A stretch of DNA of 64,000 nt, taken from the NCBI GenBank assembly GCA_041687115.1, contig JAWLCP010000003.1, forward strand, positions 7,315 through 71,314, in the 5' to 3' direction. This stretch comes from Anaerolineae bacterium (GTDB taxonomy: Bacteria > Chloroflexota > Anaerolineae > B4-G1). Positions 1 through 64,000 of this stretch are shown piece by piece (the first letter of the stretch is position 1; each line of letters starts with the position of its first letter). The notes beneath the pieces are model-generated. The model was not told the origin of the DNA and ran no database searches. It saw only the letters and a list, made by a program, of their open reading frames with translations. A program made the position numbers and the translations under genes.

Positions 1-48
1 GACCTCCCCGAGCCCGAGATTTCCTCGCCGCAATCGGACCCCACGCAG

Positions 49-1200
49 GTGACCATGCGGGAGCTGGTCTCGATGGTGGTGGTGAGCGACGCTGACAATC
101 CCGATCTGATCCAGCTCGGCGCCGCACATCCGAATCCCTCGCTGGGAGCCGCGGAGGAGCTGAGCCGGACGCTGACCGCGGTGGCGCGGCGGATGGGCGA
201 GAAGAGCGGGCTGTACGACTACGCGCCGGGATGTGAGGCGCTGCGGGCGCAGATCGCACGGCGGTCCCTGAGCGCCGGGTGCAGCTTGTCGCCGGATGAG
301 ATCATCATCACGTCGGGGTGCTCGGAGGCGGTGAGCCTCTGCCTGCGGGCGGTCTGCGGGCCCGGAGACGTGGTGGCTATCGAGTCGCCGATCTGCTTCG
401 ACACCCTGCAGACGCTCGACGCCATCGAGTTGCAGGCCCTGGAGATACCAACTCATCCCCGTCACGGGATCAGCCTGGATGCGCTGCGGTTCGCGGTTGA
501 GCACAACGATGTGAGCGCCTGCCTGGTGATCTCGAACTTCAACAACCCGCTGGGCAGCTGTATCCCGGACGAGAACAAGCGGGAGCTGGTCGCGCTGCTG
601 GCCGAGCGTGAGATCCCGCTGATCGAGAACGATATCTTCGGGGAGCTCTACTTCGGCGAGTCGCGTCCCTCGGTGGCGAAGGCCTACGACGAGGACGGGT
701 CGGTGATGTTGTGCTCCTCCTTCTCCAAGAGCCTGTGTCCGGGATATCGGGTGGGATGGGTCGTGCCGGGGCGTTTCTACTCACCGATTCAATGGCTGAA
801 GTACACCTCGAGCCTGGCCGCCCCGACGTTGTCGGAGTACGCCATCGCCGAGTTCATGGCCGGCGGCGGGTACGATCCGTATCTCCGCCGGGTGCGCCGC
901 ACGTACGAGCGGCACGTGGCGGCCATGTCCCAGGCCGTGCGGCGCTTCTTCCCGGAGGAGACGAAGCTGACCCGGCCTTCCGGCGGGTTCGTGCTCTGGG
1001 TCGAACTGCCGGGGGCGGTGGACTCGCTGGTCCTCTACAGACGGGCGCTGAAGGCGGGAATCGCCATCACGCCCGGGTATCTGTTCTCAGCGACAGATCA
1101 GTATCGGAACTTCATCCGCCTCAACGCGGCGAACTGGTCGGAGCATGCAGAGGCAGGCGTGGAGCGGTTGGGGGAGTTGATCGACGCGATGGTCCGGTAG
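49..1200 (+). CDS. PLP-dependent aminotransferase, class I/II fold (2-aminoadipate/kynurenine-AT or MocR C-domain-like). Possibly 5' partial: frame stays open to position 1.
   Basis: SFSKSLxPGxRVGW PLP-lysine motif. N-terminal DADNPDLIQLGAAHPNP resembles LysN/AAA-AT. No in-frame stop between window start and ATG 49. Confidence 0.8.
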   Translation: MTMRELVSMVVVSDADNPDLIQLGAAHPNPSLGAAEELSRTLTAVARRMGEKSGLYDYAPGCEALRAQIARRSLSAGCSLSPDEIIITSGCSEAVSLCLRAVCGPGDVVAIESPICFDTLQTLDAIELQALEIPTHPRHGISLDALRFAVEHNDVSACLVISNFNNPLGSCIPDENKRELVALLAEREIPLIENDIFGELYFGESRPSVAKAYDEDGSVMLCSSFSKSLCPGYRVGWVVPGRFYSPIQWLKYTSSLAAPTLSEYAIAEFMAGGGYDPYLRRVRRTYERHVAAMSQAVRRFFPEETKLTRPSGGFVLWVELPGAVDSLVLYRRALKAGIAITPGYLFSATDQYRNFIRLNAANWSEHAEAGVERLGELIDAMVR

Positions 1201-1234
1201 GAGACGGCTCAGCAGAGATGAGCCAGACACGTCG

Positions 1235-2092
1235 CTACAATGGCTTTTGGAACATCATGACGTACTCGTGCTTGAAGACATAGAAGCCCCCGCGCAGGGC
1301 GCGATAGCGCCACAGGTTGCTGTCTCGCCCTTTTCCTCGCTCGTTCCCCGCAATATTCTTCACCACGATGGCCTTGGGACGGAACCCGACGCGCCGCATG
1401 CGGTCAAGGCAGTAGAAGCTGAGGGGGATCAGCTCGCCCTGGGCGTACGTGTCGCCGATGACGAGGACGGCGAAGCGACGAGGCTCCAGCAGCGCGAAGC
1501 CGTGGCGCGCAGCGGCCTCGAAGCGGTCGAGGAACTGGTCGGCGTCGGCGGCGTTGGAGAGGTCGGCCGGGTGGTCGGAGAAGGTGATGATGTCGTGGTA
1601 GGGGGGGTGGAGGATGAGGAGCTGGGCGTGGTCGGCGCCCATCTGGGACAAGGTCTGCCGGACGCGGTGGGCGGTCTCCTCCTGGGTTGCATCCCCCTGG
1701 AGGAGGTAGATGCGGTCCCCGAGGAGCCCCGGCGCGATCTTGCCGCCCACGTAGTCGACCAGGTCCTCCTTCAGATCGACGCCGATGAGGCGGCGATTCT
1801 GACGCTGTGCCTCAATCGCGCTGGTTCCGGAGCCGAGGAACAGGTCGAGGACGATGTCGTCCTCCTTCGTGTAGCGTAGGAATGCCTGCATGGCGATCTG
1901 GGGGACGAAGTTACCGTGGTAGTCGAGTTGGTGGCCGCCGGTGGCGTCGCGCGAGTCGATGAGCCACAGGCTGTCGGTCCAGACGTGCTCGTAGTCGCGC
2001 CAGCGGCTGAGGTCGATGTCGGAGTAGGGTGGGGTGTGTGGTGGTTTGGGGGTTTCGCTCATAATTGGTCGGCTCCGAGTCTCGTGACGCAA
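1235..2092 (-). CDS. SAM-dependent DNA (N6-adenine/N4-cytosine) methyltransferase, circularly permuted N6_N4_Mtase-like. No adjacent restriction enzyme.
   Basis: Motif I VLDLFLGSGTS near the N-terminus. Then HPPY (motif IV-like). Then IVVKN...HEYVMMFQK C-terminal block typical of N4/N6 DNA MTases. Confidence 0.65.
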   Translation of the reverse strand: MRHETRSRPIMSETPKPPHTPPYSDIDLSRWRDYEHVWTDSLWLIDSRDATGGHQLDYHGNFVPQIAMQAFLRYTKEDDIVLDLFLGSGTSAIEAQRQNRRLIGVDLKEDLVDYVGGKIAPGLLGDRIYLLQGDATQEETAHRVRQTLSQMGADHAQLLILHPPYHDIITFSDHPADLSNAADADQFLDRFEAAARHGFALLEPRRFAVLVIGDTYAQGELIPLSFYCLDRMRRVGFRPKAIVVKNIAGNERGKGRDSNLWRYRALRGGFYVFKHEYVMMFQKPL

Positions 2093-2176
2093 GGGCGCCA
2101 GGCCGCAAGGACGCAGGGAAGGGGCGGTGTGTGTCCAGCCGGAATGAGAGGAGCGAGGCGTTGGGCCGGACGGACA

Positions 2177-3619
2177 TCATTCAGGTTGGGGGCGGGGGCG
2201 TTGGGGTGGGCCCGCTCTTGGCTCCAGCTCCGCTTTGGTGATGATCTCGTCGAAGATGTCCGCGCCCGTGAGGCCGGTCTTGGCACTGACGGCCACGCTC
2301 AGATCACGCCGGAAGCCGTGGGAAAGGTCCTCTCCACTGGCGTAGCGAGTCAGGGCGAGGGCGCGGATGGCGTTGGCGATGGCGTAGCGGGGCTCGTACC
2401 GATCGAGGTCGTCGAAGAAGAAGGCGCAGCTGATGTACATACGCTGGCGGTGGAGCTGGGCCTCCAGGAGCTGGAGCAGGCGTCTGGTCTGGTCGGTGGT
2501 CAGGTGGCCCAGGCCGTTATTCTTCAGGAAGGCCTCCCCGGAGACCTCCCCCAGGACGACGGCGATGTAGCGGTCGCGCAGCGGCCATGGCTCGAACCCC
2601 AGCTGTTGAGCCTGGCAGGTGTAGACCCGGTCGAGGTCGCAGGCCAGGTTGTCGAGGGCGCGCCGCAGGGCGCCCTTGCAGCGGCTGTCCCCTGGCGTGC
2701 AGTCGCACCCTACGAGCCAGCGGTCCAAACGGTGGGAGCAGCTCCAGGCGGTGTTCTCGATGACGTTAATCTCGGTCTCTGGCGGATGCTGGTCGAGGTA
2801 GAGGCCGAGGGTAGTCAGCTGATAGCCGTGACGTCTGCCTGACGAGAGGATGCGGCTGAGGACGGCGACCCCCTGGCGGTGGTGATGGCCGAACGTCTCG
2901 CCGTCGGTGGCGATGACGTGAAGACCATCGCGCCGGCACCGCCAGCCGACGTGCTCCTCCAGCCAGTCATCGACGTAGGCCGAGTCCGGCATGCCGAAGG
3001 AGAGGTGGTTGGAGAGGTGTCGATCGCGGACGAAGACGGCGATCGCGTCGCCGTTCGGGAGCGCCACGCGATAGGGACCGCCGCCTGCCTCCAGATGCCC
3101 GTAGACCTGCTCGTCCGACAGGATGGTGAAGCGGATGCCCGAGGCAGCGAGGATCTCCAGCGTGTCGTAGTCGACGGCCATCTCCGGGAGCCACATGCCC
3201 TGCGGTCGATGGTCGAAGCGGTGCTCGAAGCTGGCGATGCCCCAGCGGACCTGACAGATCTTATCGCGGCGGCGCGCCAGGGGGAGGATGGTGTGGTGGA
3301 CGGACTGCGCCAGGCCGTTGCCCACGCCGTGGGTGTCCCGATACGTGCGCTCGGCGTCGACGATGCGCTGGTAGGTGTCGTGGGCGCGGTCGTCCAGCCA
3401 GCGTGCCAGCGTCCCGCCAAGGTTGAAGCTGATACGCTCGAAGTTACCTGCCCTGGCGTTGGGAGTGTAGCATTCGGCGGTGATCCGTTCGTTCCAGTTG
3501 GCGTAGGGGGCCGCGCTGGGCTCCCGGGGGATGCGGCCCGTGAACGGGTCCTCCCGAGGCGGTTGGTAGAAGTGGCCGTGAATGGCGAGATGACAGTGGG
3601 GACTAGGTGTGTCGTTCAT
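2177..3619 (-). CDS. Glycoside hydrolase family 57 protein (GH57 branching-enzyme/alpha-amylase-like). Start at MNDTP; the ORF track gives a longer alternative to 3673.
   Basis: HGHFYQPPRE and DGETFGHHH GH57 signature motifs. About 480 aa. Confidence 0.8.
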   Translation of the reverse strand: MNDTPSPHCHLAIHGHFYQPPREDPFTGRIPREPSAAPYANWNERITAECYTPNARAGNFERISFNLGGTLARWLDDRAHDTYQRIVDAERTYRDTHGVGNGLAQSVHHTILPLARRRDKICQVRWGIASFEHRFDHRPQGMWLPEMAVDYDTLEILAASGIRFTILSDEQVYGHLEAGGGPYRVALPNGDAIAVFVRDRHLSNHLSFGMPDSAYVDDWLEEHVGWRCRRDGLHVIATDGETFGHHHRQGVAVLSRILSSGRRHGYQLTTLGLYLDQHPPETEINVIENTAWSCSHRLDRWLVGCDCTPGDSRCKGALRRALDNLACDLDRVYTCQAQQLGFEPWPLRDRYIAVVLGEVSGEAFLKNNGLGHLTTDQTRRLLQLLEAQLHRQRMYISCAFFFDDLDRYEPRYAIANAIRALALTRYASGEDLSHGFRRDLSVAVSAKTGLTGADIFDEIITKAELEPRAGPPQRPRPQPE

Positions 3620-3797
3620 GGTGTGTTGTGGTTTGGCCCTGTAAGCGTGGTTTCGACGTGTTCCATGGTGCACCTATTGTAGCACCGGAGGTCCGTGGTG
3701 GCAAAATGGTCAGAAGGTTTCTGGACAGGATTCGCAGGATTGTAAGGATTGCTGGAGGTGGATGTGGATGCGGGCCGTCGCTCACCACAGCAACGGC

Positions 3798-6700
3798 TCA
3801 GGATCTGGTTGCCTCCAGGAGCTGCTCGAGCTGGTAGTCGGATTCGGCCTCAGCGCGCTGGAGGTCGGCGACGACGTCGTGGCAGGCGACGATGGCCTTG
3901 GCTGCCCCTTCGGGTGAGCGAGCCGGGTCGGCGCCGATGGCGACGGCGGCGATGACCTCCATCCACCACAGGAGTTGGTCAAAGGCCTCGGCGTTGAACC
4001 AGAGGACGTCCTGGTAGCGGTTGACCCGCAGAAGGTGCTGCACCTCGTCGTCCTGCAGCCAGGCGTGGAGCACCTGGTAGGCGCGGTTGCCATCAGGCCC
4101 GGGATCCTCAAACCAGCGCTGGTGCGTGGTCAGGACCTTGATGGTGTTGACCGCCCAGAGGGCCGAGCCGGTGTCGAGCCCCAGGTCCTGGAGGACGCTG
4201 GCCGTGATCTTGCCCAGCAGCCACTCGTCCTGCCAGCTGCGGCTTATCTGGGCGAAGGCTGAGGCGTCGGCGACCTTGCCCAGGGCGTGGGTGAAGAGCC
4301 AGCCGAAGAGTGTAGACCATGTCTGCACGTCAGCGTCGAGGCCGACGTCGGGAATCGCCGCCGGACCATTCCGGAGGAACTCGGCCGCAGCGTCGGGCAG
4401 AGGGAGGTGGTTGCCGATGGTGGGGAGGCGGAGCGCCACGTCGAGCTCGCGCCGCACCTGCACGGCGACGGCCGTCGGATCCCCCTCTCCGTCAGTCCAG
4501 GGTTTGATCTCCTGGAGAAGGCGGGCTGACCTGTGTTCCACCTCGTCGAGCAATGCCTCTCGCTCCTCGGCTGTGATGCGGGGTGCTACCTCCTCGTCGC
4601 CGCGGGATCGCTCCCGCGCCTCTATCAAGCGGCGGAACGTCTCGGGGTTGACCAGCTCGCGGAAGGGGCGGTGGATGGGTTGGAGGAGGATCTCCTTGAG
4701 GGCCTCCTCGATGCTGGGCACGCCCCGCCCGTCGAGGTATGAGGTGAGCTGGGCGTACTGGTGCCATTCTGTGTCTCGGACCTGACGGAAATCGAGGAAG
4801 ACATGGGCCTTGTAGGCGCCGAGCTCGGCGTAAAGTCCCCTCTCGTGCAGCTCCTGGTTGCTGCGGATGTACTCCAGACCGTTGATGTGGTCGCGGAAGA
4901 TGGTGAAGGTCTCATCGTCGGCGCGGAGACCGAGGCCCACACCGAGGGAGTGCTGCACCAGACGTTTCTGGTCGTCCCCGCTCTTCACCGCCTGGGCAAC
5001 GGACGTACGCACCCAGCCGCGGGTCTCGGCGTATTTGTTGTGGTAGACGACGAGGGCGCGCTCGTTGCTGACGCGGTTCGAGTAGGCGAACACGTCCTCG
5101 TTGACGTATCCCTCGGGGGTGAAGAAGTCGTAGAGGAGGAAGTCGTCGACGCCGGCGAACAGGTGGCGGCGGTGAAGCAGAGGGAAGATCTCCCGCTCGT
5201 GGCGCTCCACCACGTAGGGATCGGGCGTCTCGTCCCAGTAGGCGCGCCGGTACTCCATGCCGTACTTCTCGGCGTACGCTTCGACCTGGCCGTGGCCGAA
5301 CATCGGGAGACCCGGCAGGGTGGCCAGGAGCGTACAGATCCCGAAGTACTTGTCGCCCTTGCCGAACTGGTCGACGGCGGTGCGCTCGTCCGGGTTGTTC
5401 ATGAAGTTGACGTACCGCTTCATGATGCGCGGATCGAACTCGAGGGTGTTCTTCATCACGGCGCGGTACTTGGCGTTGTCTTCGTCGCGGAGCATGTTCA
5501 TGAAGGCGCTGTTGTAGACGCGGTGCATGCCGAGGGTGCGGACGAAGTAGCCCTCCATCAGCCAGAACGCCTCGGCCAGGAGGAGGGTGTCGGGAACCTC
5601 CTCGGCGACGCGATCGACGACCTGGCGCCAGAACTCCTCGGGCATGAGCTGGTCGAACTGCTGCCTGGTAAGGCCGTGCTCCGCCCGCGAGGGGATGGCG
5701 CCGCCGGTGCCGGGCTCCGGGAACCACAGGCGCTGATAGTGCTTCTTGGCCAGCGTCATAGCGGCGTCGAAGCGGATGATGGGGAACTTCCGCGCCACGT
5801 GGAGGATCATCTGTATGACGGCCTCGCGCACCTCCTCCTTGAGGAAGTCCAGCTGTGCGGTGTCGTTCCACGGCATACTCGTGCCGTCGTTCCCGTGGTA
5901 GATGTACCTCTCGTCGCCGGTCCAGTGATCGACGCGCTTGAAGACGACGGCGGCGTCGCTGCGGTCGTAGTAGCCATCCTCCAGATAGATGCCCACCCGC
6001 TCCTCCTCGCCGAGATCCGGCCCGCTGAAGGAGTAGGAAGGGAAGGGAGGGTGGTCGAGGGAGATGAAGCGGTCGGGGTGCTCGATGACCCAGCGGGAGT
6101 CGATCCCCATATGGTTGGGGACCATGTCGCTGGCCAGGCGGATGCCTCGCTGCCAGGCGCGGTGGCGCAGATCCTCGTAGGCCTTCTCTCCACCCAGGTC
6201 AGCGGCGACGCGGTAGTCGTCCACGGAGTAGGCGGAGGCGACGGCCTCCGGGTTGCCCATCCTCTGCTTGATGCGCCGTGAGGCGGAGCTGCGCTCCCAG
6301 AGGCCGATGAGCCAGAGGCCGGTGAACCCACGTCTGGCCAGAGTATCCAGCTCCTGTTCGGGAATCTGGTCAAGCCGCGTGATGGAGCGCTCGTACTTCC
6401 TCGAGAGCTGGTGGAGCCAGACGTAGGCGTTCTTGGCGATGAGGACGACCCGGGGCATCCAATCTTGGTCGGGGCTGAAGCGCTCGAACTCGAGCCCTTC
6501 AAACTTGTAGACCCGGCTCGGACCGGGGCCGAGCAAGGCGACCTTCTCCTCCTCGGCGATGAGATCGAGGCTGCTGAGCAGACGGTAGACATACTTGCCC
6601 AGGAGCGATCCCCAGCGCTGGCGCATGAACTCCAGCTGTCCGGACAGGGAGTGGGGGGATGATCGGGCGGGAGCCTGGAGCATGTCGATGAGGTTCTCGT

Positions 6701-7334
6701 CATCGGGGCCGAAGCTGGGCTGGGTGGCGAAGAAGTCGTGGAGCCCGGACATCACCTGGCGGTAGCTGGTCCCCTTCTCCAGCTCAGTGTCATCGAAGAG
6801 CTCGATGAAGGGCGAGAAGCCGGGATTCTCGTTGGCGAGCCAGAGGAGGAGCAACTCCTCCAGAACGATGGCGCGGTTGGGTACGCCGTTGGTCTCGTCC
6901 TCCAGGTACTCGTCGGGGTCGGTCTCCTGCCGGTAGACGGCAAGCGGGGGGAACTGGTCGACGAATCGACGCAAGGTCTGGTCGAGTTCATCCTTGCCCA
7001 CCTGCTCCTCGAGCCACTCCAAGGCCTTCTCCATGACCGTCGTCTTTCTCTGTTCCCGGTACTGCTGGACGACGTAGTGGAGGATCTCGTCGATGAGGCC
7101 CACGGCGTTGATCTGACCCGCCTTCACGGCCCGCTCCGGATAGCGGACGAGATCGCGCCGCTGATTCATCTTCTGTGCGAAGAGGCGGGCGGCGTGGAAG
7201 TTGGCGAAGAGGACGTTGCCGGTGAGGCCAAACAGCGCCTGGTCGAAATCGTATAGGTCACGCACCTCACGGGCGATGTGGAACTCCACAGGGATCCAGG
7301 ATCTGGCGGGCGCGTCCGACAGGAGAAAGCGCAT
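3798..7334 (-). CDS. Large (1178 aa) alpha-amylase-family (GH13-like) multidomain alpha-glucan-active enzyme.
   Basis: GH13 conserved regions: DMVPNHMG (region I), IIRFDAAMTLAKK (region II), EAFW (region III), FMNNPDE (region IV-like). Strong SD (AAGGAG) before the ATG at 7334. Confidence 0.7.
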   Translation of the reverse strand: MRFLLSDAPARSWIPVEFHIAREVRDLYDFDQALFGLTGNVLFANFHAARLFAQKMNQRRDLVRYPERAVKAGQINAVGLIDEILHYVVQQYREQRKTTVMEKALEWLEEQVGKDELDQTLRRFVDQFPPLAVYRQETDPDEYLEDETNGVPNRAIVLEELLLLWLANENPGFSPFIELFDDTELEKGTSYRQVMSGLHDFFATQPSFGPDDENLIDMLQAPARSSPHSLSGQLEFMRQRWGSLLGKYVYRLLSSLDLIAEEEKVALLGPGPSRVYKFEGLEFERFSPDQDWMPRVVLIAKNAYVWLHQLSRKYERSITRLDQIPEQELDTLARRGFTGLWLIGLWERSSASRRIKQRMGNPEAVASAYSVDDYRVAADLGGEKAYEDLRHRAWQRGIRLASDMVPNHMGIDSRWVIEHPDRFISLDHPPFPSYSFSGPDLGEEERVGIYLEDGYYDRSDAAVVFKRVDHWTGDERYIYHGNDGTSMPWNDTAQLDFLKEEVREAVIQMILHVARKFPIIRFDAAMTLAKKHYQRLWFPEPGTGGAIPSRAEHGLTRQQFDQLMPEEFWRQVVDRVAEEVPDTLLLAEAFWLMEGYFVRTLGMHRVYNSAFMNMLRDEDNAKYRAVMKNTLEFDPRIMKRYVNFMNNPDERTAVDQFGKGDKYFGICTLLATLPGLPMFGHGQVEAYAEKYGMEYRRAYWDETPDPYVVERHEREIFPLLHRRHLFAGVDDFLLYDFFTPEGYVNEDVFAYSNRVSNERALVVYHNKYAETRGWVRTSVAQAVKSGDDQKRLVQHSLGVGLGLRADDETFTIFRDHINGLEYIRSNQELHERGLYAELGAYKAHVFLDFRQVRDTEWHQYAQLTSYLDGRGVPSIEEALKEILLQPIHRPFRELVNPETFRRLIEARERSRGDEEVAPRITAEEREALLDEVEHRSARLLQEIKPWTDGEGDPTAVAVQVRRELDVALRLPTIGNHLPLPDAAAEFLRNGPAAIPDVGLDADVQTWSTLFGWLFTHALGKVADASAFAQISRSWQDEWLLGKITASVLQDLGLDTGSALWAVNTIKVLTTHQRWFEDPGPDGNRAYQVLHAWLQDDEVQHLLRVNRYQDVLWFNAEAFDQLLWWMEVIAAVAIGADPARSPEGAAKAIVACHDVVADLQRAEAESDYQLEQLLEATRS

Positions 7335-7385
7335 AGAGGACTCCTTATTCAGTGCGTGCCGAGAGCGGCAACGGACCGATGGAGA

Positions 7386-9524
7386 CTAGGGCTGAAGCCT
7401 CCTCAGGCGAAGGATCAGCTCTGCGTCCCAGTGGCGTCCGGGCTCCAGCAGCATATCCCACCATAGGAGGGTGCACGTGCCCTGGTAGACTCGCTCGTAC
7501 CCGGCCTCCGAGTTGGAGACTACCTCGAGCGGGAACTGCCACAGACTGGCGGGGCGGCCGAGGTCGATGTGCACCTCGCCGTCCAGGTCGGGCAGCGTCG
7601 AGCCGATGGTCAGCGCCGCGACGTGTTGGTCACCCTCCAGGGCGTTCAGGTCGCGACGCTCGGCGCCGGTATGAAGGTAGCCGTACTCACTGTCGCCGCC
7701 GACGATTCCCCAGTTGAACGCCACACCGAAGCGAAGGTCCGCCGGGATGTCGTCTCGGTTGGTCACCCGGTAGTTGACGGTGAGCTGGGGGGAGCCGGCC
7801 TCGACGGCGACGGTCTTCTGGATCTGAACGGGGATGGGGACCTCGCCAGCCCAGACGGTGCCCTCTCGCGTGAGCACGAGCCGGGCCAGGTCTCCGTCCT
7901 CTTCGACCTCGGCCTGGTAGGGGCGATCGACGAAGTCGCCCCGCTCTGCGTAGTGGGCCTGGTAGAACGTCTCGGGGGTCGTCCCAGGGTCAAGGAAGTG
8001 GTCGAGGAGGGCGATACGGCGGTGCCAGTCGTAAAATAGAGAGGTATGGACGTCTCGCTCCTTTACCCTGACACCGTTTGGTATCTCCTCCTGCCCGGGA
8101 AGGAAGATGCGTCCCTCTCGTTCCGCCTTCCGCAGGGCCTCATGATACCCTTCACGCCGGCGGGTCATGGTATTGAGCAGATTGTAGCGGCGATCCCGCC
8201 AGTCCCATTCGACCAGGCCGCCCCCGTAGGACGGCTTGAAGATCAGGACCTGTTGGTCGGTGTTGAGGATGATCTCCTCGTGACCGTCGGCGTCGAAATC
8301 CCCCCGCTCCACGACTGCCCAGGTCTGGGCCTCCATTCTCTGGCCGTCGGCCAGCTCTTCCGCCGCGATGAGGTGGGCGAAGTTGGCCGCGCGGATGTGG
8401 AAGAAGTAGATGCCACCGAACAGGCCGTGCCAGTAGGCGCAGTTGCACTGAGCCGACCAGGTGTGATCGAGGGCCTGCTGCCTGGCGTCTCCCGGGGGCA
8501 TGGCGTGGGCCTTCCGGCTGACCCACAGCATCTTCTTGTGCATCTGGTTTACCTCGTCGTAGCGACACAAGAAGGAGCGCCAGAATCCGCCCCTGACGAA
8601 GCGACGTACGTCCTCCCGCCCCTGTTCCTCCAGCTCGCGGTGCACGGTGGCAAGATCGACCTGGGCACGGGGGGGGAGGGCCCAATGCATCATCTCCTCG
8701 TAGGAGGCACATGGCAGGTAGACGCGGCCGAGGGGCGTGTGCTCGGCGGCCACCTCGCCCAGGGGTCGGGTCTGCAGCCAGTCGGCGTTCTCCTCGAGGG
8801 CAGCGAAGAAGCGGTCGACCCACCCATCCTCTCCCCAGCAGTAGCTCCAGGTATCGGGCCACAGGCCGAACTTCTCCCCGTCGTCGGCAGCGACGGCGAC
8901 GCCGCCGGGATGGGCGCGGGCGCGCTGACGGAGCCACTCGATCACCGTCTCGACCGGCTGCCACGGAATGGCGTAGCGCAGGTGCATGACGTTGCCGAAG
9001 ACTTTCAGGGCGCAGCCTTGCTCCTCGGTGATGTAGGGCCCGAACAGGTCGTCGTCGGTGAGGCCCACCATCTTGAACGGCGTGTCGTCGAGGAGCGTAT
9101 ACTCGACACCGACCTCGACCAGTGGCCTGGGCAGGTGCGGCTCCCAGACCCGTTCGGCGATCCAGGCCCCGGTGGGGCGATGGCCGAATCGACGGAGGAG
9201 GAAGGCGGTCATCTTGCGCAGCTGCCCCAGTCTGTCGGCGTCGGGGATGGTGGGGAGGACCGGTTCGTAGTAACCGCCGGTCAGCAGCTCGACCTGCCCC
9301 CGTGCCACCAGATCGCCCAGCCGATCCAGGTGGTCGGGACGGCGGGTGCCGAGCCAGTCAAGCAGAGAGCCGCTGTAGTGGAGCCCCAGCCGCACGCCAG
9401 GATGGCGTGTCACGGCCTCCAGCATCGGATCGTAAGCCCTTTCGGTCGCCTCGGCGAAGACGTGATCGAGGTTGCCGACCGGCTGATGGTTATGGATCAC
9501 CAGGGAGAGGGTTAGTGTAGACAT
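7386..9524 (-). CDS. Glycoside hydrolase family 57 protein (4-alpha-glucanotransferase/AmyC-like), 712 aa.
   Basis: N-terminal LVIHNHQP motif, DDGEKFG, large GH57 architecture. Confidence 0.8.
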   Translation of the reverse strand: MSTLTLSLVIHNHQPVGNLDHVFAEATERAYDPMLEAVTRHPGVRLGLHYSGSLLDWLGTRRPDHLDRLGDLVARGQVELLTGGYYEPVLPTIPDADRLGQLRKMTAFLLRRFGHRPTGAWIAERVWEPHLPRPLVEVGVEYTLLDDTPFKMVGLTDDDLFGPYITEEQGCALKVFGNVMHLRYAIPWQPVETVIEWLRQRARAHPGGVAVAADDGEKFGLWPDTWSYCWGEDGWVDRFFAALEENADWLQTRPLGEVAAEHTPLGRVYLPCASYEEMMHWALPPRAQVDLATVHRELEEQGREDVRRFVRGGFWRSFLCRYDEVNQMHKKMLWVSRKAHAMPPGDARQQALDHTWSAQCNCAYWHGLFGGIYFFHIRAANFAHLIAAEELADGQRMEAQTWAVVERGDFDADGHEEIILNTDQQVLIFKPSYGGGLVEWDWRDRRYNLLNTMTRRREGYHEALRKAEREGRIFLPGQEEIPNGVRVKERDVHTSLFYDWHRRIALLDHFLDPGTTPETFYQAHYAERGDFVDRPYQAEVEEDGDLARLVLTREGTVWAGEVPIPVQIQKTVAVEAGSPQLTVNYRVTNRDDIPADLRFGVAFNWGIVGGDSEYGYLHTGAERRDLNALEGDQHVAALTIGSTLPDLDGEVHIDLGRPASLWQFPLEVVSNSEAGYERVYQGTCTLLWWDMLLEPGRHWDAELILRLRRLQP

Positions 9525-9745
9525 CGTTTGATCATCTGGCTGCTACTGTGCATTGGTGATGGAGACTGCGCTTGCCCGTGATTACACGGTATTGTCGTCC
9601 ATTTTCCTCGTTTGGTCAAGTGCCCCCAGGTGCCTGACCTTGCCATTCTGCTGTATTCGTGCTACACTTCGTGGTTGCCTGTGGTGCGTGGGGTGGTGGA
9701 TACGTGGTCATCACGGCGCGATGTGGATCAGTGCGAGGAGAATCT

Positions 9746-10492
9746 ATGCACAAGCGGATTCTAGTTGTGGGATTGGTGCTGGTGGTGGTTCTGGCCGCCG
9801 GTTCGGTGGGGCGGGCGGCGCCGCTGTTCCAAGCGCAATCGATGATCACCTATCCGGACGACGGGGCGACGGTGAGCAGGCAGGTGGAAATCCGGGGCGT
9901 GGCGAAGCATCCCAACATGGACTTCTATCAGCTCCGCTACGCGCCAGGGCCGCAGCCAGAGGGCGGCTCGCAGTGGCAGGATTTCGCCATTGTCGAGGGC
10001 CAACAAGTGGAGAACGACGTACTGGGCACCTGGGACACGACCCAGGTTTCGGACGGCGCGTACACGCTGGCGCTGGCGGTGTGGGGAGTCGATGACCCGA
10101 ACAACCCGTACGTCTACTTCGTCACGAATCTGACGGTGAACAACGCGGATCCCGTCGATACACCAACCCCGGAGCAGACGCCGACCGAGGCTGCGCCGGC
10201 GGAGACCCCGACGTCGGGGCCGTCGCCTACGCCGGAGACAGTGGAGCAGCCGCCGACGCCAACCTCGCGACCGACGTCGACCCTGGAGCCGGGCCTGCTG
10301 GAGACGCCAACGGTTTCGCCCGACGATGGTCTGGAGGTGCCACTCAACGTGGCGGAGATCCGGGAAAGCTTCTGCACCGGAGGGTTGATCACGGTGCTGC
10401 TGCTGTCGCTCTGGGGGCTCTACGTGGTCGCGAAGGCGGGCGTGCGCTGGTTCCTCCGCGAGCGCTCCACGTCATCGGGGATGGGGCGCTGA
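9746..10492 (+). CDS. Secreted/surface protein. Signal peptide, Ig-like N-domain, Pro/Thr-rich linker, C-terminal TM anchor.
   Basis: MHKRILVVGLVLVVVLAAG signal. TPTPEQTPTEAAPAETPTSGPSPTPET linker. C-terminal LITVLLLSLWGLYVV followed by basic tail. GAGGAG RBS. Confidence 0.55.
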   Translation: MHKRILVVGLVLVVVLAAGSVGRAAPLFQAQSMITYPDDGATVSRQVEIRGVAKHPNMDFYQLRYAPGPQPEGGSQWQDFAIVEGQQVENDVLGTWDTTQVSDGAYTLALAVWGVDDPNNPYVYFVTNLTVNNADPVDTPTPEQTPTEAAPAETPTSGPSPTPETVEQPPTPTSRPTSTLEPGLLETPTVSPDDGLEVPLNVAEIRESFCTGGLITVLLLSLWGLYVVAKAGVRWFLRERSTSSGMGR

Positions 10493-10532
10493 GGTCTTCG
10501 CCAAGCACCCTCGGAGTCGATCCGGTATACCT

Positions 10533-11105
10533 GTGAGCCGCTATCTCATCGCCGGCCTGGGCAATCCAGGTCGGAAGTACGCTGACAATCGACACAACGT
10601 GGGCTTCCGGTGTGTCGAACGTTTTGCCTCTGCCCACAACCTCTCCTTCAGCCGACGCCAGAAGCGGGCCATGGTCGCCATGGGGACGGTGATGAAGCGC
10701 TCGGTGATTCTCGCCAAGCCGCAGACCTTCATGAACAGGAGCGGACATGCGGTGGCTGCGCTGGCGAGTTACTATCGCATACCCCTGGAGCGCGTGCTGG
10801 TGGTCTACGATGACCTCGACCTCCCGCTGGGCACCACGCGGCTGCGTCCGTCCGGTGGTGCAGGGGGGCATCGCGGCATGAGGTCCATCATCAACCAGCT
10901 GGGCAGCGGGGACTTCCCACGTCTCCGCATTGGCATCGGCCGCCCGCCGGGGCGGATGGATCCGGCCGACTACGTGTTGCAGGACTTCTCCGCCGCCGAG
11001 GAGTCGTTGGCAGAGGAGGCGTTGGAGCAGGCTGTGGATGCCATCGAGACCTGGCTGGTGGAGGGGATCGATGAAGCGATGAGCCGCTACAACCGGAGCG
11101 TGTAG
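10533..11105 (+). CDS. pth: Peptidyl-tRNA hydrolase.
   Basis: YLIAGLGNPG...NRHNVGF canonical Pth N-terminus. GTG start. Confidence 0.93.
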   Translation: MSRYLIAGLGNPGRKYADNRHNVGFRCVERFASAHNLSFSRRQKRAMVAMGTVMKRSVILAKPQTFMNRSGHAVAALASYYRIPLERVLVVYDDLDLPLGTTRLRPSGGAGGHRGMRSIINQLGSGDFPRLRIGIGRPPGRMDPADYVLQDFSAAEESLAEEALEQAVDAIETWLVEGIDEAMSRYNRSV

Positions 11106-11106
11106 G

Positions 11107-14100
11107 GTGAACATCTCCGGACTCCTGACGGCGATTGAGGAACTGGAGCCTTATCGCCTCCTGAGGCAGGATCTGCAGCAGGGGGACATACCGGCTCCGC
11201 TGGGGCTGATGCGCGCTGCCCGCGCCCCTGTTCTGGCCGCGCTGAGTCGCGGCGTGACTCGCGATCGGTGTGGCGCAGTGCTGGTGGCGGCCGGCACGAC
11301 GGGGCGGGCGCAGAAGCTGCTGCAGTCCCTCCAAGACTGGTCGGTGGATCCTGCCCGTGTCCTCCGCTTCCCCGAGCCACTGACGCTCTTCTACGACCGG
11401 GCCCCTTGGACGGACGAGATCATCATCGGGCGACTACAGGTGCTCTCGGCGCTGCATGAGCAGATGGAGAGCGCCGGGGAAGGACGGCCGCTGATGGTGG
11501 TGGCCTCGGCGCGGGCGCTGATGCAGCGCACGCTTCCTCTTCATCAGTACCGTCTCTCGGTCCGAGAGGTGGCCGTGGGACAGATTCTGGATTTGGAGCG
11601 GACCCTTCGGCGGTGGGCGGGGCTGGGGTACGAGCCGGTGAGCGTGGTGGAGGCCGCGGGCCAGTACAGCCACCGGGGTGGCATCATCGATATCTTCCCG
11701 CCTGCCGACGTCCTGCCAGTGCGGATTGAGCTGTGGGGGAACCAGGTGGACTCGATGCGCCGGTTCGACCCGGCCACTCAGCGTTCGCAGGAGCGGGTGG
11801 AGAAGGTGAGGATCACTCCAGCCCGGGAGGCGCTGCCACGGCATGGCGCGGGCGCCGCTGAGCAAGTCGGCGAGCTGCTGGAGGAGGATCTGCCGGAGGA
11901 CATCCTCGAGGAACTGTCGGAGCACCATCGAGGGTTGGTCGACTCAGCGCCGTTCCCAGGTCTCGAGTTCTACCTTCCGTACCTCTACAGCCGGCCAGCG
12001 ACGCTGCTCGACTATCTGCCGCAGGACAGCCTGGTGGTGGTAGACGATGGGTGGGACCTGGCGGACGCCTGGGCTGAGCTGGAGCAGGAGGCCCTCGATC
12101 TGAAGCGGTCGGTAGAGAAGACGGGGGCCCTCCCGAAGGACTACCCTCTGCCCTACGCCACGTGGGACGAGTGGTCGGAGATGACGACAGACCGGCCTGT
12201 GCTCGCGCTGGGGCACGGGAGGGAGGAGGCGCCGTCGCAACTGGGGAACTGTTTCGTCCCCGGTCCCCGCTTTGGGGGGCAGCTCCGACCCCTGTTGGAT
12301 CACATCGAGACGGCCCAAGTGCAGGGCAATCGAGTGGTGCTCGTCAGCCGGCAGGCCCGGCGGCTGGCGGACCTGTGGAGCAGAGAGCACGCCTATGCGC
12401 CGCCGGTGGAGGATCTGAGGGACGCTCCCTGCCCGACGCTTACGTTCGTGCAGGGGGCCCTGGATGAGGGGTGGGTCCTGCAGCCGGTATCGGGCGTATC
12501 TACTCAGCTGTTGACGGATGGGGAAATCTTCGGCTGGCGGCGGCCCGCCCCGCGACGACCGGTCCACCGACGAAAGACGGCGCCGGAATCGACGTTCTCG
12601 GATTTCTCGCCCGGCGACCACGTGGTCCACGTCGAGTATGGCATCGGTGTCTTCCGCGGATTGGTGACGCGGTCCCTGGAGGGCGGGGAGCAGGAGTACC
12701 TGCTCATCGAGTACGGGGGCGAGGACCGCCTCTTCGTCCCCATCTACCAGACGGATCGTCTGAGCCGCTACGTCGGTGCGGACGATCGGCCCCCAGAGCT
12801 CAGCCGGCTGGGGAAGGCGCAGTGGCGGGACGTCAAGGAGCGGGTCAAGAAGGCCACGGAGGAGGTGGCGCGGGAGTTGCTCGATCTATACGCCGCCCGC
12901 GAGTTGGCGGAGGGACATTCGTACCGCCCGGATACGCCATGGCAGACCGAGCTGGAGGCGTCCTTCCCGTACTACGAGACGCCCGGACAGCGGGAGGCGA
13001 TCGCGGACGTCAAAGACGACATGGAGAGCCCGCAGCCGATCGACCGGCTGATTTGCGGGGACGTGGGGTATGGCAAGACAGAGGTGGCGGTCCGTGCTGC
13101 GTTCAAGGCGGTGATGGACGGCAGGCAGGTGGCTGTCCTGGTTCCGACGACGGTCCTGGCCCAGCAGCATTACGCGACGTTCCGCCAGCGGATGGAGCCT
13201 TTTCCGGTGGAGATCCAGATGCTGTCTCGCTTCCGTACCGGCGCGGAGCAAGGGGAGATCCTGGAGAAGCTGTTGGCTGAGCAGATCGACGTGGTGATTG
13301 GTACCCACCGGTTGCTCCAGGACGATGTGGCGTTTGCCGATCTGGGGTTGCTGATCATCGACGAGGAGCAGCGTTTCGGGGTCACCCACAAAGAGAAGTT
13401 CAAGAAGATGCGCACCCAGCTGGACGTACTGACGATGACGGCGACCCCCATCCCCCGCACGCTGTATATGGCCCTGACGGGGGTGCGGGACATAAGCGTG
13501 ATCGAGACCCCGCCGGAGGAGCGCCTGCCGGTGTCGACATACGTGGGCGACTACGACACGTCCCTGATCCGGCGTGCGATTCTGCGGGAGCTCGAGCGGG
13601 GCGGGCAGGTCTTTTACGTGCACAACCGCGTCCAGACGATCGAGGTGGCCCGGCGGCGGCTGGAGCGGATCGTGCCGGAGGCGACGTTTGGGGTGGCTCA
13701 CGGTCGGATGCGGGGGCGGGATCTGGAAGACACGATGGTCCGCTTCGTGGATGGGAAGATCGACGTACTGGTGTGTACGACCATCATCGAGAGCGGGCTG
13801 GACATCCCGGCGGCGAACACGCTTATCGTGGAGCGGGCAGGGCGGCTTGGGCTGGCACAGCTGTACCAGCTGCGCGGTCGGGTAGGGCGGGCCGCGGAAA
13901 GAGCCTACGCATATCTGTTCCACGAACGAGAGAGCCGGCTGACTCCGGAGGCACGCCGCCGGCTGGAGACGATCCGCGAGGCAAGCGGGTTGGGGGATGG
14001 CTATGCCATCGCCATGCGGGACCTGGAGATCCGGGGCGCGGGGGACATTCTGGGCACGCGGCAGTCGGGGCACATTTCGGCGGTCGGCTTCCACCTATAT

Positions 14101-14598
14101 ACCCGGCTCCTGAGCCGGGCGGTGGAGGAGCTGAAGGCGGAGCGGGAGGGGAAGCCGCCGCCCCCCGAACCGTTGGCCGACATCCGCATCGACCTGCCCA
14201 TTCCGGTGAGCCTGCCCGAGGACTATGTGGCGGACACGTGGCTGCGGCTGAAGATGTATCGCCGGTTGGCGGGGTTGAACTCGATGGCGGAGATTGAGGA
14301 GATGGAGAGGGAGTTGGTCGACCGGTTCGGGCCGCTGCCCAGGCCGGCGCAGAACCTGATGTACCAGCTGCGGCTGAAGGCGCTATCGCGGGACGCGGGT
14401 GTGGGCATCGTGACCATGGACAACGGACGTCTGGCGCTGCGGTCGGGGGGCCGGGAGTTCCCACGGGAGGATCTCCTTCAGGTGCTCAATGGGCAGGCGA
14501 GCATCAGTCGGTACGGCATCTGGCTGCCGAAGGAGGCCGGGTGGGAGGAGATGCTCGTGGATGTGTTGAAGAAGGTAGCGTCGGTCATGCGCGATTGA
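11107..14598 (+). CDS. mfd: Transcription-repair coupling factor Mfd.
   Basis: 1163 aa. UvrB-homology N-region. Superfamily-2 helicase motifs: GDVGYGKTEVA (Walker A), DEEQRFG (DEAD-like box). TRG/C-terminal domains. Confidence 0.93.
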   Translation: MNISGLLTAIEELEPYRLLRQDLQQGDIPAPLGLMRAARAPVLAALSRGVTRDRCGAVLVAAGTTGRAQKLLQSLQDWSVDPARVLRFPEPLTLFYDRAPWTDEIIIGRLQVLSALHEQMESAGEGRPLMVVASARALMQRTLPLHQYRLSVREVAVGQILDLERTLRRWAGLGYEPVSVVEAAGQYSHRGGIIDIFPPADVLPVRIELWGNQVDSMRRFDPATQRSQERVEKVRITPAREALPRHGAGAAEQVGELLEEDLPEDILEELSEHHRGLVDSAPFPGLEFYLPYLYSRPATLLDYLPQDSLVVVDDGWDLADAWAELEQEALDLKRSVEKTGALPKDYPLPYATWDEWSEMTTDRPVLALGHGREEAPSQLGNCFVPGPRFGGQLRPLLDHIETAQVQGNRVVLVSRQARRLADLWSREHAYAPPVEDLRDAPCPTLTFVQGALDEGWVLQPVSGVSTQLLTDGEIFGWRRPAPRRPVHRRKTAPESTFSDFSPGDHVVHVEYGIGVFRGLVTRSLEGGEQEYLLIEYGGEDRLFVPIYQTDRLSRYVGADDRPPELSRLGKAQWRDVKERVKKATEEVARELLDLYAARELAEGHSYRPDTPWQTELEASFPYYETPGQREAIADVKDDMESPQPIDRLICGDVGYGKTEVAVRAAFKAVMDGRQVAVLVPTTVLAQQHYATFRQRMEPFPVEIQMLSRFRTGAEQGEILEKLLAEQIDVVIGTHRLLQDDVAFADLGLLIIDEEQRFGVTHKEKFKKMRTQLDVLTMTATPIPRTLYMALTGVRDISVIETPPEERLPVSTYVGDYDTSLIRRAILRELERGGQVFYVHNRVQTIEVARRRLERIVPEATFGVAHGRMRGRDLEDTMVRFVDGKIDVLVCTTIIESGLDIPAANTLIVERAGRLGLAQLYQLRGRVGRAAERAYAYLFHERESRLTPEARRRLETIREASGLGDGYAIAMRDLEIRGAGDILGTRQSGHISAVGFHLYTRLLSRAVEELKAEREGKPPPPEPLADIRIDLPIPVSLPEDYVADTWLRLKMYRRLAGLNSMAEIEEMERELVDRFGPLPRPAQNLMYQLRLKALSRDAGVGIVTMDNGRLALRSGGREFPREDLLQVLNGQASISRYGIWLPKEAGWEEMLVDVLKKVASVMRD

Positions 14599-14640
14599 CG
14601 CTCAGCGAGTGCGAGGGTATACTGAATGGAGGAGGGATAG

Positions 14641-14952
14641 ATGGGCATTCTGCGTGACATCTCCGTGATCGTGCTCGCTGCCGGGGCCTTTGTGTTCACT
14701 CTGGTACCGCTGGCGCTCTCTGGGGTGCTGGTCTACGGCGTGTGGCGGTTGTTGAAGCATGAGAATCTACCGACCTGGCTTCGGAGAGGGCGAGAGATGC
14801 TGACCGCTGGGTTGTCGACCGTCGAGCTGGTGATGGACCGGGTGACCAGACCGATCTTCGCGGTGCAGACGGCCTGTGCTACCGTGGAGGGGTGGATTCG
14901 TGGCGTTAGAAGAGGAGGGATCGATAGATGGAGACGAGAACGCGGGTGTTGA
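14641..14952 (+). CDS. Small hypothetical membrane protein.
   Basis: Hydrophobic N-terminus ISVIVLAAGAFVFTLVPLALSGVLVYGVW. GGAGGAGGG RBS 5 nt upstream. Confidence 0.4.
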   Translation: MGILRDISVIVLAAGAFVFTLVPLALSGVLVYGVWRLLKHENLPTWLRRGREMLTAGLSTVELVMDRVTRPIFAVQTACATVEGWIRGVRRGGIDRWRRERGC

Positions 14953-15143
14953 TCATTGGTGGTGCTCTGGGGGGGCTGATCGGCGTGCTGGCCGCCCACC
15001 TGTATCTGCAAGCGGCCGAACGCCGGCGGGGTGAGGGGGAGGAGAGTCTTCCCTCTTTCGAACCCGGTGATCTGATCAAGCTGACGCTCAGCGTCCTGGG
15101 CGTGCTGAAGCTGGTCGACCGCCTGGCGAAGCCCGGCGAGTAG
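14928..15143 (+). CDS. Small hypothetical membrane protein (71 aa).
   Basis: GGAGG RBS with near-identical upstream context to the preceding small gene. TM-like VLIIGGALGGLIGVLAA. Confidence 0.35.
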   Translation: METRTRVLIIGGALGGLIGVLAAHLYLQAAERRRGEGEESLPSFEPGDLIKLTLSVLGVLKLVDRLAKPGE

Positions 15144-15163
15144 CTTGTGTGAGGAGGGGATGG

Positions 15164-15577
15164 ATGGCCTACCCGTTTCCGTCGGATGCGTGGATCAAGG
15201 ACTTGAGCAATCGGTTGAATGAGAGTGAATCGTACGAGCGTTCGGCGAAGGATTGGGAGGGGGACTTCCTGTTCGTCGTCGGGCCGGACGAGAAGTACGA
15301 CAAGACCGGGTACCTGTACCTGGGGCTGCTCCACGGCAGGAGCACGGGCGCGGCCGTGGTGGAGAGCGAGGACGCGCGGGAGACGGAGTTCGTGATACGG
15401 GCTCCCTACGGCACCTGGAAACAGGTGATCGAAGGGAAGTTGGATCCGATTCAGGGGATCATGACGAAGCAGCTCAAGCTGTCGGGCAACATGATGAAGG
15501 TCATGCGGTATCCAAAGGCGGCTCAGGAGATCGTCGCCTGTTGTGCGGAGGTGCCGACGGAGTGGGAGTGTGCGTAG
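15164..15577 (+). CDS. SCP2 sterol-carrier-like domain protein.
   Basis: GKLDPIQGIMTKQLKLSGNMMKVMRYPKA SCP2 C-terminal signature. GAGGAGGGG RBS. Confidence 0.7.
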   Translation: MAYPFPSDAWIKDLSNRLNESESYERSAKDWEGDFLFVVGPDEKYDKTGYLYLGLLHGRSTGAAVVESEDARETEFVIRAPYGTWKQVIEGKLDPIQGIMTKQLKLSGNMMKVMRYPKAAQEIVACCAEVPTEWECA

Positions 15578-15619
15578 CACGTGACGTGTGACGTGTAAGG
15601 CGTAGAACGTAAGGGGGCG

Positions 15620-15659
15620 ACGTGACGCGGTCTGTGCGGGCTCGCGTCACGTTTTGTTT
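15620..15659 (+). terminator. Rho-independent terminator after the SCP2 gene.
   Basis: Perfect 10-bp stem acgtgacgcg / cgcgtcacgt with a 13-nt loop, followed by TTTTGTTTG. Preceded by the CACGTGACGTGTGACGTG repeat. Confidence 0.6.
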
Positions 15660-15717
15660 GTCGGGGTGCCGGTGGCTTCTGACAATGCACAGGGTGTGTG
15701 CGACCAGGGGGTAGGCA

Positions 15718-16881
15718 ATGTGGCACTTCGTTTCACCGAAGATCGTGTTTGGTGAAGGCGCGCTGGGTGGGCTGGACGAGGTGAGCGGACGGCGGGCGCT
15801 GGTGGTTACGGACACCACGCTGGTGAAGCTGGGCCTGGTCGAGCGTGTGGCGTTCCACCTGGGCAGGGCGGGGGTGGAGATCCACACGTTCGAGGAGGTC
15901 GAGCCCGACCCCGGCGTGGAGACCGTGTTGAAGGGCGTGGCGCTGGCCCAGGAGATCGAGCCCGACTGGATCGTGGGCGTGGGAGGCGGCTCGCCGATGG
16001 ACGCCGCCAAAGCGATCTGGGTACTGTACGAGCGGCCCGATCTGGAGCCGGCGGAGCTCAATCCGTTCGTTGAGCTGGGCCTGCGTCAGAAGGCACGGCT
16101 GATCACCATCCCGACCACCAGCGGCACCGGTGCAGAGGTGACGTGGGCCATTGTGCTGACCGATCCCGTGGAGCAACGGAAGATGGGCCTGGGCAACCGG
16201 GAGAACGTGGCGGACTTGGCGATCGTCGACCCGGTGATGGCGGCCGGAATGCCGCCGTGGCTAACGGCCGACACGGGGCTGGATGCCCTGACCCACGCGA
16301 TTGAGGGGTACGCGTGTACGTGGCACACCGACCTGACGGATGGTCTGTGTGCCAAGGCGGCTCGAGACGTCATGAGGTACCTGTCCCGTGCTGTGGAGGA
16401 CGGGTCGGACAGGGAGGCGCGGGAGCGGATGCACAACGCGGCCACATGTGCCGGGCTCGGCTTTGGGAACGCGCTGGCCTCCCTCGCGCACGCGATGGGG
16501 CACGCGCTGGGTGCGTCCTTCCACGTGCCACACGGACGTGCCGTGGGGCTGTTCCTTCCTTACACGATCGAGTATGCGGCCAAGGGGGCGGCGGAGCGGT
16601 TCGCCGATCTGGCTCGACTGCTCGGCTGCGCCGGGGAAGGGGCCGAAGACAGCGCCCGGGCTCTGGCCGCCGCCGTTCGCAGCCTGGCGGATGAGATTGG
16701 CAGCTTTCGCGGGATCGCCGACCTGGGGATCGACCGCGAGGCTTTCGAAGGGAAGATGGAGAAGCTGGTTGACGATGCGTTCAACGATACGCAGATGGTG
16801 ACCGCCCCCCGGTGTCCCACGTATGCCGAGCTCAGGCAACTCTTCCTGTATGCGTTCGACGGGCACGAGGTCGATTTCTAG
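15718..16881 (+). CDS. Iron-containing (group III) alcohol dehydrogenase.
   Basis: Fe-ADH fold: GGGSPMDAAK, conserved His cluster HAMGHALG...HG. Confidence 0.88.
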   Translation: MWHFVSPKIVFGEGALGGLDEVSGRRALVVTDTTLVKLGLVERVAFHLGRAGVEIHTFEEVEPDPGVETVLKGVALAQEIEPDWIVGVGGGSPMDAAKAIWVLYERPDLEPAELNPFVELGLRQKARLITIPTTSGTGAEVTWAIVLTDPVEQRKMGLGNRENVADLAIVDPVMAAGMPPWLTADTGLDALTHAIEGYACTWHTDLTDGLCAKAARDVMRYLSRAVEDGSDREARERMHNAATCAGLGFGNALASLAHAMGHALGASFHVPHGRAVGLFLPYTIEYAAKGAAERFADLARLLGCAGEGAEDSARALAAAVRSLADEIGSFRGIADLGIDREAFEGKMEKLVDDAFNDTQMVTAPRCPTYAELRQLFLYAFDGHEVDF

Positions 16882-16906
16882 GGCAGGACGCAGGTTGGAG
16901 AGATCT

Positions 16907-18751
16907 ATGAACGGTTATCTTGGCAAGCTTCTTTATGTGGATCTCAGCCGAGGTGAGCTCCGCGACGAAGCCCTGGATCCAGGGCTTGCCCGTGACTACG
17001 TCGGCGGCAGCGGGCTCGCGGCGCGGCTGGTGTACGATCTGGTCGACCGCGAAACGGACCCTCTGGCGCCGGAGAACCCTCTCATCCTCATGACCGGACC
17101 GCTCGTGGGGACGACAATGCCGTCGGCCGGGCGATGCAGCGTTTGCGGGCTCTCGCCGCTCACGGGTATCTGGGGAGAGTCGAACACCGGAGGGTTTGTT
17201 GGCCCCGAGCTACGATTTGCTGGCTACGATGGGATGGTCATCACCGGGCGGGCAGATGGACCGGTGTGGCTGAGCGTGGTGGACGGCGAGCCTGAGCTTC
17301 GGGACGGTGCAGACCTGTGGGGGCTCGACGCCTACGCAACGCAGGATGTCGCCCGGGAGGCGCTGGGGGAGCCGCGGGCCCGGGTGGCCTGCATCGGCCC
17401 GGCGGGCGAGAATGGGGTGCTGATGGCCGCCGTGATGAACGATCACGGGCGTGCCGCCGGGCGGACGGGGATGGGGGCCGTCATGGGGGCGAAACATCTG
17501 AAGGCGATCGCCCTTCGCGGGACTGGGTCCGTGCCGCTGGCGGATCCCCGGGCATTCGATGAGGTGGTGCAGGAGATTCTGCAGGATCAGGACGAGGATG
17601 TGGCGGCAATGGGGCTCCGCATGGCGGGGACCGCCGGGTACGTCGATATGGGACTGATGTACGGGGACATGCCCATTCGCTACTTCCAGCAGGGAGAGTG
17701 GGAGGGCGCCAATGACCTCTCCGGCGTGCGCATGGTGGAGGAGTACCAGAGGGGAATCGCAGCCTGCTACCGGTGTCCCATCGCCTGTGGTCGCCGGACA
17801 CGGGCACCCCGATTCGGGGTCGATGAGGTGGATGGACCTGAGTACGAGACGGTGGCGGCCTTTGGCTCGCTGGCCATGGTGGACGACCTGGAGGGTGTGA
17901 TCTATGCGGGGCACCTGTGCAACGTCTACGGGCTCGACACGATCAGCACTGGGTGCACGATCGCGCTGGCCTGCGAAATGTTCGAGCGGGGGGTGCTGAC
18001 CGCGGAGGATACCGGCGGGGTGAGGATTCGTTACGGCGATGTGGAGACGGCGCATCGCCTGATCGAGATGGTGGCGCACGGCGAAGGATTTGGTACCATA
18101 CTGGGTGAAGGGAGCGCCGCCCTGGTGGAGCGATTTGGGGTGCCGGAGCTGGCAGCGACGGTCAACCGGCTGGAGGTGCCGATGCACGATCCGCGAGCGT
18201 TCAGCGGGATGGCGGTGACGTATGCCCTCTCGCCGCGCGGTGCTTGTCACATGCAGGGCGACATGTACGGCGTGGACACGGGACAGGGACCGGCCGTCGA
18301 GCTGGGGATCGTTCCGGGCGATCGCTTCGAGGATTCGGAGGGCAAGGGACGCGTGGCTGCCCGCCAGCATGTGTGGCGGTCGCTGTACAATGCGTGGACG
18401 CTGTGCCAGTTTCAGAACCCGGGTGTCGAGCGACTGGCGCGGGCTTTGAACACGGTCACCGGATGGGGGCTGGACCTGGGAGGATGGATGACATTGGGGA
18501 GGCGGATTGTCGCGCTGAAGCGCATGCTGAATATGCGGCGCGGGCTGGAACCCGTCGATGATCGTCTGCCCGATCTGCTGCTGGAGCCGCTCGAGGAGGG
18601 TGGAACCGAAGGGAAGGTCCCGGACGTGGAGACGCTCCTTGCAGGTGCGTACGCTGAGCTCGGGTGGGATGCGGAGACGGGAGTGCCTACCAGGAAGACG
18701 CTTGAGGCGTTGGATCTGGGTTTCACGATCGGGGATAGCTGGAAGAGGTAA
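16907..18751 (+). CDS. Aldehyde:ferredoxin oxidoreductase family (tungsten/molybdopterin AOR).
   Basis: N-terminal GYLGKLLYVDLS...YVGGSGLAARL typical of AOR. Cys ligands CxxC...C for the 4Fe-4S cluster. About 615 aa. Confidence 0.85.
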   Translation: MNGYLGKLLYVDLSRGELRDEALDPGLARDYVGGSGLAARLVYDLVDRETDPLAPENPLILMTGPLVGTTMPSAGRCSVCGLSPLTGIWGESNTGGFVGPELRFAGYDGMVITGRADGPVWLSVVDGEPELRDGADLWGLDAYATQDVAREALGEPRARVACIGPAGENGVLMAAVMNDHGRAAGRTGMGAVMGAKHLKAIALRGTGSVPLADPRAFDEVVQEILQDQDEDVAAMGLRMAGTAGYVDMGLMYGDMPIRYFQQGEWEGANDLSGVRMVEEYQRGIAACYRCPIACGRRTRAPRFGVDEVDGPEYETVAAFGSLAMVDDLEGVIYAGHLCNVYGLDTISTGCTIALACEMFERGVLTAEDTGGVRIRYGDVETAHRLIEMVAHGEGFGTILGEGSAALVERFGVPELAATVNRLEVPMHDPRAFSGMAVTYALSPRGACHMQGDMYGVDTGQGPAVELGIVPGDRFEDSEGKGRVAARQHVWRSLYNAWTLCQFQNPGVERLARALNTVTGWGLDLGGWMTLGRRIVALKRMLNMRRGLEPVDDRLPDLLLEPLEEGGTEGKVPDVETLLAGAYAELGWDAETGVPTRKTLEALDLGFTIGDSWKR

Positions 18752-18753
18752 GG

Positions 18754-19692
18754 ATGTGGAAGGGTAGAGTTGAGAGAGCGGGTATACTGGTTATTGCTGT
18801 GCTGGGGATCGTCGCTGCGGCATGTGGCGCCTCTGGCGGCGCGACCTCGTCGGACGAGCCGACTCCGCTGAGCGAGGGCGCGACGGCGGCCCCTCTGCGC
18901 GACGAGATCCACGTCAAGGTCGACGGGACTGGGGACTACGTGACTTTCGAGGCGGCGGTGGCCGCCGCGGCGCCACAGGCGACAATCAGGCTCGGGCCGG
19001 GGATCTACCGTCTGGTCAACGGGTTGAACATCGACAGGTCACTGACGCTGGTCGGTGCCGGGATGGACGAGACCGAGATTGTGTCCGGCGCTCCAGGCCA
19101 CGTGATCCGCTTCACGGGGTCTGGCGCGTTTCGAGCGGAGGGGATCACGTTCCGCCACGATGGCACGGCCACGGCAGACGTGGTGGTGGTCGACGGCGGG
19201 GCGGGGTATTTCTCCGCATGTCGCTTCACGGGCGCTGTCTATGAGGAAGGGGAAGGGAACCGGGCTGGGCTGCGCTTCCGAGGGACCTCGCGAGGCACGG
19301 TGGAGAACTCCGTGGTCTCCGACAACGACAACACCGGTATCCTGGTGGAACAGCGGGCTCAGCCGGAGCTGCGGGGCAACATCTGCTCGGATAACTCGGC
19401 GGTGGGGATCGGGTATATGGATCTGGCCACGGGTGTGGCCAGCGGGAACGAGTGCACGGGAAACCAGATCGGCATCGCGCTGGCCGTCGAGGTGGGTCCC
19501 ACGCTTGAGCGGAACTTGTGCAACGACAACGACTACGGGATCGCGTACCTGGAAAACGCGGGGGGTCGGAGCTACGAGAACGAGTGCATGAGGAACAGGA
19601 TCGGCATCGCAATTGGCGGGTCGTCCACTGTGCAGTTGGGGGAGAACTTCTGCCGCGACAATACGGAAGAGGACATTCGAGATTCCCGCTAG
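18754..19692 (+). CDS. Lipoprotein with right-handed parallel beta-helix (pectin-lyase-like) repeats.
   Basis: Signal plus lipobox-like VAAAC. Repeated ...GN.C..N..G(I) beta-helix turns: NICSDNSAVGIG, NECTGNQIGIA, NLCNDNDYGIA, NECMRNRIGIA. Confidence 0.6.
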   Translation: MWKGRVERAGILVIAVLGIVAAACGASGGATSSDEPTPLSEGATAAPLRDEIHVKVDGTGDYVTFEAAVAAAAPQATIRLGPGIYRLVNGLNIDRSLTLVGAGMDETEIVSGAPGHVIRFTGSGAFRAEGITFRHDGTATADVVVVDGGAGYFSACRFTGAVYEEGEGNRAGLRFRGTSRGTVENSVVSDNDNTGILVEQRAQPELRGNICSDNSAVGIGYMDLATGVASGNECTGNQIGIALAVEVGPTLERNLCNDNDYGIAYLENAGGRSYENECMRNRIGIAIGGSSTVQLGENFCRDNTEEDIRDSR

Positions 19693-19877
19693 CGCCTTGG
19701 GTGCGACGTTGAGGGAACGCGTCCTTCGCCGGGAGTCTCAGGTTGGCGAGACCGTCCGGTCGGCTGGCCTGTCCTGCGCTTCGAATAACGAGTAGGAAGA
19801 AGGTCCCATGTAACCTTAAAGTTTGTCCCAGAGACCTCAAAGTTGACGTGAGATGCTGGCAAAAGCCCCGCGCATAG

Positions 19878-19885
19878 TGTATAAT
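19878..19885 (+). promoter_or_regulatory. Candidate extended -10 promoter element upstream of mraZ (dcw cluster promoter).
   Basis: TGTATAAT at ~19878-19885, about 90 nt before mraZ. TTGACG at 19843-19848 is 31 nt upstream, which is too far for a canonical -35. Confidence 0.3.
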
Positions 19886-19976
19886 TGTGGGGACTTGTGG
19901 GGGAGAGTGGGGCGTTATGGAACGTCTTCCCCGGGATCCGGTTCATTGACGCTCTCACGTGGGGGATAACAACGGT

Positions 19977-20405
19977 ATGTTTCTGGGAGAGTTCGTCCAC
20001 GTCCTCGATAGTAAGGGACGCTTGACCATTCCCGCCAAGTTCCGTGCCGAACTGGACACGGGCCTTGTGGTCACTCGCGGAATCGACCGGTGCCTCGCTG
20101 TCTTCCCCAAGCCTGAATGGCAACAATTGGCCGAGCAGGTCAGCGAACTGCCGCTGACGAACCGACAGGCTCGCGCGTTCCAGCGGCTCCTCTTCGCCAA
20201 CGCCTCCGAGGTCGCCCCTGACAATCAGGGGCGCGTTCTCATTCCGCCCCGTCTGCGTGAGTACGCCGCCCTTGATGGCGAGGTTGTCGTGGCCGGTCTC
20301 AACACGCATATCGAGCTGTGGAATCCGGAGGCCTGGAATCGGGAGCGTGAGCAGTTGGAGGGGGAGGAAGTCGACATCGAGGGTTGGGCGGCCCTGGGTA
20401 TCTGA
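19977..20405 (+). CDS. mraZ: Transcriptional regulator MraZ.
   Basis: MFLGEF...DSKGRLTIPAKFR and second GRVLIPPRLR duplicated MraZ motifs. Confidence 0.92.
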   Translation: MFLGEFVHVLDSKGRLTIPAKFRAELDTGLVVTRGIDRCLAVFPKPEWQQLAEQVSELPLTNRQARAFQRLLFANASEVAPDNQGRVLIPPRLREYAALDGEVVVAGLNTHIELWNPEAWNREREQLEGEEVDIEGWAALGI

Positions 20406-20477
20406 TCTGTGAAATCGAGGTTGGGTCATCCTTTGGTGAGCACGTTAACAGCCGGGAGAATCGGGGGGCGGCGCTAG

Positions 20478-21404
20478 ATGGCGGAGGATCACGTCCCTGT
20501 TCTCTTGCACGAGGTGGTCGCCGGTCTGCAGGTGGAACCGGGGGGACGGTACGTCGATGCGACGGTGGGAGGCGGGGGGCACGCCGCTCAGATCCTGCTG
20601 GCTTCGGCCCCCGACGGCGTGCTGCTCGGCCTGGATCGGGATCCCGCGGCGCTGGACGCGGCCGGCGCCCGACTGGCCCCAAACAAAGGTCGTTTCGAGC
20701 TCGTACATGCCTCTTTCGCCCGTCTTAGGGAGGTTGCCGAGGCTCACGAGTTCGTCCCGGTCGACGGGATCCTGTTCGATCTCGGATTATCCTCGCTCCA
20801 GCTGGCCGATGTGGGGCGTGGTTTTTCTTTCACAGCCGATGGTCCGCTGGACATGCGGTTCGATCCGACATCGGACGGGCCAACCGCGGCCGATCTGGTG
20901 AACGAGCTCTCGGCTGACGCACTGGCTGACATTCTCTATGAGTACGGCGAGGAGACGCAGTCGCGTCGCATCGCCAAGGCAGTCGTTGAGGCGCGGCCGA
21001 TTCGCGGGACGCAGGAGCTGGTCGAGGTCATCGAAAAGGCCGTGGGACGGCGTCGCGGGCGGCTTCATCCGGCGACGCTAACATTTCAGGCGCTGCGAAT
21101 TGCGGTCAACGAGGAGTTGGTGGCGTTGAAGGCCGCTCTTCCGCAAGCCGTCGAGCTTCTGGAGGCGGGCGGTCGGCTGGTCGTCATCGCTTTTCATTCT
21201 TTGGAGGACCGCATCGTCAAGCGGTTCATGCGCCGGGAGAGTAAGGATTGTATCTGTCCGCGGGAGTTGCCAATTTGCACCTGCGATCACGAGGCGTCGC
21301 TCAACGTGATCACTCGAAAGCCGATTCGCCCGAACGAGGAAGAGGTGGCGGCTAATCCTCGCTCCCGCTCGGCCCGGCTGAGAATCGCGGAACGGAAAGG
21401 GTAG
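20478..21404 (+). CDS. rsmH: 16S rRNA (cytosine1402-N4)-methyltransferase RsmH.
   Basis: HVPVLL...[10 protein letters not shown] and [11 protein letters not shown] motifs. Confidence 0.92.
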
Positions 21405-21414
21405 GTGGAGGCGG

Positions 21415-21738
21415 ATGTCCGACTTCCTGGAATGGGTCACCCACGGGGCGAAGCGTGGACGCTTCGAGATGGACTCGCGCGCTGCGGTGGCGCTGGCTGT
21501 CATGGTTGGAACACTCACCATGGTGATGGCCCTCTACCTGATCCTCATCAGTCGGACGGCCGCCCAAGGCCGCACGATCGAGCAACTGCAGGCAGAGCTC
21601 TTTCGCCTGCAGCGGGAGAATCATCAGCTGGCGGTGGAAATCGCGCAGGAGAGCGCCGTGCCTCGCCTCTGGGAACGGGCCCAGACGCTGGGGCTCGTGC
21701 CCGCGGAGGAGATAGAATTCGTCGGGAGATCGGAGTAG
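21415..21738 (+). CDS. ftsL: Cell division protein FtsL-like.
   Basis: Small bitopic protein: TM (AVALAVMVGTLTMVMALYLILI) followed by coiled-coil QLQAELFRLQRENHQL. Position between rsmH and ftsI. Confidence 0.7.
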   Translation: MSDFLEWVTHGAKRGRFEMDSRAAVALAVMVGTLTMVMALYLILISRTAAQGRTIEQLQAELFRLQRENHQLAVEIAQESAVPRLWERAQTLGLVPAEEIEFVGRSE

Positions 21739-21753
21739 TGCGCGGAGCGTTGG

Positions 21754-23490
21754 ATGGCTGAAGGACCAAGGCGACGTCTGCTCCTGTTGATCACGTTGCT
21801 GATCGGCTGCCTGATCGTGGTGATGGCTCAGCTCGTCAAGGTGCAGGTCGTCGACCATCAGTTCTACAAGACCTGGGCGCTGGAGCAGCAGGTGAGAGCG
21901 ATCACCATGGACAATGCGCCCCGGGGCGTGATCACCGATCGAGACGGGCACCTGCTGGCGGGCAACGGGGTGAGATATGCTGTTGAGGCGGCGCCCGCCT
22001 ATGTGGTCGACACGGAGGCGGCGGCCGTCGAGCTGGCATCGATGCTGCATCTGCCGGCCTCTCATCTGGAGACGCTGCTGGACAGCCGGGATGAGGACGG
22101 GGAGCTGAGGAGTTGGATCCAGATCGCTCCCTCGGTCCCCCCGGAGACGGGCGAGGCAGTTATCGATCTGGGGATCGGCGGTGTCACCGTCCGTCCGCTC
22201 TGGAGGCGCATGTATCCCGAGGACACTCTCGCCTCGCACACGCTGGGGTTCTCGACGATGATCACCGGATACTATGGCGTGGAGGGCTACTACGACGACT
22301 TGCTCCGTCCGGAGGTGGTGGAGTGGGTGGCCCCGGTCGACGTCTCGAGCGTGCCGATTCCCTGGCAACCGATTCCCGGGGAACTCCCGCGGCGCGGGGT
22401 GAATCTGGAGCTGACGCTGGATCGGACCGTGCAGGCGCTGGCGGAGGAAGAGCTACGGAATGCAGTCTGGGAACACGAGGCTGAGGGCGGAACGATCATC
22501 GTCATGGAGCCGGAGACTTTCGGCGTTCTGGCGATGGCCAGCTACCCTGCCTACGATCCAGAACGGTACACCGAGTTCGCGGACGATGATCCGCCACCGT
22601 TTGAAGACCCTGCCATCAGCAAACAATATGAGCCGGGGTCGGTGTTCAAGATCCTGACGGTGGCGGCAGCGCTCGACGCGGGCATCGTGAGGCCGGAGAC
22701 CGTCTACAACGACCAGGGATGGATCGAGGTGGGGGGGCAGACCATCCGCAATGCCACGGGGAAGTCCTACGGCGAATCGTCGGTGGCTGTCCTGCTGATC
22801 AAGTCTTTGAACGTGGGTGCGGCCTGGCTGAGCAAGCAGATGGGACCGGATGTCTTCTACCGGTACCTGCAGGACTTCGGGATCGGCGAGCGAACAAACA
22901 TCGACCTCGCCGGGGAGGTCACCGGGCAGTTGTGGCTGCCGGAGGACATAGAGCATTGGCATCCCTCGAACCTGGGGACGAACTCCTTCGGACAGGGGGT
23001 TGCCGTGACGCCGCTGCAGATGGTCACGGCGGTGGCGACGGTCGCCAACGATGGGGCCCGTTTGCGTCCCCACGTCGTTGGACGCCGCATTGCCTCCGAC
23101 GGAACTGTATCGGTTTATCAGCCGGTGCTAGTGGAACAAGTGATCTCGCCGGAGACGGCGCGCCAACTGACGCAGATCATGGTGCGGGTCGTGGAGGATG
23201 AGGTTACGCTGGCCAGGGTGGAGGGGTACCGGGTGGCGGGGAAGACGGGCACCGCTCAGATCCCGATTCCCGGAGGATACGCGAGGGAGGGCACGATCGC
23301 GACGTTCGCAGGGTTTGGGCCGGTGCCCGATCCGGAGCTGGTGGTGCTGGTCAAGTTGGATCGTCCGCAGAGCTCGCAATGGGCGTCGATGACGGCTGCC
23401 CCGACGTTTCAACAGTTGACGTCCAGGTTGTTCACCGCTCTGGCGATCCCGCCGGAGGGGGACCGGATGGTGGCGGAGGTAAGGGAATGA
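21754..23490 (+). CDS. ftsI: Penicillin-binding protein / peptidoglycan D,D-transpeptidase FtsI (class B PBP).
   Basis: N-terminal TM. SVFK (SxxK) and KTGTA motifs. Position in the dcw cluster. Confidence 0.9.
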   Translation: MAEGPRRRLLLLITLLIGCLIVVMAQLVKVQVVDHQFYKTWALEQQVRAITMDNAPRGVITDRDGHLLAGNGVRYAVEAAPAYVVDTEAAAVELASMLHLPASHLETLLDSRDEDGELRSWIQIAPSVPPETGEAVIDLGIGGVTVRPLWRRMYPEDTLASHTLGFSTMITGYYGVEGYYDDLLRPEVVEWVAPVDVSSVPIPWQPIPGELPRRGVNLELTLDRTVQALAEEELRNAVWEHEAEGGTIIVMEPETFGVLAMASYPAYDPERYTEFADDDPPPFEDPAISKQYEPGSVFKILTVAAALDAGIVRPETVYNDQGWIEVGGQTIRNATGKSYGESSVAVLLIKSLNVGAAWLSKQMGPDVFYRYLQDFGIGERTNIDLAGEVTGQLWLPEDIEHWHPSNLGTNSFGQGVAVTPLQMVTAVATVANDGARLRPHVVGRRIASDGTVSVYQPVLVEQVISPETARQLTQIMVRVVEDEVTLARVEGYRVAGKTGTAQIPIPGGYAREGTIATFAGFGPVPDPELVVLVKLDRPQSSQWASMTAAPTFQQLTSRLFTALAIPPEGDRMVAEVRE

Positions 23491-24926
23491 GACCGCGGTC
23501 TCTGACGTTGAGGGACGTTCTGGAAGCTCTGATCGGGGTCCGGCCGGAGGGATTGGATCAGCGCGTGGCGGAGCCCGTGATTGATTCCCGCCAGGCCAGG
23601 CCGGGGGCGCTGTTCATCGCCTTCGAGGGCGAGAACGCTGACGGCCACGACTACGTCGGCGACGCTTTCTCAAGAGGGGCAGTTGCGGCGCTGGTCGAGC
23701 GCGAGGTGGACGCGGATGCTCAGGTCCTGGATCTTACGGGGCCGAGCGTAGCTCTGCCCGCCGACTGGTCGCTGCCCCTGGTGCTGAGGGTGGACAACAC
23801 GCTGCGGGCGCTCCACAACATCGCGGCGTTCTGGCGGCGCGCGCAGGAGGGGCTGCGAGTCGTCGGGATCACGGGCAGTGTGGGGAAGACAACCACGAAG
23901 GAGCTGGCGGCCTCGGTGCTGTCGCGTCGGTACGTGACGGTCAAGAGCGAGGCCAGCTACAACAATGAGATCGGCCTGCCGCTGACGCTGCTGCGTCTGA
24001 CGAGCGAGCACGAGCGTGCCGTGTTGGAGATGGGGATGTACGACGTGGGGGAGATCTCCGATCTCGCTCGGATGGGCCAGCCGCAGATCGGCGTGGTGAC
24101 GATCATCAGGCCGGTGCACATGGAGCGCGCCGGCAGTTTCGAGCGCATCGTGAGGGCGAAGACGGAGTTGGTGGAGGCACTCCCGCCCGCGCCCGACGGC
24201 ACGGCGATTCTCAACTATGACGACGAGAACGTGCGGAACATGGCGGGATCGACGGAGGCGCGCATCTTCACATACGGGCTGTCACCCCAGGCCGATCTCT
24301 GGGCCGACCGGATTGAGGGCCTGGGGTTGGAGGGGATTCGCTTCCGCATGCACTACCAGGGGGACACGCTCCACGTGAGGGTGCCGCTGCTGGGGCGGCA
24401 CTCGGTCCACACCGCGCTGCGCGCGACGGCGGTGGGGCTGGTCGAAGGGCTGGGCTGGCAGGAGATCATCGAGGGTCTGCGTGAGGTGGAACCGTCGGCG
24501 CAGTTGCGGTTGTTTGCGGTGGCCGGCCCGCATGGTGCTACGATCCTGGACGACACGTACAACGCGAGCCCCTCTTCGACCATCGCAGCATTGAACTTGC
24601 TCGACGAGCTCGAGGGTCGCAAGATCGCGGTGCTGGGCGACATGCTGGAGCTGGGTGGGTACGAGCGGGAGGGACACGAGAAGGTGGGGATGCGTGCGCT
24701 GGATGTGGCCGACGTGCTCGTCACCGTTGGAAGGCTAGGGCGCATCATGGGCGAGGCCGCGGTGCGCTGGGGTATGTCGCCGGACAGGGTATACACGCTC
24801 GAGGACAATGACGAGGCCATCGATCTCTTGAGCAAGATGGTGAAGAAAGGTGACGTCGTTCTGGTGAAGGGCTCGCGGGCGTTGAAGATGGAGGAGATTG
24901 TCTCCGCGCTGAGCGCGGAGTCGTAG
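23487..24926 (+). CDS. murF: UDP-N-acetylmuramoyl-tripeptide--D-alanyl-D-alanine ligase MurF.
   Basis: GITGSVGKTTTKE P-loop, NNEIGLPLT, DDTYNASP. ATGA start/stop overlap with ftsI. Confidence 0.88.
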   Translation: MRPRSLTLRDVLEALIGVRPEGLDQRVAEPVIDSRQARPGALFIAFEGENADGHDYVGDAFSRGAVAALVEREVDADAQVLDLTGPSVALPADWSLPLVLRVDNTLRALHNIAAFWRRAQEGLRVVGITGSVGKTTTKELAASVLSRRYVTVKSEASYNNEIGLPLTLLRLTSEHERAVLEMGMYDVGEISDLARMGQPQIGVVTIIRPVHMERAGSFERIVRAKTELVEALPPAPDGTAILNYDDENVRNMAGSTEARIFTYGLSPQADLWADRIEGLGLEGIRFRMHYQGDTLHVRVPLLGRHSVHTALRATAVGLVEGLGWQEIIEGLREVEPSAQLRLFAVAGPHGATILDDTYNASPSSTIAALNLLDELEGRKIAVLGDMLELGGYEREGHEKVGMRALDVADVLVTVGRLGRIMGEAAVRWGMSPDRVYTLEDNDEAIDLLSKMVKKGDVVLVKGSRALKMEEIVSALSAES

Positions 24927-24942
24927 CGCAAGAACCCGACGT

Positions 24943-25947
24943 ATGGACAGAGCACTTATTCTGGCGAGTATTTCGTTTCTACTGGCAGTGGTGTGGGGGC
25001 CACTGCTCATACGCATTCTCCGTCACTACCGGATTGGCAAGCGGATTCGCATCGATTGTCCCGACGATCACGAGAGCAAGATGGGAACACCTACGATGGG
25101 GGGCCTGATGATTGTTGTCCCCGTGATCCTGATCACGGTGGTGCTCAACATCTACAACTTGCTCGGTCGCACGGTGATCGGGCGTTCTATTCTGGTGCCA
25201 CTGGGGGTGATGGTCATCTACGCTGTCATCGGAGGCCTCGACGACCTGGCGGGCGTGCGGGGTGTGCGGCGGGGTGCGGGCCTCACGGCAGTCCGCAAGC
25301 TGGTCTGGGAGATCCCTCTGACGCTGGGGATCGCGGTGGTCATGCTGGTCACGGACATCCAGTTCGCCGGGGAGGTGGGCGTGCCGGGGGTGCGGGAGAT
25401 GGTCAGCGTGGGCTGGGCATGGGTCGTCTTCGCGGCGTTCGTCATCTTGGGATTTGCCAACGCCGTCAACCTGACCGACGGGCTTGATGGCCTGGCCGGG
25501 ATCATTGTGGCCAGCGCGTTCGCCGCCTACGGGGTGATCGCTCAGCTGCAGGGTCAGTTCTATCTGATTCGTTTCTGCTTCACGGTGGTGGGCGCCTGTT
25601 TTGCGTTCCTTTGGTACAACGCCCATCCAGCTCAGATGTTCATGGGAGACACGGGCAGCCTGGCGCTCGGGGCGACGTTGGGCACGGTCGCATTGATGAC
25701 GGGACAGTGGCTTCTCCTGCCGGTGGTGGCATTGATTCCCGTCGCCGAGACGTTGTCGGTCATTATTCAGGTTCTCTACTTCAAGTACACGAAACGCCGG
25801 TTTGGCAAGGGACGGCGGGTTTTCAAGATGGCCCCTCTGCATCACCACTTCGAGCTGCTGGGATGGTCCGAGACGCAGGTGGTGCAGCGGTTCTGGCTGG
25901 TGGAGTTGCTGGCAGCGATGGCCGGCGTCGCGCTGGCGTTGCTGTAG
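24943..25947 (+). CDS. mraY: Phospho-N-acetylmuramoyl-pentapeptide transferase MraY.
   Basis: Polytopic membrane protein. NAVNLTDGLDGLA and DTGSL MraY motifs. Confidence 0.92.
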   Translation: MDRALILASISFLLAVVWGPLLIRILRHYRIGKRIRIDCPDDHESKMGTPTMGGLMIVVPVILITVVLNIYNLLGRTVIGRSILVPLGVMVIYAVIGGLDDLAGVRGVRRGAGLTAVRKLVWEIPLTLGIAVVMLVTDIQFAGEVGVPGVREMVSVGWAWVVFAAFVILGFANAVNLTDGLDGLAGIIVASAFAAYGVIAQLQGQFYLIRFCFTVVGACFAFLWYNAHPAQMFMGDTGSLALGATLGTVALMTGQWLLLPVVALIPVAETLSVIIQVLYFKYTKRRFGKGRRVFKMAPLHHHFELLGWSETQVVQRFWLVELLAAMAGVALALL

Positions 25948-26016
25948 GTGGCGCGGGCTGGCCGCGGATCTGGCTCGAGTTGAGAGCAGGCCGCCGCAAG
26001 CCAATATGGATCGTCT

Positions 26017-27438
26017 ATGGTAGGAGTGGGACTGGAAGGAGAGAGACTGAGAGACAAACACGTGGTGATTCTCGGTTTGGGCCGCCAGGGAGTGGCATTG
26101 GCCCGTTTCCTGGTCGGCGCCGGCGCCGAGGTGACCGCATCTGATCTGAAGGATGAATCCGCTCTGGTCGATCAACTGGAGGAGCTGGCAGATCTGCCGA
26201 TTCATTATGCGCTGGGTGAACACCCGATCCATCTGCTGGACGACGCCGATTTCGTATGCGTCAGTGGGGGAGTGCCCCTCGGCATCCCCATCGTGGGGGA
26301 GGCGCGCGAGCGAGGTATCCCTCTCACCAACGACGCACAGATCTTCCTGGAACGTTGTCCGGCCTCGGTCATCGGCATCACCGGCTCATCCGGGAAGACG
26401 ACCACGACGGCGCTGGTGGGCGAGATGTGCCGGGCGGCCGGGCTGCGCACATGGGTCGGGGGAAACATCGGCAACCCCCTCATCTCGGACCTGGACGCGA
26501 TTGGACCGGGGGATCGTGTGGTGATGGAGTTGTCGAGCTTTCAGTTGGAGCTTATGCACACGAGCCCGCACATCGCGGCGGTGCTCAACATCACGCCAAA
26601 CCATCTGGATCGACATGGGACGATGGAGAACTACATCGCGGCCAAGCAGAACGTGCTGGCGCATCAGACACGGGAGGACGTGGCCGTGTTGGGCTACGAC
26701 GATGCCAACGCGAGGGCGCTGGCTCTGGAGACCCCGGCCCGTCTCTACTTCTTCAGCGGGGGCGCCGAGGTGGAGGCGGGGGCGTTCAAGACGAACGGTG
26801 AGCTGACGCTGCGTATGAACGGGGACGCCAGGGAGCCCAGCGAGCGGGTCGACCGTGAGATCTGCAAGGCCGCGGAGGTGCGGCTGCTTGGGGACCACAA
26901 CTTGCTGAATGTGCTGGCGGCGAGCGCGTTGGCCGGGGTGGCCGGGGTGCCGTTGCAGGCAATCCGGGAGGTGGCGACAACGTTCACGGGCGTGGAGCAC
27001 CGCCTGGAGCTGGTGCGTGAGCTCAAAGGCGCGCGCTGGTACGACGACTCCATCGCCACGGCTCCGGAGCGAGCGTTGGCCGCGATCCGTTCGTTCGATG
27101 AACCCATGGTGCTGCTGGCCGGTGGTCGGGACAAGGATCTGCCCTGGGAGGCCTTGGCGGACAGTACGGTGCGGCGGGTGCGCCGATTGATCACTTTCGG
27201 CGAGGCGGGCCCCATGATTACGGAGCTGGTGAGCGAGACGATGGCGCAGGAGGGTGGAGGGGGGACCCTGGAGGGCATCTCGCGTATGGGGACGCTGGAG
27301 GAAGCTGTAGAGGAAGCTGCTCGGCTCGCCCGACCCGGCGATGTGGTGCTTCTCTCACCGGGAGGCACGAGCTTCGATGCATTTCGTGACTTTGCCGAGC
27401 GAGGGGATCGGTTCAAAGAGCTGGTGCGGGAGCTGTAG
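26017..27438 (+). CDS. murD: UDP-N-acetylmuramoylalanine--D-glutamate ligase MurD.
   Basis: ILGLGRQG Rossmann, GITGSSGKTTTT P-loop, Mur ligase C-domain. Confidence 0.9.
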   Translation: MVGVGLEGERLRDKHVVILGLGRQGVALARFLVGAGAEVTASDLKDESALVDQLEELADLPIHYALGEHPIHLLDDADFVCVSGGVPLGIPIVGEARERGIPLTNDAQIFLERCPASVIGITGSSGKTTTTALVGEMCRAAGLRTWVGGNIGNPLISDLDAIGPGDRVVMELSSFQLELMHTSPHIAAVLNITPNHLDRHGTMENYIAAKQNVLAHQTREDVAVLGYDDANARALALETPARLYFFSGGAEVEAGAFKTNGELTLRMNGDAREPSERVDREICKAAEVRLLGDHNLLNVLAASALAGVAGVPLQAIREVATTFTGVEHRLELVRELKGARWYDDSIATAPERALAAIRSFDEPMVLLAGGRDKDLPWEALADSTVRRVRRLITFGEAGPMITELVSETMAQEGGGGTLEGISRMGTLEEAVEEAARLARPGDVVLLSPGGTSFDAFRDFAERGDRFKELVREL

Positions 27439-27458
27439 CGAGGTTGTCGCGAGGCTGA

Positions 27459-28709
27459 GTGCGTGGGGGACGGATGATGAGTAAGAAGGCTCAGTGGATA
27501 CAAGGGGACCCGGACTACGTCCTGATCCTGACGGTTGCTGGCTTGGTCATCGCCGGGCTGATGATTGTCTACAGCGCCACGTTCGACTGGTCCTACCAGG
27601 ACCATGGAAGCTCGCTCCAGATCACGCTGAACCAGGCGCGATGGGTGGGGTTGGGTGCGGTGGCCCTCATCGTGCTGACGTTCATTCCCTATGACTGGTT
27701 GGAGAAGGCGGCGGTGCCGATCATGGGAGCGACCCTGCTCTCACTGCTCCTGGTGCTCCTGATCGGGCATAAGCGTTTCGGCGCGCAGCGGTCGTTTCTG
27801 GGCGGCTCAGTTCACCCCGGCGAGTTGGCGAAGCTCTCGTTGGTGATCTACATCGCTGCCTGGCTTTCGTCGAAGGGCGAGCAGATTCGGGACGTGACGT
27901 ACGGAATGATCCCGTTTGCCGTGCTGATCGGTGTGGTGGCCGGCTTGATCGTGGCACAACCGGACATAGGGACGGCGATACTGATCTCCGTGACGTCCCT
28001 TGCGGTATTCTTCTTTGCTGGTGCCGATATCTTCCAGCTCGCCATCGGCGGTGCCGTGAGCGTGGCCACGTTTGCGTTCTTCATCACCAAGTTCCCGCAC
28101 GCCTCCGATCGCATTTCTGACTGGCTGAAGGTATGGCGGAGCCCGGAGTTGGCTGGATATCAGATGAAACAGACGCTCATCGCTCTGGGCAGCGGAGGGC
28201 CGTTCGGCGTTGGGCTGGGGCAGGGTCAGCAGAAGCTGGGCTATCTGCCGACGCCACACACGGATACCATCTTCGCCGTGGTAGGTGAGGAGGCCGGTCT
28301 CGTGGGGTGTCTCATCCTGATCGGGCTCTACGCGGTGTTTGCCTACCGGGGTTTCAAGATCACGATGGACGCGCAGGAACCGTTTGCAGCCTTGCTGGCG
28401 TGTGGCGTGACGTGCTGGATCACGTTCCAGGCCCTGATCAACGTGGGTGTCGTCACCGGCCTGATTCCGTTCACCGGCATGGCATTGCCGTTCGTCAGTT
28501 GCGGTGGATCGTCAATGGTGACGTCGCTGGCGGGTGTGGGGGTGCTGCTCAGCGTATCGCGTGGCAGACGCCTGGGCGACCGTGTCAGCAAGCGCACCAC
28601 CAGGGGGGAGGGAACCCGCCAGTATGCGTATCTGGGTAGCCGGGGGGGGGACCGGAGGACACGTGTATCCCGGTCTCGCCGTCGTCCAGGCGCTTCGCGC
28701 CGCCGATAA
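27459..28709 (+). CDS. ftsW: SEDS-family peptidoglycan glycosyltransferase FtsW/RodA-type. 3' end overlaps murG by ~86 nt, giving an Arg-rich tail.
   Basis: About 10 TM helices. SEDS motifs (GSGGPFGVGLGQG, LPTPHTDTIFAV). Confidence 0.85.
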   Translation: MRGGRMMSKKAQWIQGDPDYVLILTVAGLVIAGLMIVYSATFDWSYQDHGSSLQITLNQARWVGLGAVALIVLTFIPYDWLEKAAVPIMGATLLSLLLVLLIGHKRFGAQRSFLGGSVHPGELAKLSLVIYIAAWLSSKGEQIRDVTYGMIPFAVLIGVVAGLIVAQPDIGTAILISVTSLAVFFFAGADIFQLAIGGAVSVATFAFFITKFPHASDRISDWLKVWRSPELAGYQMKQTLIALGSGGPFGVGLGQGQQKLGYLPTPHTDTIFAVVGEEAGLVGCLILIGLYAVFAYRGFKITMDAQEPFAALLACGVTCWITFQALINVGVVTGLIPFTGMALPFVSCGGSSMVTSLAGVGVLLSVSRGRRLGDRVSKRTTRGEGTRQYAYLGSRGGDRRTRVSRSRRRPGASRRR

Positions 28710-29706
28710 GCAGGAGGTCACCTACGTCGGGGGACGCGGAGGGATCGAACAGCAACTGGCGCAGCGTGCGGGGCTTCGATTCGTGGGCATACCGGCGGGT
28801 GGCGTCCACGGAGTCGCGCCCGTGAGGGCGGCGCAGAACATTGTCAAGTTGGTGCAGGGTTGGTGGGCGGCGTACATGCTCGGCCGCCGCGAGCGCCCGT
28901 CGGCGCTCTTCGCCACCGGGGGATACGCCAGCGTGCCGGTCGCACTGGCGGCTCGGGTGCTGGGGGTGCCCGTTCTGGTGTACCTTCCGGACATTGAGCC
29001 TGGCCTGGCGGTACGTTTCATCGCTCGGCTGGCTGCGAGGGTGGCGGTGACGGTAGAGGACTCACGCAGGTACTTTGCGGATCAAAAGGTGATCGTAACC
29101 GGCTACCCCGTTCGCGTCGAGTTCCGCGGCCTGGATCGAGAGGAAGCGCGAGAGGCACTGGGATTGGTGCCTGACGAACGAGTAGTCTTGGTGATGGGTG
29201 GGAGCCGGGGGGCGCGGAGCATCAATCGTGCTCTGGGGAGTGTATTGGAGCAGGTGCTGGACATGACACAGGTGGTACATCTGAGCGGAGAGCTGGATTG
29301 GCCCGCGGTTCGTGAGCGGCGGGATGCGCTGCCGGCGAGGCTACGGGAGCGATACCACGCCGTGCCCTACCTGCACGAGATGGAATACGCTCTGGCGTCG
29401 GCGAATCTGGCGGTGAGCCGTGCCGGGGCCTCGACGTTGGGAGAGATGCCGTTTTTCGGGCTGCCGGCGGTTCTCGTGCCGTATCCACACGCGTGGCGGT
29501 ACCAACGGGTCAATGCCGAATGGTTGACAGAGAGAGGAGCAGCGGTCACGCTGCGGGATGAACGGTTGGAGCAGGAGCTACTGCCGACGTTACGAGGGCT
29601 TCTGAAGGACGGAGAGCGGCTGGCGCAGATGGAGGATCGTGCCCGGGAGTTGTCCCGGCCCGATGCAGCGGCTCGCCTGGCAAGGAACCTCCTCACACTA
29701 GCATAG
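28624..29706 (+). CDS. murG: UDP-GlcNAc:undecaprenyl-PP-MurNAc-pentapeptide GlcNAc transferase MurG.
   Basis: MRIWVAGGGTGGHVYPGLAV N-terminal G-loop. GT28 C-domain. Confidence 0.9.
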   Translation: MRIWVAGGGTGGHVYPGLAVVQALRAADKQEVTYVGGRGGIEQQLAQRAGLRFVGIPAGGVHGVAPVRAAQNIVKLVQGWWAAYMLGRRERPSALFATGGYASVPVALAARVLGVPVLVYLPDIEPGLAVRFIARLAARVAVTVEDSRRYFADQKVIVTGYPVRVEFRGLDREEAREALGLVPDERVVLVMGGSRGARSINRALGSVLEQVLDMTQVVHLSGELDWPAVRERRDALPARLRERYHAVPYLHEMEYALASANLAVSRAGASTLGEMPFFGLPAVLVPYPHAWRYQRVNAEWLTERGAAVTLRDERLEQELLPTLRGLLKDGERLAQMEDRARELSRPDAAARLARNLLTLA

Positions 29707-29717
29707 GACGGTGGGCG

Positions 29718-30242
29718 ATGGTACCACTGGATACAGTCTTATGGACGTTCGTCCTCCTCTTTGGGTTGATGGGAGCCCTGCGGGGATGGTCGAAGGAGAT
29801 GCTGGTGCTCTTCAGCGTGGTGGTGGCACTGGCCATGCGGCTTATCTTCACCGAGTACGTGCCTTTTGTCAGGGATTTCTTCGCCCGGCCCCCGGTGCAG
29901 CAGTTCTATCTGTACAGCGGGCTGGTGGTCTTGATGACCATCGCCGGGTACGCGGGGCCCGCGGTCTCTGGGCGATTGGCGCATGCGTCGGCGCGCGAGA
30001 CGCTTCAGGACATCCTGCTGGGGTTCATCATCGGTGCGATAAATGGGTTCCTGATCATTGGCTCGATCTGGTACTTCCTGGACGCGGCCGGGTACAACAT
30101 CATGGGGATAACACCGCCGCCTCCTGACTCGATGGCTGCGGCGCTGGCGAGCAGCTATCTGCCACCGCTCTGGCTCACGGACGCGGTGCTGTTGACCGCC
30201 TTTTCATTCGCGTCGGTTTTCGTGATCATCGTGCTGGTCTAA
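29718..30242 (+). CDS. CvpA-family (colicin V production-like) integral membrane protein, inserted inside the dcw cluster.
   Basis: 174 aa, four predicted TM helices, CvpA-like topology. Exact family assignment needs an HMM. Confidence 0.5.
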   Translation: MVPLDTVLWTFVLLFGLMGALRGWSKEMLVLFSVVVALAMRLIFTEYVPFVRDFFARPPVQQFYLYSGLVVLMTIAGYAGPAVSGRLAHASARETLQDILLGFIIGAINGFLIIGSIWYFLDAAGYNIMGITPPPPDSMAAALASSYLPPLWLTDAVLLTAFSFASVFVIIVLV

Positions 30243-30255
30243 GTGAGAGGTTGAC

Positions 30256-31656
30256 GTGAGCGGTATGTCCACCACATCCGGCGTCCCCCATAAGCGCGTC
30301 CACCTGGTGGGTGTCGGGGGGGCGGGTCTCTCCGCCATCGCTCGTGTGCTTCTGGAGCAGGGGAGCGAGGTCAGCGGATCCGACCTGGTGATGTCGCCAG
30401 TGGCGGAGGCGTTGGCGCGGGACGGTGCTCGCGTTTTCGAGGGCCATGCCGCCGAGAACGTCGACGGTGCCGACGTGGTCCTGGTCTCGTCGGCGGTCCC
30501 GGAGGACAACGTGGAGATCCAGGCGGCACAGGCAGCGGGTATCCCCGTCGTGGGCCGGCCGGCGTTCCTCGGGCAGCTGATGGAGGGAAAGCGCGGCATC
30601 GCCGTGGCCGGGACGCACGGCAAGACCACGACGACGGCGATGATCGCCTCCATTCTGCTGGCGGCAGGGCGCGACCCGACGTTCGTCGTCGGGGGCGTGC
30701 TGGCGGGCCTGGAGACGAACGCGAGGGCGGGGGCGGGATCGCTGTTCGTCGTCGAGGCGGACGAGTATGACTGCACGTTCCTGAGCCTCAGTCCAGAGGT
30801 GGCCGTGGTGACGAACGTGGAGCACGATCATCCGGACTGCTACCCGACGTTCGACGATTTCCGGGCCGCGTTCGAGGAGTTCGTGGGGTTGGTACCGGAG
30901 CGAGGATTGCTCGTGGTGTGCTGGGATGATCCGGTGGCTCGCGAGATCGGCGAGCGGCGGGCCGATGCGACGCCGGTGACGTTCTTTGGGCTGGGCGAAG
31001 GGGCAGCGTGGCGAGCCGAGGAAATCAGCCCCAATTTCGCGGGCGGTGTCGATTTTCTGGCCATACGCGAAGGGGAGACCATGGGTCTGGTGCGGCTTCG
31101 GATTCCCGGGGCTCACAACGCTTCGAACGCGATGGCGGCATTGGCGGTGAGCGACTATCTCCAGGTACCGTTTCGGGTCGCTCGAGAGGCCCTGACGGAG
31201 TTCTACGGCGTGGCGCGTCGCTTCGAGGTCAAGGGGGAGGCCGACGGGGTGGTGGTGGTGGACGACTACGCCCATCACCCGACGGAGATCCGGGCGACGC
31301 TGCGGGCTGCGGTCGGGCGCTTCCCGGAGCGGCGCATCTGGGCGGTGTGGCAGCCGCACACCTACACCCGCACGAAGGAGCTGTTGACCGAGTTCGCGGC
31401 GTCGTTTGGCGACGCCGATGAGGTGATCGTGCTTCCCATCTACGCGGCGCGAGAGACGGACAGTCTGGGAGTGAGCGCTGCCCGCGTCGTGGAGGCGATG
31501 GACCACCGCGGCGTCCGCGCTGCGAGATCGATGGAGGAGGCGCTGACCTGGTTGGGGACTGAGGTGAGGCCAGGCGACGTGGTGCTCACGCTGGGCGCGG
31601 GCGACGGACACCTGGTCGGTGACTGGTTGCTGGAGGTGCTCGAGAGAGCAGGATGA
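30256..31656 (+). CDS. murC: UDP-N-acetylmuramate--L-alanine ligase MurC.
   Basis: VHLVGVGGAGLSAIA, GTHGKTTTTAMIA P-loop, DYAHHPTE. Confidence 0.92.
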   Translation: MSGMSTTSGVPHKRVHLVGVGGAGLSAIARVLLEQGSEVSGSDLVMSPVAEALARDGARVFEGHAAENVDGADVVLVSSAVPEDNVEIQAAQAAGIPVVGRPAFLGQLMEGKRGIAVAGTHGKTTTTAMIASILLAAGRDPTFVVGGVLAGLETNARAGAGSLFVVEADEYDCTFLSLSPEVAVVTNVEHDHPDCYPTFDDFRAAFEEFVGLVPERGLLVVCWDDPVAREIGERRADATPVTFFGLGEGAAWRAEEISPNFAGGVDFLAIREGETMGLVRLRIPGAHNASNAMAALAVSDYLQVPFRVAREALTEFYGVARRFEVKGEADGVVVVDDYAHHPTEIRATLRAAVGRFPERRIWAVWQPHTYTRTKELLTEFAASFGDADEVIVLPIYAARETDSLGVSAARVVEAMDHRGVRAARSMEEALTWLGTEVRPGDVVLTLGAGDGHLVGDWLLEVLERAG

Positions 31657-31806
31657 TGGAGAAGAGAGACCAAGTTGAAGGGAACCAGAGGGGCGAAGAG
31701 TTGAAGGGACGTTTGAAGGGCGTGCGCAAGCGGAAGCAGGTCCAGCAGTGCCTGGGGCAGGACGGGGTGGCGTTCAAGGTGCGGCTGGCAAGGGCACGAG
31801 GGCGCG

Positions 31807-32817
31807 TTGGCCGCTGAATCGAACCTGTCCGCTCTGGCGGAAGCCCTGGGTCCGTGCGCGCGCCGCGACGTGCCGTTGGCGCCCTTCACGTCGATCCGTG
31901 TGGGGGGGGCCGCCGACGTCTTCGTCGTCGCCGGGAGCCAGGACGAGCTGGTGCACGCGGTCAGGCTGGCGCGACACTATGACGTCCCCTGGCAGGTATT
32001 GGGCAGCGGCTGCAACGTCCTGATCGCGGATGAGGGAGTGCGCGGCCTGGTGATCGCCAATCGGGCAGAGTCGATCTTCATCGAAGGTGGGCTCGCGCGG
32101 GCGGAGTCGGGGGCGAAGCTGACCGTGCTGGCTCAGAGGGCGGTGGAGGCTGGCCTCGAGGGCCTTGCCTGGGCAGCGGGTCTGCCGGGTACGGTCGGCG
32201 GGGCCGTGGTGGGGAACGCGGGTGCTTTTGAGGGGGACGTCGCCGGCGTGCTCGGCAGTGCGACGATGCTGGAGCCCGACGACGAGGTAAGGGAGAGACC
32301 GAACACCTGGTTCGAGTTCCGGTATCGGGGGAGCCGCCTGAAGGGCCGGCCACACGTTGCAGCGGAGGACGGTTTCGGCAGAGGGGAGGCAGCAGATGGC
32401 GGATACGTGGTTCTGAAGGCGGCGTTCGATCTGAAGCCTGGGAACCGGGCGGCGTTGCGGGCGAGAGCCGAGGAGATTCTGACCTGGCGCAGGACGCGCC
32501 ATCCGTCGGGCGCGACCATGGGCTCGACGTTCAAGAATCCGCCGGGCGGGCACGCCGGCCGGCTCATCGAGCGAGCCGGGCTGAAGGGGCTGCGGATAGG
32601 TGGAGCACAGATATCGGAACAGCACGCGAACTTCTTCGTCAACGTGGACGATGCCACGGCCGTTGACGTGTGGGCCCTCATCGAGCGAGCGCGGGCGGAG
32701 GTGAGACGACAGTTTGGGGTGGTTCTAGAGCTGGAGATCGAGCCGCTGGGTTGGGACGGGAGCGTCATGAACGGGACCTCGACAAAGTGCCAGGGCAGGG
32801 CAGATGGGAACGGATGA
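31807..32817 (+). CDS. murB: UDP-N-acetylenolpyruvoylglucosamine reductase MurB (TTG start).
   Basis: FAD-binding PCMH domain (IRVGGAADVFV, LGSGCNVLIADEG). MurB C-domain. Confidence 0.88.
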   Translation: MAAESNLSALAEALGPCARRDVPLAPFTSIRVGGAADVFVVAGSQDELVHAVRLARHYDVPWQVLGSGCNVLIADEGVRGLVIANRAESIFIEGGLARAESGAKLTVLAQRAVEAGLEGLAWAAGLPGTVGGAVVGNAGAFEGDVAGVLGSATMLEPDDEVRERPNTWFEFRYRGSRLKGRPHVAAEDGFGRGEAADGGYVVLKAAFDLKPGNRAALRARAEEILTWRRTRHPSGATMGSTFKNPPGGHAGRLIERAGLKGLRIGGAQISEQHANFFVNVDDATAVDVWALIERARAEVRRQFGVVLELEIEPLGWDGSVMNGTSTKCQGRADGNG

Positions 32818-32818
32818 G

Positions 32819-33949
32819 ATGACCGACAGAATCCGGGTGGCAGTGATCTTCGGCGGGCGATCGGGGGAGCACGAGATCTCCCTTGTCTCCGCCCAGTCTG
32901 TGATGGAGGCCATGGACGACGCGAAGTACGACATTGTCCCCATCGGCATCACCAAAGAGGGCCGGTGGATCGCCTCAGGGGATCCGGTTCGGGCCCTGAC
33001 GGCCGGCGATCCCCAGGCCAGCGGGCCCGCGGCGCTGCTGGGCGACCCTTCACGACGCAGCCTGATGCGTCTGGAAGAGACTGAGCAGGCGCTGGAGGCG
33101 ACCCCGCTCTCCGAGATTGACGTGGTCTTCCCGGTCTTGCACGGTCCATATGGCGAGGATGGTGCTGTCCAGGGATTGCTCGAGTTGGCGGGGCTTCCCT
33201 ACGTCGGGGCCGGGGTCACCGCCTCTGCAGTGGCGATGGACAAGGCGATCTTCAAGGACGTGATGCGCGCACACGGGTTGCCGATCGTGGACTACGCTCT
33301 TGTGAAGCGGCGTACGTGGGAGACAGATCCGAACGCGGTCATCTCCCAACTCGAGCGCCGGTTCAGCTACCCGGTCTTCACGAAGCCTGCGAATCTGGGT
33401 TCGAGCGTGGGCATCAGCAGGTGTCGAGATCGCGCGGAGCTGGCCGACGGACTGACGGAGGCGGCCCGCTACGATCGAAAACTGCTGGCGGAGCCCGCGG
33501 TGCCGCAGGCGCGGGAGATCGAGGTCAGCGTCCTGGGCAACGATGATCCCATCGCCTCTCTTCCTGGCGAGATCGTCCCCAGCCGGGAGTTTTACAGCTA
33601 CGAGGCCAAGTATCTGGACACCGGGGATGAGGCATCCGCTCTTCACATCCCTGCACCGCTTTCTCCGGAACTGACGGATACCGTGCGTGAACTGGCTGTA
33701 CGGACGTATAAGGCGATCGACTGCGCGGGCATGGCCCGCGTGGACTTCCTGCTCTCCGGAGAGACGGGGGAGTTGATGGTGAACGAGGCGAATACGATCC
33801 CCGGTTTCACCGACATCAGCATGTATCCGAAGCTGTGGGAGGCCAGCGGTCTCCCATATCCAGAACTCATCGATCGGCTGATCGAGCTGGCGCTGGAGCG
33901 ACACCGGGACAGAGTGCGCATGGAGACTTCTTATCAACCTCAGGAGTGA
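32819..33949 (+). CDS. ddl: D-alanine--D-alanine ligase.
   Basis: RVAVIFGGRSGEHEISLVSA N-terminus. ATP-grasp fold. Alternative ATG at 32804. Confidence 0.9.
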   Translation: MTDRIRVAVIFGGRSGEHEISLVSAQSVMEAMDDAKYDIVPIGITKEGRWIASGDPVRALTAGDPQASGPAALLGDPSRRSLMRLEETEQALEATPLSEIDVVFPVLHGPYGEDGAVQGLLELAGLPYVGAGVTASAVAMDKAIFKDVMRAHGLPIVDYALVKRRTWETDPNAVISQLERRFSYPVFTKPANLGSSVGISRCRDRAELADGLTEAARYDRKLLAEPAVPQAREIEVSVLGNDDPIASLPGEIVPSREFYSYEAKYLDTGDEASALHIPAPLSPELTDTVRELAVRTYKAIDCAGMARVDFLLSGETGELMVNEANTIPGFTDISMYPKLWEASGLPYPELIDRLIELALERHRDRVRMETSYQPQE

Positions 33950-33953
33950 GCCT

Positions 33954-34778
33954 ATGACCAGGTCTTGGAACCGCCCACGGAAGAGACGATATGAACACAC
34001 AGGTGCAGTGGTCCTGAACCAGGTGCGGTTGGGCCAGGCTCCCATCTCGCTGCGGAGGTTGCGCTGGCGCCACATTGGATTGTGGGCCGTGGTGGTCTTG
34101 ATGGTGGCTGCAGGGGCAGTGGTGGCATGGCTGACCTGGGACAGCCGCTTCTACGTCTACGATGCCGAGGTCGTGGGCACTCGCCAGCTCTCAAGCGCAG
34201 ACCTCTTCGCGGCCAGCGGGCTGGATGGGCTGCATATCCTATGGGCGAGGCCGGCCTCGATAAGAGCACGGCTTTTGGGCGAATTCCCGTCCCTGGAGAG
34301 CGTGGACGTCAGCTGTGGCTTCCCTTCGGACTGCAGGATCTCGGTCGTAGAGCGTCAGCCACGGGTTCTTTGGAACGACCAGGGCCAGCAGTGGTGGGTC
34401 GACGAGGACGGTGCCATCTTCGAGGCAGAGGATGGGGCAGGAGCTCCGGATCGGGACATGGCTGGGCGATGGCTGGTCAGGGGGCCACTCCCACGGAGCG
34501 AGGACGGGAGTCTCGACCAGCGAGTGCGCGTGGCCTTGGCGGAGCTTTGGGCCAGCGGCGCGGACGTGCCGGCGGAGTTTGAGTACCGGACCGACCGGGG
34601 GCTAAGCTTCACGGATCGGCATGGATGGCGCGTTGTGGTGGGACAAGGATCCGGGATGGATCAGCGTCTGCGGACACTGGAGCCCCTGATGGACCATCTC
34701 GAATCGCGCGGGGCCACGCCTCTGTTTGTGGATGTGCGTTTCCCGAAGGCACCTTACTACTCGGAAGGGATCGACTAG
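33954..34778 (+). CDS. ftsQ: Cell division protein FtsQ/DivIB (POTRA domain).
   Basis: Bitopic: TM LWAVVVLMVAAGAVVAW, then POTRA-like FYVYDAEVVG. Position before ftsA. Confidence 0.8.
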   Translation: MTRSWNRPRKRRYEHTGAVVLNQVRLGQAPISLRRLRWRHIGLWAVVVLMVAAGAVVAWLTWDSRFYVYDAEVVGTRQLSSADLFAASGLDGLHILWARPASIRARLLGEFPSLESVDVSCGFPSDCRISVVERQPRVLWNDQGQQWWVDEDGAIFEAEDGAGAPDRDMAGRWLVRGPLPRSEDGSLDQRVRVALAELWASGADVPAEFEYRTDRGLSFTDRHGWRVVVGQGSGMDQRLRTLEPLMDHLESRGATPLFVDVRFPKAPYYSEGID

Positions 34779-34809
34779 GCGCAACGACTGCCAGGTAGGG
34801 AGTGAGGCC

Positions 34810-36033
34810 GTGGAACGAACCGTCGTCGGCATTGATGTAGGATCCAGCAAGATCTGTACGCTGGTAGGGGAGATCCGTGAGCAGGGCGACCTACGTGTCG
34901 TGGGCGTGGGGCTGGTTCCGGCACGGGGGCTGCGCAAGGGCGTGGTGGTCAACGTCGAGGACGCCACGGCAGCGCTGGCGGCCTCGATTGACGAAGCTGA
35001 GCGTTCCTCAGGCTACAAACTGGAGCGGGCTTACGTCAGCGTCAGCGGCGAGCACGTCTCCTCGCTCAACTGCCAGGGCGTGGTGGGCGTCTCACACCGG
35101 AGGGACGGGATTACGGTCGACGACGTGGAACGCGCGTTAGACGCCGCGTGTGCGATCACGGTTCCCCACAATCACGAGATCATCCACGTCATCCCGCGCG
35201 GGTATGTGGTGGACGGTCAGAGCGGCGTGCAAGACCCTGTTGGCATGCACGGCTTCCGTCTGGAGGCAGAGGTGCACGTGGTCACGGCGTCGTCGACCGC
35301 GATTCAGAACCTGCTGAAGTGCGTGAGCCGAGCGGGTATGGAGGTGGACGAGGTAGTCTCCGCAGCGATAGCGGCCGGGGATGCCGTCTTGACAGAGACA
35401 GAGCGGGAGATGGGAGTGGTGTTGGCGGACGTCGGGGCGGGCACGACGGATGTGGCCATCTTCATCAACGGGACGGTGTGGCACACCATCACGCTCGGCG
35501 TCGGTGGTGCCTACGTTACCCAGGATGTGGCCATCGGTCTGCGTCTCTCCCCCGCCGTCGCTGAAGAGATCAAGATAAAACACGGCCACACGATCGCGAG
35601 CGAGGTGGATTCCGAGGAGGAGTTCATGGTAGCCTCGTTTGGCGACGAAGCGCGTCAGCCGGTCCCGCGCTGGCAGTTAGCGAGCATCATTGAGGCCCGA
35701 GCTGAGGAGATTCTGTCGATGATCGGGAAAGAAATCAAGCGCTCGGGGTACGATGGGCTGCTGCCCGCCGGTATCGTGTTGACCGGGGGCACCGCACAGC
35801 TCCCCGGTATCCTGTCGCTTGCACGGGAGGTGCTGGATCTCCCCGCGCGGGTGGGGAAGCCACAGGGTCTCCATGGGCTCGTCGATACGGTCAACAACCC
35901 CGCTCACGCTGTAGGTGCGGGATTGATGATGTGGGGGAGTACAGAGGAGGCGCGACCGCAACTGCGCAGCAGGCCCGGGCCGGTCAACAAGGGGCGCTTC
36001 CTCGACTGGCTGCGGGCGTTCCTGCCGGGTTGA
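34810..36033 (+). CDS. ftsA: Cell division protein FtsA (GTG start).
   Basis: Actin-fold motifs VVGIDVGSSKICTLVGE, DVGAGTTDVAIF. Confidence 0.9.
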   Translation: MERTVVGIDVGSSKICTLVGEIREQGDLRVVGVGLVPARGLRKGVVVNVEDATAALAASIDEAERSSGYKLERAYVSVSGEHVSSLNCQGVVGVSHRRDGITVDDVERALDAACAITVPHNHEIIHVIPRGYVVDGQSGVQDPVGMHGFRLEAEVHVVTASSTAIQNLLKCVSRAGMEVDEVVSAAIAAGDAVLTETEREMGVVLADVGAGTTDVAIFINGTVWHTITLGVGGAYVTQDVAIGLRLSPAVAEEIKIKHGHTIASEVDSEEEFMVASFGDEARQPVPRWQLASIIEARAEEILSMIGKEIKRSGYDGLLPAGIVLTGGTAQLPGILSLAREVLDLPARVGKPQGLHGLVDTVNNPAHAVGAGLMMWGSTEEARPQLRSRPGPVNKGRFLDWLRAFLPG

Positions 36034-36232
36034 TGGACGCGAGGACCGTCGTGGCGAGGCGGTGTGTGCTCGATGTGCTCGAGCTGAAGGAATCAGGGTA
36101 AGCGGTGACCGTGCGCAGGGTGGGGTGCCGGCATCATCACTCTTATTGAAGGCGTAGGGGAGGACAATGAGGAGAGACATATCACAGGAAGGCGGAAACG
36201 TGGGCTCGCATCAGTTCAATGAAGGGGGATCT

Positions 36233-37309
36233 ATGAATAGAGCATCACAACCCGAGAGCTTCGCCAAGATCCGGGTCGTCGGTGTGGGAGGCGGCGGGAG
36301 CAATGCCGTCAATCGCATGATCGCTGAGGGGATGGGTGGCGTCGACTTCGTCGCTGTCAACACCGACGCTCAGGCGCTTATGCTGTCCGACGCCCCTGCC
36401 CGAGTGCGTATCGGCGACAAGCTGACGCGCGGCCTGGGTGTGGGAGGCAACCCGGATATGGGCCAGGAGGCGGCGGAGGAGTCGGTGGATGAGCTGTTCG
36501 ATATCCTCGAGGGCTCCGACATGGTGTTCATCACCGCCGGGATGGGCGGAGGGACGGGCACCGGGGCTTCGCCCGTCATCGCGCGGGTGGCGAAGGAGGT
36601 CGGTGCGCTGAGCATCGGCGTGGTCACCCGTCCCTTCAACTGGGAGGGGTCGGTGCGTGGTCAGGCGGCTCAGAAGGGCATCGCGAACCTCAAAGAGGAG
36701 GTCGATACGCTGATCGTGATTCCGAACGACCGTCTGCTGGAGATCACGGACAAGCGCGTGACGCTGCAGAATGCGTTCTCGCTGGCCGACGACGTGCTGC
36801 GGCAGGGCATCCAGGGAATCTCCGAGCTGATCACTGTGCCGGGTTTGATCAACCTCGACTTCGCCGATGTGCGAACCATCATGGCGGAGGGTGGGGCAGC
36901 GCTGATGGCCGTTGGGCGCGCCAGCGGCGAGGATCGGGCCGTTGAGGCTGCCGGGCAGGCGATCTCCAGCGAACTCCTGGACGTCACGATCGACGGTGCC
37001 CGGGGCATCCTGTTCAACGTCACCGGTGGACCAGATCTGAGCCTGTACGAGGTGAACGAGGCGGCGTCGATCATCAAGCGGACGGCGCACCCCGACGTCA
37101 ACCTGATCTTCGGGGCTGTGGTCGACCAGGAGATGGAGGACGAGATCCGCATCACGGTGATCGCCACTGGTTTCGACCAGACGAACTCACGGTCTCGGAT
37201 GACCAGCCGGTCAGATGGGAGGGAGAAGCCCGAGTCGGTCGAGTTCGATGCGCCTTCCTTTGATACGGACGACATCGAGATTCCGGCGTTCCTGCGACGC
37301 CGTAACTGA
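36233..37309 (+). CDS. ftsZ: Cell division GTPase FtsZ.
   Basis: [17 protein letters not shown], tubulin signature [20 protein letters not shown]. Confidence 0.95.
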
Positions 37310-37731
37310 CGGCGACAGCTTGAGGGCGGGCGGCGGAAGGCGTGCAGTCGTCTTCCGGTAACGCCTGCTGCTCTCTGGGGAGCGGATTACGGTTCTGCTG
37401 CGCTTTGAGGGCTCCTTGCGGCGCTTGGGTGCGACGTGGGGCAGCGAGACTGGAGGCCAGGGGAGGCGGTCCCGCTGGATGCTCGTCGCGCGCGGCAGTG
37501 GATCGGCGTGGCTTGGAGTCCCGGCCGCGGGTTGGGCGTCACGGCGCGTATGGCGGCAAGCGACTCGCGGGCGTGCTGTCGCGCACTCTGGATGATGTCG
37601 GTGACCGGGAAGGGGTCAGGCGCGATACGGTGGGATACGGGTAGGCTCCTCAAACCGAGTGGGTGACAACTGGTGCTGGCGGATAGCGGGGAATGGCTTT
37701 CCGTCGAGCGGCGACACAGGGTAACGCGAGA

Positions 37732-37833
37732 TCAGAACGGCGGGCCGCCTTGCAGAGCAGCGAATAGAACGACCAGGACGAGGACGAGGGCCAGCGTGGC
37801 AATGAGCAGTCGTTCGGCGTAGATTCTGTCCAC
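37732..37833 (-). CDS. Candidate 33-aa hydrophobic micro-protein (not in ORF track).
   Basis: GTG start preceded by a strong SD (cgAAAGGAGaaacc-GTG). Peptide VDRIYAERLLIATLALVLVLVVLFAALQGGPPF is a single TM helix. Confidence 0.35.
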   Translation of the reverse strand: MDRIYAERLLIATLALVLVLVVLFAALQGGPPF

Positions 37834-37923
37834 GGTTTCTCCTTTCGGGTTGAAGGAATGGCGTATGACGGCGGCCGACAAGCGCGCATAGAGCGGGCGA
37901 ATCCGCACTTCGTTTGGCGACGG

Positions 37924-39264
37924 CTACGCCATCTTGTAGAGCTCGGTGTGGACACGCTCGCGGACCTCCGCGCGCATCTGGCCGCGTGAGACGGCCAGCT
38001 CCTCCAGGGTCCGCTCCACCGCCTCAAGCATCGGTATCGGGCCACACATGAAGAAGGTGCATTCCCTGAAGTCCTCGCAGAGAAGGCGCTCCAGCACATC
38101 TCTATCGATGAACCCGCTCTCGCCCCCCCAGCCCTCGGGCGGGTTCTCCAGCACGTGGATGACCTGCAGGTTCAGCCTCTCCTCCAGGGCCTCAAGCTCC
38201 TCCCGGAAGATAATCTCCTCCCAGGCCGGATTCCCGTAGAAAAACTGTATCCGTCGATCGTCGCCGCGGTCGGCTAGCGTGCGAAGCATGCTCATGACGG
38301 GCGCGGAGCCGATGCCTCCGGCAATGAGGATCAGGCCAGCTTCCGGCTCGCGGTACAGGTCGAAGGTGCCGTAGGGGCCGTCAACGTAGACCCTTGTCCC
38401 GACGGGGACATCCCCGATGGTGGAGGTGAAATCTCCCAGCTCTTTGATGGCGAAGCCAATCTGTTCCGGGCGCTCGGCGCTGGAGGCGAACGAAAACGGA
38501 TGCTCCTCGATGCGAAAGGGGGAATGTCCGACAGACAGCCACGCGACCTGGCCGGCCTTGAACGTGAGACCCTCGTGGCCTTCCGGTTCGAGAATGAGGG
38601 TCCAGGTCTTGCCCCGCTCCTCGATGACGTCGACCACCCGGTATGGGTGCTGCAGGAGCGTCCACGGCTTGATGACCCGGATGTAGACGATCATGGCCCC
38701 CCAGATGACCGCCAGCGCGATGACGAGGCCGCGCTGCACCGGAACGGAGGTGTAGTAGTTGACGTTCAGGATGTGGTAGAGGGCGAACCCTATGACGCCG
38801 ACCGAGAAGGCGTCGTGGAGCGTGCGCCAACTCTCGTAATTGAGGCCGAGGGCAAGGCGCCTGACCGACGTCAGAACCAGCACCAGCAGGATCACTACGG
38901 AGGCGACCCCGGCGCGGGCGCGCCACGGCGCGGTGAAGACGTTGAGGAGTTGAAGCGTGTAGGGGTTCTGGACGAATAGGATCAGGGGATGGGCCAGGGT
39001 CACAAGGAAGGCAGCGATGGACAGGCGGTGGTGGAAGGCGTAGAGGGTATCGGGCGGGAACACCTCGCTGAGAAACGGCAGGCGGGCGGTGGGGATGAAC
39101 TGAAGGCCCATGAGGGAGAGGCCGGCGAAACCCATGGCGGCGGATAGCTCTCGCCAGAAGGTACGGCCCTCCGGACGGGGCGCCAGCAGAAGGACCAACA
39201 GCGGGGCCAGCGCGATCACAAAGTAGATGGAGATCCAATAGAGCTGCTTCGTTCGTCGTTTCAT
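37924..39264 (-). CDS. NOX/FRE-family flavocytochrome: ferric-reductase transmembrane domain fused to an FAD/NAD(P)-binding ferredoxin-reductase-type domain.
   Basis: Six TM helices with His-containing FRD domain. HPFSFAS (FAD-binding), GGIGSAPV (NAD-binding), FFMCGP motif. Confidence 0.75.
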   Translation of the reverse strand: MKRRTKQLYWISIYFVIALAPLLVLLLAPRPEGRTFWRELSAAMGFAGLSLMGLQFIPTARLPFLSEVFPPDTLYAFHHRLSIAAFLVTLAHPLILFVQNPYTLQLLNVFTAPWRARAGVASVVILLVLVLTSVRRLALGLNYESWRTLHDAFSVGVIGFALYHILNVNYYTSVPVQRGLVIALAVIWGAMIVYIRVIKPWTLLQHPYRVVDVIEERGKTWTLILEPEGHEGLTFKAGQVAWLSVGHSPFRIEEHPFSFASSAERPEQIGFAIKELGDFTSTIGDVPVGTRVYVDGPYGTFDLYREPEAGLILIAGGIGSAPVMSMLRTLADRGDDRRIQFFYGNPAWEEIIFREELEALEERLNLQVIHVLENPPEGWGGESGFIDRDVLERLLCEDFRECTFFMCGPIPMLEAVERTLEELAVSRGQMRAEVRERVHTELYKMA

Positions 39265-39427
39265 TGGGATTATCCTATGGTCACTGTGACGCCCGTGCTG
39301 GCGCGGTCGTCGGCGGTATTTGAGTTTTCGTGGAGTTAGTATATACTGCTTGAGGTCCTTCGGCAAATCGGAGTGGGGCTGGGCGGTCGTTTCACACTGA
39401 AAGAGATAGGGAGGGAGAGGGGGAGAC

Positions 39428-40516
39428 ATGAAGTGGCCTAGAGGCGTCGTTGTCGGCCTGATCGTGGTCGTCATTGGCGGTGTGGGGGCCTGGGCGTACG
39501 GCTTCTTCGTCGCCCCGGAGTCGGTGGAGGAGATTAGCGCGAAGTGGACGCTCTCCGGTCATGCGGATGGTGAATCGTACTCCTTCACCCGTTGGGATGA
39601 TGAGGAACCCCCCGAGATCCCGAGAGTCTGCGCCAAGTGCCACAGTATGGAGGGGTACCTCGACTTCGTGGGGGCCGACGGCTCGGCTGCGGGCGAGGTG
39701 GATCGCGCTGTCCTGGGGGGATCCGTGGTCAGCTGCCGCACGTGTCACAATGAGCCGGCGCACCAGATGGCGGAGGTCACCTTCCCCTCGGACATCACGG
39801 TGGAGGAACGCACCAAGGCGGCGAACTGCATGCAGTGTCACCAGGGGCGGCAGTCGACGCCGGACATAGACGAGGCGCTGGCCGGGCTGGAGCCGGACGT
39901 GGTCTCCGATGACCTGGGGTTTGTCAACGTCCACTACGCCGTCGCCGCTGCGACGCTGCTGGGTGGCGACGCGCAGGTTGGGTACCAGTACCCCGGGAAG
40001 TCCTACGTGGGCCGGTTTGAGCACGTCGAGGAGTACGACACGTGTATCGAGTGCCACGATGCCCACAGTACGTTCCGCAATCCCGACCAGTGCAGCCCCT
40101 GTCACCTCAACGTCGTGGACCGCACCGATCTGCGCGAGATACGCGTGAGCGGTGTGGACTACGACGGGGACGGCGACGTGGACGAGCCGATCCGCGGCGA
40201 AGTGGCCTCATTCCACGACGCCCTCTACGCGGCGATTCAGGATTACGCGGCAGAGGTCATCGGGGAGCCGATCGTCTACGAGGACTCCTTCCCTTACTTC
40301 TTCAACGATCCTGACGGGGGCGAGGTGACGTTCGCCGATCGGTACGCGTCCTGGACGCCCCGGCTGGTGCGGGCGACGTACAACTACCACTACGTGCACG
40401 AGGATGCGGGCGCGTACACGCACAACGCCAGGTACGTGCTGCAGCTGCTGTACGACAGTATGGAGGATCTGGGGCAGGCAGTGCCCGTGCAGATGGAGGG
40501 TTTCGTGCGCCCATGA
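39428..40516 (+). CDS. Membrane-anchored pentaheme c-type cytochrome.
   Basis: Five CxxCH motifs: CAKCH, CRTCH, CMQCH, CIECH, CSPCH. N-terminal TM anchor. Confidence 0.8.
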   Translation: MKWPRGVVVGLIVVVIGGVGAWAYGFFVAPESVEEISAKWTLSGHADGESYSFTRWDDEEPPEIPRVCAKCHSMEGYLDFVGADGSAAGEVDRAVLGGSVVSCRTCHNEPAHQMAEVTFPSDITVEERTKAANCMQCHQGRQSTPDIDEALAGLEPDVVSDDLGFVNVHYAVAAATLLGGDAQVGYQYPGKSYVGRFEHVEEYDTCIECHDAHSTFRNPDQCSPCHLNVVDRTDLREIRVSGVDYDGDGDVDEPIRGEVASFHDALYAAIQDYAAEVIGEPIVYEDSFPYFFNDPDGGEVTFADRYASWTPRLVRATYNYHYVHEDAGAYTHNARYVLQLLYDSMEDLGQAVPVQMEGFVRP

Positions 40517-40667
40517 CCAGGGCCTGACTGCACAGCGCCGGCCCGGCGAAGGACCCGATGCGACATCGGGGAGGGCGTGATTATCTGGCAGGCGCGATCA
40601 GTTCTGGGCTCAGATACCGCTGCTGGTCCTTCGCCGGGCTCTTGGTGACGGATTCCCGGGCGCGCGC

Positions 40668-41438
40668 TCAGTGAGCATCCTCGGACTCGATCATCTGGGC
40701 GAAGGCTCCATGCCAAGTGTGGTACCAGACCTGCCCCGTGGTCCCGTGGACGCTGAGCATACCCTCGATCTCGCCGTCCTCCAGCGTGTGAACGGTGTAG
40801 TAGCCATAGAAGGGAACGGCGTGCTCCTCCACCGTGACCCCGGGGCGGTTGGCGTCCAGCCAGCGTTGGGCGATCGCCAGCGCCTCCGCGTCTGAGATCG
40901 CGTTACGCCCGCTGGAGCCACCCATCATGGTGCCTCGCCCGCGCATGCCGTAGCGGGCGTTCCACATCATGTTGGGGCCCATCTCCGGGCCGACCGCGCC
41001 GGTCCCCTTATCCAGGAGCAACTCCATGGCGCCGATGCCCGTGTCGGGTTCCCGGGCGATGGCATAGAAGTTGAGCTCGAATTCCATCACTTCGACCACC
41101 TCGAGCTGGTCGTAGCCCACCGAGGCTAGATAGCGCTTCACGTCCTCGTGGGCCTCGTCGATGGTCAGCAGACCCGGGGGCTCCAATTGCCGACCTGCGT
41201 CGTCTACGCACGCCGGGCCCCGGGGGGTGCCCCAGGGTGTGGCCCGACCGGGCATCATGGCAGGTCCTCTGCCGGACTCCCACTCACAGTCCTGCGTGGC
41301 GGACCCTGTGCCGAGCGCGTAGGAGGGCGCGGCGGCCCAAAGCTGGCGGCCCCACAGCGCCCAACCCGCGGTCAGGCCGGCTACGACGAGCGCCACCACC
41401 ACAAAAATTCCCAGACCGATCCAGAGCGTTGTTCTCAT
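40668..41438 (-). CDS. Hypothetical membrane-anchored periplasmic protein (PepSY-like repeats).
   Basis: N-terminal TM. Two PepSY-like segments, including AEALAIAQRWL...GYYTVH. Confidence 0.5.
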   Translation of the reverse strand: MRTTLWIGLGIFVVVALVVAGLTAGWALWGRQLWAAAPSYALGTGSATQDCEWESGRGPAMMPGRATPWGTPRGPACVDDAGRQLEPPGLLTIDEAHEDVKRYLASVGYDQLEVVEVMEFELNFYAIAREPDTGIGAMELLLDKGTGAVGPEMGPNMMWNARYGMRGRGTMMGGSSGRNAISDAEALAIAQRWLDANRPGVTVEEHAVPFYGYYTVHTLEDGEIEGMLSVHGTTGQVWYHTWHGAFAQMIESEDAH

Positions 41439-41650
41439 GTCCCCTCCTCATACTCCCTCCCTGACTCGACGGCGTTTCGCTGAAGCTCGGCCAACACCTG
41501 ATATCTGGCTCCGTGCTCTGCGATTGGCGCGGTCACGTCTGGCGCCGTCGAGGCTCAGGTAAAACTCTCCCAATACTGTGCTTTGAGTGTACCACGCACG
41601 GTGGGCGTCGGGGAGCGCTGTTTGGCGGGGGGGCGTGAGGGAGAAACGGC

Positions 41651-43108
41651 CTATGTTGCGGGCGAGGGCGTAGCCTCTCCAGGCTGGGCCGGGAGACGGA
41701 CGGTGATGCGCGTCCCCTCGCTCGGCGCAGTGCGGACGTGGAATGAGCCTCTAAGCAGCGTGGCCCGCTCCCGCATCCCCATGAGCCCAAAGTGCCCGGC
41801 CTGGGTGAGGACGTCGGGACGCGGCGGGAGGTCGAACCCCACACCGTCGTCGACCACGGACAGGACGATCCCCCCGGCAGTGGAGCGCACATGCACGGTG
41901 ATGGTCTCCGCATGGGCGTGCTCGACGGCGTTGTTGAGCGCCTCCTGGGCGATGCGGTAGGCGGCGAGCTCGACGGCAGGGGCGAGGCGCTGGTAGTCGG
42001 CTTCCTTCTCCAGATGCAGCCGGGCCTGGGTTCGGTCGGCGGCCTGGCGCACCAGCATCTCCACCGCGGGGACGAAGCCCAGATCCTCCAGGTAGGGCGG
42101 GCGGAGTGCGCCTATGATGCGGCGGAGCTCCTCCACCGTCTCCCGCTCGGCGCGGCGAAGGTCGGCCATTAAGGAGCGCGCCTGTTCCGTCTGGTCCCGC
42201 TCGATCAGATGTTGAGCGCTCTCGGCCCGATGCCCGAGAGCGATGAGATCCTGGACGGGTCCGTCGTGGAGCTCGCGGGCCAGGCGGGCCCGCTCCGCCT
42301 CCTGGCCCTCGGTGAGGGCGGTCAGATAGTCGCGCACGCCGGCCTGGTAGCCGCGAATGCGCTCCGCCATGTCCGCCAGGGCGCGGTGGAGGTCCTGGAT
42401 TTCCTGAACGCCCATGGCGAGGCGACCCTCAGCCCCGCCGGTAGCCATAGACGAGAGATCGCCCCACGATACCTGCTCCGCCGCGTCGGCGAGAGCCCGC
42501 AGAGGACGTATGATCGTGCGCCAGCCAAATGTGAGGATTAGGATGGATACGACGGCGGCGCCAACGGCCGCGGCAGGGGCGAGGCTAGAGAGTCGGAGGA
42601 TGGGCCCGACGATCTCATCGACTGGCTCCTGGATGAGTACTTGCCAGTCGGTCCCCATGACCGGGGCGAAGGCGACGAGGACCGGCCCACGGAGTTCGGT
42701 GTTGACGATGACGAATCCGTCGCGCTGCTGGAGGGCCTGGATGATCCCCTCCCCGGCGGTCAGGTCGGGTTCTTCCTGACCCGCGGAACGGGTGAGGATC
42801 TCCCGTGTGTCGCTGACGACGATGAGGGAGGCTGTTCGGGGCTGGTCCTCGAAGACGGGCGGGATGTGGGCAGAAAGCCCCTCTCCGTCGGGGCTGATCA
42901 CGCCGTGGGCAAGTCCGTCCTCGATGCTGCGGGCGACTAGGCGGGCCAGGGAGAGGTCGCGGTCGGCGACGAAGTCCCGCATGGCGCGCTGGTGTGCGTA
43001 GACACCGGTGAAGGCGAGGGCGATGATGAGCAGGGTGATGGGCAACACTGCCCACAAGAACAGTTGGAACTGGAGGCTGCGGAGGAGGCGAACAACAGAG
43101 CGTCTCAT
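41651..43108 (-). CDS. Two-component sensor histidine kinase (NarX/LiaS-type, HisKA_3 + HATPase).
   Basis: N-terminal TM/sensor. HisKA_3 box ERARLARELHDGPVQDL. HATPase_c motifs. Confidence 0.85.
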   Translation of the reverse strand: MRRSVVRLLRSLQFQLFLWAVLPITLLIIALAFTGVYAHQRAMRDFVADRDLSLARLVARSIEDGLAHGVISPDGEGLSAHIPPVFEDQPRTASLIVVSDTREILTRSAGQEEPDLTAGEGIIQALQQRDGFVIVNTELRGPVLVAFAPVMGTDWQVLIQEPVDEIVGPILRLSSLAPAAAVGAAVVSILILTFGWRTIIRPLRALADAAEQVSWGDLSSMATGGAEGRLAMGVQEIQDLHRALADMAERIRGYQAGVRDYLTALTEGQEAERARLARELHDGPVQDLIALGHRAESAQHLIERDQTEQARSLMADLRRAERETVEELRRIIGALRPPYLEDLGFVPAVEMLVRQAADRTQARLHLEKEADYQRLAPAVELAAYRIAQEALNNAVEHAHAETITVHVRSTAGGIVLSVVDDGVGFDLPPRPDVLTQAGHFGLMGMRERATLLRGSFHVRTAPSEGTRITVRLPAQPGEATPSPAT

Positions 43109-43130
43109 GGTAGATGACCCGCGTGTTGCC

Positions 43131-43787
43131 CTACTCAACGACGATCCAGCCGCGTTTGAGCGCCTCGGTGACAGCCTCTGTGCGGCTGCTGGCGCCGAGT
43201 TTCCCGTAGATGCTGGCCAGGTGGCCTTGGACCGTGCGGTGGCTAATGCCGAGTTCCCGGCCTACCTCGCGGTTGGTCATACCCCTGGCGACGAGACGCA
43301 GGACGTCGATCTCCCGGGGAGTGAGGGGTTCGATCTGGTCGGCAGCGCCCTCGGGGCGATGGTCCGTCGCCTGACGCACAACCTTCGTGGCGACCTCCGG
43401 GCTGAGGGCAGACTCGCCGCGGTGAACCGTGCGGACGGCGTCGACCAGCTGGTCGGCGCTGGCGGTCTTGAGGACATAGCCGTCGGCACCGGCCTCCAGG
43501 AGGGCGAAGACGTAGGGGTCATCGTCGTAGGCGGTCAGGATGAGGACGCGGGTGTCCGGGAAGCCGGCCTTGATCCGACGCGTGGCCTCAACACCGGTGA
43601 CCTCGGGCATGCGGATGTCGAGGACGGCCACGTCGGGGTGGTGGTCCTCGACGAGGCGGATAGCCTCTTTGCCGTTGGAGGCCTCGGCGACGACGTCGAT
43701 GGCGGGATCGTCCTCCAGGAAGCGGCGGATGCCCTGACGGACGACGGCGTGGTCATCGGCTAGGACGACGCGAATCTGTTTGGCCAT
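43131..43787 (-). CDS. NarL/LuxR-family response regulator.
   Basis: REC domain with IRVVLADDH and VAVLDIRMP. C-terminal LuxR HTH LTPREIDVLRLVARGMTNREVG. GGAGG RBS. Confidence 0.88.
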   Translation of the reverse strand: MAKQIRVVLADDHAVVRQGIRRFLEDDPAIDVVAEASNGKEAIRLVEDHHPDVAVLDIRMPEVTGVEATRRIKAGFPDTRVLILTAYDDDPYVFALLEAGADGYVLKTASADQLVDAVRTVHRGESALSPEVATKVVRQATDHRPEGAADQIEPLTPREIDVLRLVARGMTNREVGRELGISHRTVQGHLASIYGKLGASSRTEAVTEALKRGWIVVE

Positions 43788-43812
43788 GGAAGGACCTCCG
43801 ATCGGGGCTCGC

Positions 43813-44304
43813 TCATACAATACGGTCGGCGACCTCGGCCAGGAGCCCGGCGATGGGCGGCACGAGGAAGGTAACGGAGTACCGGATGAGGGCGGGGCGG
43901 GGATCGATGAGGGCCATCTCGACCGGGAGACGGGAAACAGACCAGAGGGCCCACGCGGTGACGAAGCCGACCACGGCGCCGATACTGGCGCCAGCCTGGT
44001 AGAGAGAGGCGACGATGGGAAAGGTGGCGTATGGGGCGCCAGGGACCAACCCGCCGACGACGCAGCCGATGAGGATTCCCTTGACCCCGGCGCGGTTGCC
44101 CAACCAACGGGAGATGAGCTCCCTGGGGACGAGCACCTGGACGAGGCCGGCCAGGACGAAGCCGACGATGAGAAGGAGCAGGTTGCGGCGCACGGTGTTC
44201 CAGGCAGCCAACAGGCCGTCCATGGCCACATTCTTCCCCTGCCGGAGCGCGATGAAGAACAGGGCGGCGGCGACGATGGTCAGGACGACGGTCGTGGTGT
44301 CCAC
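43813..44304 (-). CDS. Small polytopic membrane protein, putative (half-)permease, first gene of the RR-HK operon.
   Basis: Multiple TM segments. GTG start with strong GGAGGAGG RBS; the ORF track gives a longer version to 44334. Confidence 0.5.
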   Translation of the reverse strand: MDTTTVVLTIVAAALFFIALRQGKNVAMDGLLAAWNTVRRNLLLLIVGFVLAGLVQVLVPRELISRWLGNRAGVKGILIGCVVGGLVPGAPYATFPIVASLYQAGASIGAVVGFVTAWALWSVSRLPVEMALIDPRPALIRYSVTFLVPPIAGLLAEVADRIV

Positions 44305-44457
44305 TGAATTGCCTCCTCCGCGTTTGGGTGTCATGTCGGTTCTCTCAGTATCGCGTTTTGTCTAGCTGCAGCGGGGTTGGGCGACGTCAGACGGTCAATG
44401 TATCCATTGTAGCCTCACTCGGGCTTCTGCGCCAGTGGTCCGAGCGAGGGGATAACG

Positions 44458-44475
44458 TGTGGCACCTGTGGCACC
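44458..44475 (+). repeat. Perfect tandem direct repeat TGTGGCACC x2 in the promoter region of the permease-RR-HK operon.
   Basis: Seen directly: tgtggcacctgtggcacc. Located ~125-155 nt upstream of the operon start on the minus strand. Confidence 0.5.
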
Positions 44476-45069
44476 CTGGGTAGAACCGAGGTGCTGGATT
44501 GATGGGAGCCCCGCCCTCGGGGCGACTAGGGCCGACGACGAGTTGCCTCGTCGGCCTGGGCGGTCCCGAGGGCGGAGCCGGTACCGGGTGTTACCGGCTC
44601 GTCTAGCCGCTGTGGAGTGCCAGAGCGGTCCATAGGGCGCCGGCGAGGTCAAGGACTCCGAGCAGCAGCATTGGTTGAGCCAGGCCAGCGAGCACCATCA
44701 CGGCGGTGCAGATCGGGAAGACGACCCGGCCCAGCGGCAGAAGGTCGTTAGTCGGTTCCTGGCCGCCTGGACGTGGTAATAGCCGACGATGATGACGAGC
44801 GATGCCATCACGCGGATCCAGGGTTCAGTGGTGGGCTGGAAGCCCAGGATTGTGAGCGGGAAGGGTGGGAGCCTCACCGATGCGAACGCGGCTCTGAACG
44901 CGGCCTTGTCTGGGAAGGTTTCGGTGCGCCGCCGGCGAGCCAGTCGGCGCCAAGGCCGGTGTGTCGGAGGACTCGTAGGCCACCTGGGGTGTCAGCCGCG
45001 CAGATGAGGCCGTCCTCGACGATAGGGGCACGGATATCTGCTTCGGGTAACTGCATCGTCGAGCCTCGG

Positions 45070-46704
45070 TCACTCGCCTATTGCATTGGGCACGGGACCC
45101 TCGGTGTCGTCGAAGCTGGCGAAGTGTTCAGTCTCTGCATCCTCTCGGTAGTGAGCTCCCCGAGATTGCCGGTTGTGCCACGCGGCGTTGGTGACGATCC
45201 AGGCAACCTGGGCCATGTTTCGCAGACCGATAAGGCCATCGTCCAGGCGTGTTGCGCGATAGAAGTTGTCGATCACGCCCCACAGATGATCCAGCTCGTT
45301 CAACGCGCGGGCCAGGCGGTGCGTGTTCCGTGCCAGACCGACGTAGAGCCACATGATGTTCTGGATGGCATGGGTGTCCCGCGTGACGAGCACTGGGTCG
45401 GCAGCAGCGTTGTCGTTGGGCGGCTCCCAGGGCGGGATCGTGTTGGCATCGACAGGGCGGAGGTCGGTGCGTGACGCGATGTCCTGACCAGCCCGTTGCC
45501 CCCAGAGCAGCCCTTCCAGCAAAGACGTGCTGGCTAGCCGGTTGGCACCGTGGACCCCGGTGCAGCTCACCTCTCCCACGGCGTAGAGCCCGTGCAGGGT
45601 AGTGCGGCCCACGGCATCTACGTGGACTCCACCGCAGAAGTAGTGGGCGGCGGGGACGACAGGGATAGGCTCTGCAGTGATGTCGACGCCAGCGTCCATA
45701 CAGGCCTGGTAGATGGTGGGGAAACGGTCCTGGATCTCCTGCGCTGTCATGGCAGAGGCTAGGTCGAGACACACGTGGGGGTAGCGGTGATCCAGCATCT
45801 CGTGGTGGATGGCGCGCGCCACCACGTCGCGGGGGGCCAGGTCACCCCATTCCGGCGCGTAGTCGTCCATGAAATGGCGGCCGTCGGGCGTGTATAGCCG
45901 TCCTCCCTCGCCGCGCAGCGCCTCCGAGATGAGGAAGTTGTCCGCCCCCGGCACGGCCAACGTCGTGGGATGGAACTGGACGAACTCGGCGTTGATGACA
46001 CGGGCGCCCGCCCGGTAAGCCATGGCCAGACCGTCGCCGCGGGCTCCCTTAGGGTTGCTGGTGTGCTGATAGATCTGGCCGACGCCGCCGGTGGCTAGCA
46101 CTGTGGCCGGCGCGAGGAAGCGGTGGATCTCCCCGGAATCCCGATCGAGGACGTATGCGCCGTGGCACGTGATCGGCGCGTAGACGGCGTGGAGATCCTG
46201 GCTGTGGTGCGAAGAGGTGATGAGATCCACGGCCGTCAGGCCCGCGAGGAGGGCGACATTGGGCAGCGCCTGCAGCTGATCGATGAGCGCGGATTCGATG
46301 GCGCGGCCTGTTGCGTCGCCCACGTGGAGGATGCGAGAGACGCGGTGTCCACCCTCTCGGGTGTAGGAAAGGCTGCCGTCGGCCTCCCGATCGAAGGGGA
46401 CGGCCAGATCCTCCAGCAACACTCGCTCGACCAGCGGCGGCCCTTCCTCTGCGAGGAGCCGAGCCGCCCTCGGCAGGCTGAGGCCAGCGCCAGCTCTGAG
46501 TATGTCCTGTTCGAGCAGCTGAGTGCTGTCGCCGGGTCCGCGGGCCACGATGCCGCCCTGGGCGTAGCGGGTGTTTGACTCCTCCGGATTCCGCGCCCGT
46601 GTGATGACCGTGACGTGACGTTCCTGATCCTGAGCGAGCTGCAGGGCGGTGGCTGCCCCGGAGATTCCGGAGCCGATGACGAGGACGTCAGTCTCGGCGG
46701 TCAT
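45070..46704 (-). CDS. nadB: L-aspartate oxidase NadB.
   Basis: VLVIGSGISGAATA FAD motif. RYAQGGIVA. Succinate-DH/fumarate-reductase flavoprotein fold. Confidence 0.9.
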   Translation of the reverse strand: MTAETDVLVIGSGISGAATALQLAQDQERHVTVITRARNPEESNTRYAQGGIVARGPGDSTQLLEQDILRAGAGLSLPRAARLLAEEGPPLVERVLLEDLAVPFDREADGSLSYTREGGHRVSRILHVGDATGRAIESALIDQLQALPNVALLAGLTAVDLITSSHHSQDLHAVYAPITCHGAYVLDRDSGEIHRFLAPATVLATGGVGQIYQHTSNPKGARGDGLAMAYRAGARVINAEFVQFHPTTLAVPGADNFLISEALRGEGGRLYTPDGRHFMDDYAPEWGDLAPRDVVARAIHHEMLDHRYPHVCLDLASAMTAQEIQDRFPTIYQACMDAGVDITAEPIPVVPAAHYFCGGVHVDAVGRTTLHGLYAVGEVSCTGVHGANRLASTSLLEGLLWGQRAGQDIASRTDLRPVDANTIPPWEPPNDNAAADPVLVTRDTHAIQNIMWLYVGLARNTHRLARALNELDHLWGVIDNFYRATRLDDGLIGLRNMAQVAWIVTNAAWHNRQSRGAHYREDAETEHFASFDDTEGPVPNAIGE

Positions 46705-46730
46705 GGTGTGTCCTTCAGTGGGATCCAGTG

Positions 46731-48641
46731 TCACAACGCCAGCATCCGTTTCAGAGCCACTCTGGCCCATCTCGCCGTCTCCTCGTCGACGGTGACTTCG
46801 TTGTGCAGCTTGCCGTGCGTCAGACCGTCCAGGACCGCGGCCAGATTCTCCAGGGTGATCCGGGTCATGGTGGCGCAGTAGGGCGGAACGTCGGCCAGCG
46901 GGACGACGGTCTGGTCGGGATGCTCGCTCTGCAGGCGCTGGACCAGGCGGGTCTCGGTCCCGACGGCCCAGATCGTGCCGGGCGGTCCCGCGGCGACCTG
47001 GCGGATGATGTGGGCCGTGGACCCCGCGTCGTCGGCCAGGGACACAACGTCGGCGGTGCATTCGGGATGCACGATGACGCGGGCCTGGGGGTGATGCGCC
47101 CGAAAGGTCCGAACATGCGAGGGTCGGAAGCGCTGGTGCACGTTGCAGGCGCCGGGCCAGAGGACGACCCGGGTCTCACGAAGGACCTCGTCGGTGAGGG
47201 GCCGCCCCTGATCCCAGACGGTCATCTCGGCCGGGGGAATGTCCAGCTGCGCTGCGGTGTTCCGGCCCAGGTGCTGATCGGGGAAGAAGAAGACGCGCGG
47301 TCGACGCTCGAGTGCCCAGCGGAGCACGTCTGGGGCGTTGCCGGAGGTGCACATGATGCCGCCGTACTTTCCGCAGAAAGCTTTGAGGGCAGCCGATGAG
47401 TTGACGTACGTGATGGGCGTGAACTCGCTCTCCGCATCGTCGGAGGCTGTGTCGAGCGCCTTCCAGGCGGCCTGCACGGCGCCAAGCGTCGCCGTGTCCG
47501 CCAGGTAGCAGCCGGCGCTGGGGTCGGGGATGAGCACGTGCTGCCCAGGCTGCGCCAGGATGGCGGCGACCTCTGCCATGAAGTGGACCCCGCAGAAGAC
47601 GATGTACTCGGCGTCGATGTCCGTGGCCTGCCGTGCAAGCTGCAGGGAGTCGCCACGATAATCCGCGAATTCGATGACCTCGTCTCGCTGGTAGTGATGG
47701 CCTAGAATGACGAGCCGTTGATTCAATGCTGCCTTGGCGTCCCGGATGCGCTCAACTGGGTCCGGAACGCCTGTTTCCTCCGATGGGGCTCTGACGTCCA
47801 TGCTCACGTCCAACGCACGCACCGAGTGCGTCAGTGCACCCACAGAGATGTAGTCGACACCAGCGGCCGCTATGTCCGCGACGGTATCCAGGCTGACGTT
47901 CCCGGAGGCCTCCAGAGGCACACGCCCGCCGGCCACCTCAACCGCCTTCCGCATCGTCGCCAGGCTCATGTTGTCCAGCATGATGCGATCCAAAGGCGGC
48001 GTGATGCTCAGGGCCTCGCGGAGCTCGTCTAGCGTGCGAACCTCCACTTCAATGGGGAGGTCGGGCTGAGCAGTGCGGGCCCGGGCCACGGCGGTGGTGA
48101 TGCCGCCGGCCCCCACGATGTGGTTGTCCTTGATCAGGATCATATCGAAGAGGGCCATGCGATGATTGGCGCCGCCGCCCATGCGCACCGCGTACTTGTC
48201 CAGCAGGCGATGACCGGGCACGGTCTTCCGCGTGTCCAGGATGGTGGCCTGGGTCGTGGCGACAGCATCAACGTAGGTCCGCGTGGTGGTGGCGATGCCC
48301 GACATACGCTGCAGGAAGTTGAGCGCCAGACGTTCCGCGGCGAGCAAGGAGGGCGCAGGTCCCTGGACCTCCGCGATGATCTCGCCGGCGACTACCTCCT
48401 GACCATCGTGCACGCGGGAGGCGAAACGAATCTTGGGGTTCACGTGATGGAATACGTGCTCTGCCACGCCGAGGCCGGCGATGACCCCCGCCTCCTTGGC
48501 CACGATGCAGCCGGTCAGCGACGTCTCAGGATCCAGCGTTGCCTCACTGGTCACGTCGCCGGGACCGATGTCCTCGGCAACTGCCAGCTCGATCAACGGC
48601 TCGGCAGCCCTCAGCAGCTCGTCGTTAGAAGTCCTGCCCAT
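46731..48641 (-). CDS. nadC-nadA: Apparent fusion protein: N-terminal quinolinate phosphoribosyltransferase (NadC, ~285 aa) joined in frame to quinolinate synthase (NadA, ~340 aa).
   Basis: NadC motifs: LDTRKT, IKDNH, ISVGALTHS. No stop between them. NadA motifs: VILGHHYQ, FCGVHFMAE, PDPSAGC, PGACNVHQ, HPEC. Confidence 0.75.
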   Translation of the reverse strand: MGRTSNDELLRAAEPLIELAVAEDIGPGDVTSEATLDPETSLTGCIVAKEAGVIAGLGVAEHVFHHVNPKIRFASRVHDGQEVVAGEIIAEVQGPAPSLLAAERLALNFLQRMSGIATTTRTYVDAVATTQATILDTRKTVPGHRLLDKYAVRMGGGANHRMALFDMILIKDNHIVGAGGITTAVARARTAQPDLPIEVEVRTLDELREALSITPPLDRIMLDNMSLATMRKAVEVAGGRVPLEASGNVSLDTVADIAAAGVDYISVGALTHSVRALDVSMDVRAPSEETGVPDPVERIRDAKAALNQRLVILGHHYQRDEVIEFADYRGDSLQLARQATDIDAEYIVFCGVHFMAEVAAILAQPGQHVLIPDPSAGCYLADTATLGAVQAAWKALDTASDDAESEFTPITYVNSSAALKAFCGKYGGIMCTSGNAPDVLRWALERRPRVFFFPDQHLGRNTAAQLDIPPAEMTVWDQGRPLTDEVLRETRVVLWPGACNVHQRFRPSHVRTFRAHHPQARVIVHPECTADVVSLADDAGSTAHIIRQVAAGPPGTIWAVGTETRLVQRLQSEHPDQTVVPLADVPPYCATMTRITLENLAAVLDGLTHGKLHNEVTVDEETARWARVALKRMLAL

Positions 48642-49116
48642 ACTCTAAGCTCCTTCTGGCCGTGATGATAATTACACTTGATGGATGGACTAGGCGTCAC
48701 GATACTGAACCTCAGAGGCCACGCCGTCGGTGGTGCTGCCTCTGGACCAGCAGGCTGCGGGCGAACCCTTGAGGGCCCTGAGCCGACGTCGGGTACGGCG
48801 AAGAGCCATGCGGGGCTTCAGGGTCTCGAGGTGCGGAGCCCAGACCGGGGTACCGATGTCCGGGTCAGAATCAACGAGGCGACGACAATCAAGCTGGATA
48901 CTCTGATGTCTCCCATTCTTCCACGACCTTACGTGCCAGGCCGCAGCCCCGGCAGATTTCGGCTCGCCCACGGCTCACGTCGCGATCACTCGTCATCTCT
49001 GTCCTCTTGCAGGTGGTTCCTGTTCTAGCTGAACACAAGCGATACTACACCTGCTCCGAGATGGTGTCAAATGCTGGGGCGCCGCGCACGTGCTAATGCG
49101 TTGGGGGCGTGAACGG

Positions 49117-50409
49117 CTACGACCCGTCGAGCTCCTGCAGGGCGGTCTGGGCCGGAAGCCAGCCCTCGTGGTACCGGAGGGCGGCCTTGAAATCCGACCG
49201 GGCGGCCTGGGTGTCGCCGAAGGCGACGCGGGCTTTACCACGCCAGTAGTAGGATTCCTCCAGGTTGTTCGCCGTGTTCAGGGTGGCGTTCGCCAGGGCG
49301 ATGACGTCGTCGTAGCGCCCGGCGGCGTGGTAGCTCTCGTAGGGGCCGAACTGGTACCAGAGCATGCGGTAGTGGAGGCCGAGCTGACGTGCTTGGTCGT
49401 AGGCGGCCGCCGCCTCCGCATGACGGTTCAGTGCGGTGAGGTTGGTGCCGATGTTGAAGTGGGAGAACGTGACCCAGTCGCCGCAGTCGGCGTAGGCGAC
49501 GCACGAGTCGTGGGGCTCGGCTGCCTCGGCGCGCGCCCTGTCCAGGGCTGCCTCGTACATGGTGGTATCGTCGATGTCTGGGCCGAGGAGGGTGGCCAGA
49601 TCCTCCCATCGCTCGGGCTGGTAGACGACCAGGTAGAGGCGGTTGAAGACACGCCATAACTCATCCATCTCTCGATAGCCGACGGTCACGTCGGGGCCGT
49701 TGAGCGAGTCGTACGTCAGAAAGTGCTGGGCCGCGTCGTCGTAACCGACGATCAGACGGTAGTGGCCGAGCTGATCGCGGGCGTCGCGCACGTGCCAGGT
49801 CTCGACCAGGACGGGGAACCCAGCACGCACAAGGGTCTTGAGCCGGTCCAGCGTCCCGTTGACGCGCACCGTGGCCTCTAGCCCCAAGTCCCGGGCGTAG
49901 GTGGCCATCTCCCACGGGCTGACGTTCTTGTCCTCGGGATCCGGCTTGAGAACCGGGGCGATATCCATCTGGGTCTCATCCCGGTCCCAGTAGGACAGGG
50001 CCATGGCCAGCGTGGTGGGCCCGCAGTTGTTCCAGCGCTGATGCTCGTGGCGGACGCCGGCAAGGCTGAAGGCGGCACGAGGTGTAGGGCTGGCCGTTGG
50101 CGACGGAGCCGGCGTGTCGGTAGGGTGCGGCGTGTCGGTGGCCGGCGGCATATCGGTCGGAGGCGGCGTCTGCGTGGGCGAGGGGCTCGGGCTGGGCGTC
50201 TCGGTCGGCGACGGACTGGGCTGGGTATGGGTGATGACGGGTGTGGGAAGGGTATCGGGGTGCGGGTTATGACGCATCTCCTGAAGCGGCTCCGGCAGGT
50301 ACACGGCATAGCGGCCGGGGAGGGCGCGGATGAGGGTCGGAGTAGCCAGCAAGGCCACACCCAGGACGACCAGGGCGCCGATCAAGATGACCGTCCGTGA
50401 GCTTTTCAT
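49117..50409 (-). CDS. Secreted peptidase-C39-like domain protein with Pro/Thr-rich linker and C-terminal TPR repeats.
   Basis: Signal/TM N-terminus. TPTPSPSP linker. WNNCGPTTLAMALSYW (C39-like catalytic Cys context). TPR-like helical repeats at the C-terminus. Confidence 0.6.
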   Translation of the reverse strand: MKSSRTVILIGALVVLGVALLATPTLIRALPGRYAVYLPEPLQEMRHNPHPDTLPTPVITHTQPSPSPTETPSPSPSPTQTPPPTDMPPATDTPHPTDTPAPSPTASPTPRAAFSLAGVRHEHQRWNNCGPTTLAMALSYWDRDETQMDIAPVLKPDPEDKNVSPWEMATYARDLGLEATVRVNGTLDRLKTLVRAGFPVLVETWHVRDARDQLGHYRLIVGYDDAAQHFLTYDSLNGPDVTVGYREMDELWRVFNRLYLVVYQPERWEDLATLLGPDIDDTTMYEAALDRARAEAAEPHDSCVAYADCGDWVTFSHFNIGTNLTALNRHAEAAAAYDQARQLGLHYRMLWYQFGPYESYHAAGRYDDVIALANATLNTANNLEESYYWRGKARVAFGDTQAARSDFKAALRYHEGWLPAQTALQELDGS

Positions 50410-50555
50410 GACGGTATGATACCCGGAAGTCGGTCGATCCGCCACCCTACGCCGCAGCGCCCACGACGATAGGTGAGCGGATGGTGCGCGTAGCCCCCGC
50501 CGGGCATGTCGCCCGGCGGGGGCACAGGTCGTAAACATCACGTTTGTGATTGCGG

Positions 50556-50837
50556 TCAGCCTCTAAGTCGGTCTCGAAGCTCCTCAAACTCAGCCGGGGT
50601 AATCTCCCCCGCTCCCAGCCGCCGCCGGGCGATCTCCAGCGGTTCCGGACCCATCTGCAGGCCCGTCGCGGCCGGCTGCCCAACCCGGCGCACCAGCCAG
50701 AACGCTCCCAGCGCCAGCAGCGCCACTAGACCGAGGAACAGGGTCACTCCGAATAGGGGGCCCAGCCACGCCAGGCCGCCCCAGCCCCCCATATGTCCCC
50801 AGCCTCCCCAACCCAAACCGCGCGCACAGAATCCCAT
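50556..50837 (-). CDS. SHOCT-domain small membrane protein.
   Basis: TM LFGVTLFLGLVALLALGAFW plus C-terminal GEITPAEFEELRDRL. GAAGGAGGG RBS. Confidence 0.55.
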   Translation of the reverse strand: MGFCARGLGWGGWGHMGGWGGLAWLGPLFGVTLFLGLVALLALGAFWLVRRVGQPAATGLQMGPEPLEIARRRLGAGEITPAEFEELRDRLRG

Positions 50838-50868
50838 CTTCCCTCCTTCGTATAGTTGTGCGTACGTG

Positions 50869-51090
50869 TCACGACTCTATCTGCTGACGAATCGCTTCGT
50901 GTTCCTCGCGGCTGATCTCGCCGCGGGCGAGACGCTCATCGAGCGTGTCACGGGCTGTCGGCTCTCGCCTTTGGCCAGACAGCCCGATGCCGCTCCCTTG
51001 ATGGCGGGCCAGTGCACCGCCCCCGACCAAGACGGCGACGAGGATGCCTCCAAATAGAATCAGGCCCAGGAAACCGAATAGCAGCATCAT
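50869..51090 (-). CDS. SHOCT-domain small membrane protein (paralog of the previous one).
   Basis: TM MMLLFGFLGLILFGGILVAVLV plus C-terminal GEISREEHEAIRQQI. GAAGGAGG RBS. Confidence 0.55.
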   Translation of the reverse strand: MMLLFGFLGLILFGGILVAVLVGGGALARHQGSGIGLSGQRREPTARDTLDERLARGEISREEHEAIRQQIES

Positions 51091-51328
51091 GTTTTCACCT
51101 CCTTCGCGATTGTGCCCCAGCGGGCACACCTTCCTTTTGCCTCGTCATTGTAGCGTACCGGTGGGTGCGCGACCAGAGGGATTTGGCCCGTCTGTGCCCC
51201 CGCCAAACGGCGGGGGCCGAGACTGGACGACGGACACGTTGGCCAACCTGTGGGCGGTGTGGACGCGGCCGACCTACCCGGAGATGGTGACCGATTCGAT
51301 ATGTGAAAACTATGTTACAGATGCAGAC

Positions 51329-51372
51329 TGCAAGAAAAGAGTCTTGCATTCCGTGCCGGTTTGTGGTATACT
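51329..51372 (+). promoter_or_regulatory. Sigma-70-type promoter TTGCAT-17-TATACT (with TG extension) overlapped by a 7-bp-arm palindrome TGCAAGA-N6-TCTTGCA. Positioned so that the RpiR transcript would be leaderless or near-leaderless.
   Basis: -35 at 51344-49. -10 at 51367-72. ATG at 51378. Palindrome at 51329-51348. Confidence 0.5.
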
Positions 51373-51377
51373 CGAGT

Positions 51378-52241
51378 ATGGCACGTGGAGACGGGATCCT
51401 CGATATGATAACCGCGGCCTTCCCCGATCTCCCTCGCGGGCAGAGGCAGGTTGCCCGTTTCATCGTCGACAATGGAACCTTCGTTGCATTCGCCTCAGCA
51501 ACAGAGTTGGCCGAACAGGCAGGCGTGAGTGCCGCGACCGTGGTGCGTTTCTGTCAGGCGATGGGATACGACGGCTATCCTCACCTTCGAGCAGCAGTTC
51601 GGGAGAGGTTCCGACGGTCTTTGACCACGGCCCAGCGCCTGGAGGAGCGGCTGCGCGCCCCGATTCCCAGGGACGATCTGCTGGCTCAGGTCTTCAGGAG
51701 AGGCATCCAGAACATCAAGTTCCTGATGGAGCAGATCGATCCGAGAGCCTTCGAGGCCGCGATCGATGAATTCGGTCGCGCGAACCACATCCTCGTGGTC
51801 GGCGGGGGACTTTCGGCATCCCCCGCTATGTTCCTCTCCCACTCCCTAAAGGTGATGGGATTCTCGGTCCAGGCGGTGACTACGGGGGGCATACCGCTGT
51901 CGCTGGAGCAGAGTGCCCTGGGACCAGACGATCTCTTGGTTGCCTTCGGATTCTGGAGGTACTTTCGGCATATTGTGGCGACCATGGAATGGGCTCAGAA
52001 GAGGGGAATCCCGAGAATTGCGGTCACCGACAGTGAGGTCTCTCCATTGGCCCAGTTGGCGGACCACGCCTTCATCGCGACCACCGATGGCGTCGGCCAC
52101 AGTGTGTCCCCACTCGCGTCCACCGCGTTGGTCGAAGCCTTCATTGCGGCACTCTCGTTCGGCAGACCTAAGGAGACACTTGCAGCCCTGCGTGACGTAG
52201 ACGCAGCCTACAGGGAGAGCGGCTTGCTACTGGAGGACTAG
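51378..52241 (+). CDS. RpiR/MurR-family transcriptional regulator (HTH + SIS domain).
   Basis: HTH_6: ELAEQAGVSAATVVRFCQAMGYDGY. SIS domain: ILVVGGGLSASPAMFLSHSL. Confidence 0.85.
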   Translation: MARGDGILDMITAAFPDLPRGQRQVARFIVDNGTFVAFASATELAEQAGVSAATVVRFCQAMGYDGYPHLRAAVRERFRRSLTTAQRLEERLRAPIPRDDLLAQVFRRGIQNIKFLMEQIDPRAFEAAIDEFGRANHILVVGGGLSASPAMFLSHSLKVMGFSVQAVTTGGIPLSLEQSALGPDDLLVAFGFWRYFRHIVATMEWAQKRGIPRIAVTDSEVSPLAQLADHAFIATTDGVGHSVSPLASTALVEAFIAALSFGRPKETLAALRDVDAAYRESGLLLED

Positions 52242-52692
52242 TCTCGGCGATTTGAAGACAGGTGAGTCAGGAAGTTCGGCAGGGCGGCAGCCCTGCGCCT
52301 TGTCAATCAGATCCGCATGGCACGACCCAGATCCATACTCTATGACAGGTGCGCCGGGGACCACCAGGTTCCGGTTCTAGGCTGCGAGAGCCGTGCTCTT
52401 CGGGCGGGTCGCAACTAGGCATCTGATGAGCTGGGTGGACAAGGCAGCGAAGGACCCACGCCCGCCGCGGTGTCGTGGATGGTGTGTTGAGTGCAGTGGA
52501 CCGCGACGCGGGCATCAGACCATCAGGAGGTGAACAGCGCCAGAACATATGACAGCTCGTGGGAAACAGGTGTGTCCGTCGACGAGATCGACATCCAACA
52601 AAGGAGGTGACTGCGGACACAGATGAGGGCGTAGCGGAATCGACGCACTGGTTTTGAGTCACGTCTTGAAGCTCGAAAAAGGAGGACGTATC

Positions 52693-54402
52693 GTGTTCAA
52701 TGCGAAGAGAACCATTCTAGTAGTCACATCCCTCCTTCTGCTGATAGCGTCGCTGGTCGGCTGTGCCGCTCCTACCGTTGAAGAGGTGGAGCGAGTCGTC
52801 GAGAGCACGGTAGAAGTGGAGAAGACAGTGGAAGTGGAGAAGACCGTGGAGGTGGTGGTGACACCTACCTCTCCTCCCGCCCGCGACACGCTCACTGTAG
52901 CAATGGCGGCCGCGCCTACTTCCCTGGATCCAGCGGATCATCGCAGCCGCGAATCCGAGACGGTGATTCGCAACATGTTCGATGGACTCGTTACTCGGGA
53001 CACCCGCAGCGGCGTTCACATGGAGCTGGCTGAATCGATGGAGTGGGTGGATGAGGAGACGCTGGAGGTCAAGCTGCGTGAGGGCGTCTTGTTCCACGAT
53101 GGCCAGGAGATGACCGCCGATGATGTCGTCTTCACCTTCGAGCGAATCATCAACGAGAATCAGATCGAGTATCCCGAGCCCCATACCTCTCCCCGCAAGG
53201 GTCTTATCGCCCCTCTGGAATCGATCGAGAAGACGGATGACTATGCGGTCGTGATGCACTTCAGTGGCGCCTGGCCGCCAGCGATGCAGATGCTCGTCCA
53301 CCAGCAGATCGTGCCGAAGCATTACCTGGAGGAGGTTGGTACCGAGGGGTTCATCGAACATCCCATCGGCACGGGCCCCTTCAAGTTCGTATCCGCCGAA
53401 GGCTTGGAAGAGATCGTCATGGAACGCTTCGATGATTACTACGGTGGGGCCCCGGGCCTGGAGCCAGTGGGACCAGCCTGTGTGAAGACGGCTGTCTTCC
53501 GCGTCATCCCCGAGGCATCGTCGCGAGTGGCGAGTCTGCTGGCCCGTGAGGTGGATATCATCCAATCTACACCCCCGGAGATGATCGACACCTTGGCCCA
53601 GACACCGGGCATTCAGGTCAAGACAGCGCCAAGCACTCAGCCCAAGTGGATGGAGATGAACGTCAGCATGCCACCCTTCGACGACATGCGCGTGCGCCAG
53701 GCGATGAACCTCGCGGTCGACAAGGAGCTGATCATTGATGCGCTCTACGGCGGAAGGGCTGTTGCCCTTCCTGGACCTCTGTCACCGTACAACAACTTCG
53801 TCAACGAGGATCTGGAACCCTACCCTTACGATCCTGAGATGGCGCTGGACCTGTTGGAGGAAGCTGGCTGGACGGACTCCGATGGTGATGGCACCCTGGA
53901 CAAGGACGGTCAGCCCTTCGCCTTCACGATTGACACAATTGAAGATTGGCGATCGTTGGCGGAGGCGGTGGCCGACCAGTTCCGCGCGATCGGAATCGAT
54001 GCTGGTGTTCGGTTCTGGGAGTATAGCGTCGTAAAGCCCATGCTCCTGGCCGGCGAGCGCACCGCGTACTTGGACGACTGGGGAGACTCGGCGTTCGATC
54101 CCGTCGGCCACTTCGAGGCGAAGTGGCACGGGCAGGTGGAAGGGGAGCCGTACGGACGTGGGAACTTCTCGACGTACAACAACGAACGGGTGAACGAGCT
54201 CATCAAGCAAGGCGAGACAACGGCTGATCCGACCCAGCGGCAGGAGATCTACGATGAGGCCCAGGAGATTGTCTACGAGGAGGCGCCTGCGGTGTTCTTG
54301 ATTTTGCCGGAGGAGGCCGAGGCTGCATTGGACGACATTCAGAACTGGGAGCCAGCCTCTGACAGCCGGATCAACCTACACGACGTGTGCATTGGGGAGT
54401 GA
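52693..54402 (+). CDS. ABC transporter substrate-binding lipoprotein, family 5 (Dpp/Opp/Nik-type).
   Basis: GTG start after AAAGGAGG. Lipobox LVGC. SBP_bac_5-type length and motifs. Confidence 0.85.
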   Translation: MFNAKRTILVVTSLLLLIASLVGCAAPTVEEVERVVESTVEVEKTVEVEKTVEVVVTPTSPPARDTLTVAMAAAPTSLDPADHRSRESETVIRNMFDGLVTRDTRSGVHMELAESMEWVDEETLEVKLREGVLFHDGQEMTADDVVFTFERIINENQIEYPEPHTSPRKGLIAPLESIEKTDDYAVVMHFSGAWPPAMQMLVHQQIVPKHYLEEVGTEGFIEHPIGTGPFKFVSAEGLEEIVMERFDDYYGGAPGLEPVGPACVKTAVFRVIPEASSRVASLLAREVDIIQSTPPEMIDTLAQTPGIQVKTAPSTQPKWMEMNVSMPPFDDMRVRQAMNLAVDKELIIDALYGGRAVALPGPLSPYNNFVNEDLEPYPYDPEMALDLLEEAGWTDSDGDGTLDKDGQPFAFTIDTIEDWRSLAEAVADQFRAIGIDAGVRFWEYSVVKPMLLAGERTAYLDDWGDSAFDPVGHFEAKWHGQVEGEPYGRGNFSTYNNERVNELIKQGETTADPTQRQEIYDEAQEIVYEEAPAVFLILPEEAEAALDDIQNWEPASDSRINLHDVCIGE

Positions 54403-54606
54403 CCCCTTTCTGACCGGTCAGCACGTTGGCTGATCTAGACGATCAGGGATCAAGGCGACTTTCTGCCTGATCCCTGATCGAATCCGAGGGAACCAGGCTG
54501 TTGTAGGTGTCGACGTGCGTTTCTGTACGTCTTGAGGGCGTTTTCATAGGCGGGCGGCGTGAGGCCTGATGCGATCGCCGGAATGGGCATCCAGAAAGGG
54601 TATTGT

Positions 54607-55617
54607 ATGCGTGCCATAAAGATTCTAGAACGCGTGCTGATTACCATACCAATTATGTTCGGCGTAGCTGTCATGGTCTTCTTTTTCATGCGGCTGACGC
54701 CCGGCGACCCGGTGGATATCATGATGGGCCAAGGTGGCGCGGTAAGCGCGGGTGAGATCGAGAACTTGAGGCGGGAGTTCCATCTTGACCAGCCGCTTCA
54801 CATCCAGCTGTGGCTGTTCTTCAGAGACGCCGGACGCGGCGATCTCGGGTATTCATACATCCAGAAGCGGCCGGTTAGGGAGCTCATCGCGGAACGGCTC
54901 CCGGCAACCATCGAACTGGCCGGAGGGGCGCTGCTCTTCGCTCTCATCGTTGCCATCCCGGTGGGTATTGTATCGGCCGTCAAGCAGAACTCCTTGGTGG
55001 ACCAATTCAGTATGGCTGGCGCCTTCATCGGCACCTCCATGCCGGCGTTTTGGTTGGGCATCGTCCTGATCCTGCTATTCTCCGTGCGCTTGCGCTGGCT
55101 CCCCGTCCAGGGCCGTGTCAGCTTCGGGGCGGGGCTGGAGAAGGTCACGGGCTTCTACGTCTTGGATAGCATCTTGACCGGGAACACGGCTGCCTTGATC
55201 AGCAGCTTGAGGCACTTGGTCCTCCCCTCGGTGGCGCTGGGGGCGACGGTGGCAGCCATCGTTGCCCGCGTGCTCCGCTCCAGCATGGTGGAGATCCTGC
55301 GGCAGGATTACATCACTCTGGCACGGGCCAAAGGGCAGAGCGAGTTCTTGGTGGTGATGAAGCATGCCCTGCGCAACGCCCTGATTCCGACTGTGACGGT
55401 TGTGGGCCTACAAGTGGGTTCTCTGTTGGGGGGGAACATGATCGTGGAAACGGTCTTCGGGTGGCCTGGCCTAGGACGCATGGTCGTGTTGGCCATCTTC
55501 AACCGGGACTTTCCTCTGATACAAGGTACCGTGATGGTCTATGCCTTCACGTATGTGATGGCTAACCTGGTTGTGGATATTCTTTACACGTACCTGAACC
55601 CCAAGATCACTCTCTGA
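54607..55617 (+). CDS. ABC transporter permease (DppB/OppB/NikB-type).
   Basis: BPD_transp_1 EAA-like loop ITLARAKGQSE. Six TM helices. Confidence 0.85.
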   Translation: MRAIKILERVLITIPIMFGVAVMVFFFMRLTPGDPVDIMMGQGGAVSAGEIENLRREFHLDQPLHIQLWLFFRDAGRGDLGYSYIQKRPVRELIAERLPATIELAGGALLFALIVAIPVGIVSAVKQNSLVDQFSMAGAFIGTSMPAFWLGIVLILLFSVRLRWLPVQGRVSFGAGLEKVTGFYVLDSILTGNTAALISSLRHLVLPSVALGATVAAIVARVLRSSMVEILRQDYITLARAKGQSEFLVVMKHALRNALIPTVTVVGLQVGSLLGGNMIVETVFGWPGLGRMVVLAIFNRDFPLIQGTVMVYAFTYVMANLVVDILYTYLNPKITL

Positions 55618-55650
55618 GCGGATGCTGGTGACGGGCAACTGAGGAGGACT

Positions 55651-56586
55651 ATGGAGCTCACACCCGCTGCTGAGGAACCTATCAAACGCGGAATACACGT
55701 CCTGGAGGTGCGGCTTCGCCTGCTGTGCAGCAATACGGTGTACCTGTGTGGACGCTTCCGCACCCGCCCGCTGGCGATACTCGGAGGCATCGTCGTTCTG
55801 GTGTACTTGCTGGCTGCCGTCTTTGCCCCGCAGCTTACGTCGCACGACCCTACGGAAGGAAACCTCCGGGTGCGTCTCCGGCCGCCGATGTGGACGGAGG
55901 GCGGCGACGCAGCTTATCCGCTGGGTACGGACGACCAGGGGCGGGATTTGCTGACGCGCATCACTTTTGGATCCCGGATCTCGCTGCTGGTTGGTTTGCT
56001 GGCGGTGGGAATCTCGGTGGCGATCGGGACTACGCTGGGAGCGCTGGCCGGCTACTATCGTGGGCTGCTCGACAATGTGCTGTCGCGCTTCGCCGACTTG
56101 CTGCTGGCCTTCCCCTATCTCATCTTCGCGATCGCCGTCATGGCTTTTCTCGGCCCCGGGTTTGTGAACTTACTCATGGCCCTGACATTCAAGGGGTGGG
56201 TGGAGTTCTTCCGCCTGGTGCGAGGAGAGATGATGTCGGAGAAAACGAAGGAGTACGTGCAGGCGGCCAAGGTGATGGGACAGGCTCCGCTGGTCATCGT
56301 CGCAAGCGAGATTATTCCCAATATCGTCCAGTCGGTCTTTGTGCTGGCCACCCTGCGTACAGGGTACATGATCATCATGGAGGCGAGTCTGAGCTTCCTC
56401 GGCCTGGGCATTCAGCCCCCCACGCCGGCATGGGGTTCGATGGTGGCGGCCGGAAGAGATTACTTGCTCACTGCTTGGTGGGCTTCTACACTGCCTGGGA
56501 TCGCCATTTTGATCCTGGTTCTGTCTATCAACATCTTCGGGGAGGGGTTGAGAGATATTCTCGATCCACGACTGAGAATCGAGTGA
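55651..56586 (+). CDS. ABC transporter permease (DppC/OppC/NikC-type).
   Basis: TM core with EAA-loop YVQAAKVMGQAP. Confidence 0.85.
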   Translation: MELTPAAEEPIKRGIHVLEVRLRLLCSNTVYLCGRFRTRPLAILGGIVVLVYLLAAVFAPQLTSHDPTEGNLRVRLRPPMWTEGGDAAYPLGTDDQGRDLLTRITFGSRISLLVGLLAVGISVAIGTTLGALAGYYRGLLDNVLSRFADLLLAFPYLIFAIAVMAFLGPGFVNLLMALTFKGWVEFFRLVRGEMMSEKTKEYVQAAKVMGQAPLVIVASEIIPNIVQSVFVLATLRTGYMIIMEASLSFLGLGIQPPTPAWGSMVAAGRDYLLTAWWASTLPGIAILILVLSINIFGEGLRDILDPRLRIE

Positions 56587-56620
56587 GGCGAGGCCGTTGG
56601 CTGGATTGCGGCCGTAAGGG

Positions 56621-58066
56621 TTGGGAATGACGTTGCTGCGTGTCCTGGGGGAGCGCGAGGTAGGGCGGATTCACGAGCACGCGCTTCACGTTCTGGCTGA
56701 GACGGGGCTCCTGATCCACGACGATGAGGTGGTGACACGGCTGACAGAGGCGGGAGCCCTGGTGCACCACGAGAATGGCAGGCGTCGAGTGACCATACCG
56801 AGCCAGGTGGTAGAGGATGGGCTGGGTGAGGCACCTAAGGTGGTGACGCTCTACAACCGGATGGGAGAAGAGGCTATGGTTCTCGGCTCCGGCCGGCTTC
56901 ACGCTCGCAGCTCGAGCGGTGCCACGGCCATGCTTGACCAAGATGGCGGGCAGCGTCGCAAGGCCACGCGCCAGGACGCGGCGCATGCTGTCCGATTGGC
57001 GGACAGTCTGTCGAACGTGCACGGGGTGAGCACGATGGCGGTGCAGCCGGCGGACGTGCCTGCCAGCACTGTCGACGTGCATACCGTGAGGCTTGCTCTG
57101 GCGAATACAGCGAAGCCGTTGGGCTACGTCTGCCTCAACGAAGGGTTGATCGAAGCCGTGGTGGCGATGGTGGCCGTCGTCGCGGGGGGCGAGAAGCGTC
57201 TGAGGGATCGCCCCATGATCACTGCCCTGGCGGAATCCACGTCTCCGCTGCAACTGGTTTCAAGCCAGCTCAGTGTGCTCAAGGCATTTGCCTCGCGGCG
57301 CCTGCCGCTGACCCTTCACGCTCACCCAATAGCTGGTCTCACAGCACCGGTGACGCTGGCAGGCGAGCTGGTGATCACGCACGCCGAGGTCCTGGGGTTG
57401 ATGACGATTGCCCAATTGATCGGGCCGGGCACTCCGGTCGTGTACGGTATGTCATCGTCGGTGCCGGACATGCGGAACGCGGCGAACCTGTCCGGTGCCG
57501 TGGAGATCGGACTGTTGGGCGTGGCCGTGTCTCAGCTGGCGCGGCACTGTGGGGTGCCCTGCGTCGTGAGCAGTGGGAGCGATGCCCATCAGCCAGGTGC
57601 TCAGAGCGTGATGGAGCGTCTCATGACGCTCTTGCCGCCAGCCCTGGCAGGGGTGGGTTTGATCAACCTCTCGACTCTGGAGACGAAGATGTCTTTCAGC
57701 CTGGAGCAACTGGTGATCGACGATGCCATTGTGGGCATGGTTCAGCGCTTTCTACGGGGGATCGCCGTCGAGGGGGAGACCCTGGCGCTCGATCTGATCA
57801 AGCGGGTAGGGCCAGCTGGTTCTTTCGTGGCGGAGGAGCACACGTTTGAGTACTACCGGGACGAACTGCTGACGTGCGAGCTCATTGAGCACCAACCGAG
57901 AGAGGCATGGCAGGCGGCGGGCGCGCCGGACCTGGAGAGCAGGGCTGGAGAGAAGGTGGAGCGCCTACTGGCAGAGCATCAACCCTCTCCCCTGCCATCG
58001 AGCGTGGTTGCAGAGCTTGATGACATCGTAGACGCGGTCGAGGATGAAGGTGGTTCGCCATGGTGA
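56621..58066 (+). CDS. MttB-superfamily (trimethylamine methyltransferase-like, non-Pyl) corrinoid-dependent methyltransferase, embedded inside the ABC transporter operon.
   Basis: N-terminal L..EREVGRIHEHALHVLAETGL matches the MttB/MtgB family N-terminus. About 480 aa. No in-frame amber. Stop overlaps the next gene (ATGGTGA). Confidence 0.75.
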   Translation: MGMTLLRVLGEREVGRIHEHALHVLAETGLLIHDDEVVTRLTEAGALVHHENGRRRVTIPSQVVEDGLGEAPKVVTLYNRMGEEAMVLGSGRLHARSSSGATAMLDQDGGQRRKATRQDAAHAVRLADSLSNVHGVSTMAVQPADVPASTVDVHTVRLALANTAKPLGYVCLNEGLIEAVVAMVAVVAGGEKRLRDRPMITALAESTSPLQLVSSQLSVLKAFASRRLPLTLHAHPIAGLTAPVTLAGELVITHAEVLGLMTIAQLIGPGTPVVYGMSSSVPDMRNAANLSGAVEIGLLGVAVSQLARHCGVPCVVSSGSDAHQPGAQSVMERLMTLLPPALAGVGLINLSTLETKMSFSLEQLVIDDAIVGMVQRFLRGIAVEGETLALDLIKRVGPAGSFVAEEHTFEYYRDELLTCELIEHQPREAWQAAGAPDLESRAGEKVERLLAEHQPSPLPSSVVAELDDIVDAVEDEGGSPW

Positions 58067-59130
58067 AACATGTTCGCACGAGTCAGACACTTGCCGACGT
58101 GAAAGGGCAGGCAATGGACAGGTCTCCCGCTCCACTGCTGGAATTGGATAACCTGACCACGGTATTCCCCACCCAGCGTGGTCCGGTGCGGGCCGTCGAC
58201 GGCCTGAGCTTTCGCCTGCATGAAGGGGAGAGACTGGGGATTGTCGGGGAGTCCGGATCGGGTAAGACGGTCACGCTACTATCCATCCTTCGCCTGGTAC
58301 CTCACCCGGGGAAGATCGTAGACGGGGAGGTGTGGTACGGCGAGGAGAGTCTCCCTGGGATGTCGACCAGGGAGATACGTCAGCTGCGGGGCAAAGACAT
58401 CGCCATGGTCTTCCAGGATCCGATGACGACGCTGAACCCTGCCTTCCTGGTGGGTGACCAGATTCGTGAGTCGTTGAGGATCCACCACATTGTTCCCCGC
58501 TCGAATGGGGTCTTCTCGTGGTTGTTCGATCGAAAGGCCAAGGAGGCGGAGTGGGAGCGGGTGTTGCGGGCGATGAAGGATGTGGGGATCCCGGTGCCTG
58601 CCCAGACCGCCCACCGCTACCCGCATCAGTTCAGTGGTGGCATGCAGCAGCGCGCCTTGACGGCCATCGCACTGGCGTGTGAACCGCACGTCCTCCTGGC
58701 CGATGAGCCGACGACGGCTCTCGACGTGACGATACAGGCACAGATCCTGGACTTGCTCGCAAGGATCAACAAGACGCATGGCACAGCCATTATCCTCGTG
58801 ACCCACAATCTGAGCGTTGTGGCTGAGTTTTGTCAGACCATCGTCGTGATGTACGCCGGGCAGCTGATGGAGAAAGGGTCGGTTGACCAGATCATCGAAG
58901 ATCCGAGGCACCCGTACACGCGCGGTCTGTTGCGCTGCCTGCCCAGAATCAGCGACCGGCGAGAGAGGATCATGCCGATTCCCGGTCTGGTGCCCGATCT
59001 GGCCAAACTGCCGCCGGGGTGTCCTTTCGCGCCGCGGTGTGACCGCAGTCTGCCCGAATGCTCAGAGGTTGGGAGAGTCCCGCTGAGGGCCCTGGGTGAC
59101 GGTCAATTGGTCCGTTGCCTTCTGTACTAG
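58060..59130 (+). CDS. ABC transporter ATP-binding protein (DppD/OppD/NikD-type).
   Basis: Walker A GESGSGKT. Signature FSGGMQQR. Walker B LLADEPTTALD. Oligopeptide C-terminal domain. Confidence 0.88.
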   Translation: MVKHVRTSQTLADVKGQAMDRSPAPLLELDNLTTVFPTQRGPVRAVDGLSFRLHEGERLGIVGESGSGKTVTLLSILRLVPHPGKIVDGEVWYGEESLPGMSTREIRQLRGKDIAMVFQDPMTTLNPAFLVGDQIRESLRIHHIVPRSNGVFSWLFDRKAKEAEWERVLRAMKDVGIPVPAQTAHRYPHQFSGGMQQRALTAIALACEPHVLLADEPTTALDVTIQAQILDLLARINKTHGTAIILVTHNLSVVAEFCQTIVVMYAGQLMEKGSVDQIIEDPRHPYTRGLLRCLPRISDRRERIMPIPGLVPDLAKLPPGCPFAPRCDRSLPECSEVGRVPLRALGDGQLVRCLLY

Positions 59131-59168
59131 CTCTTAGAGGCGCGAGGTGCTGCTGGAGGAGGCCTGAT

Positions 59169-60218
59169 TTGTCAAGAGAAGCTCTTGTCGAAGCGCGGGG
59201 GGTCAAGAAGTACTTTCCCATACGACACAGCGTGCTGGTCAAGCTGCTGGCCGGGCGGAAGGATCAGTGGGTGAAGGCGGTGGACGGGGTCAACTTGAAG
59301 ATCTATCCCGGCGAGGCCGTCGGGCTGGTGGGAGAATCTGGGTGCGGCAAGACGACGCTGGGGCGCGTGTTGACGCGCCTCTACGATCCCACGGAGGGAG
59401 AAGTGATCTACCGGGACAACTCGCTGGAAGACGATGAGGCCGGTCAGAGAGCCGTTCTCTTCGAGGACAGAGTGGAGACTGAGCGAGAGGTGCCCCCGGA
59501 GGGTTTGAGTTTCTATCGCATGACGCAGATCATCTTCCAGAATCCCTACTCATCGCTGAATCCTCGAAAGACGGTGCGACAGATCCTCTCCGTTCCGCTG
59601 CGGAACCGAGGGATCAGGGGGTTCGCGGCCCGTGAACAGGAGATCTTGAGGCTACTGCAGCGGGTGGGTATACCCAAGCGCCGCATCGATGCCTATCCGC
59701 ATCAATTCAGTGGGGGACAACGCCAGCGGATCGGGATTGCGCGGGCGCTGGCGATGCGGCCCAGGTTCATCGTCTGTGACGAGCCGGTGTCTGCGCTGGA
59801 CGTCTCCATCCAGGCACAGGTGATCAATCTGTTGGACGAGCTCCAGGAAGAGTTCAACCTCACGTATCTCTTCATCGCCCACGACCTTAGCGTGGTGCAC
59901 TACGTCAGCGATCGGGTGGCGATCATGTACCTGGGAAAGATCGTCGAGGTGGGGCCGACGGATAAGGTATTCAGGCACCCGGTGCATCCATATACTCAGG
60001 CGCTGATGGCGGCTGTTCCATCGGTGGACAAGGCGCAGCGGCGGGAGCGGATTATTCTGGAGGGGTCCGTCCCCAGTCCCGTCGATCCCCCTACGGGGTG
60101 CCGCTTTCACACCCGGTGCTTTGCCAAGGGACGGAGCAAGTTGTGCGAAGAGGAGGAACCGTCGTTCGTCACGGTGGACGACGGTCATCACGTGGCATGC
60201 CATCTGTGCCAGTGGTGA
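59169..60218 (+). CDS. ABC transporter ATP-binding protein (DppF/OppF/NikE-type). TTG start; the ORF track gives 59115.
   Basis: Walker A GESGCGKTT. Signature FSGGQRQR. Walker B VCDEPVSALD. C-terminal Cys-rich oligopeptide tail. Confidence 0.88.
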   Translation: MSREALVEARGVKKYFPIRHSVLVKLLAGRKDQWVKAVDGVNLKIYPGEAVGLVGESGCGKTTLGRVLTRLYDPTEGEVIYRDNSLEDDEAGQRAVLFEDRVETEREVPPEGLSFYRMTQIIFQNPYSSLNPRKTVRQILSVPLRNRGIRGFAAREQEILRLLQRVGIPKRRIDAYPHQFSGGQRQRIGIARALAMRPRFIVCDEPVSALDVSIQAQVINLLDELQEEFNLTYLFIAHDLSVVHYVSDRVAIMYLGKIVEVGPTDKVFRHPVHPYTQALMAAVPSVDKAQRRERIILEGSVPSPVDPPTGCRFHTRCFAKGRSKLCEEEEPSFVTVDDGHHVACHLCQW

Positions 60219-60300
60219 CCGGAGTGCCTTGCGCCTGCGAGCCTCGCCGGCGCGTTCGAATGATGCACAACGCATACGTTGACCGTGAAGAAGAGAGGAA

Positions 60301-61440
60301 GTGGTGACGTCACCGGTGGAGCGCAGTCGCACCGCGGGCGGGCCGATCAGACTCACGCTACAGGGCGACCATTACACTATAGGGCGGCAGCACGGCGCGC
60401 AGGTGAAGACGCTGCGTCCGCTTATCGATGAGGCCATCAGGGCCCGCCTGGATGAGATCGAGCGATACGGAAGCGACCCGCGCTTTGAGACGCTGGTCCT
60501 GGAGACGCGGGAAGCGCTGATGACGCACTGCCCGAGGGTGGTAAATCTGATCCGGGGTCAGGCCGATGCGCTGGGGTACGAGTTTGAGCACCTGCTAAGG
60601 TACGACCTGGTATCGTATCTTCGGGATGACCTGCTGACCCGGGAGAGGGCGAGGGCCGAAGGGTGCACGACCTGGGCGGCCACAGGGTCGGCCAGCGCCG
60701 ATGGCCTTCCCATCCTGGCCAAGAATCGGGACTACCGCCTGGAGCATCTTCCTCTACAGACAGTAAGCTGCGTAAAGCCCGTCGCGGGCCATCGGTACGT
60801 GTGTGCGGGCAGCGCTGGAAGCCCCGGAGTCTACTGCGGCGGAATCAACGAGGCTGGCTTGGCCGTCGCCGACACGCACGTGGCCTCCACGAACATGGGG
60901 CCGGGACTGCCGGACTACGCGTTGATGATGCACCTCCTGGAGACCTATGACGTGGTCTCCTCAGCCGTGGACTACCTGCGGTCGGTCCCCCGGTTGGGAA
61001 GGAACCATCTGATTCTGGCGGATGTCCAGGGTGAGGTGGCGGTGTTTGAAAGTGGACACAGTTCGTACGGCCTGTTCAGTACTAGAGACGGCACGCTGGT
61101 CAACACCAATCATCCCGTCAGTCCTCACTTGCGACACCACTTCACGGATTTAAGCCCGCCTGTCGTGAAAGGGAATACATTCCGGCGCTATGACAAGGTG
61201 TCGGACGCCCTGCGTGGGGCGTACGGTCAGATCGATGTCGCTTTCGCGCGAGGATTGATGGCCGCTCACGACGGGCCCCTGGCCTCGGTGTGCCGCCACC
61301 CGATGGACGGATGTGATTCGGCCACCATTGCGGCGTGCATCTTCCTGCCTACGGATCGGACCATGCTCTTCTGTCACGGACTTCCGTGCCAGGGAACCTA
61401 TGAACCCTTCGTGTTGAGAGAAGGCGGTGACAGACGGTGA
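60301..61440 (+). CDS. Peptidase C45 / acyl-CoA:6-aminopenicillanic-acid acyltransferase-family Ntn hydrolase.
   Basis: Autoprocessing/nucleophile context EGCTTWAATG. About 380 aa. Confidence 0.6.
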   Translation: MVTSPVERSRTAGGPIRLTLQGDHYTIGRQHGAQVKTLRPLIDEAIRARLDEIERYGSDPRFETLVLETREALMTHCPRVVNLIRGQADALGYEFEHLLRYDLVSYLRDDLLTRERARAEGCTTWAATGSASADGLPILAKNRDYRLEHLPLQTVSCVKPVAGHRYVCAGSAGSPGVYCGGINEAGLAVADTHVASTNMGPGLPDYALMMHLLETYDVVSSAVDYLRSVPRLGRNHLILADVQGEVAVFESGHSSYGLFSTRDGTLVNTNHPVSPHLRHHFTDLSPPVVKGNTFRRYDKVSDALRGAYGQIDVAFARGLMAAHDGPLASVCRHPMDGCDSATIAACIFLPTDRTMLFCHGLPCQGTYEPFVLREGGDRR

Positions 61441-62621
61441 AGATGGAGAAGATCACCATCTGCGGTGGAGGAAACGGGGCGCAGACCCTGGCCTGTATCG
61501 CAAGCCGGAATTTGACGTGCCACGTAGACGTGTATGCTTCCTTCAGGGACGAGGCCGAGAAGCTTCGCGAGGGGATTGAGGCCCACGGAGGGATTGAAGC
61601 CAGGGGGGCGGTGCGAGGAACAGGTCGTCCCCACACGGTGAGCGGCGACGCCGCAGAGGTGATACCAGGCTCGCATGTCGTCGTGCTGGTCGTGCCGGCC
61701 TTTGCCCACGAGAGCACGTTGCGCGCGATCGTCCCTTACCTGGATAACGGAGCCTGGGTGGGCGCCATGCCCGCTCGCGGCGGGCTTGACTACTGCATGG
61801 CGAGGGTCCTGGACGACGCTGGGCGATCCGACGTCACGATCTTCGGACTGCAGACGCTGCCATGGGCCTGTCGGATCGCTGAGTATGGTCGCGTCGTTCA
61901 GGTCCTGGGGGTGAAGGAGACCGTCGATGCGGCGAGCCGCCCTGCCGCCCGTCTGGGCCGCATCGCGTCGGTGCTGGAGCAGATGCTGGGCGTTCCCATC
62001 GGGGACGGGGGAAGTATGCTGGCCCTCACCCTGGCCAATACGGGACAGATCATCCACCCAGGCATCATGTATGATCTCTTCGCCGATTGGGATGGGGAGA
62101 CCTTCGATGATGGCCAGGTCCCGTTGTTCTATCAGGGCCTGAGTGAGGAAGGAGCGGAGAGGCTGGGTGAGCTGAGCCAGGAGATTCAATGCGTCTGTGC
62201 GTGCCTCGCGAGTTATTCCTTGGATCTGTCCAGCGTGCACGATTTGAGGACCTGGCTGGTTCGATCCTACGGGGACGCGATCCTTGACGCCTCCAGCCTG
62301 CACAGCGCCTTTGTGACGAACCGAGCCTACGCCGGACTGAGGGCCCCGGTCAAGGAGGTGGCCCCCGGGCGGTTCGCGCCCGCGTTTGGCGCGCGCTACC
62401 TGGCGGAGGACGTACCGTACGGCCTGGCCGTAAGCCAGGCCATTGCCCGATTGGCCGGCGTGGAGACCCCCACGATGGACCAGGTCGTCAACTGGGCCAG
62501 GCAGAGGCTGGGGGGTGAAGCCGGAGGAGATGAGACCAACGATCGAACGCCACAAGCATACGACTTGAACGATCTGGAAGCGCTGATTCGTTTCACCATG
62601 GAGCATAGGGAGAGGGTGTGA
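61437..62621 (+). CDS. NAD(P)-dependent opine dehydrogenase family protein (octopine/nopaline-DH-like).
   Basis: N-terminal Rossmann ITICGGGNGAQTLA. C-terminal Octopine_DH-like helical domain. About 390 aa. Confidence 0.65.
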   Translation: MKMEKITICGGGNGAQTLACIASRNLTCHVDVYASFRDEAEKLREGIEAHGGIEARGAVRGTGRPHTVSGDAAEVIPGSHVVVLVVPAFAHESTLRAIVPYLDNGAWVGAMPARGGLDYCMARVLDDAGRSDVTIFGLQTLPWACRIAEYGRVVQVLGVKETVDAASRPAARLGRIASVLEQMLGVPIGDGGSMLALTLANTGQIIHPGIMYDLFADWDGETFDDGQVPLFYQGLSEEGAERLGELSQEIQCVCACLASYSLDLSSVHDLRTWLVRSYGDAILDASSLHSAFVTNRAYAGLRAPVKEVAPGRFAPAFGARYLAEDVPYGLAVSQAIARLAGVETPTMDQVVNWARQRLGGEAGGDETNDRTPQAYDLNDLEALIRFTMEHRERV

Positions 62622-62694
62622 TGGAGCACATCCTCGTACCATTGGAGCGCACCTCATAAGAGGGCGTTCAAAGCACTGTACAGGAGGCGGTACC

Positions 62695-64000
62695 GTGAGT
62701 ACTGAGACAGAAACACTTGACAGAAGACGGCGCGTGCTGGCTGGCTCCATCGGAGACTGTGTCCACTCTCTGGGCGTGGAGACGTTCGCCGAGTGGATGG
62801 AGGACCGAGGCGAGGGATATATGGCCGTGAAGCTAGGTCCGGCCGTGGCGATTGATGACGTGATCAACAAGATACGCGAATCGCGGCCGGAGGTGGTGGC
62901 CATCTCGATGCGCCTGGGGGATCTGCACGTCGATAAGCTCATCGGCGAGTTCATCACCAAGGCTGCTCGATATGACCTCTTGCCCGAAGAGAGCGGCATT
63001 CGGTACGCGTTTGGAGGACTGCGGCCGGCGGCGAATCTGGTGCGCGCCATGACGGGCCTTCCAGTGCTGGAGGACAAGTTCTCGCCGCCGGAAGATCGCC
63101 ACTTTGATCTGGAGGAAGTGGCTGAGAACTACAGCGACATCGCAGCATTCCAGAACTTCTTTGCCCTGGTGGTCGATGACTACGTGGGCATGGAGGAGCT
63201 GGAAGCCTTCGCCGAAGGCGAGTTCGTGGTGGTGAAATCGGATGAGATCGAGTGGGCCGATTCCCTCCTGGCGCGCGTCAAACAGGTGCGAGAGCTGGAG
63301 AACCGGCCCATCATTCGGGCCCACATTGGCGTCGCTGCCGACAGCATAGAGCCAACGATCGACGCCGTCGAGAAGATGGCCGATGCCGAGTGTCTGGAGA
63401 TTGTGTCGCTGGCCCCGGATCAGCCTTCTCAGGAGTATCTGGCCAAGTTCGTGCGGGGCGAGGAAGACCCGGACAAGTATCTCAAGGGACAGGGTGGTGT
63501 CCCGATCCGAACCAAGGAAGATCTGGCCCGGCTCAAGGAGGCGACGCAGAGGGGCAACTACCCAATGACGCGGATCTACTCCGGGACCGATGAGCTGGTC
63601 GAACTGGCGAAGCTCTTCGAAGGGGAGTTCAACATGCCATTCCCGGCGGTGCCCATCTTCTTCTACAACGAGTTGGATGGGCGCGGCCCCATATCGATCC
63701 GGGATAGCTTCGACGAGCACTTCGAGGTCATGCGCTGGTGGGCGGAGCAGGGCAAGGCTCTGGAGGTTAACGATCCGCATCAGTGGCAGCTCCGCAACAG
63801 CACCGACGACATGCTGGTGACCGATCACGTCATCGCTGGTGTGGCGGCACTCAGGGCAGGCATCCAGGACTACGTCATGCAGATGATGTACGACCTGCCG
63901 CCAGGTGCCTCAGGCCTCAACGACTTGGCCAAGTTCCAGGCAGCGTACGAGTTGATCGAGCCCTTGACACGCCATTTCAGCTTCCACATCATCAAGGAGA
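62695..64000 (+). CDS. Cobalamin (B12)-binding-domain protein, 3' partial: runs off the window end and is absent from the ORF track.
   Basis: AGGAGG-7nt-GTG start. DxHxxG...SxL...GG B12-binding signature (GDCVHSLG, then ~41 residues, SMRL, then FGG). Strong third-position GC codon bias in this frame. No stop through position 64000. Confidence 0.55.
   Translation, partial: MSTETETLDRRRRVLAGSIGDCVHSLGVETFAEWMEDRGEGYMAVKLGPAVAIDDVINKIRESRPEVVAISMRLGDLHVDKLIGEFITKAARYDLLPEESGIRYAFGGLRPAANLVRAMTGLPVLEDKFSPPEDRHFDLEEVAENYSDIAAFQNFFALVVDDYVGMEELEAFAEGEFVVVKSDEIEWADSLLARVKQVRELENRPIIRAHIGVAADSIEPTIDAVEKMADAECLEIVSLAPDQPSQEYLAKFVRGEEDPDKYLKGQGGVPIRTKEDLARLKEATQRGNYPMTRIYSGTDELVELAKLFEGEFNMPFPAVPIFFYNELDGRGPISIRDSFDEHFEVMRWWAEQGKALEVNDPHQWQLRNSTDDMLVTDHVIAGVAALRAGIQDYVMQMMYDLPPGASGLNDLAKFQAAYELIEPLTRHFSFHIIKE

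Follow-up and report, generated by a model that had tools for sequence, protein, structure and literature searches.

A NOX/FRE-type flavocytochrome b and a pentaheme cytochrome c encoded as a conserved pair in Anaerolineae: a candidate transmembrane electron exporter

The window analysed here is a stretch of 64,000 nucleotides from an Anaerolineae bacterium (GCA_041687115.1, JAWLCP010000003.1:7315-71314), and all coordinates are counted from its first letter. An earlier note on this DNA had described six protein-coding genes in one region; all six open reading frames were found there, and the domains assigned to them were correct. With two further elements, the features of the region are as follows.

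37732-37833, minus strand: conserved micro-ORF of 33 aa, VDRIYAERLLIATLALVLVLVVLFAALQGGPPF (peptide HMM, pipeline gene calls)
37924-39264, minus strand: NOX/FRE-type flavocytochrome b ('long-form' bacterial FRD) of 446 aa (Pfam, NCBIfam, PDB sequence search, invariant residues)
39320-39366, no strand assigned: putative compact bidirectional promoter (promoter scan and motif conservation; function inferred)
39428-40516, plus strand: pentaheme c-type cytochrome of 362 aa (CxxCH motif scan, profile search, predicted structure)
40668-41438, minus strand: membrane-anchored protein with two PepSY-like units and a Met/Gly-rich linker (profile search, AlphaFold model, PDB fold search)
41651-43138, minus strand: HAMP/HisKA_3/HATPase_c sensor kinase (profile search)
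43131-43781, minus strand: NarL/LuxR-type response regulator, Response_reg plus GerE (profile search)
43813-44334, minus strand: ArsP_1-type half permease of 173 aa (profile search)

The flavocytochrome matches the Pfam families Ferric_reduct (PF01794, E 4e-15), FAD_binding_8 (1.5e-8) and NAD_binding_1 (5e-21), and is predicted to comprise a six-TM ferric-reductase domain and, after it, a dehydrogenase domain in the cytoplasm with motifs for FAD (HPFSF) and NAD(P)H (GGIGSAP, CGP). Its His ligands, H78-x13-H92 and H150-x13-H164, are invariant in 38 homologues, TM-only forms included; two such pairs (H-x12-14-H, in TM3 and TM5) together with a fused FAD/NAD(P)H dehydrogenase domain define the long-form FRD type. 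Residues 37-421 align with the full-length NOX of Streptococcus pneumoniae (SpNOX; 8qq7/8qt6) at E 2.4e-17. The open reading frame runs to 39474, but the methionine of MKRRTKQ is the start in every homologue, and a database protein that begins there is 100% identical over 446 aa. Counted from this start, the spacer between flavocytochrome and cytochrome is 163 bp, close to the ~160 bp estimated earlier for this divergent region. The protein is, judged by its sequence, NOX-like in architecture yet outside the NOX filter of Hajjar et al. 2017 (PMC5676040), as HPFSF and GIGSAP each fail the corresponding regular expression at one position. MsrPQ identity was also rejected, because the protein has its own FAD/NAD domain and no molybdoenzyme gene is among the recurrent neighbours.

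The cytochrome contains exactly five CxxCH motifs, at C68, C103, C134, C206 and C222, and a single hydrophobic N-terminal helix (residues 6-24) that we read as a signal-anchor, as had been proposed before, although it could instead be a cleaved signal peptide. Five extra His residues (H45, H169, H199, H213 and H332) are also conserved, and all ten elements are kept in at least 98% of the cytochrome domain copies (n=277), a pattern expected of five bis-His electron-transfer hemes more than of a catalytic site. The protein further has an acidic, Ca-site-like DYDGDGD loop and a C-terminal region of three helices. There was no match to Cytochrom_NNT (PF03264) at E<=0.01, despite the anchor and the five hemes, and a NapC/NirT/NrfH/CymA/TorC quinol dehydrogenase was therefore rejected; an NrfA-type nitrite reductase was rejected because all five motifs are CxxCH, with no CxxCK, and no Pfam family, Cytochrom_C552 included, was matched. 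The MtrC/MtrF domain II/IV model (PF22113) gave a sub-threshold 21.3 bits against a cut-off of 30, and this score, the single unit and a predicted model without a beta-barrel domain spoke against MtrC/OmcA/MtrF. Comparison with the PDB yielded no match by sequence and no significant Foldseek match for the AlphaFold model (NrfA at TM ~0.3, E>1). Relatives of the cytochrome are mostly decahemes with two tandem pentaheme units, and a lipobox-like motif occurs in about a quarter of the best 149 representatives of the family. In two relatives (P0387 and P0243) the pentaheme unit is fused to Ni_hydr_CYTB, an unrelated di-heme membrane cytochrome b, and at locus L005 it adjoins a separate membrane cytochrome b of this type; these arrangements suggest that taking electrons from membrane b hemes is a recurring role of the unit.

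The two genes belong together far beyond chance. Among 55 GTDB loci found with the cytochrome, about 47 have the flavocytochrome next to it, mostly in divergent orientation, with five co-directional pairs (25-50 bp gaps) and one convergent pair, and cultured Billgrantia (Gammaproteobacteria) is among them, at 32%/45% identity. Searching metagenomes with the flavocytochrome gave 80 loci, of which 31 carry an adjoining cytochrome (11 divergent, 12 convergent, 8 co-directional), and these 31 take in nearly all loci at or above about 51% identity; of the other 49, 22 are free of the cytochrome for at least 1.5 kb on both sides and 27 have flanks too short to judge. Spot checks from the flavocytochrome side recovered the pair in 3 of 3 cases, including a KSB1 genome. 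Dozens of Anaerolineae genomes carry the pair, as do a few other bacteria, over more than one phylum and 45-90% identity. When all neighbouring ORFs were clustered, just two families recurred, the cytochrome at 50 loci and the flavocytochrome at 48, the next family reaching at most 10 loci; no third full-size gene recurs, and the flanks are entirely different between loci. The pairwise identities of one protein follow those of the other (r=0.80, Mantel p<=0.001), as expected for any vertically co-inherited genes. No NOX-cytochrome fusion was seen among the best 149 cytochrome-family representatives, and cytochrome homologues without the flavocytochrome occur at three Alphaproteobacteria loci and at L040.

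At two loci (L044 and L047), the cytochrome is partnered by a TM-only FRD protein that retains the four His, which ties the cytochrome to the heme-b membrane domain and not to the dehydrogenase. These loci bear on the alternative that the flavocytochrome is a true O2-reducing NADPH oxidase and that the cytochrome is tied to it in function without being its direct acceptor, for example as a co-regulated scavenger of superoxide or oxidants or as a redox buffer: TM-only proteins cannot oxidise NAD(P)H themselves, yet are still paired with the cytochrome. Tight co-directional operons likewise suit subunits better than a scavenger, both NOX-specific motif filters are failed, and many host MAGs come, by isolate or contig names only, from sediments, anaerobic reactors or sulfidic springs. 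For such an oxidase speak the reduction of O2 in vitro by SpNOX and other family members (PMC5676040, PMC11564096), the chemical reduction of c-type cytochromes by superoxide, and a sister flavocytochrome clade (45-50% identity) whose 22 loci have no cytochrome within 1.5-4 kb on either side, which implies that this type of enzyme can function without one. However, O2 as the physiological acceptor has been questioned even for SpNOX (PMC11564096), and we regard the oxidase explanation as improbable.

The pair is accompanied in many loci by a micro-ORF that the earlier note did not mention. It starts with GTG, 5 nt downstream of a Shine-Dalgarno sequence (AAAGGAGA), and encodes one TM helix with Arg at the N-terminus. 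An HMM built from 26 peptides (threshold E<1e-4) matched 33 loci, in each case immediately 3' of the flavocytochrome gene and at no other position there, as well as 30 of the 80 metagenome loci, and public pipelines annotate it as a gene of 30-34 aa at L062, L063, L064 and L065. Since it is also present in a few loci without the cytochrome, the micro-ORF tracks the flavocytochrome, and we propose that its product is a small subunit of that protein.

Likewise missing from the earlier account is the promoter in the spacer. The promoter scan placed TTGAGT-16-TATACT on the plus strand, toward the cytochrome, and TTGCCG-17-TATACT on the minus strand, toward the flavocytochrome, and the palindrome AGTATATACT (39338-39347) would serve as a -10 box common to both. 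The motif ATTTGAGTTTT..AGTATATACT..GGCAAAT is kept in related loci whose spacers otherwise do not align, and its core GT[AT]TATAC has a single occurrence in the 64-kb window and is found inside the NOX-cytochrome spacer at 18 loci. We infer that this element is a bidirectional promoter for both genes.

The remaining genes have a different distribution. The kinase (HisKA_3 plus HATPase_c) and regulator (Response_reg plus GerE) have the domains of a NarL-type two-component system, and the end of the regulator gene overlaps the start of the kinase gene by 8 nt; the half permease is weakly similar to SaoE/SO_0444 Cu/Zn efflux models. The description of the 40668-41438 product as PepSY-like holds at the level of fold only: its AlphaFold model (pLDDT 76) has two units of a helix and a four-stranded sheet, a tandem PepSY-type fold, with best PDB matches to the C-terminal part of YpeB (5boi, prob 1.0, borderline E 1.7e-3) and to YpmB (2gu3/9a5z), whereas no Pfam family was matched at threshold (YPEB_PepSY1-2 came closest, with E 0.038 and 14.5 bits, the cut-off being 31.7) and precomputed Pfam domains are lacking from all 120 listed homologues. 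The earlier proposal that this protein and the permease/regulator/kinase operon are part of the NOX-cytochrome relay, or regulate it, draws on their position beside the pair in the window, on close relatives with the full set of genes (L007, L009 and L064/L065) or, on a short contig, with the pair and the PepSY-like gene only (L006), and on L012/L013, where the half permease comes directly after the cytochrome. Against it, the extra genes go with the pair in the closest relatives only, and are absent from all 80 metagenome loci and from most of the 55 GTDB loci, the PepSY-like family is far larger (6556 matches) than the pair, and at L066 the regulator, kinase and PepSY-like gene form a trio without the pair, beside a MerA-like gene and a P-type ATPase. 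A six-gene system is thus largely refuted by distribution and appears very unlikely, and we found no support for regulation of the pair by the two-component system, against which the same distribution argues. On present sequence comparisons, the conserved unit is smaller than the six genes proposed, consisting of the pair and, in many loci, the micro-ORF; the PepSY-like gene travels with the two-component system, and these genes and the permease are a separate module, probably linked to metal stress.

The presence of the flavocytochrome beside the cytochrome in dozens of genomes suggests that the cytochrome, not O2, is its natural acceptor and that the pair moves electrons from NAD(P)H in the cell to the outer face of the cytoplasmic membrane. 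On gene neighbourhood and conserved residues, we consider it fairly probable that flavocytochrome b, the 33-aa peptide and the pentaheme cytochrome act as one quinone-independent transmembrane electron exporter. NAD(P)H would be oxidised at the cytoplasmic FNR-like domain, and electrons would pass through FAD to the inner b heme (H78/H150) and the outer b heme (H92/H164), and from there directly to the five bis-His c hemes, with O2 bypassed or second in preference. The N-terminal anchor would keep the c hemes on the outer face, the two genes would be co-expressed from their common bidirectional promoter, and the cytochrome would pass electrons to an extracytoplasmic acceptor, candidates being Fe(III) or other metals, humics, another cytochrome or a redox enzyme. 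Consistent with such a transfer, SpNOX has an outer heme that is highly exposed and, under anoxia, directly reduces cytochrome c; its structural study did not settle what the bacterial NOX homologues reduce physiologically, and suggested that a protein acceptor may exist (PMC11564096). The functional pair and possible NAD(P)H-to-outer-face relay put forward in the earlier note are strengthened by a check that it had itself named, phylogenetic co-occurrence, which holds across phyla, orientations and flanks.

A sub-case of the exporter that fixes the terminal acceptor is an assimilatory ferric (metal) reductase at the cell surface, equivalent in bacteria to yeast FRE and plant FRO and not a respiratory or redox-balancing outlet, in which the pentaheme cytochrome would reduce Fe(III) chelates for uptake. 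The TM domain does belong to the ferric-reductase family, bis-His multiheme cytochromes commonly reduce Fe(III) chelates, each locus has one pentaheme copy, the window contains no further multiheme cytochrome and no porin, and genes for VIT1-type iron transporters are found within a few genes of the pair at L003 and L062. [quoted passage not shown] The opposite direction of flow, with the outer cytochrome drawing electrons from a donor outside the cell and passing them to the FRD/FNR protein for the reduction of NAD(P)+ or another cytoplasmic acceptor, is conceivable in that multiheme cytochromes can take electrons up and the reaction of FNR-type domains can in principle be reversed. It would nevertheless oppose the membrane potential (inside negative) and, with any donor not of very low potential, be energetically uphill toward NAD(P)+/NAD(P)H; no energy-coupling subunit is conserved beside the pair, and, as far as is known, electrons move outward in all characterised FRD-family proteins (PMC3591440). 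We hold inward flow to be highly improbable.

The proposed exporter shares features with several known systems. Like SpNOX (8qq7, 8qt6) and other bacterial long-form FRD proteins, the flavocytochrome has a six-TM FRD, two bis-His b hemes and an FAD/NAD(P)H domain and no regulatory subunits; it differs in its low identity, in the deviating HPFSF and GIGSAP motifs, in an NAD domain that matches PF00175 and not the NOX/FRE-type PF08030, and in being encoded alongside a dedicated pentaheme cytochrome and a 33-aa peptide. Streptococcus is not known to make c-type cytochromes, and no partner protein reported for SpNOX was found in the literature. In MsrPQ (E. coli YedYZ), too, an FRD di-heme b protein with an exposed outer heme serves a dedicated extracytoplasmic partner encoded next to it, and the TM-only partners at L044/L047 resemble MsrQ in format; however, MsrP is a molybdoenzyme whereas the partner here is a multiheme cytochrome c, and MsrQ uses quinol or the separate flavin reductase Fre whereas the FAD/NAD(P)H donor module here is fused. 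Eukaryotic FRE/FRO and NOX proteins have the same FRD, FAD and NAD(P)H core and an outward electron path, but in them the outer heme itself passes electrons to Fe(III) chelates or O2, with the use of long extracellular loops, and they are not known to have a c-type cytochrome partner. The inner-membrane gates CbcL, ImcH and CymA/NapC/NrfH/TorC also feed an outer-face multiheme c domain from a membrane redox module, and CbcL, a cytochrome b fused to a multiheme c, recalls the Ni_hydr_CYTB fusions P0387 and P0243; these gates draw on the quinol pool, in contrast to NAD(P)H via FAD and an FRD fold here.

No published description of a NOX-pentaheme cytochrome pair was found in the literature, in agreement with the earlier remark that the pairing is not a canonical described module. 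It may be, with a chance that we put slightly below even, that these proteins represent a NOX-family clade with a dedicated protein acceptor and, with the micro-protein and cytochrome, an undescribed quinone-independent NAD(P)H:cytochrome c transmembrane wire. If so, the bacterial NOX family would have its first identified natural partner, and extracellular electron transfer an inner-membrane gate of a new type. Anaerolineae, which are probably largely fermentative, and some Proteobacteria could then pass reducing equivalents on to extracellular acceptors. Set beside surface multiheme cytochromes, the cytochrome resembles the MtrC/OmcA decahemes in its pentaheme-unit construction, but differs from these and from OmcB in its single unit, N-terminal anchor and helical C-terminal region; homologues of the cytochrome share with OmcB of G. 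sulfurreducens the NCBI label 'polyheme membrane-associated cytochrome c'.

The six open reading frames from which the earlier note had assembled an NAD(P)H-to-periplasm relay were all found exactly where it had placed them, and a 33-codon ORF that it had not noticed lies ninety bases 3' of the flavocytochrome gene:

37732-37833, minus strand: micro-ORF of 33 codons
37924-39264, minus strand: flavocytochrome b with a Ferric_reduct transmembrane (TM) domain, FAD_binding_8 and NAD_binding_1
39428-40516, plus strand: pentaheme cytochrome c
40668-41438, minus strand: PepSY-like protein
41651-43138, minus strand: HisKA_3 kinase
43131-43781, minus strand: NarL-type response regulator
43813-44334, minus strand: ArsP_1-type half permease

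The flavocytochrome frame ends at 37924 and is open up to 39474; the start is the Met of MKRRTKQ (39264) in all homologues, and the 446-aa protein is 100% identical to a database protein from an Anaerolineae MAG. Among its best solved relatives are the full-length NOX of Streptococcus pneumoniae (SpNOX; residues 37-421 aligned, E 2.4e-17) and, for the dehydrogenase domain only, cytochrome b5 reductase. Four histidines forming two H-x13-H pairs (H78, H92, H150 and H164) are invariant across 38 homologues, and the FAD motif HPFSF and the NAD(P)H motifs GGIGSAP and CGP are present; HPFSF and GIGSAP each lie one position off the NOX-specific filters of Hajjar et al. 2017 (PMC5676040). Judged by its sequence, the enzyme is a bacterial 'long-form' ferric reductase domain (FRD) flavocytochrome of NOX architecture, as is SpNOX, and not a certified NOX.

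The partner cytochrome (362 aa) has five CxxCH motifs and, near its N-terminus, a single hydrophobic helix. Apart from the motif histidines, five more (H45, H169, H199, H213 and H332) are invariant in 62 close homologues and retained in at least 98% of 277 domain copies from 150 divergent cluster representatives, and an acidic DYDGDGD...E loop is as conserved as they are; the conserved CxxCH motifs and further histidines are the pattern expected of five bis-His hemes that transfer electrons. Pfam returned generic c7/c3-type matches only, with a sub-threshold match to MtrC domain II/IV and none to NapC/NirT or NrfA, and on these results and the conserved-histidine pattern we rejected membership of the NapC/NirT, NrfA and MtrC groups. 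The PDB holds no sequence relative, and the AlphaFold model (pLDDT 84) had no significant Foldseek match. Some homologues are named 'polyheme membrane-associated cytochrome C' by NCBI, the label of Geobacter OmcB (PMC2680965).

Searching the complete set of 1.84 billion cluster representatives returned 461 relatives of the pentaheme unit at E<1e-30, rising to 1161 at E<1e-10; the top matches are mostly decahemes of two tandem units, and about a quarter carry lipobox-like signals. Two proteins (P0387 and P0243) are fusions of the unit with a di-heme cytochrome b of the membrane that is unrelated to the FRD proteins (Ni_hydr_CYTB), and at one locus (L005) a longer cytochrome homologue is clustered with such a cytochrome b and with NrfD-like and ferredoxin-like genes; the unit therefore recurs downstream of membrane b hemes, the role that we propose for the cytochrome here. 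No NOX-cytochrome fusion was found among the 149 best representatives of the cytochrome family, and N-terminal extensions of roughly 440 aa, considered as NOX fusions, proved to be Ser/Thr kinase, caspase, MCP and carbohydrate-binding modules. As a separate observation, the unit forms the extracytoplasmic C-terminal domain of six Ser/Thr kinases (P0315, P0328, P0333, P0357, P0246 and P0389), of an MCP (P0310) and of a caspase-domain protein (P0332). In these signalling proteins the multiheme domain would act as a redox-sensing input, which suggests that the unit also serves in extracytoplasmic redox sensing.

The association of the two genes was examined from both sides. From the cytochrome, with one genome per GTDB species, 55 loci were returned, and in about 47 of them the flavocytochrome gene is the immediate neighbour; these pairs are mostly divergent, with five co-directional (L041, L043, L046, L057 and L058; gaps of 25-50 bp) and one convergent (L049). 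The partner in two further loci is instead an FRD protein consisting of the TM domain only, with all four histidines retained, in an MsrQ-like format. The hosts are chiefly Anaerolineae, Anaerolineales and Thermoflexales MAGs, and the divergent pair also occurs in two cultured Billgrantia species (Halomonadaceae; 45%/32% identity). The entries from compared loci that are discussed here and below are as follows:

L044:3150-3836, plus strand: TM-only FRD partner of 228 aa, lacking the FAD/NAD domain (Anaerolineae/Thermoflexales)
L047:3266-3877, minus strand: TM-only FRD partner of 203 aa, lacking the FAD/NAD domain (Anaerolineae/Thermoflexales)
L056:8334-9806, minus strand: flavocytochrome of B. 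antri
L059:8326-9858, minus strand: flavocytochrome of B. lactosivorans
L018:11620-13527, plus strand: ccm gene beside the cytochrome
L022:12107-12583, plus strand: ccm gene beside the cytochrome
L053:1278-2903, plus strand: Alphaproteobacteria locus entry
L055:5911-7533, plus strand: Alphaproteobacteria locus entry

Genes flanking the pair differ and are unrelated from locus to locus, and clustering of all neighbouring ORFs showed just two recurrent families, the cytochrome in 50 loci and the flavocytochrome in 48; the next, among them CcmE/CcmF in a subset of loci, reach at most 10. From the flavocytochrome side, spot checks found the cytochrome in three of three cases, including a KSB1 genome, in a different orientation each time. 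A metagenome scan from the same side took in 80 loci: the cytochrome is present in 31 (11 divergent, 12 convergent and 8 co-directional), which are nearly all those with flavocytochrome identity of at least about 51%; it is absent within at least 1.5 kb on either side in 22, almost all at 45-51% identity; and the flanks of the other 27 are too short to judge. On these counts the link, for which the earlier note had itself proposed phylogenetic co-occurrence as a test, is strong, yet specific to one flavocytochrome clade. The pairwise identities of the two proteins also co-vary (r=0.80, Mantel p<=0.001), to which we give little weight because vertical co-inheritance alone yields the same pattern.

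Several side observations concern these loci. The cytochrome-less flavocytochromes of the sister clade (45-50% identity) often adjoin CBS-domain proteins, PsiE-family membrane proteins and P-type cation ATPases (Cation_ATPase_N/C; for example, L096, L114, L115, L126, L130, L132, L143 and L144), and the same type of ATPase adjoins the pair in L001 and L061. In 5-7 loci, such as L018 and L022, the cytochrome gene is closely followed by ccmF and ccmE, two genes of cytochrome c maturation. In the Alphaproteobacteria MAGs (L053 and L055), the cytochrome homologue, which has no flavocytochrome beside it and whose signal peptide looks cleavable, precedes a 540-aa FAD oxidoreductase of amine-oxidase/CrtI-like type.

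The divergent spacer, put at about 160 bp in the earlier note, does place the cytochrome gene 163 bp from the flavocytochrome gene, and it contains two promoter-like sites, missed at that stage, that have the palindrome AGTATATACT in common as their -10 box. A promoter scan gave TTGAGT-16-TATACT for the cytochrome gene and, facing the other way, TTGCCG-17-TATACT for the flavocytochrome gene, with the two transcription starts predicted near 39331 and 39354. This block is kept in related loci whose spacers otherwise do not align; the 64-kb window has a single copy of its 8-nt core, and in 18 loci that core falls within the NOX-cytochrome spacer. The predicted shared promoter lends co-expression of the pair in-silico support and nothing more. 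An Rfam scan of the whole window gave no match, so the spacer contains no known riboswitch or sRNA.

The micro-ORF starts with GTG, 5 nt after AAAGGAGA, and encodes VDRIYAERLLIATLALVLVLVVLFAALQGGPPF. An HMM made from 26 such peptides, whose consensus is MQRIYARRLL, a helix of about 20 aa and then LQGGLPF, has matches in 33 earlier loci, in every case immediately 3' of the flavocytochrome gene and at no other place, and the peptide is also present in 30 of the 80 metagenome loci. Public gene callers annotate it in four loci as a gene of 30-34 aa. Since the micro-ORF is present in a few loci without the cytochrome, it tracks the flavocytochrome, and its product, conserved and often overlooked in annotation, is most simply read as a putative small membrane subunit. 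The Billgrantia flavocytochromes have an extra Arg-rich C-terminal TM helix in place of the separate 33-aa micro-ORF; this tail, in which the HMM finds no match and homology is not detectable, may by analogy be its fused equivalent, in a fusion/fission relationship. A short GC-rich hairpin (GCGGGCGAATCCGC) at 37893-37906 follows the flavocytochrome stop codon and precedes the micro-ORF; since the coding minus strand has no T-run there, it is probably not a terminator.

The PepSY-like, kinase, regulator and permease genes adjoin the pair only in its closest relatives (L007, L009 and L064/L065, with the PepSY-like gene only on the short contig of L006). The permease alone is also beside the pair in L012/L013, and none of the four was found in the 80 metagenome loci. 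At another locus (L066, 2765-5783), the regulator, kinase and PepSY-like genes form a trio in the absence of the pair, beside a MerA-like HMA+pyridine-nucleotide-disulfide reductase and a P-type ATPase, a context that hints at metal (Cu/Hg?) sensing. This limited distribution and the pair-free trio lead us to read the neighbours as an independent unit, possibly serving metal stress. Regulation of the pair by the two-component system, as first suggested, is a proposal for which we found no evidence, and we rejected it on the distribution across GTDB and metagenome loci and on the trio standing alone. The label 'PepSY-like' survives in part: the protein belongs to no Pfam family, but its model consists of two helix+sheet units whose best PDB matches, of borderline significance, are the PepSY domains of YpeB and YpmB. 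Its family is very large (6556 matches) and without Pfam annotation, and the protein has a Met/Gly-rich linker (GPEMGPNMMWNARYGMRGRGTMMGG).

By homology with SpNOX, the flavocytochrome N-terminus and dehydrogenase domain would be cytoplasmic, with the inner b heme held by H78/H150 and the outer one by H92/H164, and the short basic N-terminus and single helix of the cytochrome would place its heme domain outside. The most economical path would run from NAD(P)H through FAD, the inner and outer b hemes and the five c hemes to an external acceptor; in this path we infer the acceptor, the outward sense and the transfer straight from b to c heme. Outward flow would be favoured by both redox potential and membrane potential and would dissipate energy rather than conserve it, as is known for NOX enzymes; redox balancing or the supply of reductant to an extracytoplasmic process would therefore be a better fit than a respiratory coupling site. 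We consider it moderately probable that the two proteins act as a direct relay carrying electrons outward. Under anoxia, SpNOX passes electrons directly to cytochrome c, and its outer heme is, as in MsrQ, unusually exposed (PMC11564096), biochemistry that is compatible with such a relay by analogy.

In logic, the pair resembles MsrQ-MsrP, in which an FRD protein feeds a dedicated outer-face partner, and inner-membrane cytochrome gates, for example CbcL and CymA, but those gates are quinol-fed whereas the pair would be fed by NAD(P)H. The view that the pairing is not a canonical described module held up: we found it described neither in the open-access full texts searched nor in the FRD superfamily survey of 2013, whose main text never mentions cytochrome c and lists other FRD-fused electron-transfer domains. 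The parts are of known kinds; the conserved three-gene combination appears to be new, as does what it would imply: that a bacterial NOX-family enzyme has a protein as its natural acceptor, and that electrons from NAD(P)H can reach outer-face c hemes without quinone. Bacterial NOX homologues serve as structural models for human NOX enzymes, and the linked pentaheme cytochrome is a concrete acceptor candidate; the SpNOX cryo-EM study (PMC11564096) raises the possibilities that its physiological acceptor is not oxygen and that some protein accepts the electrons. The presence of the pair in cultured Billgrantia strains makes the hypothesis testable. If real, the relay would let electrons from NAD(P)H enter extracytoplasmic multiheme chains without quinone, an additional entry point with a bearing on redox balancing, metal reduction and possible interspecies electron transfer in Anaerolineae, which are abundant in sediments and digesters.

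Further features lie on either side of the region:

20478-37309, plus strand: long same-strand ORF run ending in ftsQ-, ftsA- and ftsZ-like ORFs
36167-37309, plus strand: ftsZ, the only member of the run confirmed by Pfam
45070-46695, minus strand: NadB-like ORF
46731-48641, minus strand: fused NadC-NadA protein (QRPTase_N/C + NadA, 636 aa)

The NadC-NadA ORF overlaps an upstream extension of the NadB-like ORF, and the closeness of these NAD biosynthesis genes, about 700 bp from the permease end, is probably coincidental. The plus-strand run looks like a cell-division/cell-wall (dcw-type) cluster; it reaches right up to the micro-ORF, and the synteny of ftsA, ftsZ and the pair is kept in the closely related locus L064.

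Follow-up and report, generated by a model that had tools for sequence, protein, structure and literature searches.

Quinolinate phosphoribosyltransferase (NadC) and quinolinate synthase (NadA) have been solved as stand-alone proteins, the former from T. thermophilus (1X1O), M. tuberculosis (1QPR), and Salmonella (1QAP), and the latter from P. horikoshii (1WZU/5KTM) and T. maritima (4P3X). In Roseiflexus sp. RS-1, a member of the Chloroflexi, the genes are arranged in a nadC-nadA-nadB operon, for which regulation by NrtR has been predicted (Rodionov et al. 2008, PMC2330246). The Anaerolineae locus described here shares the phylum and the gene order with the Roseiflexus operon. However, nadC and nadA are separate in Roseiflexus, whereas they form one open reading frame (ORF) in our locus, and no NrtR-type palindrome was found upstream of it.

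Fusion of NadA to another domain is known from plants. The plant quinolinate synthase SufE3, reportedly described by Murthy and co-workers in 2007, consists of a SufE domain fused to NadA. Like the protein reported here, SufE3 is a natural fusion with a partner domain at the NadA N-terminus; nevertheless, its partner is a sulfur-transfer domain that helps to assemble Fe-S clusters, whereas NadC is the enzyme that acts after NadA in the pathway. Full-text searches of the literature gave no description of a NadC-NadA fusion, although the subscription literature may hold a prior mention.

Results

The fused nadC-nadA gene and its immediate signals

The window, i.e., the whole 64-kb stretch of DNA analysed, had been predicted from its sequence to carry an in-frame NadC-NadA fusion followed by nadB. 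The single ORF of 636 codons at 46731-48641 was borne out by the ORF listing; it lies on the minus strand, starts with ATG, and stops with TGA at 46731-46733. The 636-aa protein carried three full-length Pfam domains, QRPTase_N, QRPTase_C, and NadA. The coordinates and the description in the original prediction were accurate; the minus strand of the fused gene and nadB was left unmentioned there. No second nadA or nadC was found within the 64-kb window.

A ribosome-binding site, AAGGAG, was read directly from the sequence at 48650-48655 (minus strand), 8 nt 5' of the ATG, and was also kept in the relatives L081 and L085. A sigma-70-like promoter candidate (TTGACA-17-TAGTAT; 49042-49070, minus strand) lies some 400 nt ahead of the start codon; it had 10 of 12 matches and was the sole match in the 4.5 kb scanned. 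This putative promoter was identical in L081, a relative of 95% identity.

The NadC and NadA modules

The NadC module occupied residues 1-283 (47793-48641, minus strand) and comprised an N-terminal alpha/beta domain and an alpha/beta barrel. In Pfam, QRPTase_N (PF02749) was matched at residues 29-114 (profile 1-82 of 82, E = 2e-21) and QRPTase_C (PF01729) at residues 116-282 (profile 1-169 of 169, E = 5e-57). The NCBIfam model TIGR00078 (nadC) was matched full-length at residues 17-283 (profile 2-269 of 269), with 316.2 bits against a cutoff of 198.4. These matches agree with the complete domain that had been predicted, and its usual C-terminal motif was recovered as DYISVGALTHSVRALDVSMDV at residues 263-283. 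The module was 54% identical to T. thermophilus NadC (1x1o; E = 3e-81), and its AlphaFold2 model showed the type II PRTase fold, with a Foldseek TM of 0.95 and an rmsd of 1.4 Å over 274 columns against 1x1o.

Residues R104, R138, K139, H160, R161, K171, E200, and D223 sit in the motifs ERxALN, LDTRKT, NHR, KDNH, EVEV, and LDN, align with the solved NadC structures, and were invariant in a 120-sequence alignment. We take their quinolinate/PRPP-binding equivalents in M. tuberculosis NadC to be R105, R139, K140, H161, R162, K172, E201, and D222, in a numbering that is said to come from Sharma and co-workers in 1998. The stand-alone NadC enzymes resemble residues 1-283 of the fused protein throughout and have the substrate-binding residues in common with it. 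Unlike them, the fused protein continues from the NadC C-terminus via an 11-residue linker into a second enzyme; a C-terminal extension of the NadA kind was absent from every solved NadC chain found in the structure searches.

The second module, at residues 295-636 (46734-47759, minus strand), was assigned to the [4Fe-4S] quinolinate synthase family by profile, residue, and fold matches. Pfam NadA (PF02445) was matched at residues 298-635 (profile 2-295 of 295, E = 7e-97), and TIGR00550 (nadA) at residues 297-636 (profile 8-308 of 309), with 288.2 bits against a cutoff of 262.9. A complete quinolinate synthase beginning at an ILGHHYQ region had been proposed, and LVILGHHYQ was indeed located at residues 310-318. 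The long-form NadA model NF006884 scored 420 bits, under its cutoff of 691, because the fused protein lacks the N-terminal tail that profile positions 1-73 describe. C378, C499, and C589 align with the cluster ligands Cys83, Cys170, and Cys256 of P. horikoshii NadA, the active-site residues H315 and Y317 with H21 and Y23, and E527 with E198; all six were invariant in the 120 sequences. The three-domain pseudo-threefold NadA fold was recovered with Foldseek TM values of 0.90-0.92 to T. maritima 4p3x and P. horikoshii 6ora/5ktp.

The stand-alone NadA enzymes thus have the cluster cysteines and the active-site His, Tyr, and Glu in common with the fused module, and the nearest stand-alone sequences are 50-59% identical to it. 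They differ in that the fused protein carries NadC in place of the variable N-terminal tail (~20-70 aa) of stand-alone long-form NadA, and in that the archaeal and Thermotoga enzymes lack insertions that the fused module contains. Apparent NadC remnants on the N-termini of stand-alone NadA proteins (tblastn matches from query 238-273) were rejected, being unrelated tails with over-extended alignments.

The linker between the modules

The junction, which had been placed near 47760-47800, mapped to residues 284-294 (RAPSEETGVPD; 47760-47792, minus strand). This interdomain linker was the sole poorly conserved stretch of the protein, with a mean top-residue frequency of 0.37 compared to 0.81 for NadC and 0.78 for NadA in the 120-sequence alignment. 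The span from M281 to residue 295, which includes the linker, varied from 11 to 25 aa with a mode of 12-13, and measured 12-13 aa in 100 of the 120 sequences. The only pLDDT dip of the AlphaFold2 model, to a value of 67, fell in the block of residues 281-290.

nadB and the regulatory region

A nadB-type gene was found directly downstream in the same orientation (45070-46707, minus strand; 545 aa from the ATG at 46707), as had been predicted. It matched TIGR00551 at residues 5-523 with 488.4 bits, above the cutoff of 452.75, and carried FAD_binding_2 (PF00890) and Succ_DH_flav_C (PF02910), which assigns it to the L-aspartate oxidase family. The spacer between the fusion stop and the nadB ATG is 23 nt long (46708-46730, minus strand) and holds a GAAGGA sequence resembling a ribosome-binding site. 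The linkage was equally tight in L082, L085, L166, and L167 (spacers of ~0-27 nt), and a gene with the same two nadB-type domains followed the fused gene in all nine Anaerolineae-type loci with called genes. In L001 and L086, the ORF downstream of the fused gene was comparable to nadB by size alone.

A riboswitch or other known RNA was not detected in Rfam at E <= 1 over 44000-51500, a range including the 475-nt upstream gap, nor at the gathering threshold across the whole window, and the leader of the fused gene had no unusual structure (z = +0.47). Upstream of nine fused genes, no operator of the NrtR type (21-bp palindrome with a GT-N7-AC core) was found, and no gene for an NAD regulator turned up within ~8 kb. 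Palindromes did occur upstream in single loci, e.g., TTGTTA-N7-TAACAA in L085, with none common to the loci.

Conservation and origin of the fusion in Anaerolineae

More than 120 protein clusters with Anaerolineae, Anaerolineales, or Chloroflexota names, of ~630-690 aa and 66-95% identity, carried all three Pfam domains, and a second search returned dozens of further fused proteins. Every Anaerolineae locus fetched had the fused nadC-nadA gene; a genome-contig scan with patterns specific to the window's protein recovered one named Anaerolineales genome. Close relatives were all fused, which runs counter to the universally separate genes that the original prediction had named as a refuting outcome; separate nadC and nadA genes were met only at 59% identity or below. 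Together with the invariant catalytic residues, the >120 fused clusters strongly support the genuine fusion that had been predicted. Judged by dN/dS against the 95%-identical relative (0.29 for NadC and 0.36 for NadA), both modules are under purifying selection.

Unfused arrangements were present in more distant sequences. In L091, nadC ends in ...VVDK and a stop codon, which is followed by a 24-nt spacer and by nadA starting MELSERV...; the metagenomic L161 and L089 have separate nadC-nadA-nadB operons. The length of the linker approximates the stop codon, the 24-nt spacer, and the start codon of L091 taken together. On these sequence comparisons, the fusion most likely arose via loss of the nadC stop codon and of the spacer after it. 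An Anaerolineae ancestor would have had a nadC-nadA-nadB operon of the Chloroflexi type, in which the nadC stop was lost and the short spacer absorbed. Such an origin would also account for the domain order, NadC then NadA, which mirrors the order of the genes instead of that of the reactions.

Independent fusions elsewhere

Both NadC and NadA domains were carried by seven representatives at 50% identity. In domain trees, all built by neighbour-joining, the fused proteins were non-monophyletic (0 of 100 bootstraps in the trees of both domains) and clustered with different unfused operons at 78-100% support. The exhaustive search and the domain trees indicate that NadC-NadA fusions arose independently at least four times. 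A single origin of all fusions was considered and rejected on the 0 of 100 bootstraps and the differing operon orders. A second populous NadC-NadA family has the operon order nadB-nadCA and a junction of 3-5 aa. Among the other fused representatives, P0123, P0124, P0357, and P0367 were singletons; P0357 is a protein of the reverse order, NadA-NadC, and P0367 is NadE-NadC-NadA. A eukaryotic NadC-NadA copy was found in Paratrimastix.

Further fusions within NAD de novo synthesis were NadB-NadA (P0147) and NadB-NadC (P0267 and P0374). These three, as well as P0357 and P0367, resemble the NadC-NadA form in that pathway neighbours are joined. However, they have other partners or orders and are mostly singletons, in contrast to the NadC-NadA form, which has become fixed in entire lineages. 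The nameable lineages with joined NadA and NadC were Anaerolineae, a Bipolaricaulota metagenome-assembled genome, and an anaerobic protist; many members of these lineages are thought to be anaerobes.

Predicted structure

The window's protein was modelled by AlphaFold2 with a pLDDT of 92.6 and a pTM of 0.90, and a protein of the second, independent fused family with 92.7 and 0.81, respectively. Freely oriented modules should score far lower in pTM, which suggests a fixed arrangement of the modules, and the prediction is of a single compact protein in which the two are packed together.

Discussion

The NadC-NadA protein represents a genuine bifunctional version of known enzymes that has been under-annotated. 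Taking the evidence together, we put at roughly 80% the probability that it is a selected bifunctional enzyme for steps 2 and 3 of NAD synthesis, which originated by stop loss and provides 1:1 co-production and proximity coupling. We infer that both activities are retained in the fused protein. NadB, encoded 23 nt downstream, would make iminoaspartate, which the NadA module would condense with dihydroxyacetone phosphate (DHAP) to quinolinate; the N-terminal NadC module would then convert quinolinate and PRPP to nicotinate mononucleotide, CO2, and PPi. Obligatory 1:1 co-production and proximity coupling would be the most likely benefit, and quinolinate from the NadA iron-sulfur site may be consumed by the adjoining NadC without accumulating. 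Kinetic coupling or channelling may occur in the fused enzyme. NadC active sites form at the dimer interface; therefore, the fused enzyme is expected to function as a dimer with two NadA modules, or as a larger assembly.

The original prediction had allowed for a lost stop codon or a sequencing error, and a missed stop, a frameshift, or a chimeric assembly that merged two genes was indeed an a priori possibility. However, the same fused ORF, with identical architecture and the linker RAPSEETGVPDP, was present in four independent assemblies of the 95%-identical orthologue, drawn from four datasets, and the >120 further fused clusters came from NCBI, JGI, ENA, and Logan. Moreover, the junction had zero substitutions relative to the 95%-identical relative, and the linker indels across the Anaerolineae fusion family were all in frame. 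An artefact is thus effectively refuted, and we give it practically no weight. It is also very improbable that one module is a non-catalytic pseudoenzyme, e.g., a NadC scaffold, solubility tag, or quinolinate sensor, with a stand-alone gene elsewhere supplying the activity. The data cover the window, so that stand-alone nadA or nadC copies may exist elsewhere in the genome, and the rarer fused variants P0346 and P0348 have a shortened NadC barrel (119-138 of the 169 QRPTase_C positions). In the window's family, however, the profile matches of both modules run the full length and exceed the equivalog cutoffs, each catalytic residue mapped in either module is unchanged across the 120 sequences, and the dN/dS values of the two modules are similar. 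Furthermore, no extra nadA or nadC was found in the 10-20 kb around nine related loci.

A more serious alternative, which we nevertheless consider somewhat unlikely, is that the fusion is real but neutral: the modules would be independent beads on a string, a frozen accident of stop loss with no benefit beyond that of the operon. Genomes of Bacillaceae, Spirochaetota, Bacteroidota-like bacteria, and others carry nadC next to nadA and in frame with it, sometimes one stop apart; a fusion then needs only one or two mutations, and its recurrence could reflect opportunity, not advantage. The unconserved linker sequence and the stability of quinolinate as a metabolite are likewise in keeping with neutrality. 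Against it, the fusion has been kept throughout a radiation of class rank, down to 66% identity, none of the >120 clusters shows a fission, and the linker length is tightly constrained although its sequence is not. Independent fusions occur in both domain orders, and AlphaFold predicts for both fused families a fixed arrangement, not floppy domains; these points do not amount to proof of an advantage. At the other extreme, the repeated joining of NadA and NadC could reflect selection for direct hand-off of quinolinate from the iron-sulfur site of NadA to NadC via a conserved inter-module interface. We regard this stronger proposal as doubtful, slightly more so than neutrality. The channelling of quinolinate that had been suggested in the original prediction is plausible, with indirect hints from the compact AlphaFold models and from the recurrence of the fusion. 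NadB hands a labile intermediate, iminoaspartate, to NadA; quinolinate, in contrast, is chemically stable and therefore has no evident need to be channelled. Enzymes of the tryptophan synthase type are recognised by a tunnel or electrostatic path between the two active sites and by kinetic evidence that the intermediate stays out of equilibrium with the bulk solvent, and NadC-NadA is not classed with them here. If selection for direct hand-off did apply, there would be a real, unrecognised cost to free quinolinate or to slow release of the product by NadA, and the Anaerolineae enzyme would rank as the first natural machine for quinolinate channelling.

Returning to the selected bifunctional enzyme, both of its activities are textbook and the fusion of pathway neighbours is familiar; thus, no paradigm is changed. 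The convergently evolved fusions nonetheless offer a natural test case for whether quinolinate is handed directly from NadA to NadC, and the compact protein could serve the engineering of NAD, nicotinate, or quinolinate production. The fused gene is also a clean, synapomorphy-like marker of the Anaerolineae lineage and can be used to trace gene transfer into an anaerobic protist. Anaerolineae are abundant in digesters, sediments, and wastewater. In public databases, many NadC-NadA proteins bear no label other than 'quinolinate synthase NadA', and pathway reconstructions could therefore wrongly score these bacteria as lacking NadC and hence as niacin auxotrophs.

Genomic organization of the fused nadC~nadA gene

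The fused nadC~nadA ORF is located at 46731..48641 on the minus strand and comprises 636 codons from an ATG start to a TGA stop, with an AAGGAG ribosome-binding site 8 nt upstream. The nadB gene (45070..46707, minus strand; TIGR00551, 488 bits against a cutoff of 453) begins 23 nt past the fusion stop codon. Three profile-complete Pfam domains were found in the fused protein, QRPTase_N (29-114), QRPTase_C (116-282), and NadA (298-635). In NCBIfam, the nadC equivalog TIGR00078 matched residues 17-283 with 316 bits and the nadA equivalog TIGR00550 matched residues 297-636 with 288 bits, both above the curated cutoffs (198 and 263, respectively). No second nadA or nadC was present within the 64-kb window. 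The original prediction of a NadC-NadA single ORF followed by nadB was therefore accurate in coordinates and content, and its sole omission was that the whole set lies on the minus strand.

The 475-nt gap that precedes the fused gene (48642-49116) may contain a small 35-aa ORF (48889-48996, minus strand), MTSDRDVSRGRAEICRGCGLARKVVEEWETSEYPA, which carries a CxxC motif. An RBS-like AGAGGA lies 6 nt ahead of it, and a strong promoter-like site, TTGACA-17-TAGTAT (49070-49042, minus strand), is found further upstream. Compared with the 95%-identity relative, four of the five substitutions in this ORF were synonymous third-position changes, and the surrounding 277 nt diverged by 2.5%, versus 6% for the third positions of the fusion-gene codons. 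The ORF had no Pfam/NCBIfam or Rfam match. No unusual structure was seen in the fused-gene leader; as for regulation, there was no Rfam family in the window, no operator common to the fused loci, and no NAD regulator nearby. Beyond the gap lie genes for a C39-like cysteine peptidase that has TPR repeats and is rich in Pro/Thr in its N-terminal region (49117-50541, minus strand) and two small SHOCT-domain proteins (50556-50837 and 50869-51129, minus strand). These neighbours recur in the 95%-identity relative (locus L081), and no tie between them and NAD metabolism was evident.

Conservation of the fusion in Anaerolineae

The original prediction had allowed for a lost stop codon or a sequencing error. 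In a search of 5.8 billion proteins, at least 120 clusters matched the fused protein at 66-95% identity and approximately 100% coverage; they were 629-688 aa long, each with all three Pfam domains, and dozens of further fused clusters were recovered in a later search. Homologues with a named source were 'quinolinate synthase NadA' of Anaerolineae, Anaerolineales, or Chloroflexota MAGs. A 95%-identical orthologue with the same unbroken ORF and the same linker was present in four independently assembled datasets. In alignments of fused proteins (n=28 and n=120), the mean top-residue frequency was 0.81 for NadC and 0.78 for NadA, compared to 0.37 for residues 282-294; the span from the invariant M281 to residue 295 was 11-25 aa overall, with 100 of the 120 sequences at 12-13 aa. 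The comparison with the 95%-identical relative gave a dN/dS of 0.29 in the NadC module and 0.36 in the NadA module, with zero substitutions in the linker. Since the clusters, the four assemblies, the conserved modules, the dN/dS values, and the unchanged linker all speak against it, a lost stop or sequencing error is excluded for practical purposes.

Catalytic residues and predicted structure

The NadC module shared 54% identity with Thermus thermophilus NadC (1x1o; E 3e-81). The quinolinate/PRPP-site residues known from solved NadC structures have the counterparts R104, R138, K139, H160, R161, K171, E200, and D223 in the window protein (R105, R139, K140, H161, R162, K172, E201, and D222 in Mycobacterium tuberculosis NadC), and all eight were invariant in 120/120 homologues. 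The NadA structures of Pyrococcus and Thermotoga could be aligned with the NadA module. By alignment count, C378, C499, and C589 correspond to the [4Fe-4S] ligands Cys83, Cys170, and Cys256 of Pyrococcus horikoshii NadA, H315/Y317 to H21/Y23, and E527 to E198; these six residues were likewise invariant across the 120 homologues.

An AlphaFold2 model built from the 120-sequence alignment had a mean pLDDT of 92.6 and a pTM of 0.90, the sole dip being block 281-290 (67). In Foldseek, 1x1o matched the N-terminal module with a TM of 0.95, and for the C-terminal module superposition on 4p3x and 6ora gave TM 0.90-0.92. No PDB chain covered both modules (best query-normalised TM 0.44), and the sequence-level search gave the same result, so that the NadC and NadA combination is absent from the PDB. 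Every defining feature of the two families that was looked for was found, and both modules are typical of their families.

Operon context and probable origin of the junction

Genes were called in nine Anaerolineae-type loci (L081-L085 and L166-L169), and in each of them the gene directly after the fusion was of the nadB type (FAD_binding_2 and Succ_DH_flav_C); two further loci (L001 and L086) had a downstream ORF of comparable size, matched by size alone. Among the closest unfused relatives, L161 and L089 (45-51% identity) carry separate nadC-nadA-nadB operons with the same gene order as the fused loci, and the order nadC-nadA-nadB has been described in another Chloroflexi, Roseiflexus sp. RS-1 (Rodionov et al. 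2008, PMC2330246). In the unfused relative L091 (59% identity), nadC ends in ...LDVSMEVVDK-TAG, followed by a 24-nt spacer with an RBS and by nadA, MELSERVAELK...LVILGHHYQ. The corresponding junction of the window protein reads ...LDVSMDV-RAPSEETGVPD-PVERIRDAK...LVILGHHYQ, and the fused linker is about as long as an L091-type stop codon, spacer, and start codon together. As judged from these sequences, the L091 junction is likely the ancestral state of the fusion. The domains follow one another as the genes do, which accounts for NadC being first although it is second-acting.

Other genes were found at some of these loci. A divergent nadD-like, NaMN adenylyltransferase-like gene lies convergently after nadB in L085 (8657-9343, minus strand) and L166 (9675-10379, minus strand), with TIGR00482 scores of 62-90 bits that fall short of the 112-bit cutoff. 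Directly upstream of the fused gene in L167 (5408-5953) and L168 (5354-5911) are genes for an ECF-transporter S-component (PF12822), CbiQ, and an ABC ATPase, which could be a vitamin or niacin importer.

Independent fusions in other lineages

A phmmer search run exhaustively against 1.84 billion representatives (50%-identity clusters) returned seven with both domains contiguous; the remaining matches were single-domain or had other architectures. P0121 represents the Anaerolineae family. A second large family, P0127, comprises approximately 50 clusters (57-100% identity, 583-603 aa) with hundreds of members, has a junction of only 3-5 residues, and, unlike the Anaerolineae family, has the operon order nadB-nadCA. 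P0124, from a Bipolaricaulota MAG (801 aa), carries an additional N-terminal LMW-phosphatase domain, and P0123 (KAJ4463080.1, 679 aa, 1.7-Mb contig) is from the anaerobic eukaryote Paratrimastix pyriformis.

In neighbour-joining trees of each module (100 bootstraps, with a hit set biased towards the query), the fused proteins formed a single group in 0/100 bootstraps for both NadA and NadC. In the NadA tree, the Anaerolineae clade had 100% support, and P0127 clustered with unfused Marinifilum/Balneolaceae-type operons at 100%. Two other fused representatives, P0126 and P0125, clustered with unfused L089 (100% in both trees) and unfused Spirochaetota operons (78% and 97%), respectively. These separate groupings with unfused operons, together with the lack of a joint group, indicate that the NadC-NadA fusion arose independently at least four times. 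The NadC module of P0123 grouped with that of another anaerobic protist, Pelomyxa schiedti (P0180, 786 aa), where it is fused to an FCH domain, which suggests that anaerobic protists acquired bacterial-type NAD genes by transfer.

Alternative fused forms, several of them singletons, comprised a reverse-order NadA-NadC (P0357; L172 5001-6860, 1.07-Mb contig), NadE-NadC-NadA (P0367, 889 aa), NadB-NadA (P0147, 878 aa), and NadB-NadC (P0267 and P0374, 805-824 aa). A TatC-NadA protein (P0145, 674 aa), known from one 2.8-kb contig alone, is probably artefactual. Two fused variants, P0346 (589 aa, on a 731-kb contig) and P0348 (603 aa, on a 536-kb contig), matched only 119-138 of the 169 NadC barrel profile positions and had scrambled C-terminal NadC motifs; they may represent decaying NadC modules or frameshifted gene calls.

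Proposed function of the fused enzyme

The gene encodes one polypeptide in which both the NadC and the NadA module are complete and under constraint, and it is tightly linked to nadB or co-transcribed with it. From the conserved residues, we infer with high confidence that both activities are kept and that the protein would convert iminoaspartate, DHAP, and PRPP to NaMN. Since NadC active sites form at a dimer interface, the smallest working form of the fusion would be a homodimer, which carries two NadA modules. The pTM of the window protein, and that of the independently evolved P0127 family (0.81), would be expected to be much lower if the 283- and 342-residue rigid bodies had no defined orientation; the models thus point, with modest confidence, to modules packed in a fixed arrangement.

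Fusion imposes a 1:1 stoichiometry and places the quinolinate consumer beside its producer. True channelling of quinolinate may be possible; because quinolinate is stable, the case is weaker than it would be for iminoaspartate passing from NadB to NadA. As the main alternative, the fusion could be selectively neutral, a frozen accident. Many phyla have nadC next to nadA in a shared reading frame, at times with one stop codon between them, which makes fusion mutationally easy. We consider a purely neutral fusion rather unlikely, and a genuine bifunctional enzyme, the core claim, holds under either the coupled or the neutral reading.

Exactly one stop separated in-frame nadC and nadA in Bacillaceae, Marinifilum, Spirochaetota, and others (genomes L003, L004, L013, and L017; metagenomes L087 and L090), pairs retrieved by tblastn, which favours in-frame pairs. 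Such pairs are ready precursors for fusion, or possibly for read-through of the stop codon.

Annotation and significance

No description of a NadC-NadA fusion was found in full-text literature searches. Public labels read 'quinolinate synthase NadA', with one UniRef entry named 'nicotinate-nucleotide diphosphorylase', and the NCBI and JGI names of P0001, P0018, P0020, and other entries mention NadA only, so that the NadC function is invisible to name-based pathway reconstruction. The architecture is visible in precomputed Pfam annotations, and the fusion is under-annotated rather than hidden. On sequence grounds, the protein joins two consecutive pathway enzymes in a natural bifunctional fusion that has become fixed in a major bacterial lineage and has arisen convergently elsewhere. 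Although unsurprising in principle, it offers a clean natural system in which to test for coupling of NadA and NadC, and in Anaerolineae it matters in practice for how pathways are annotated.
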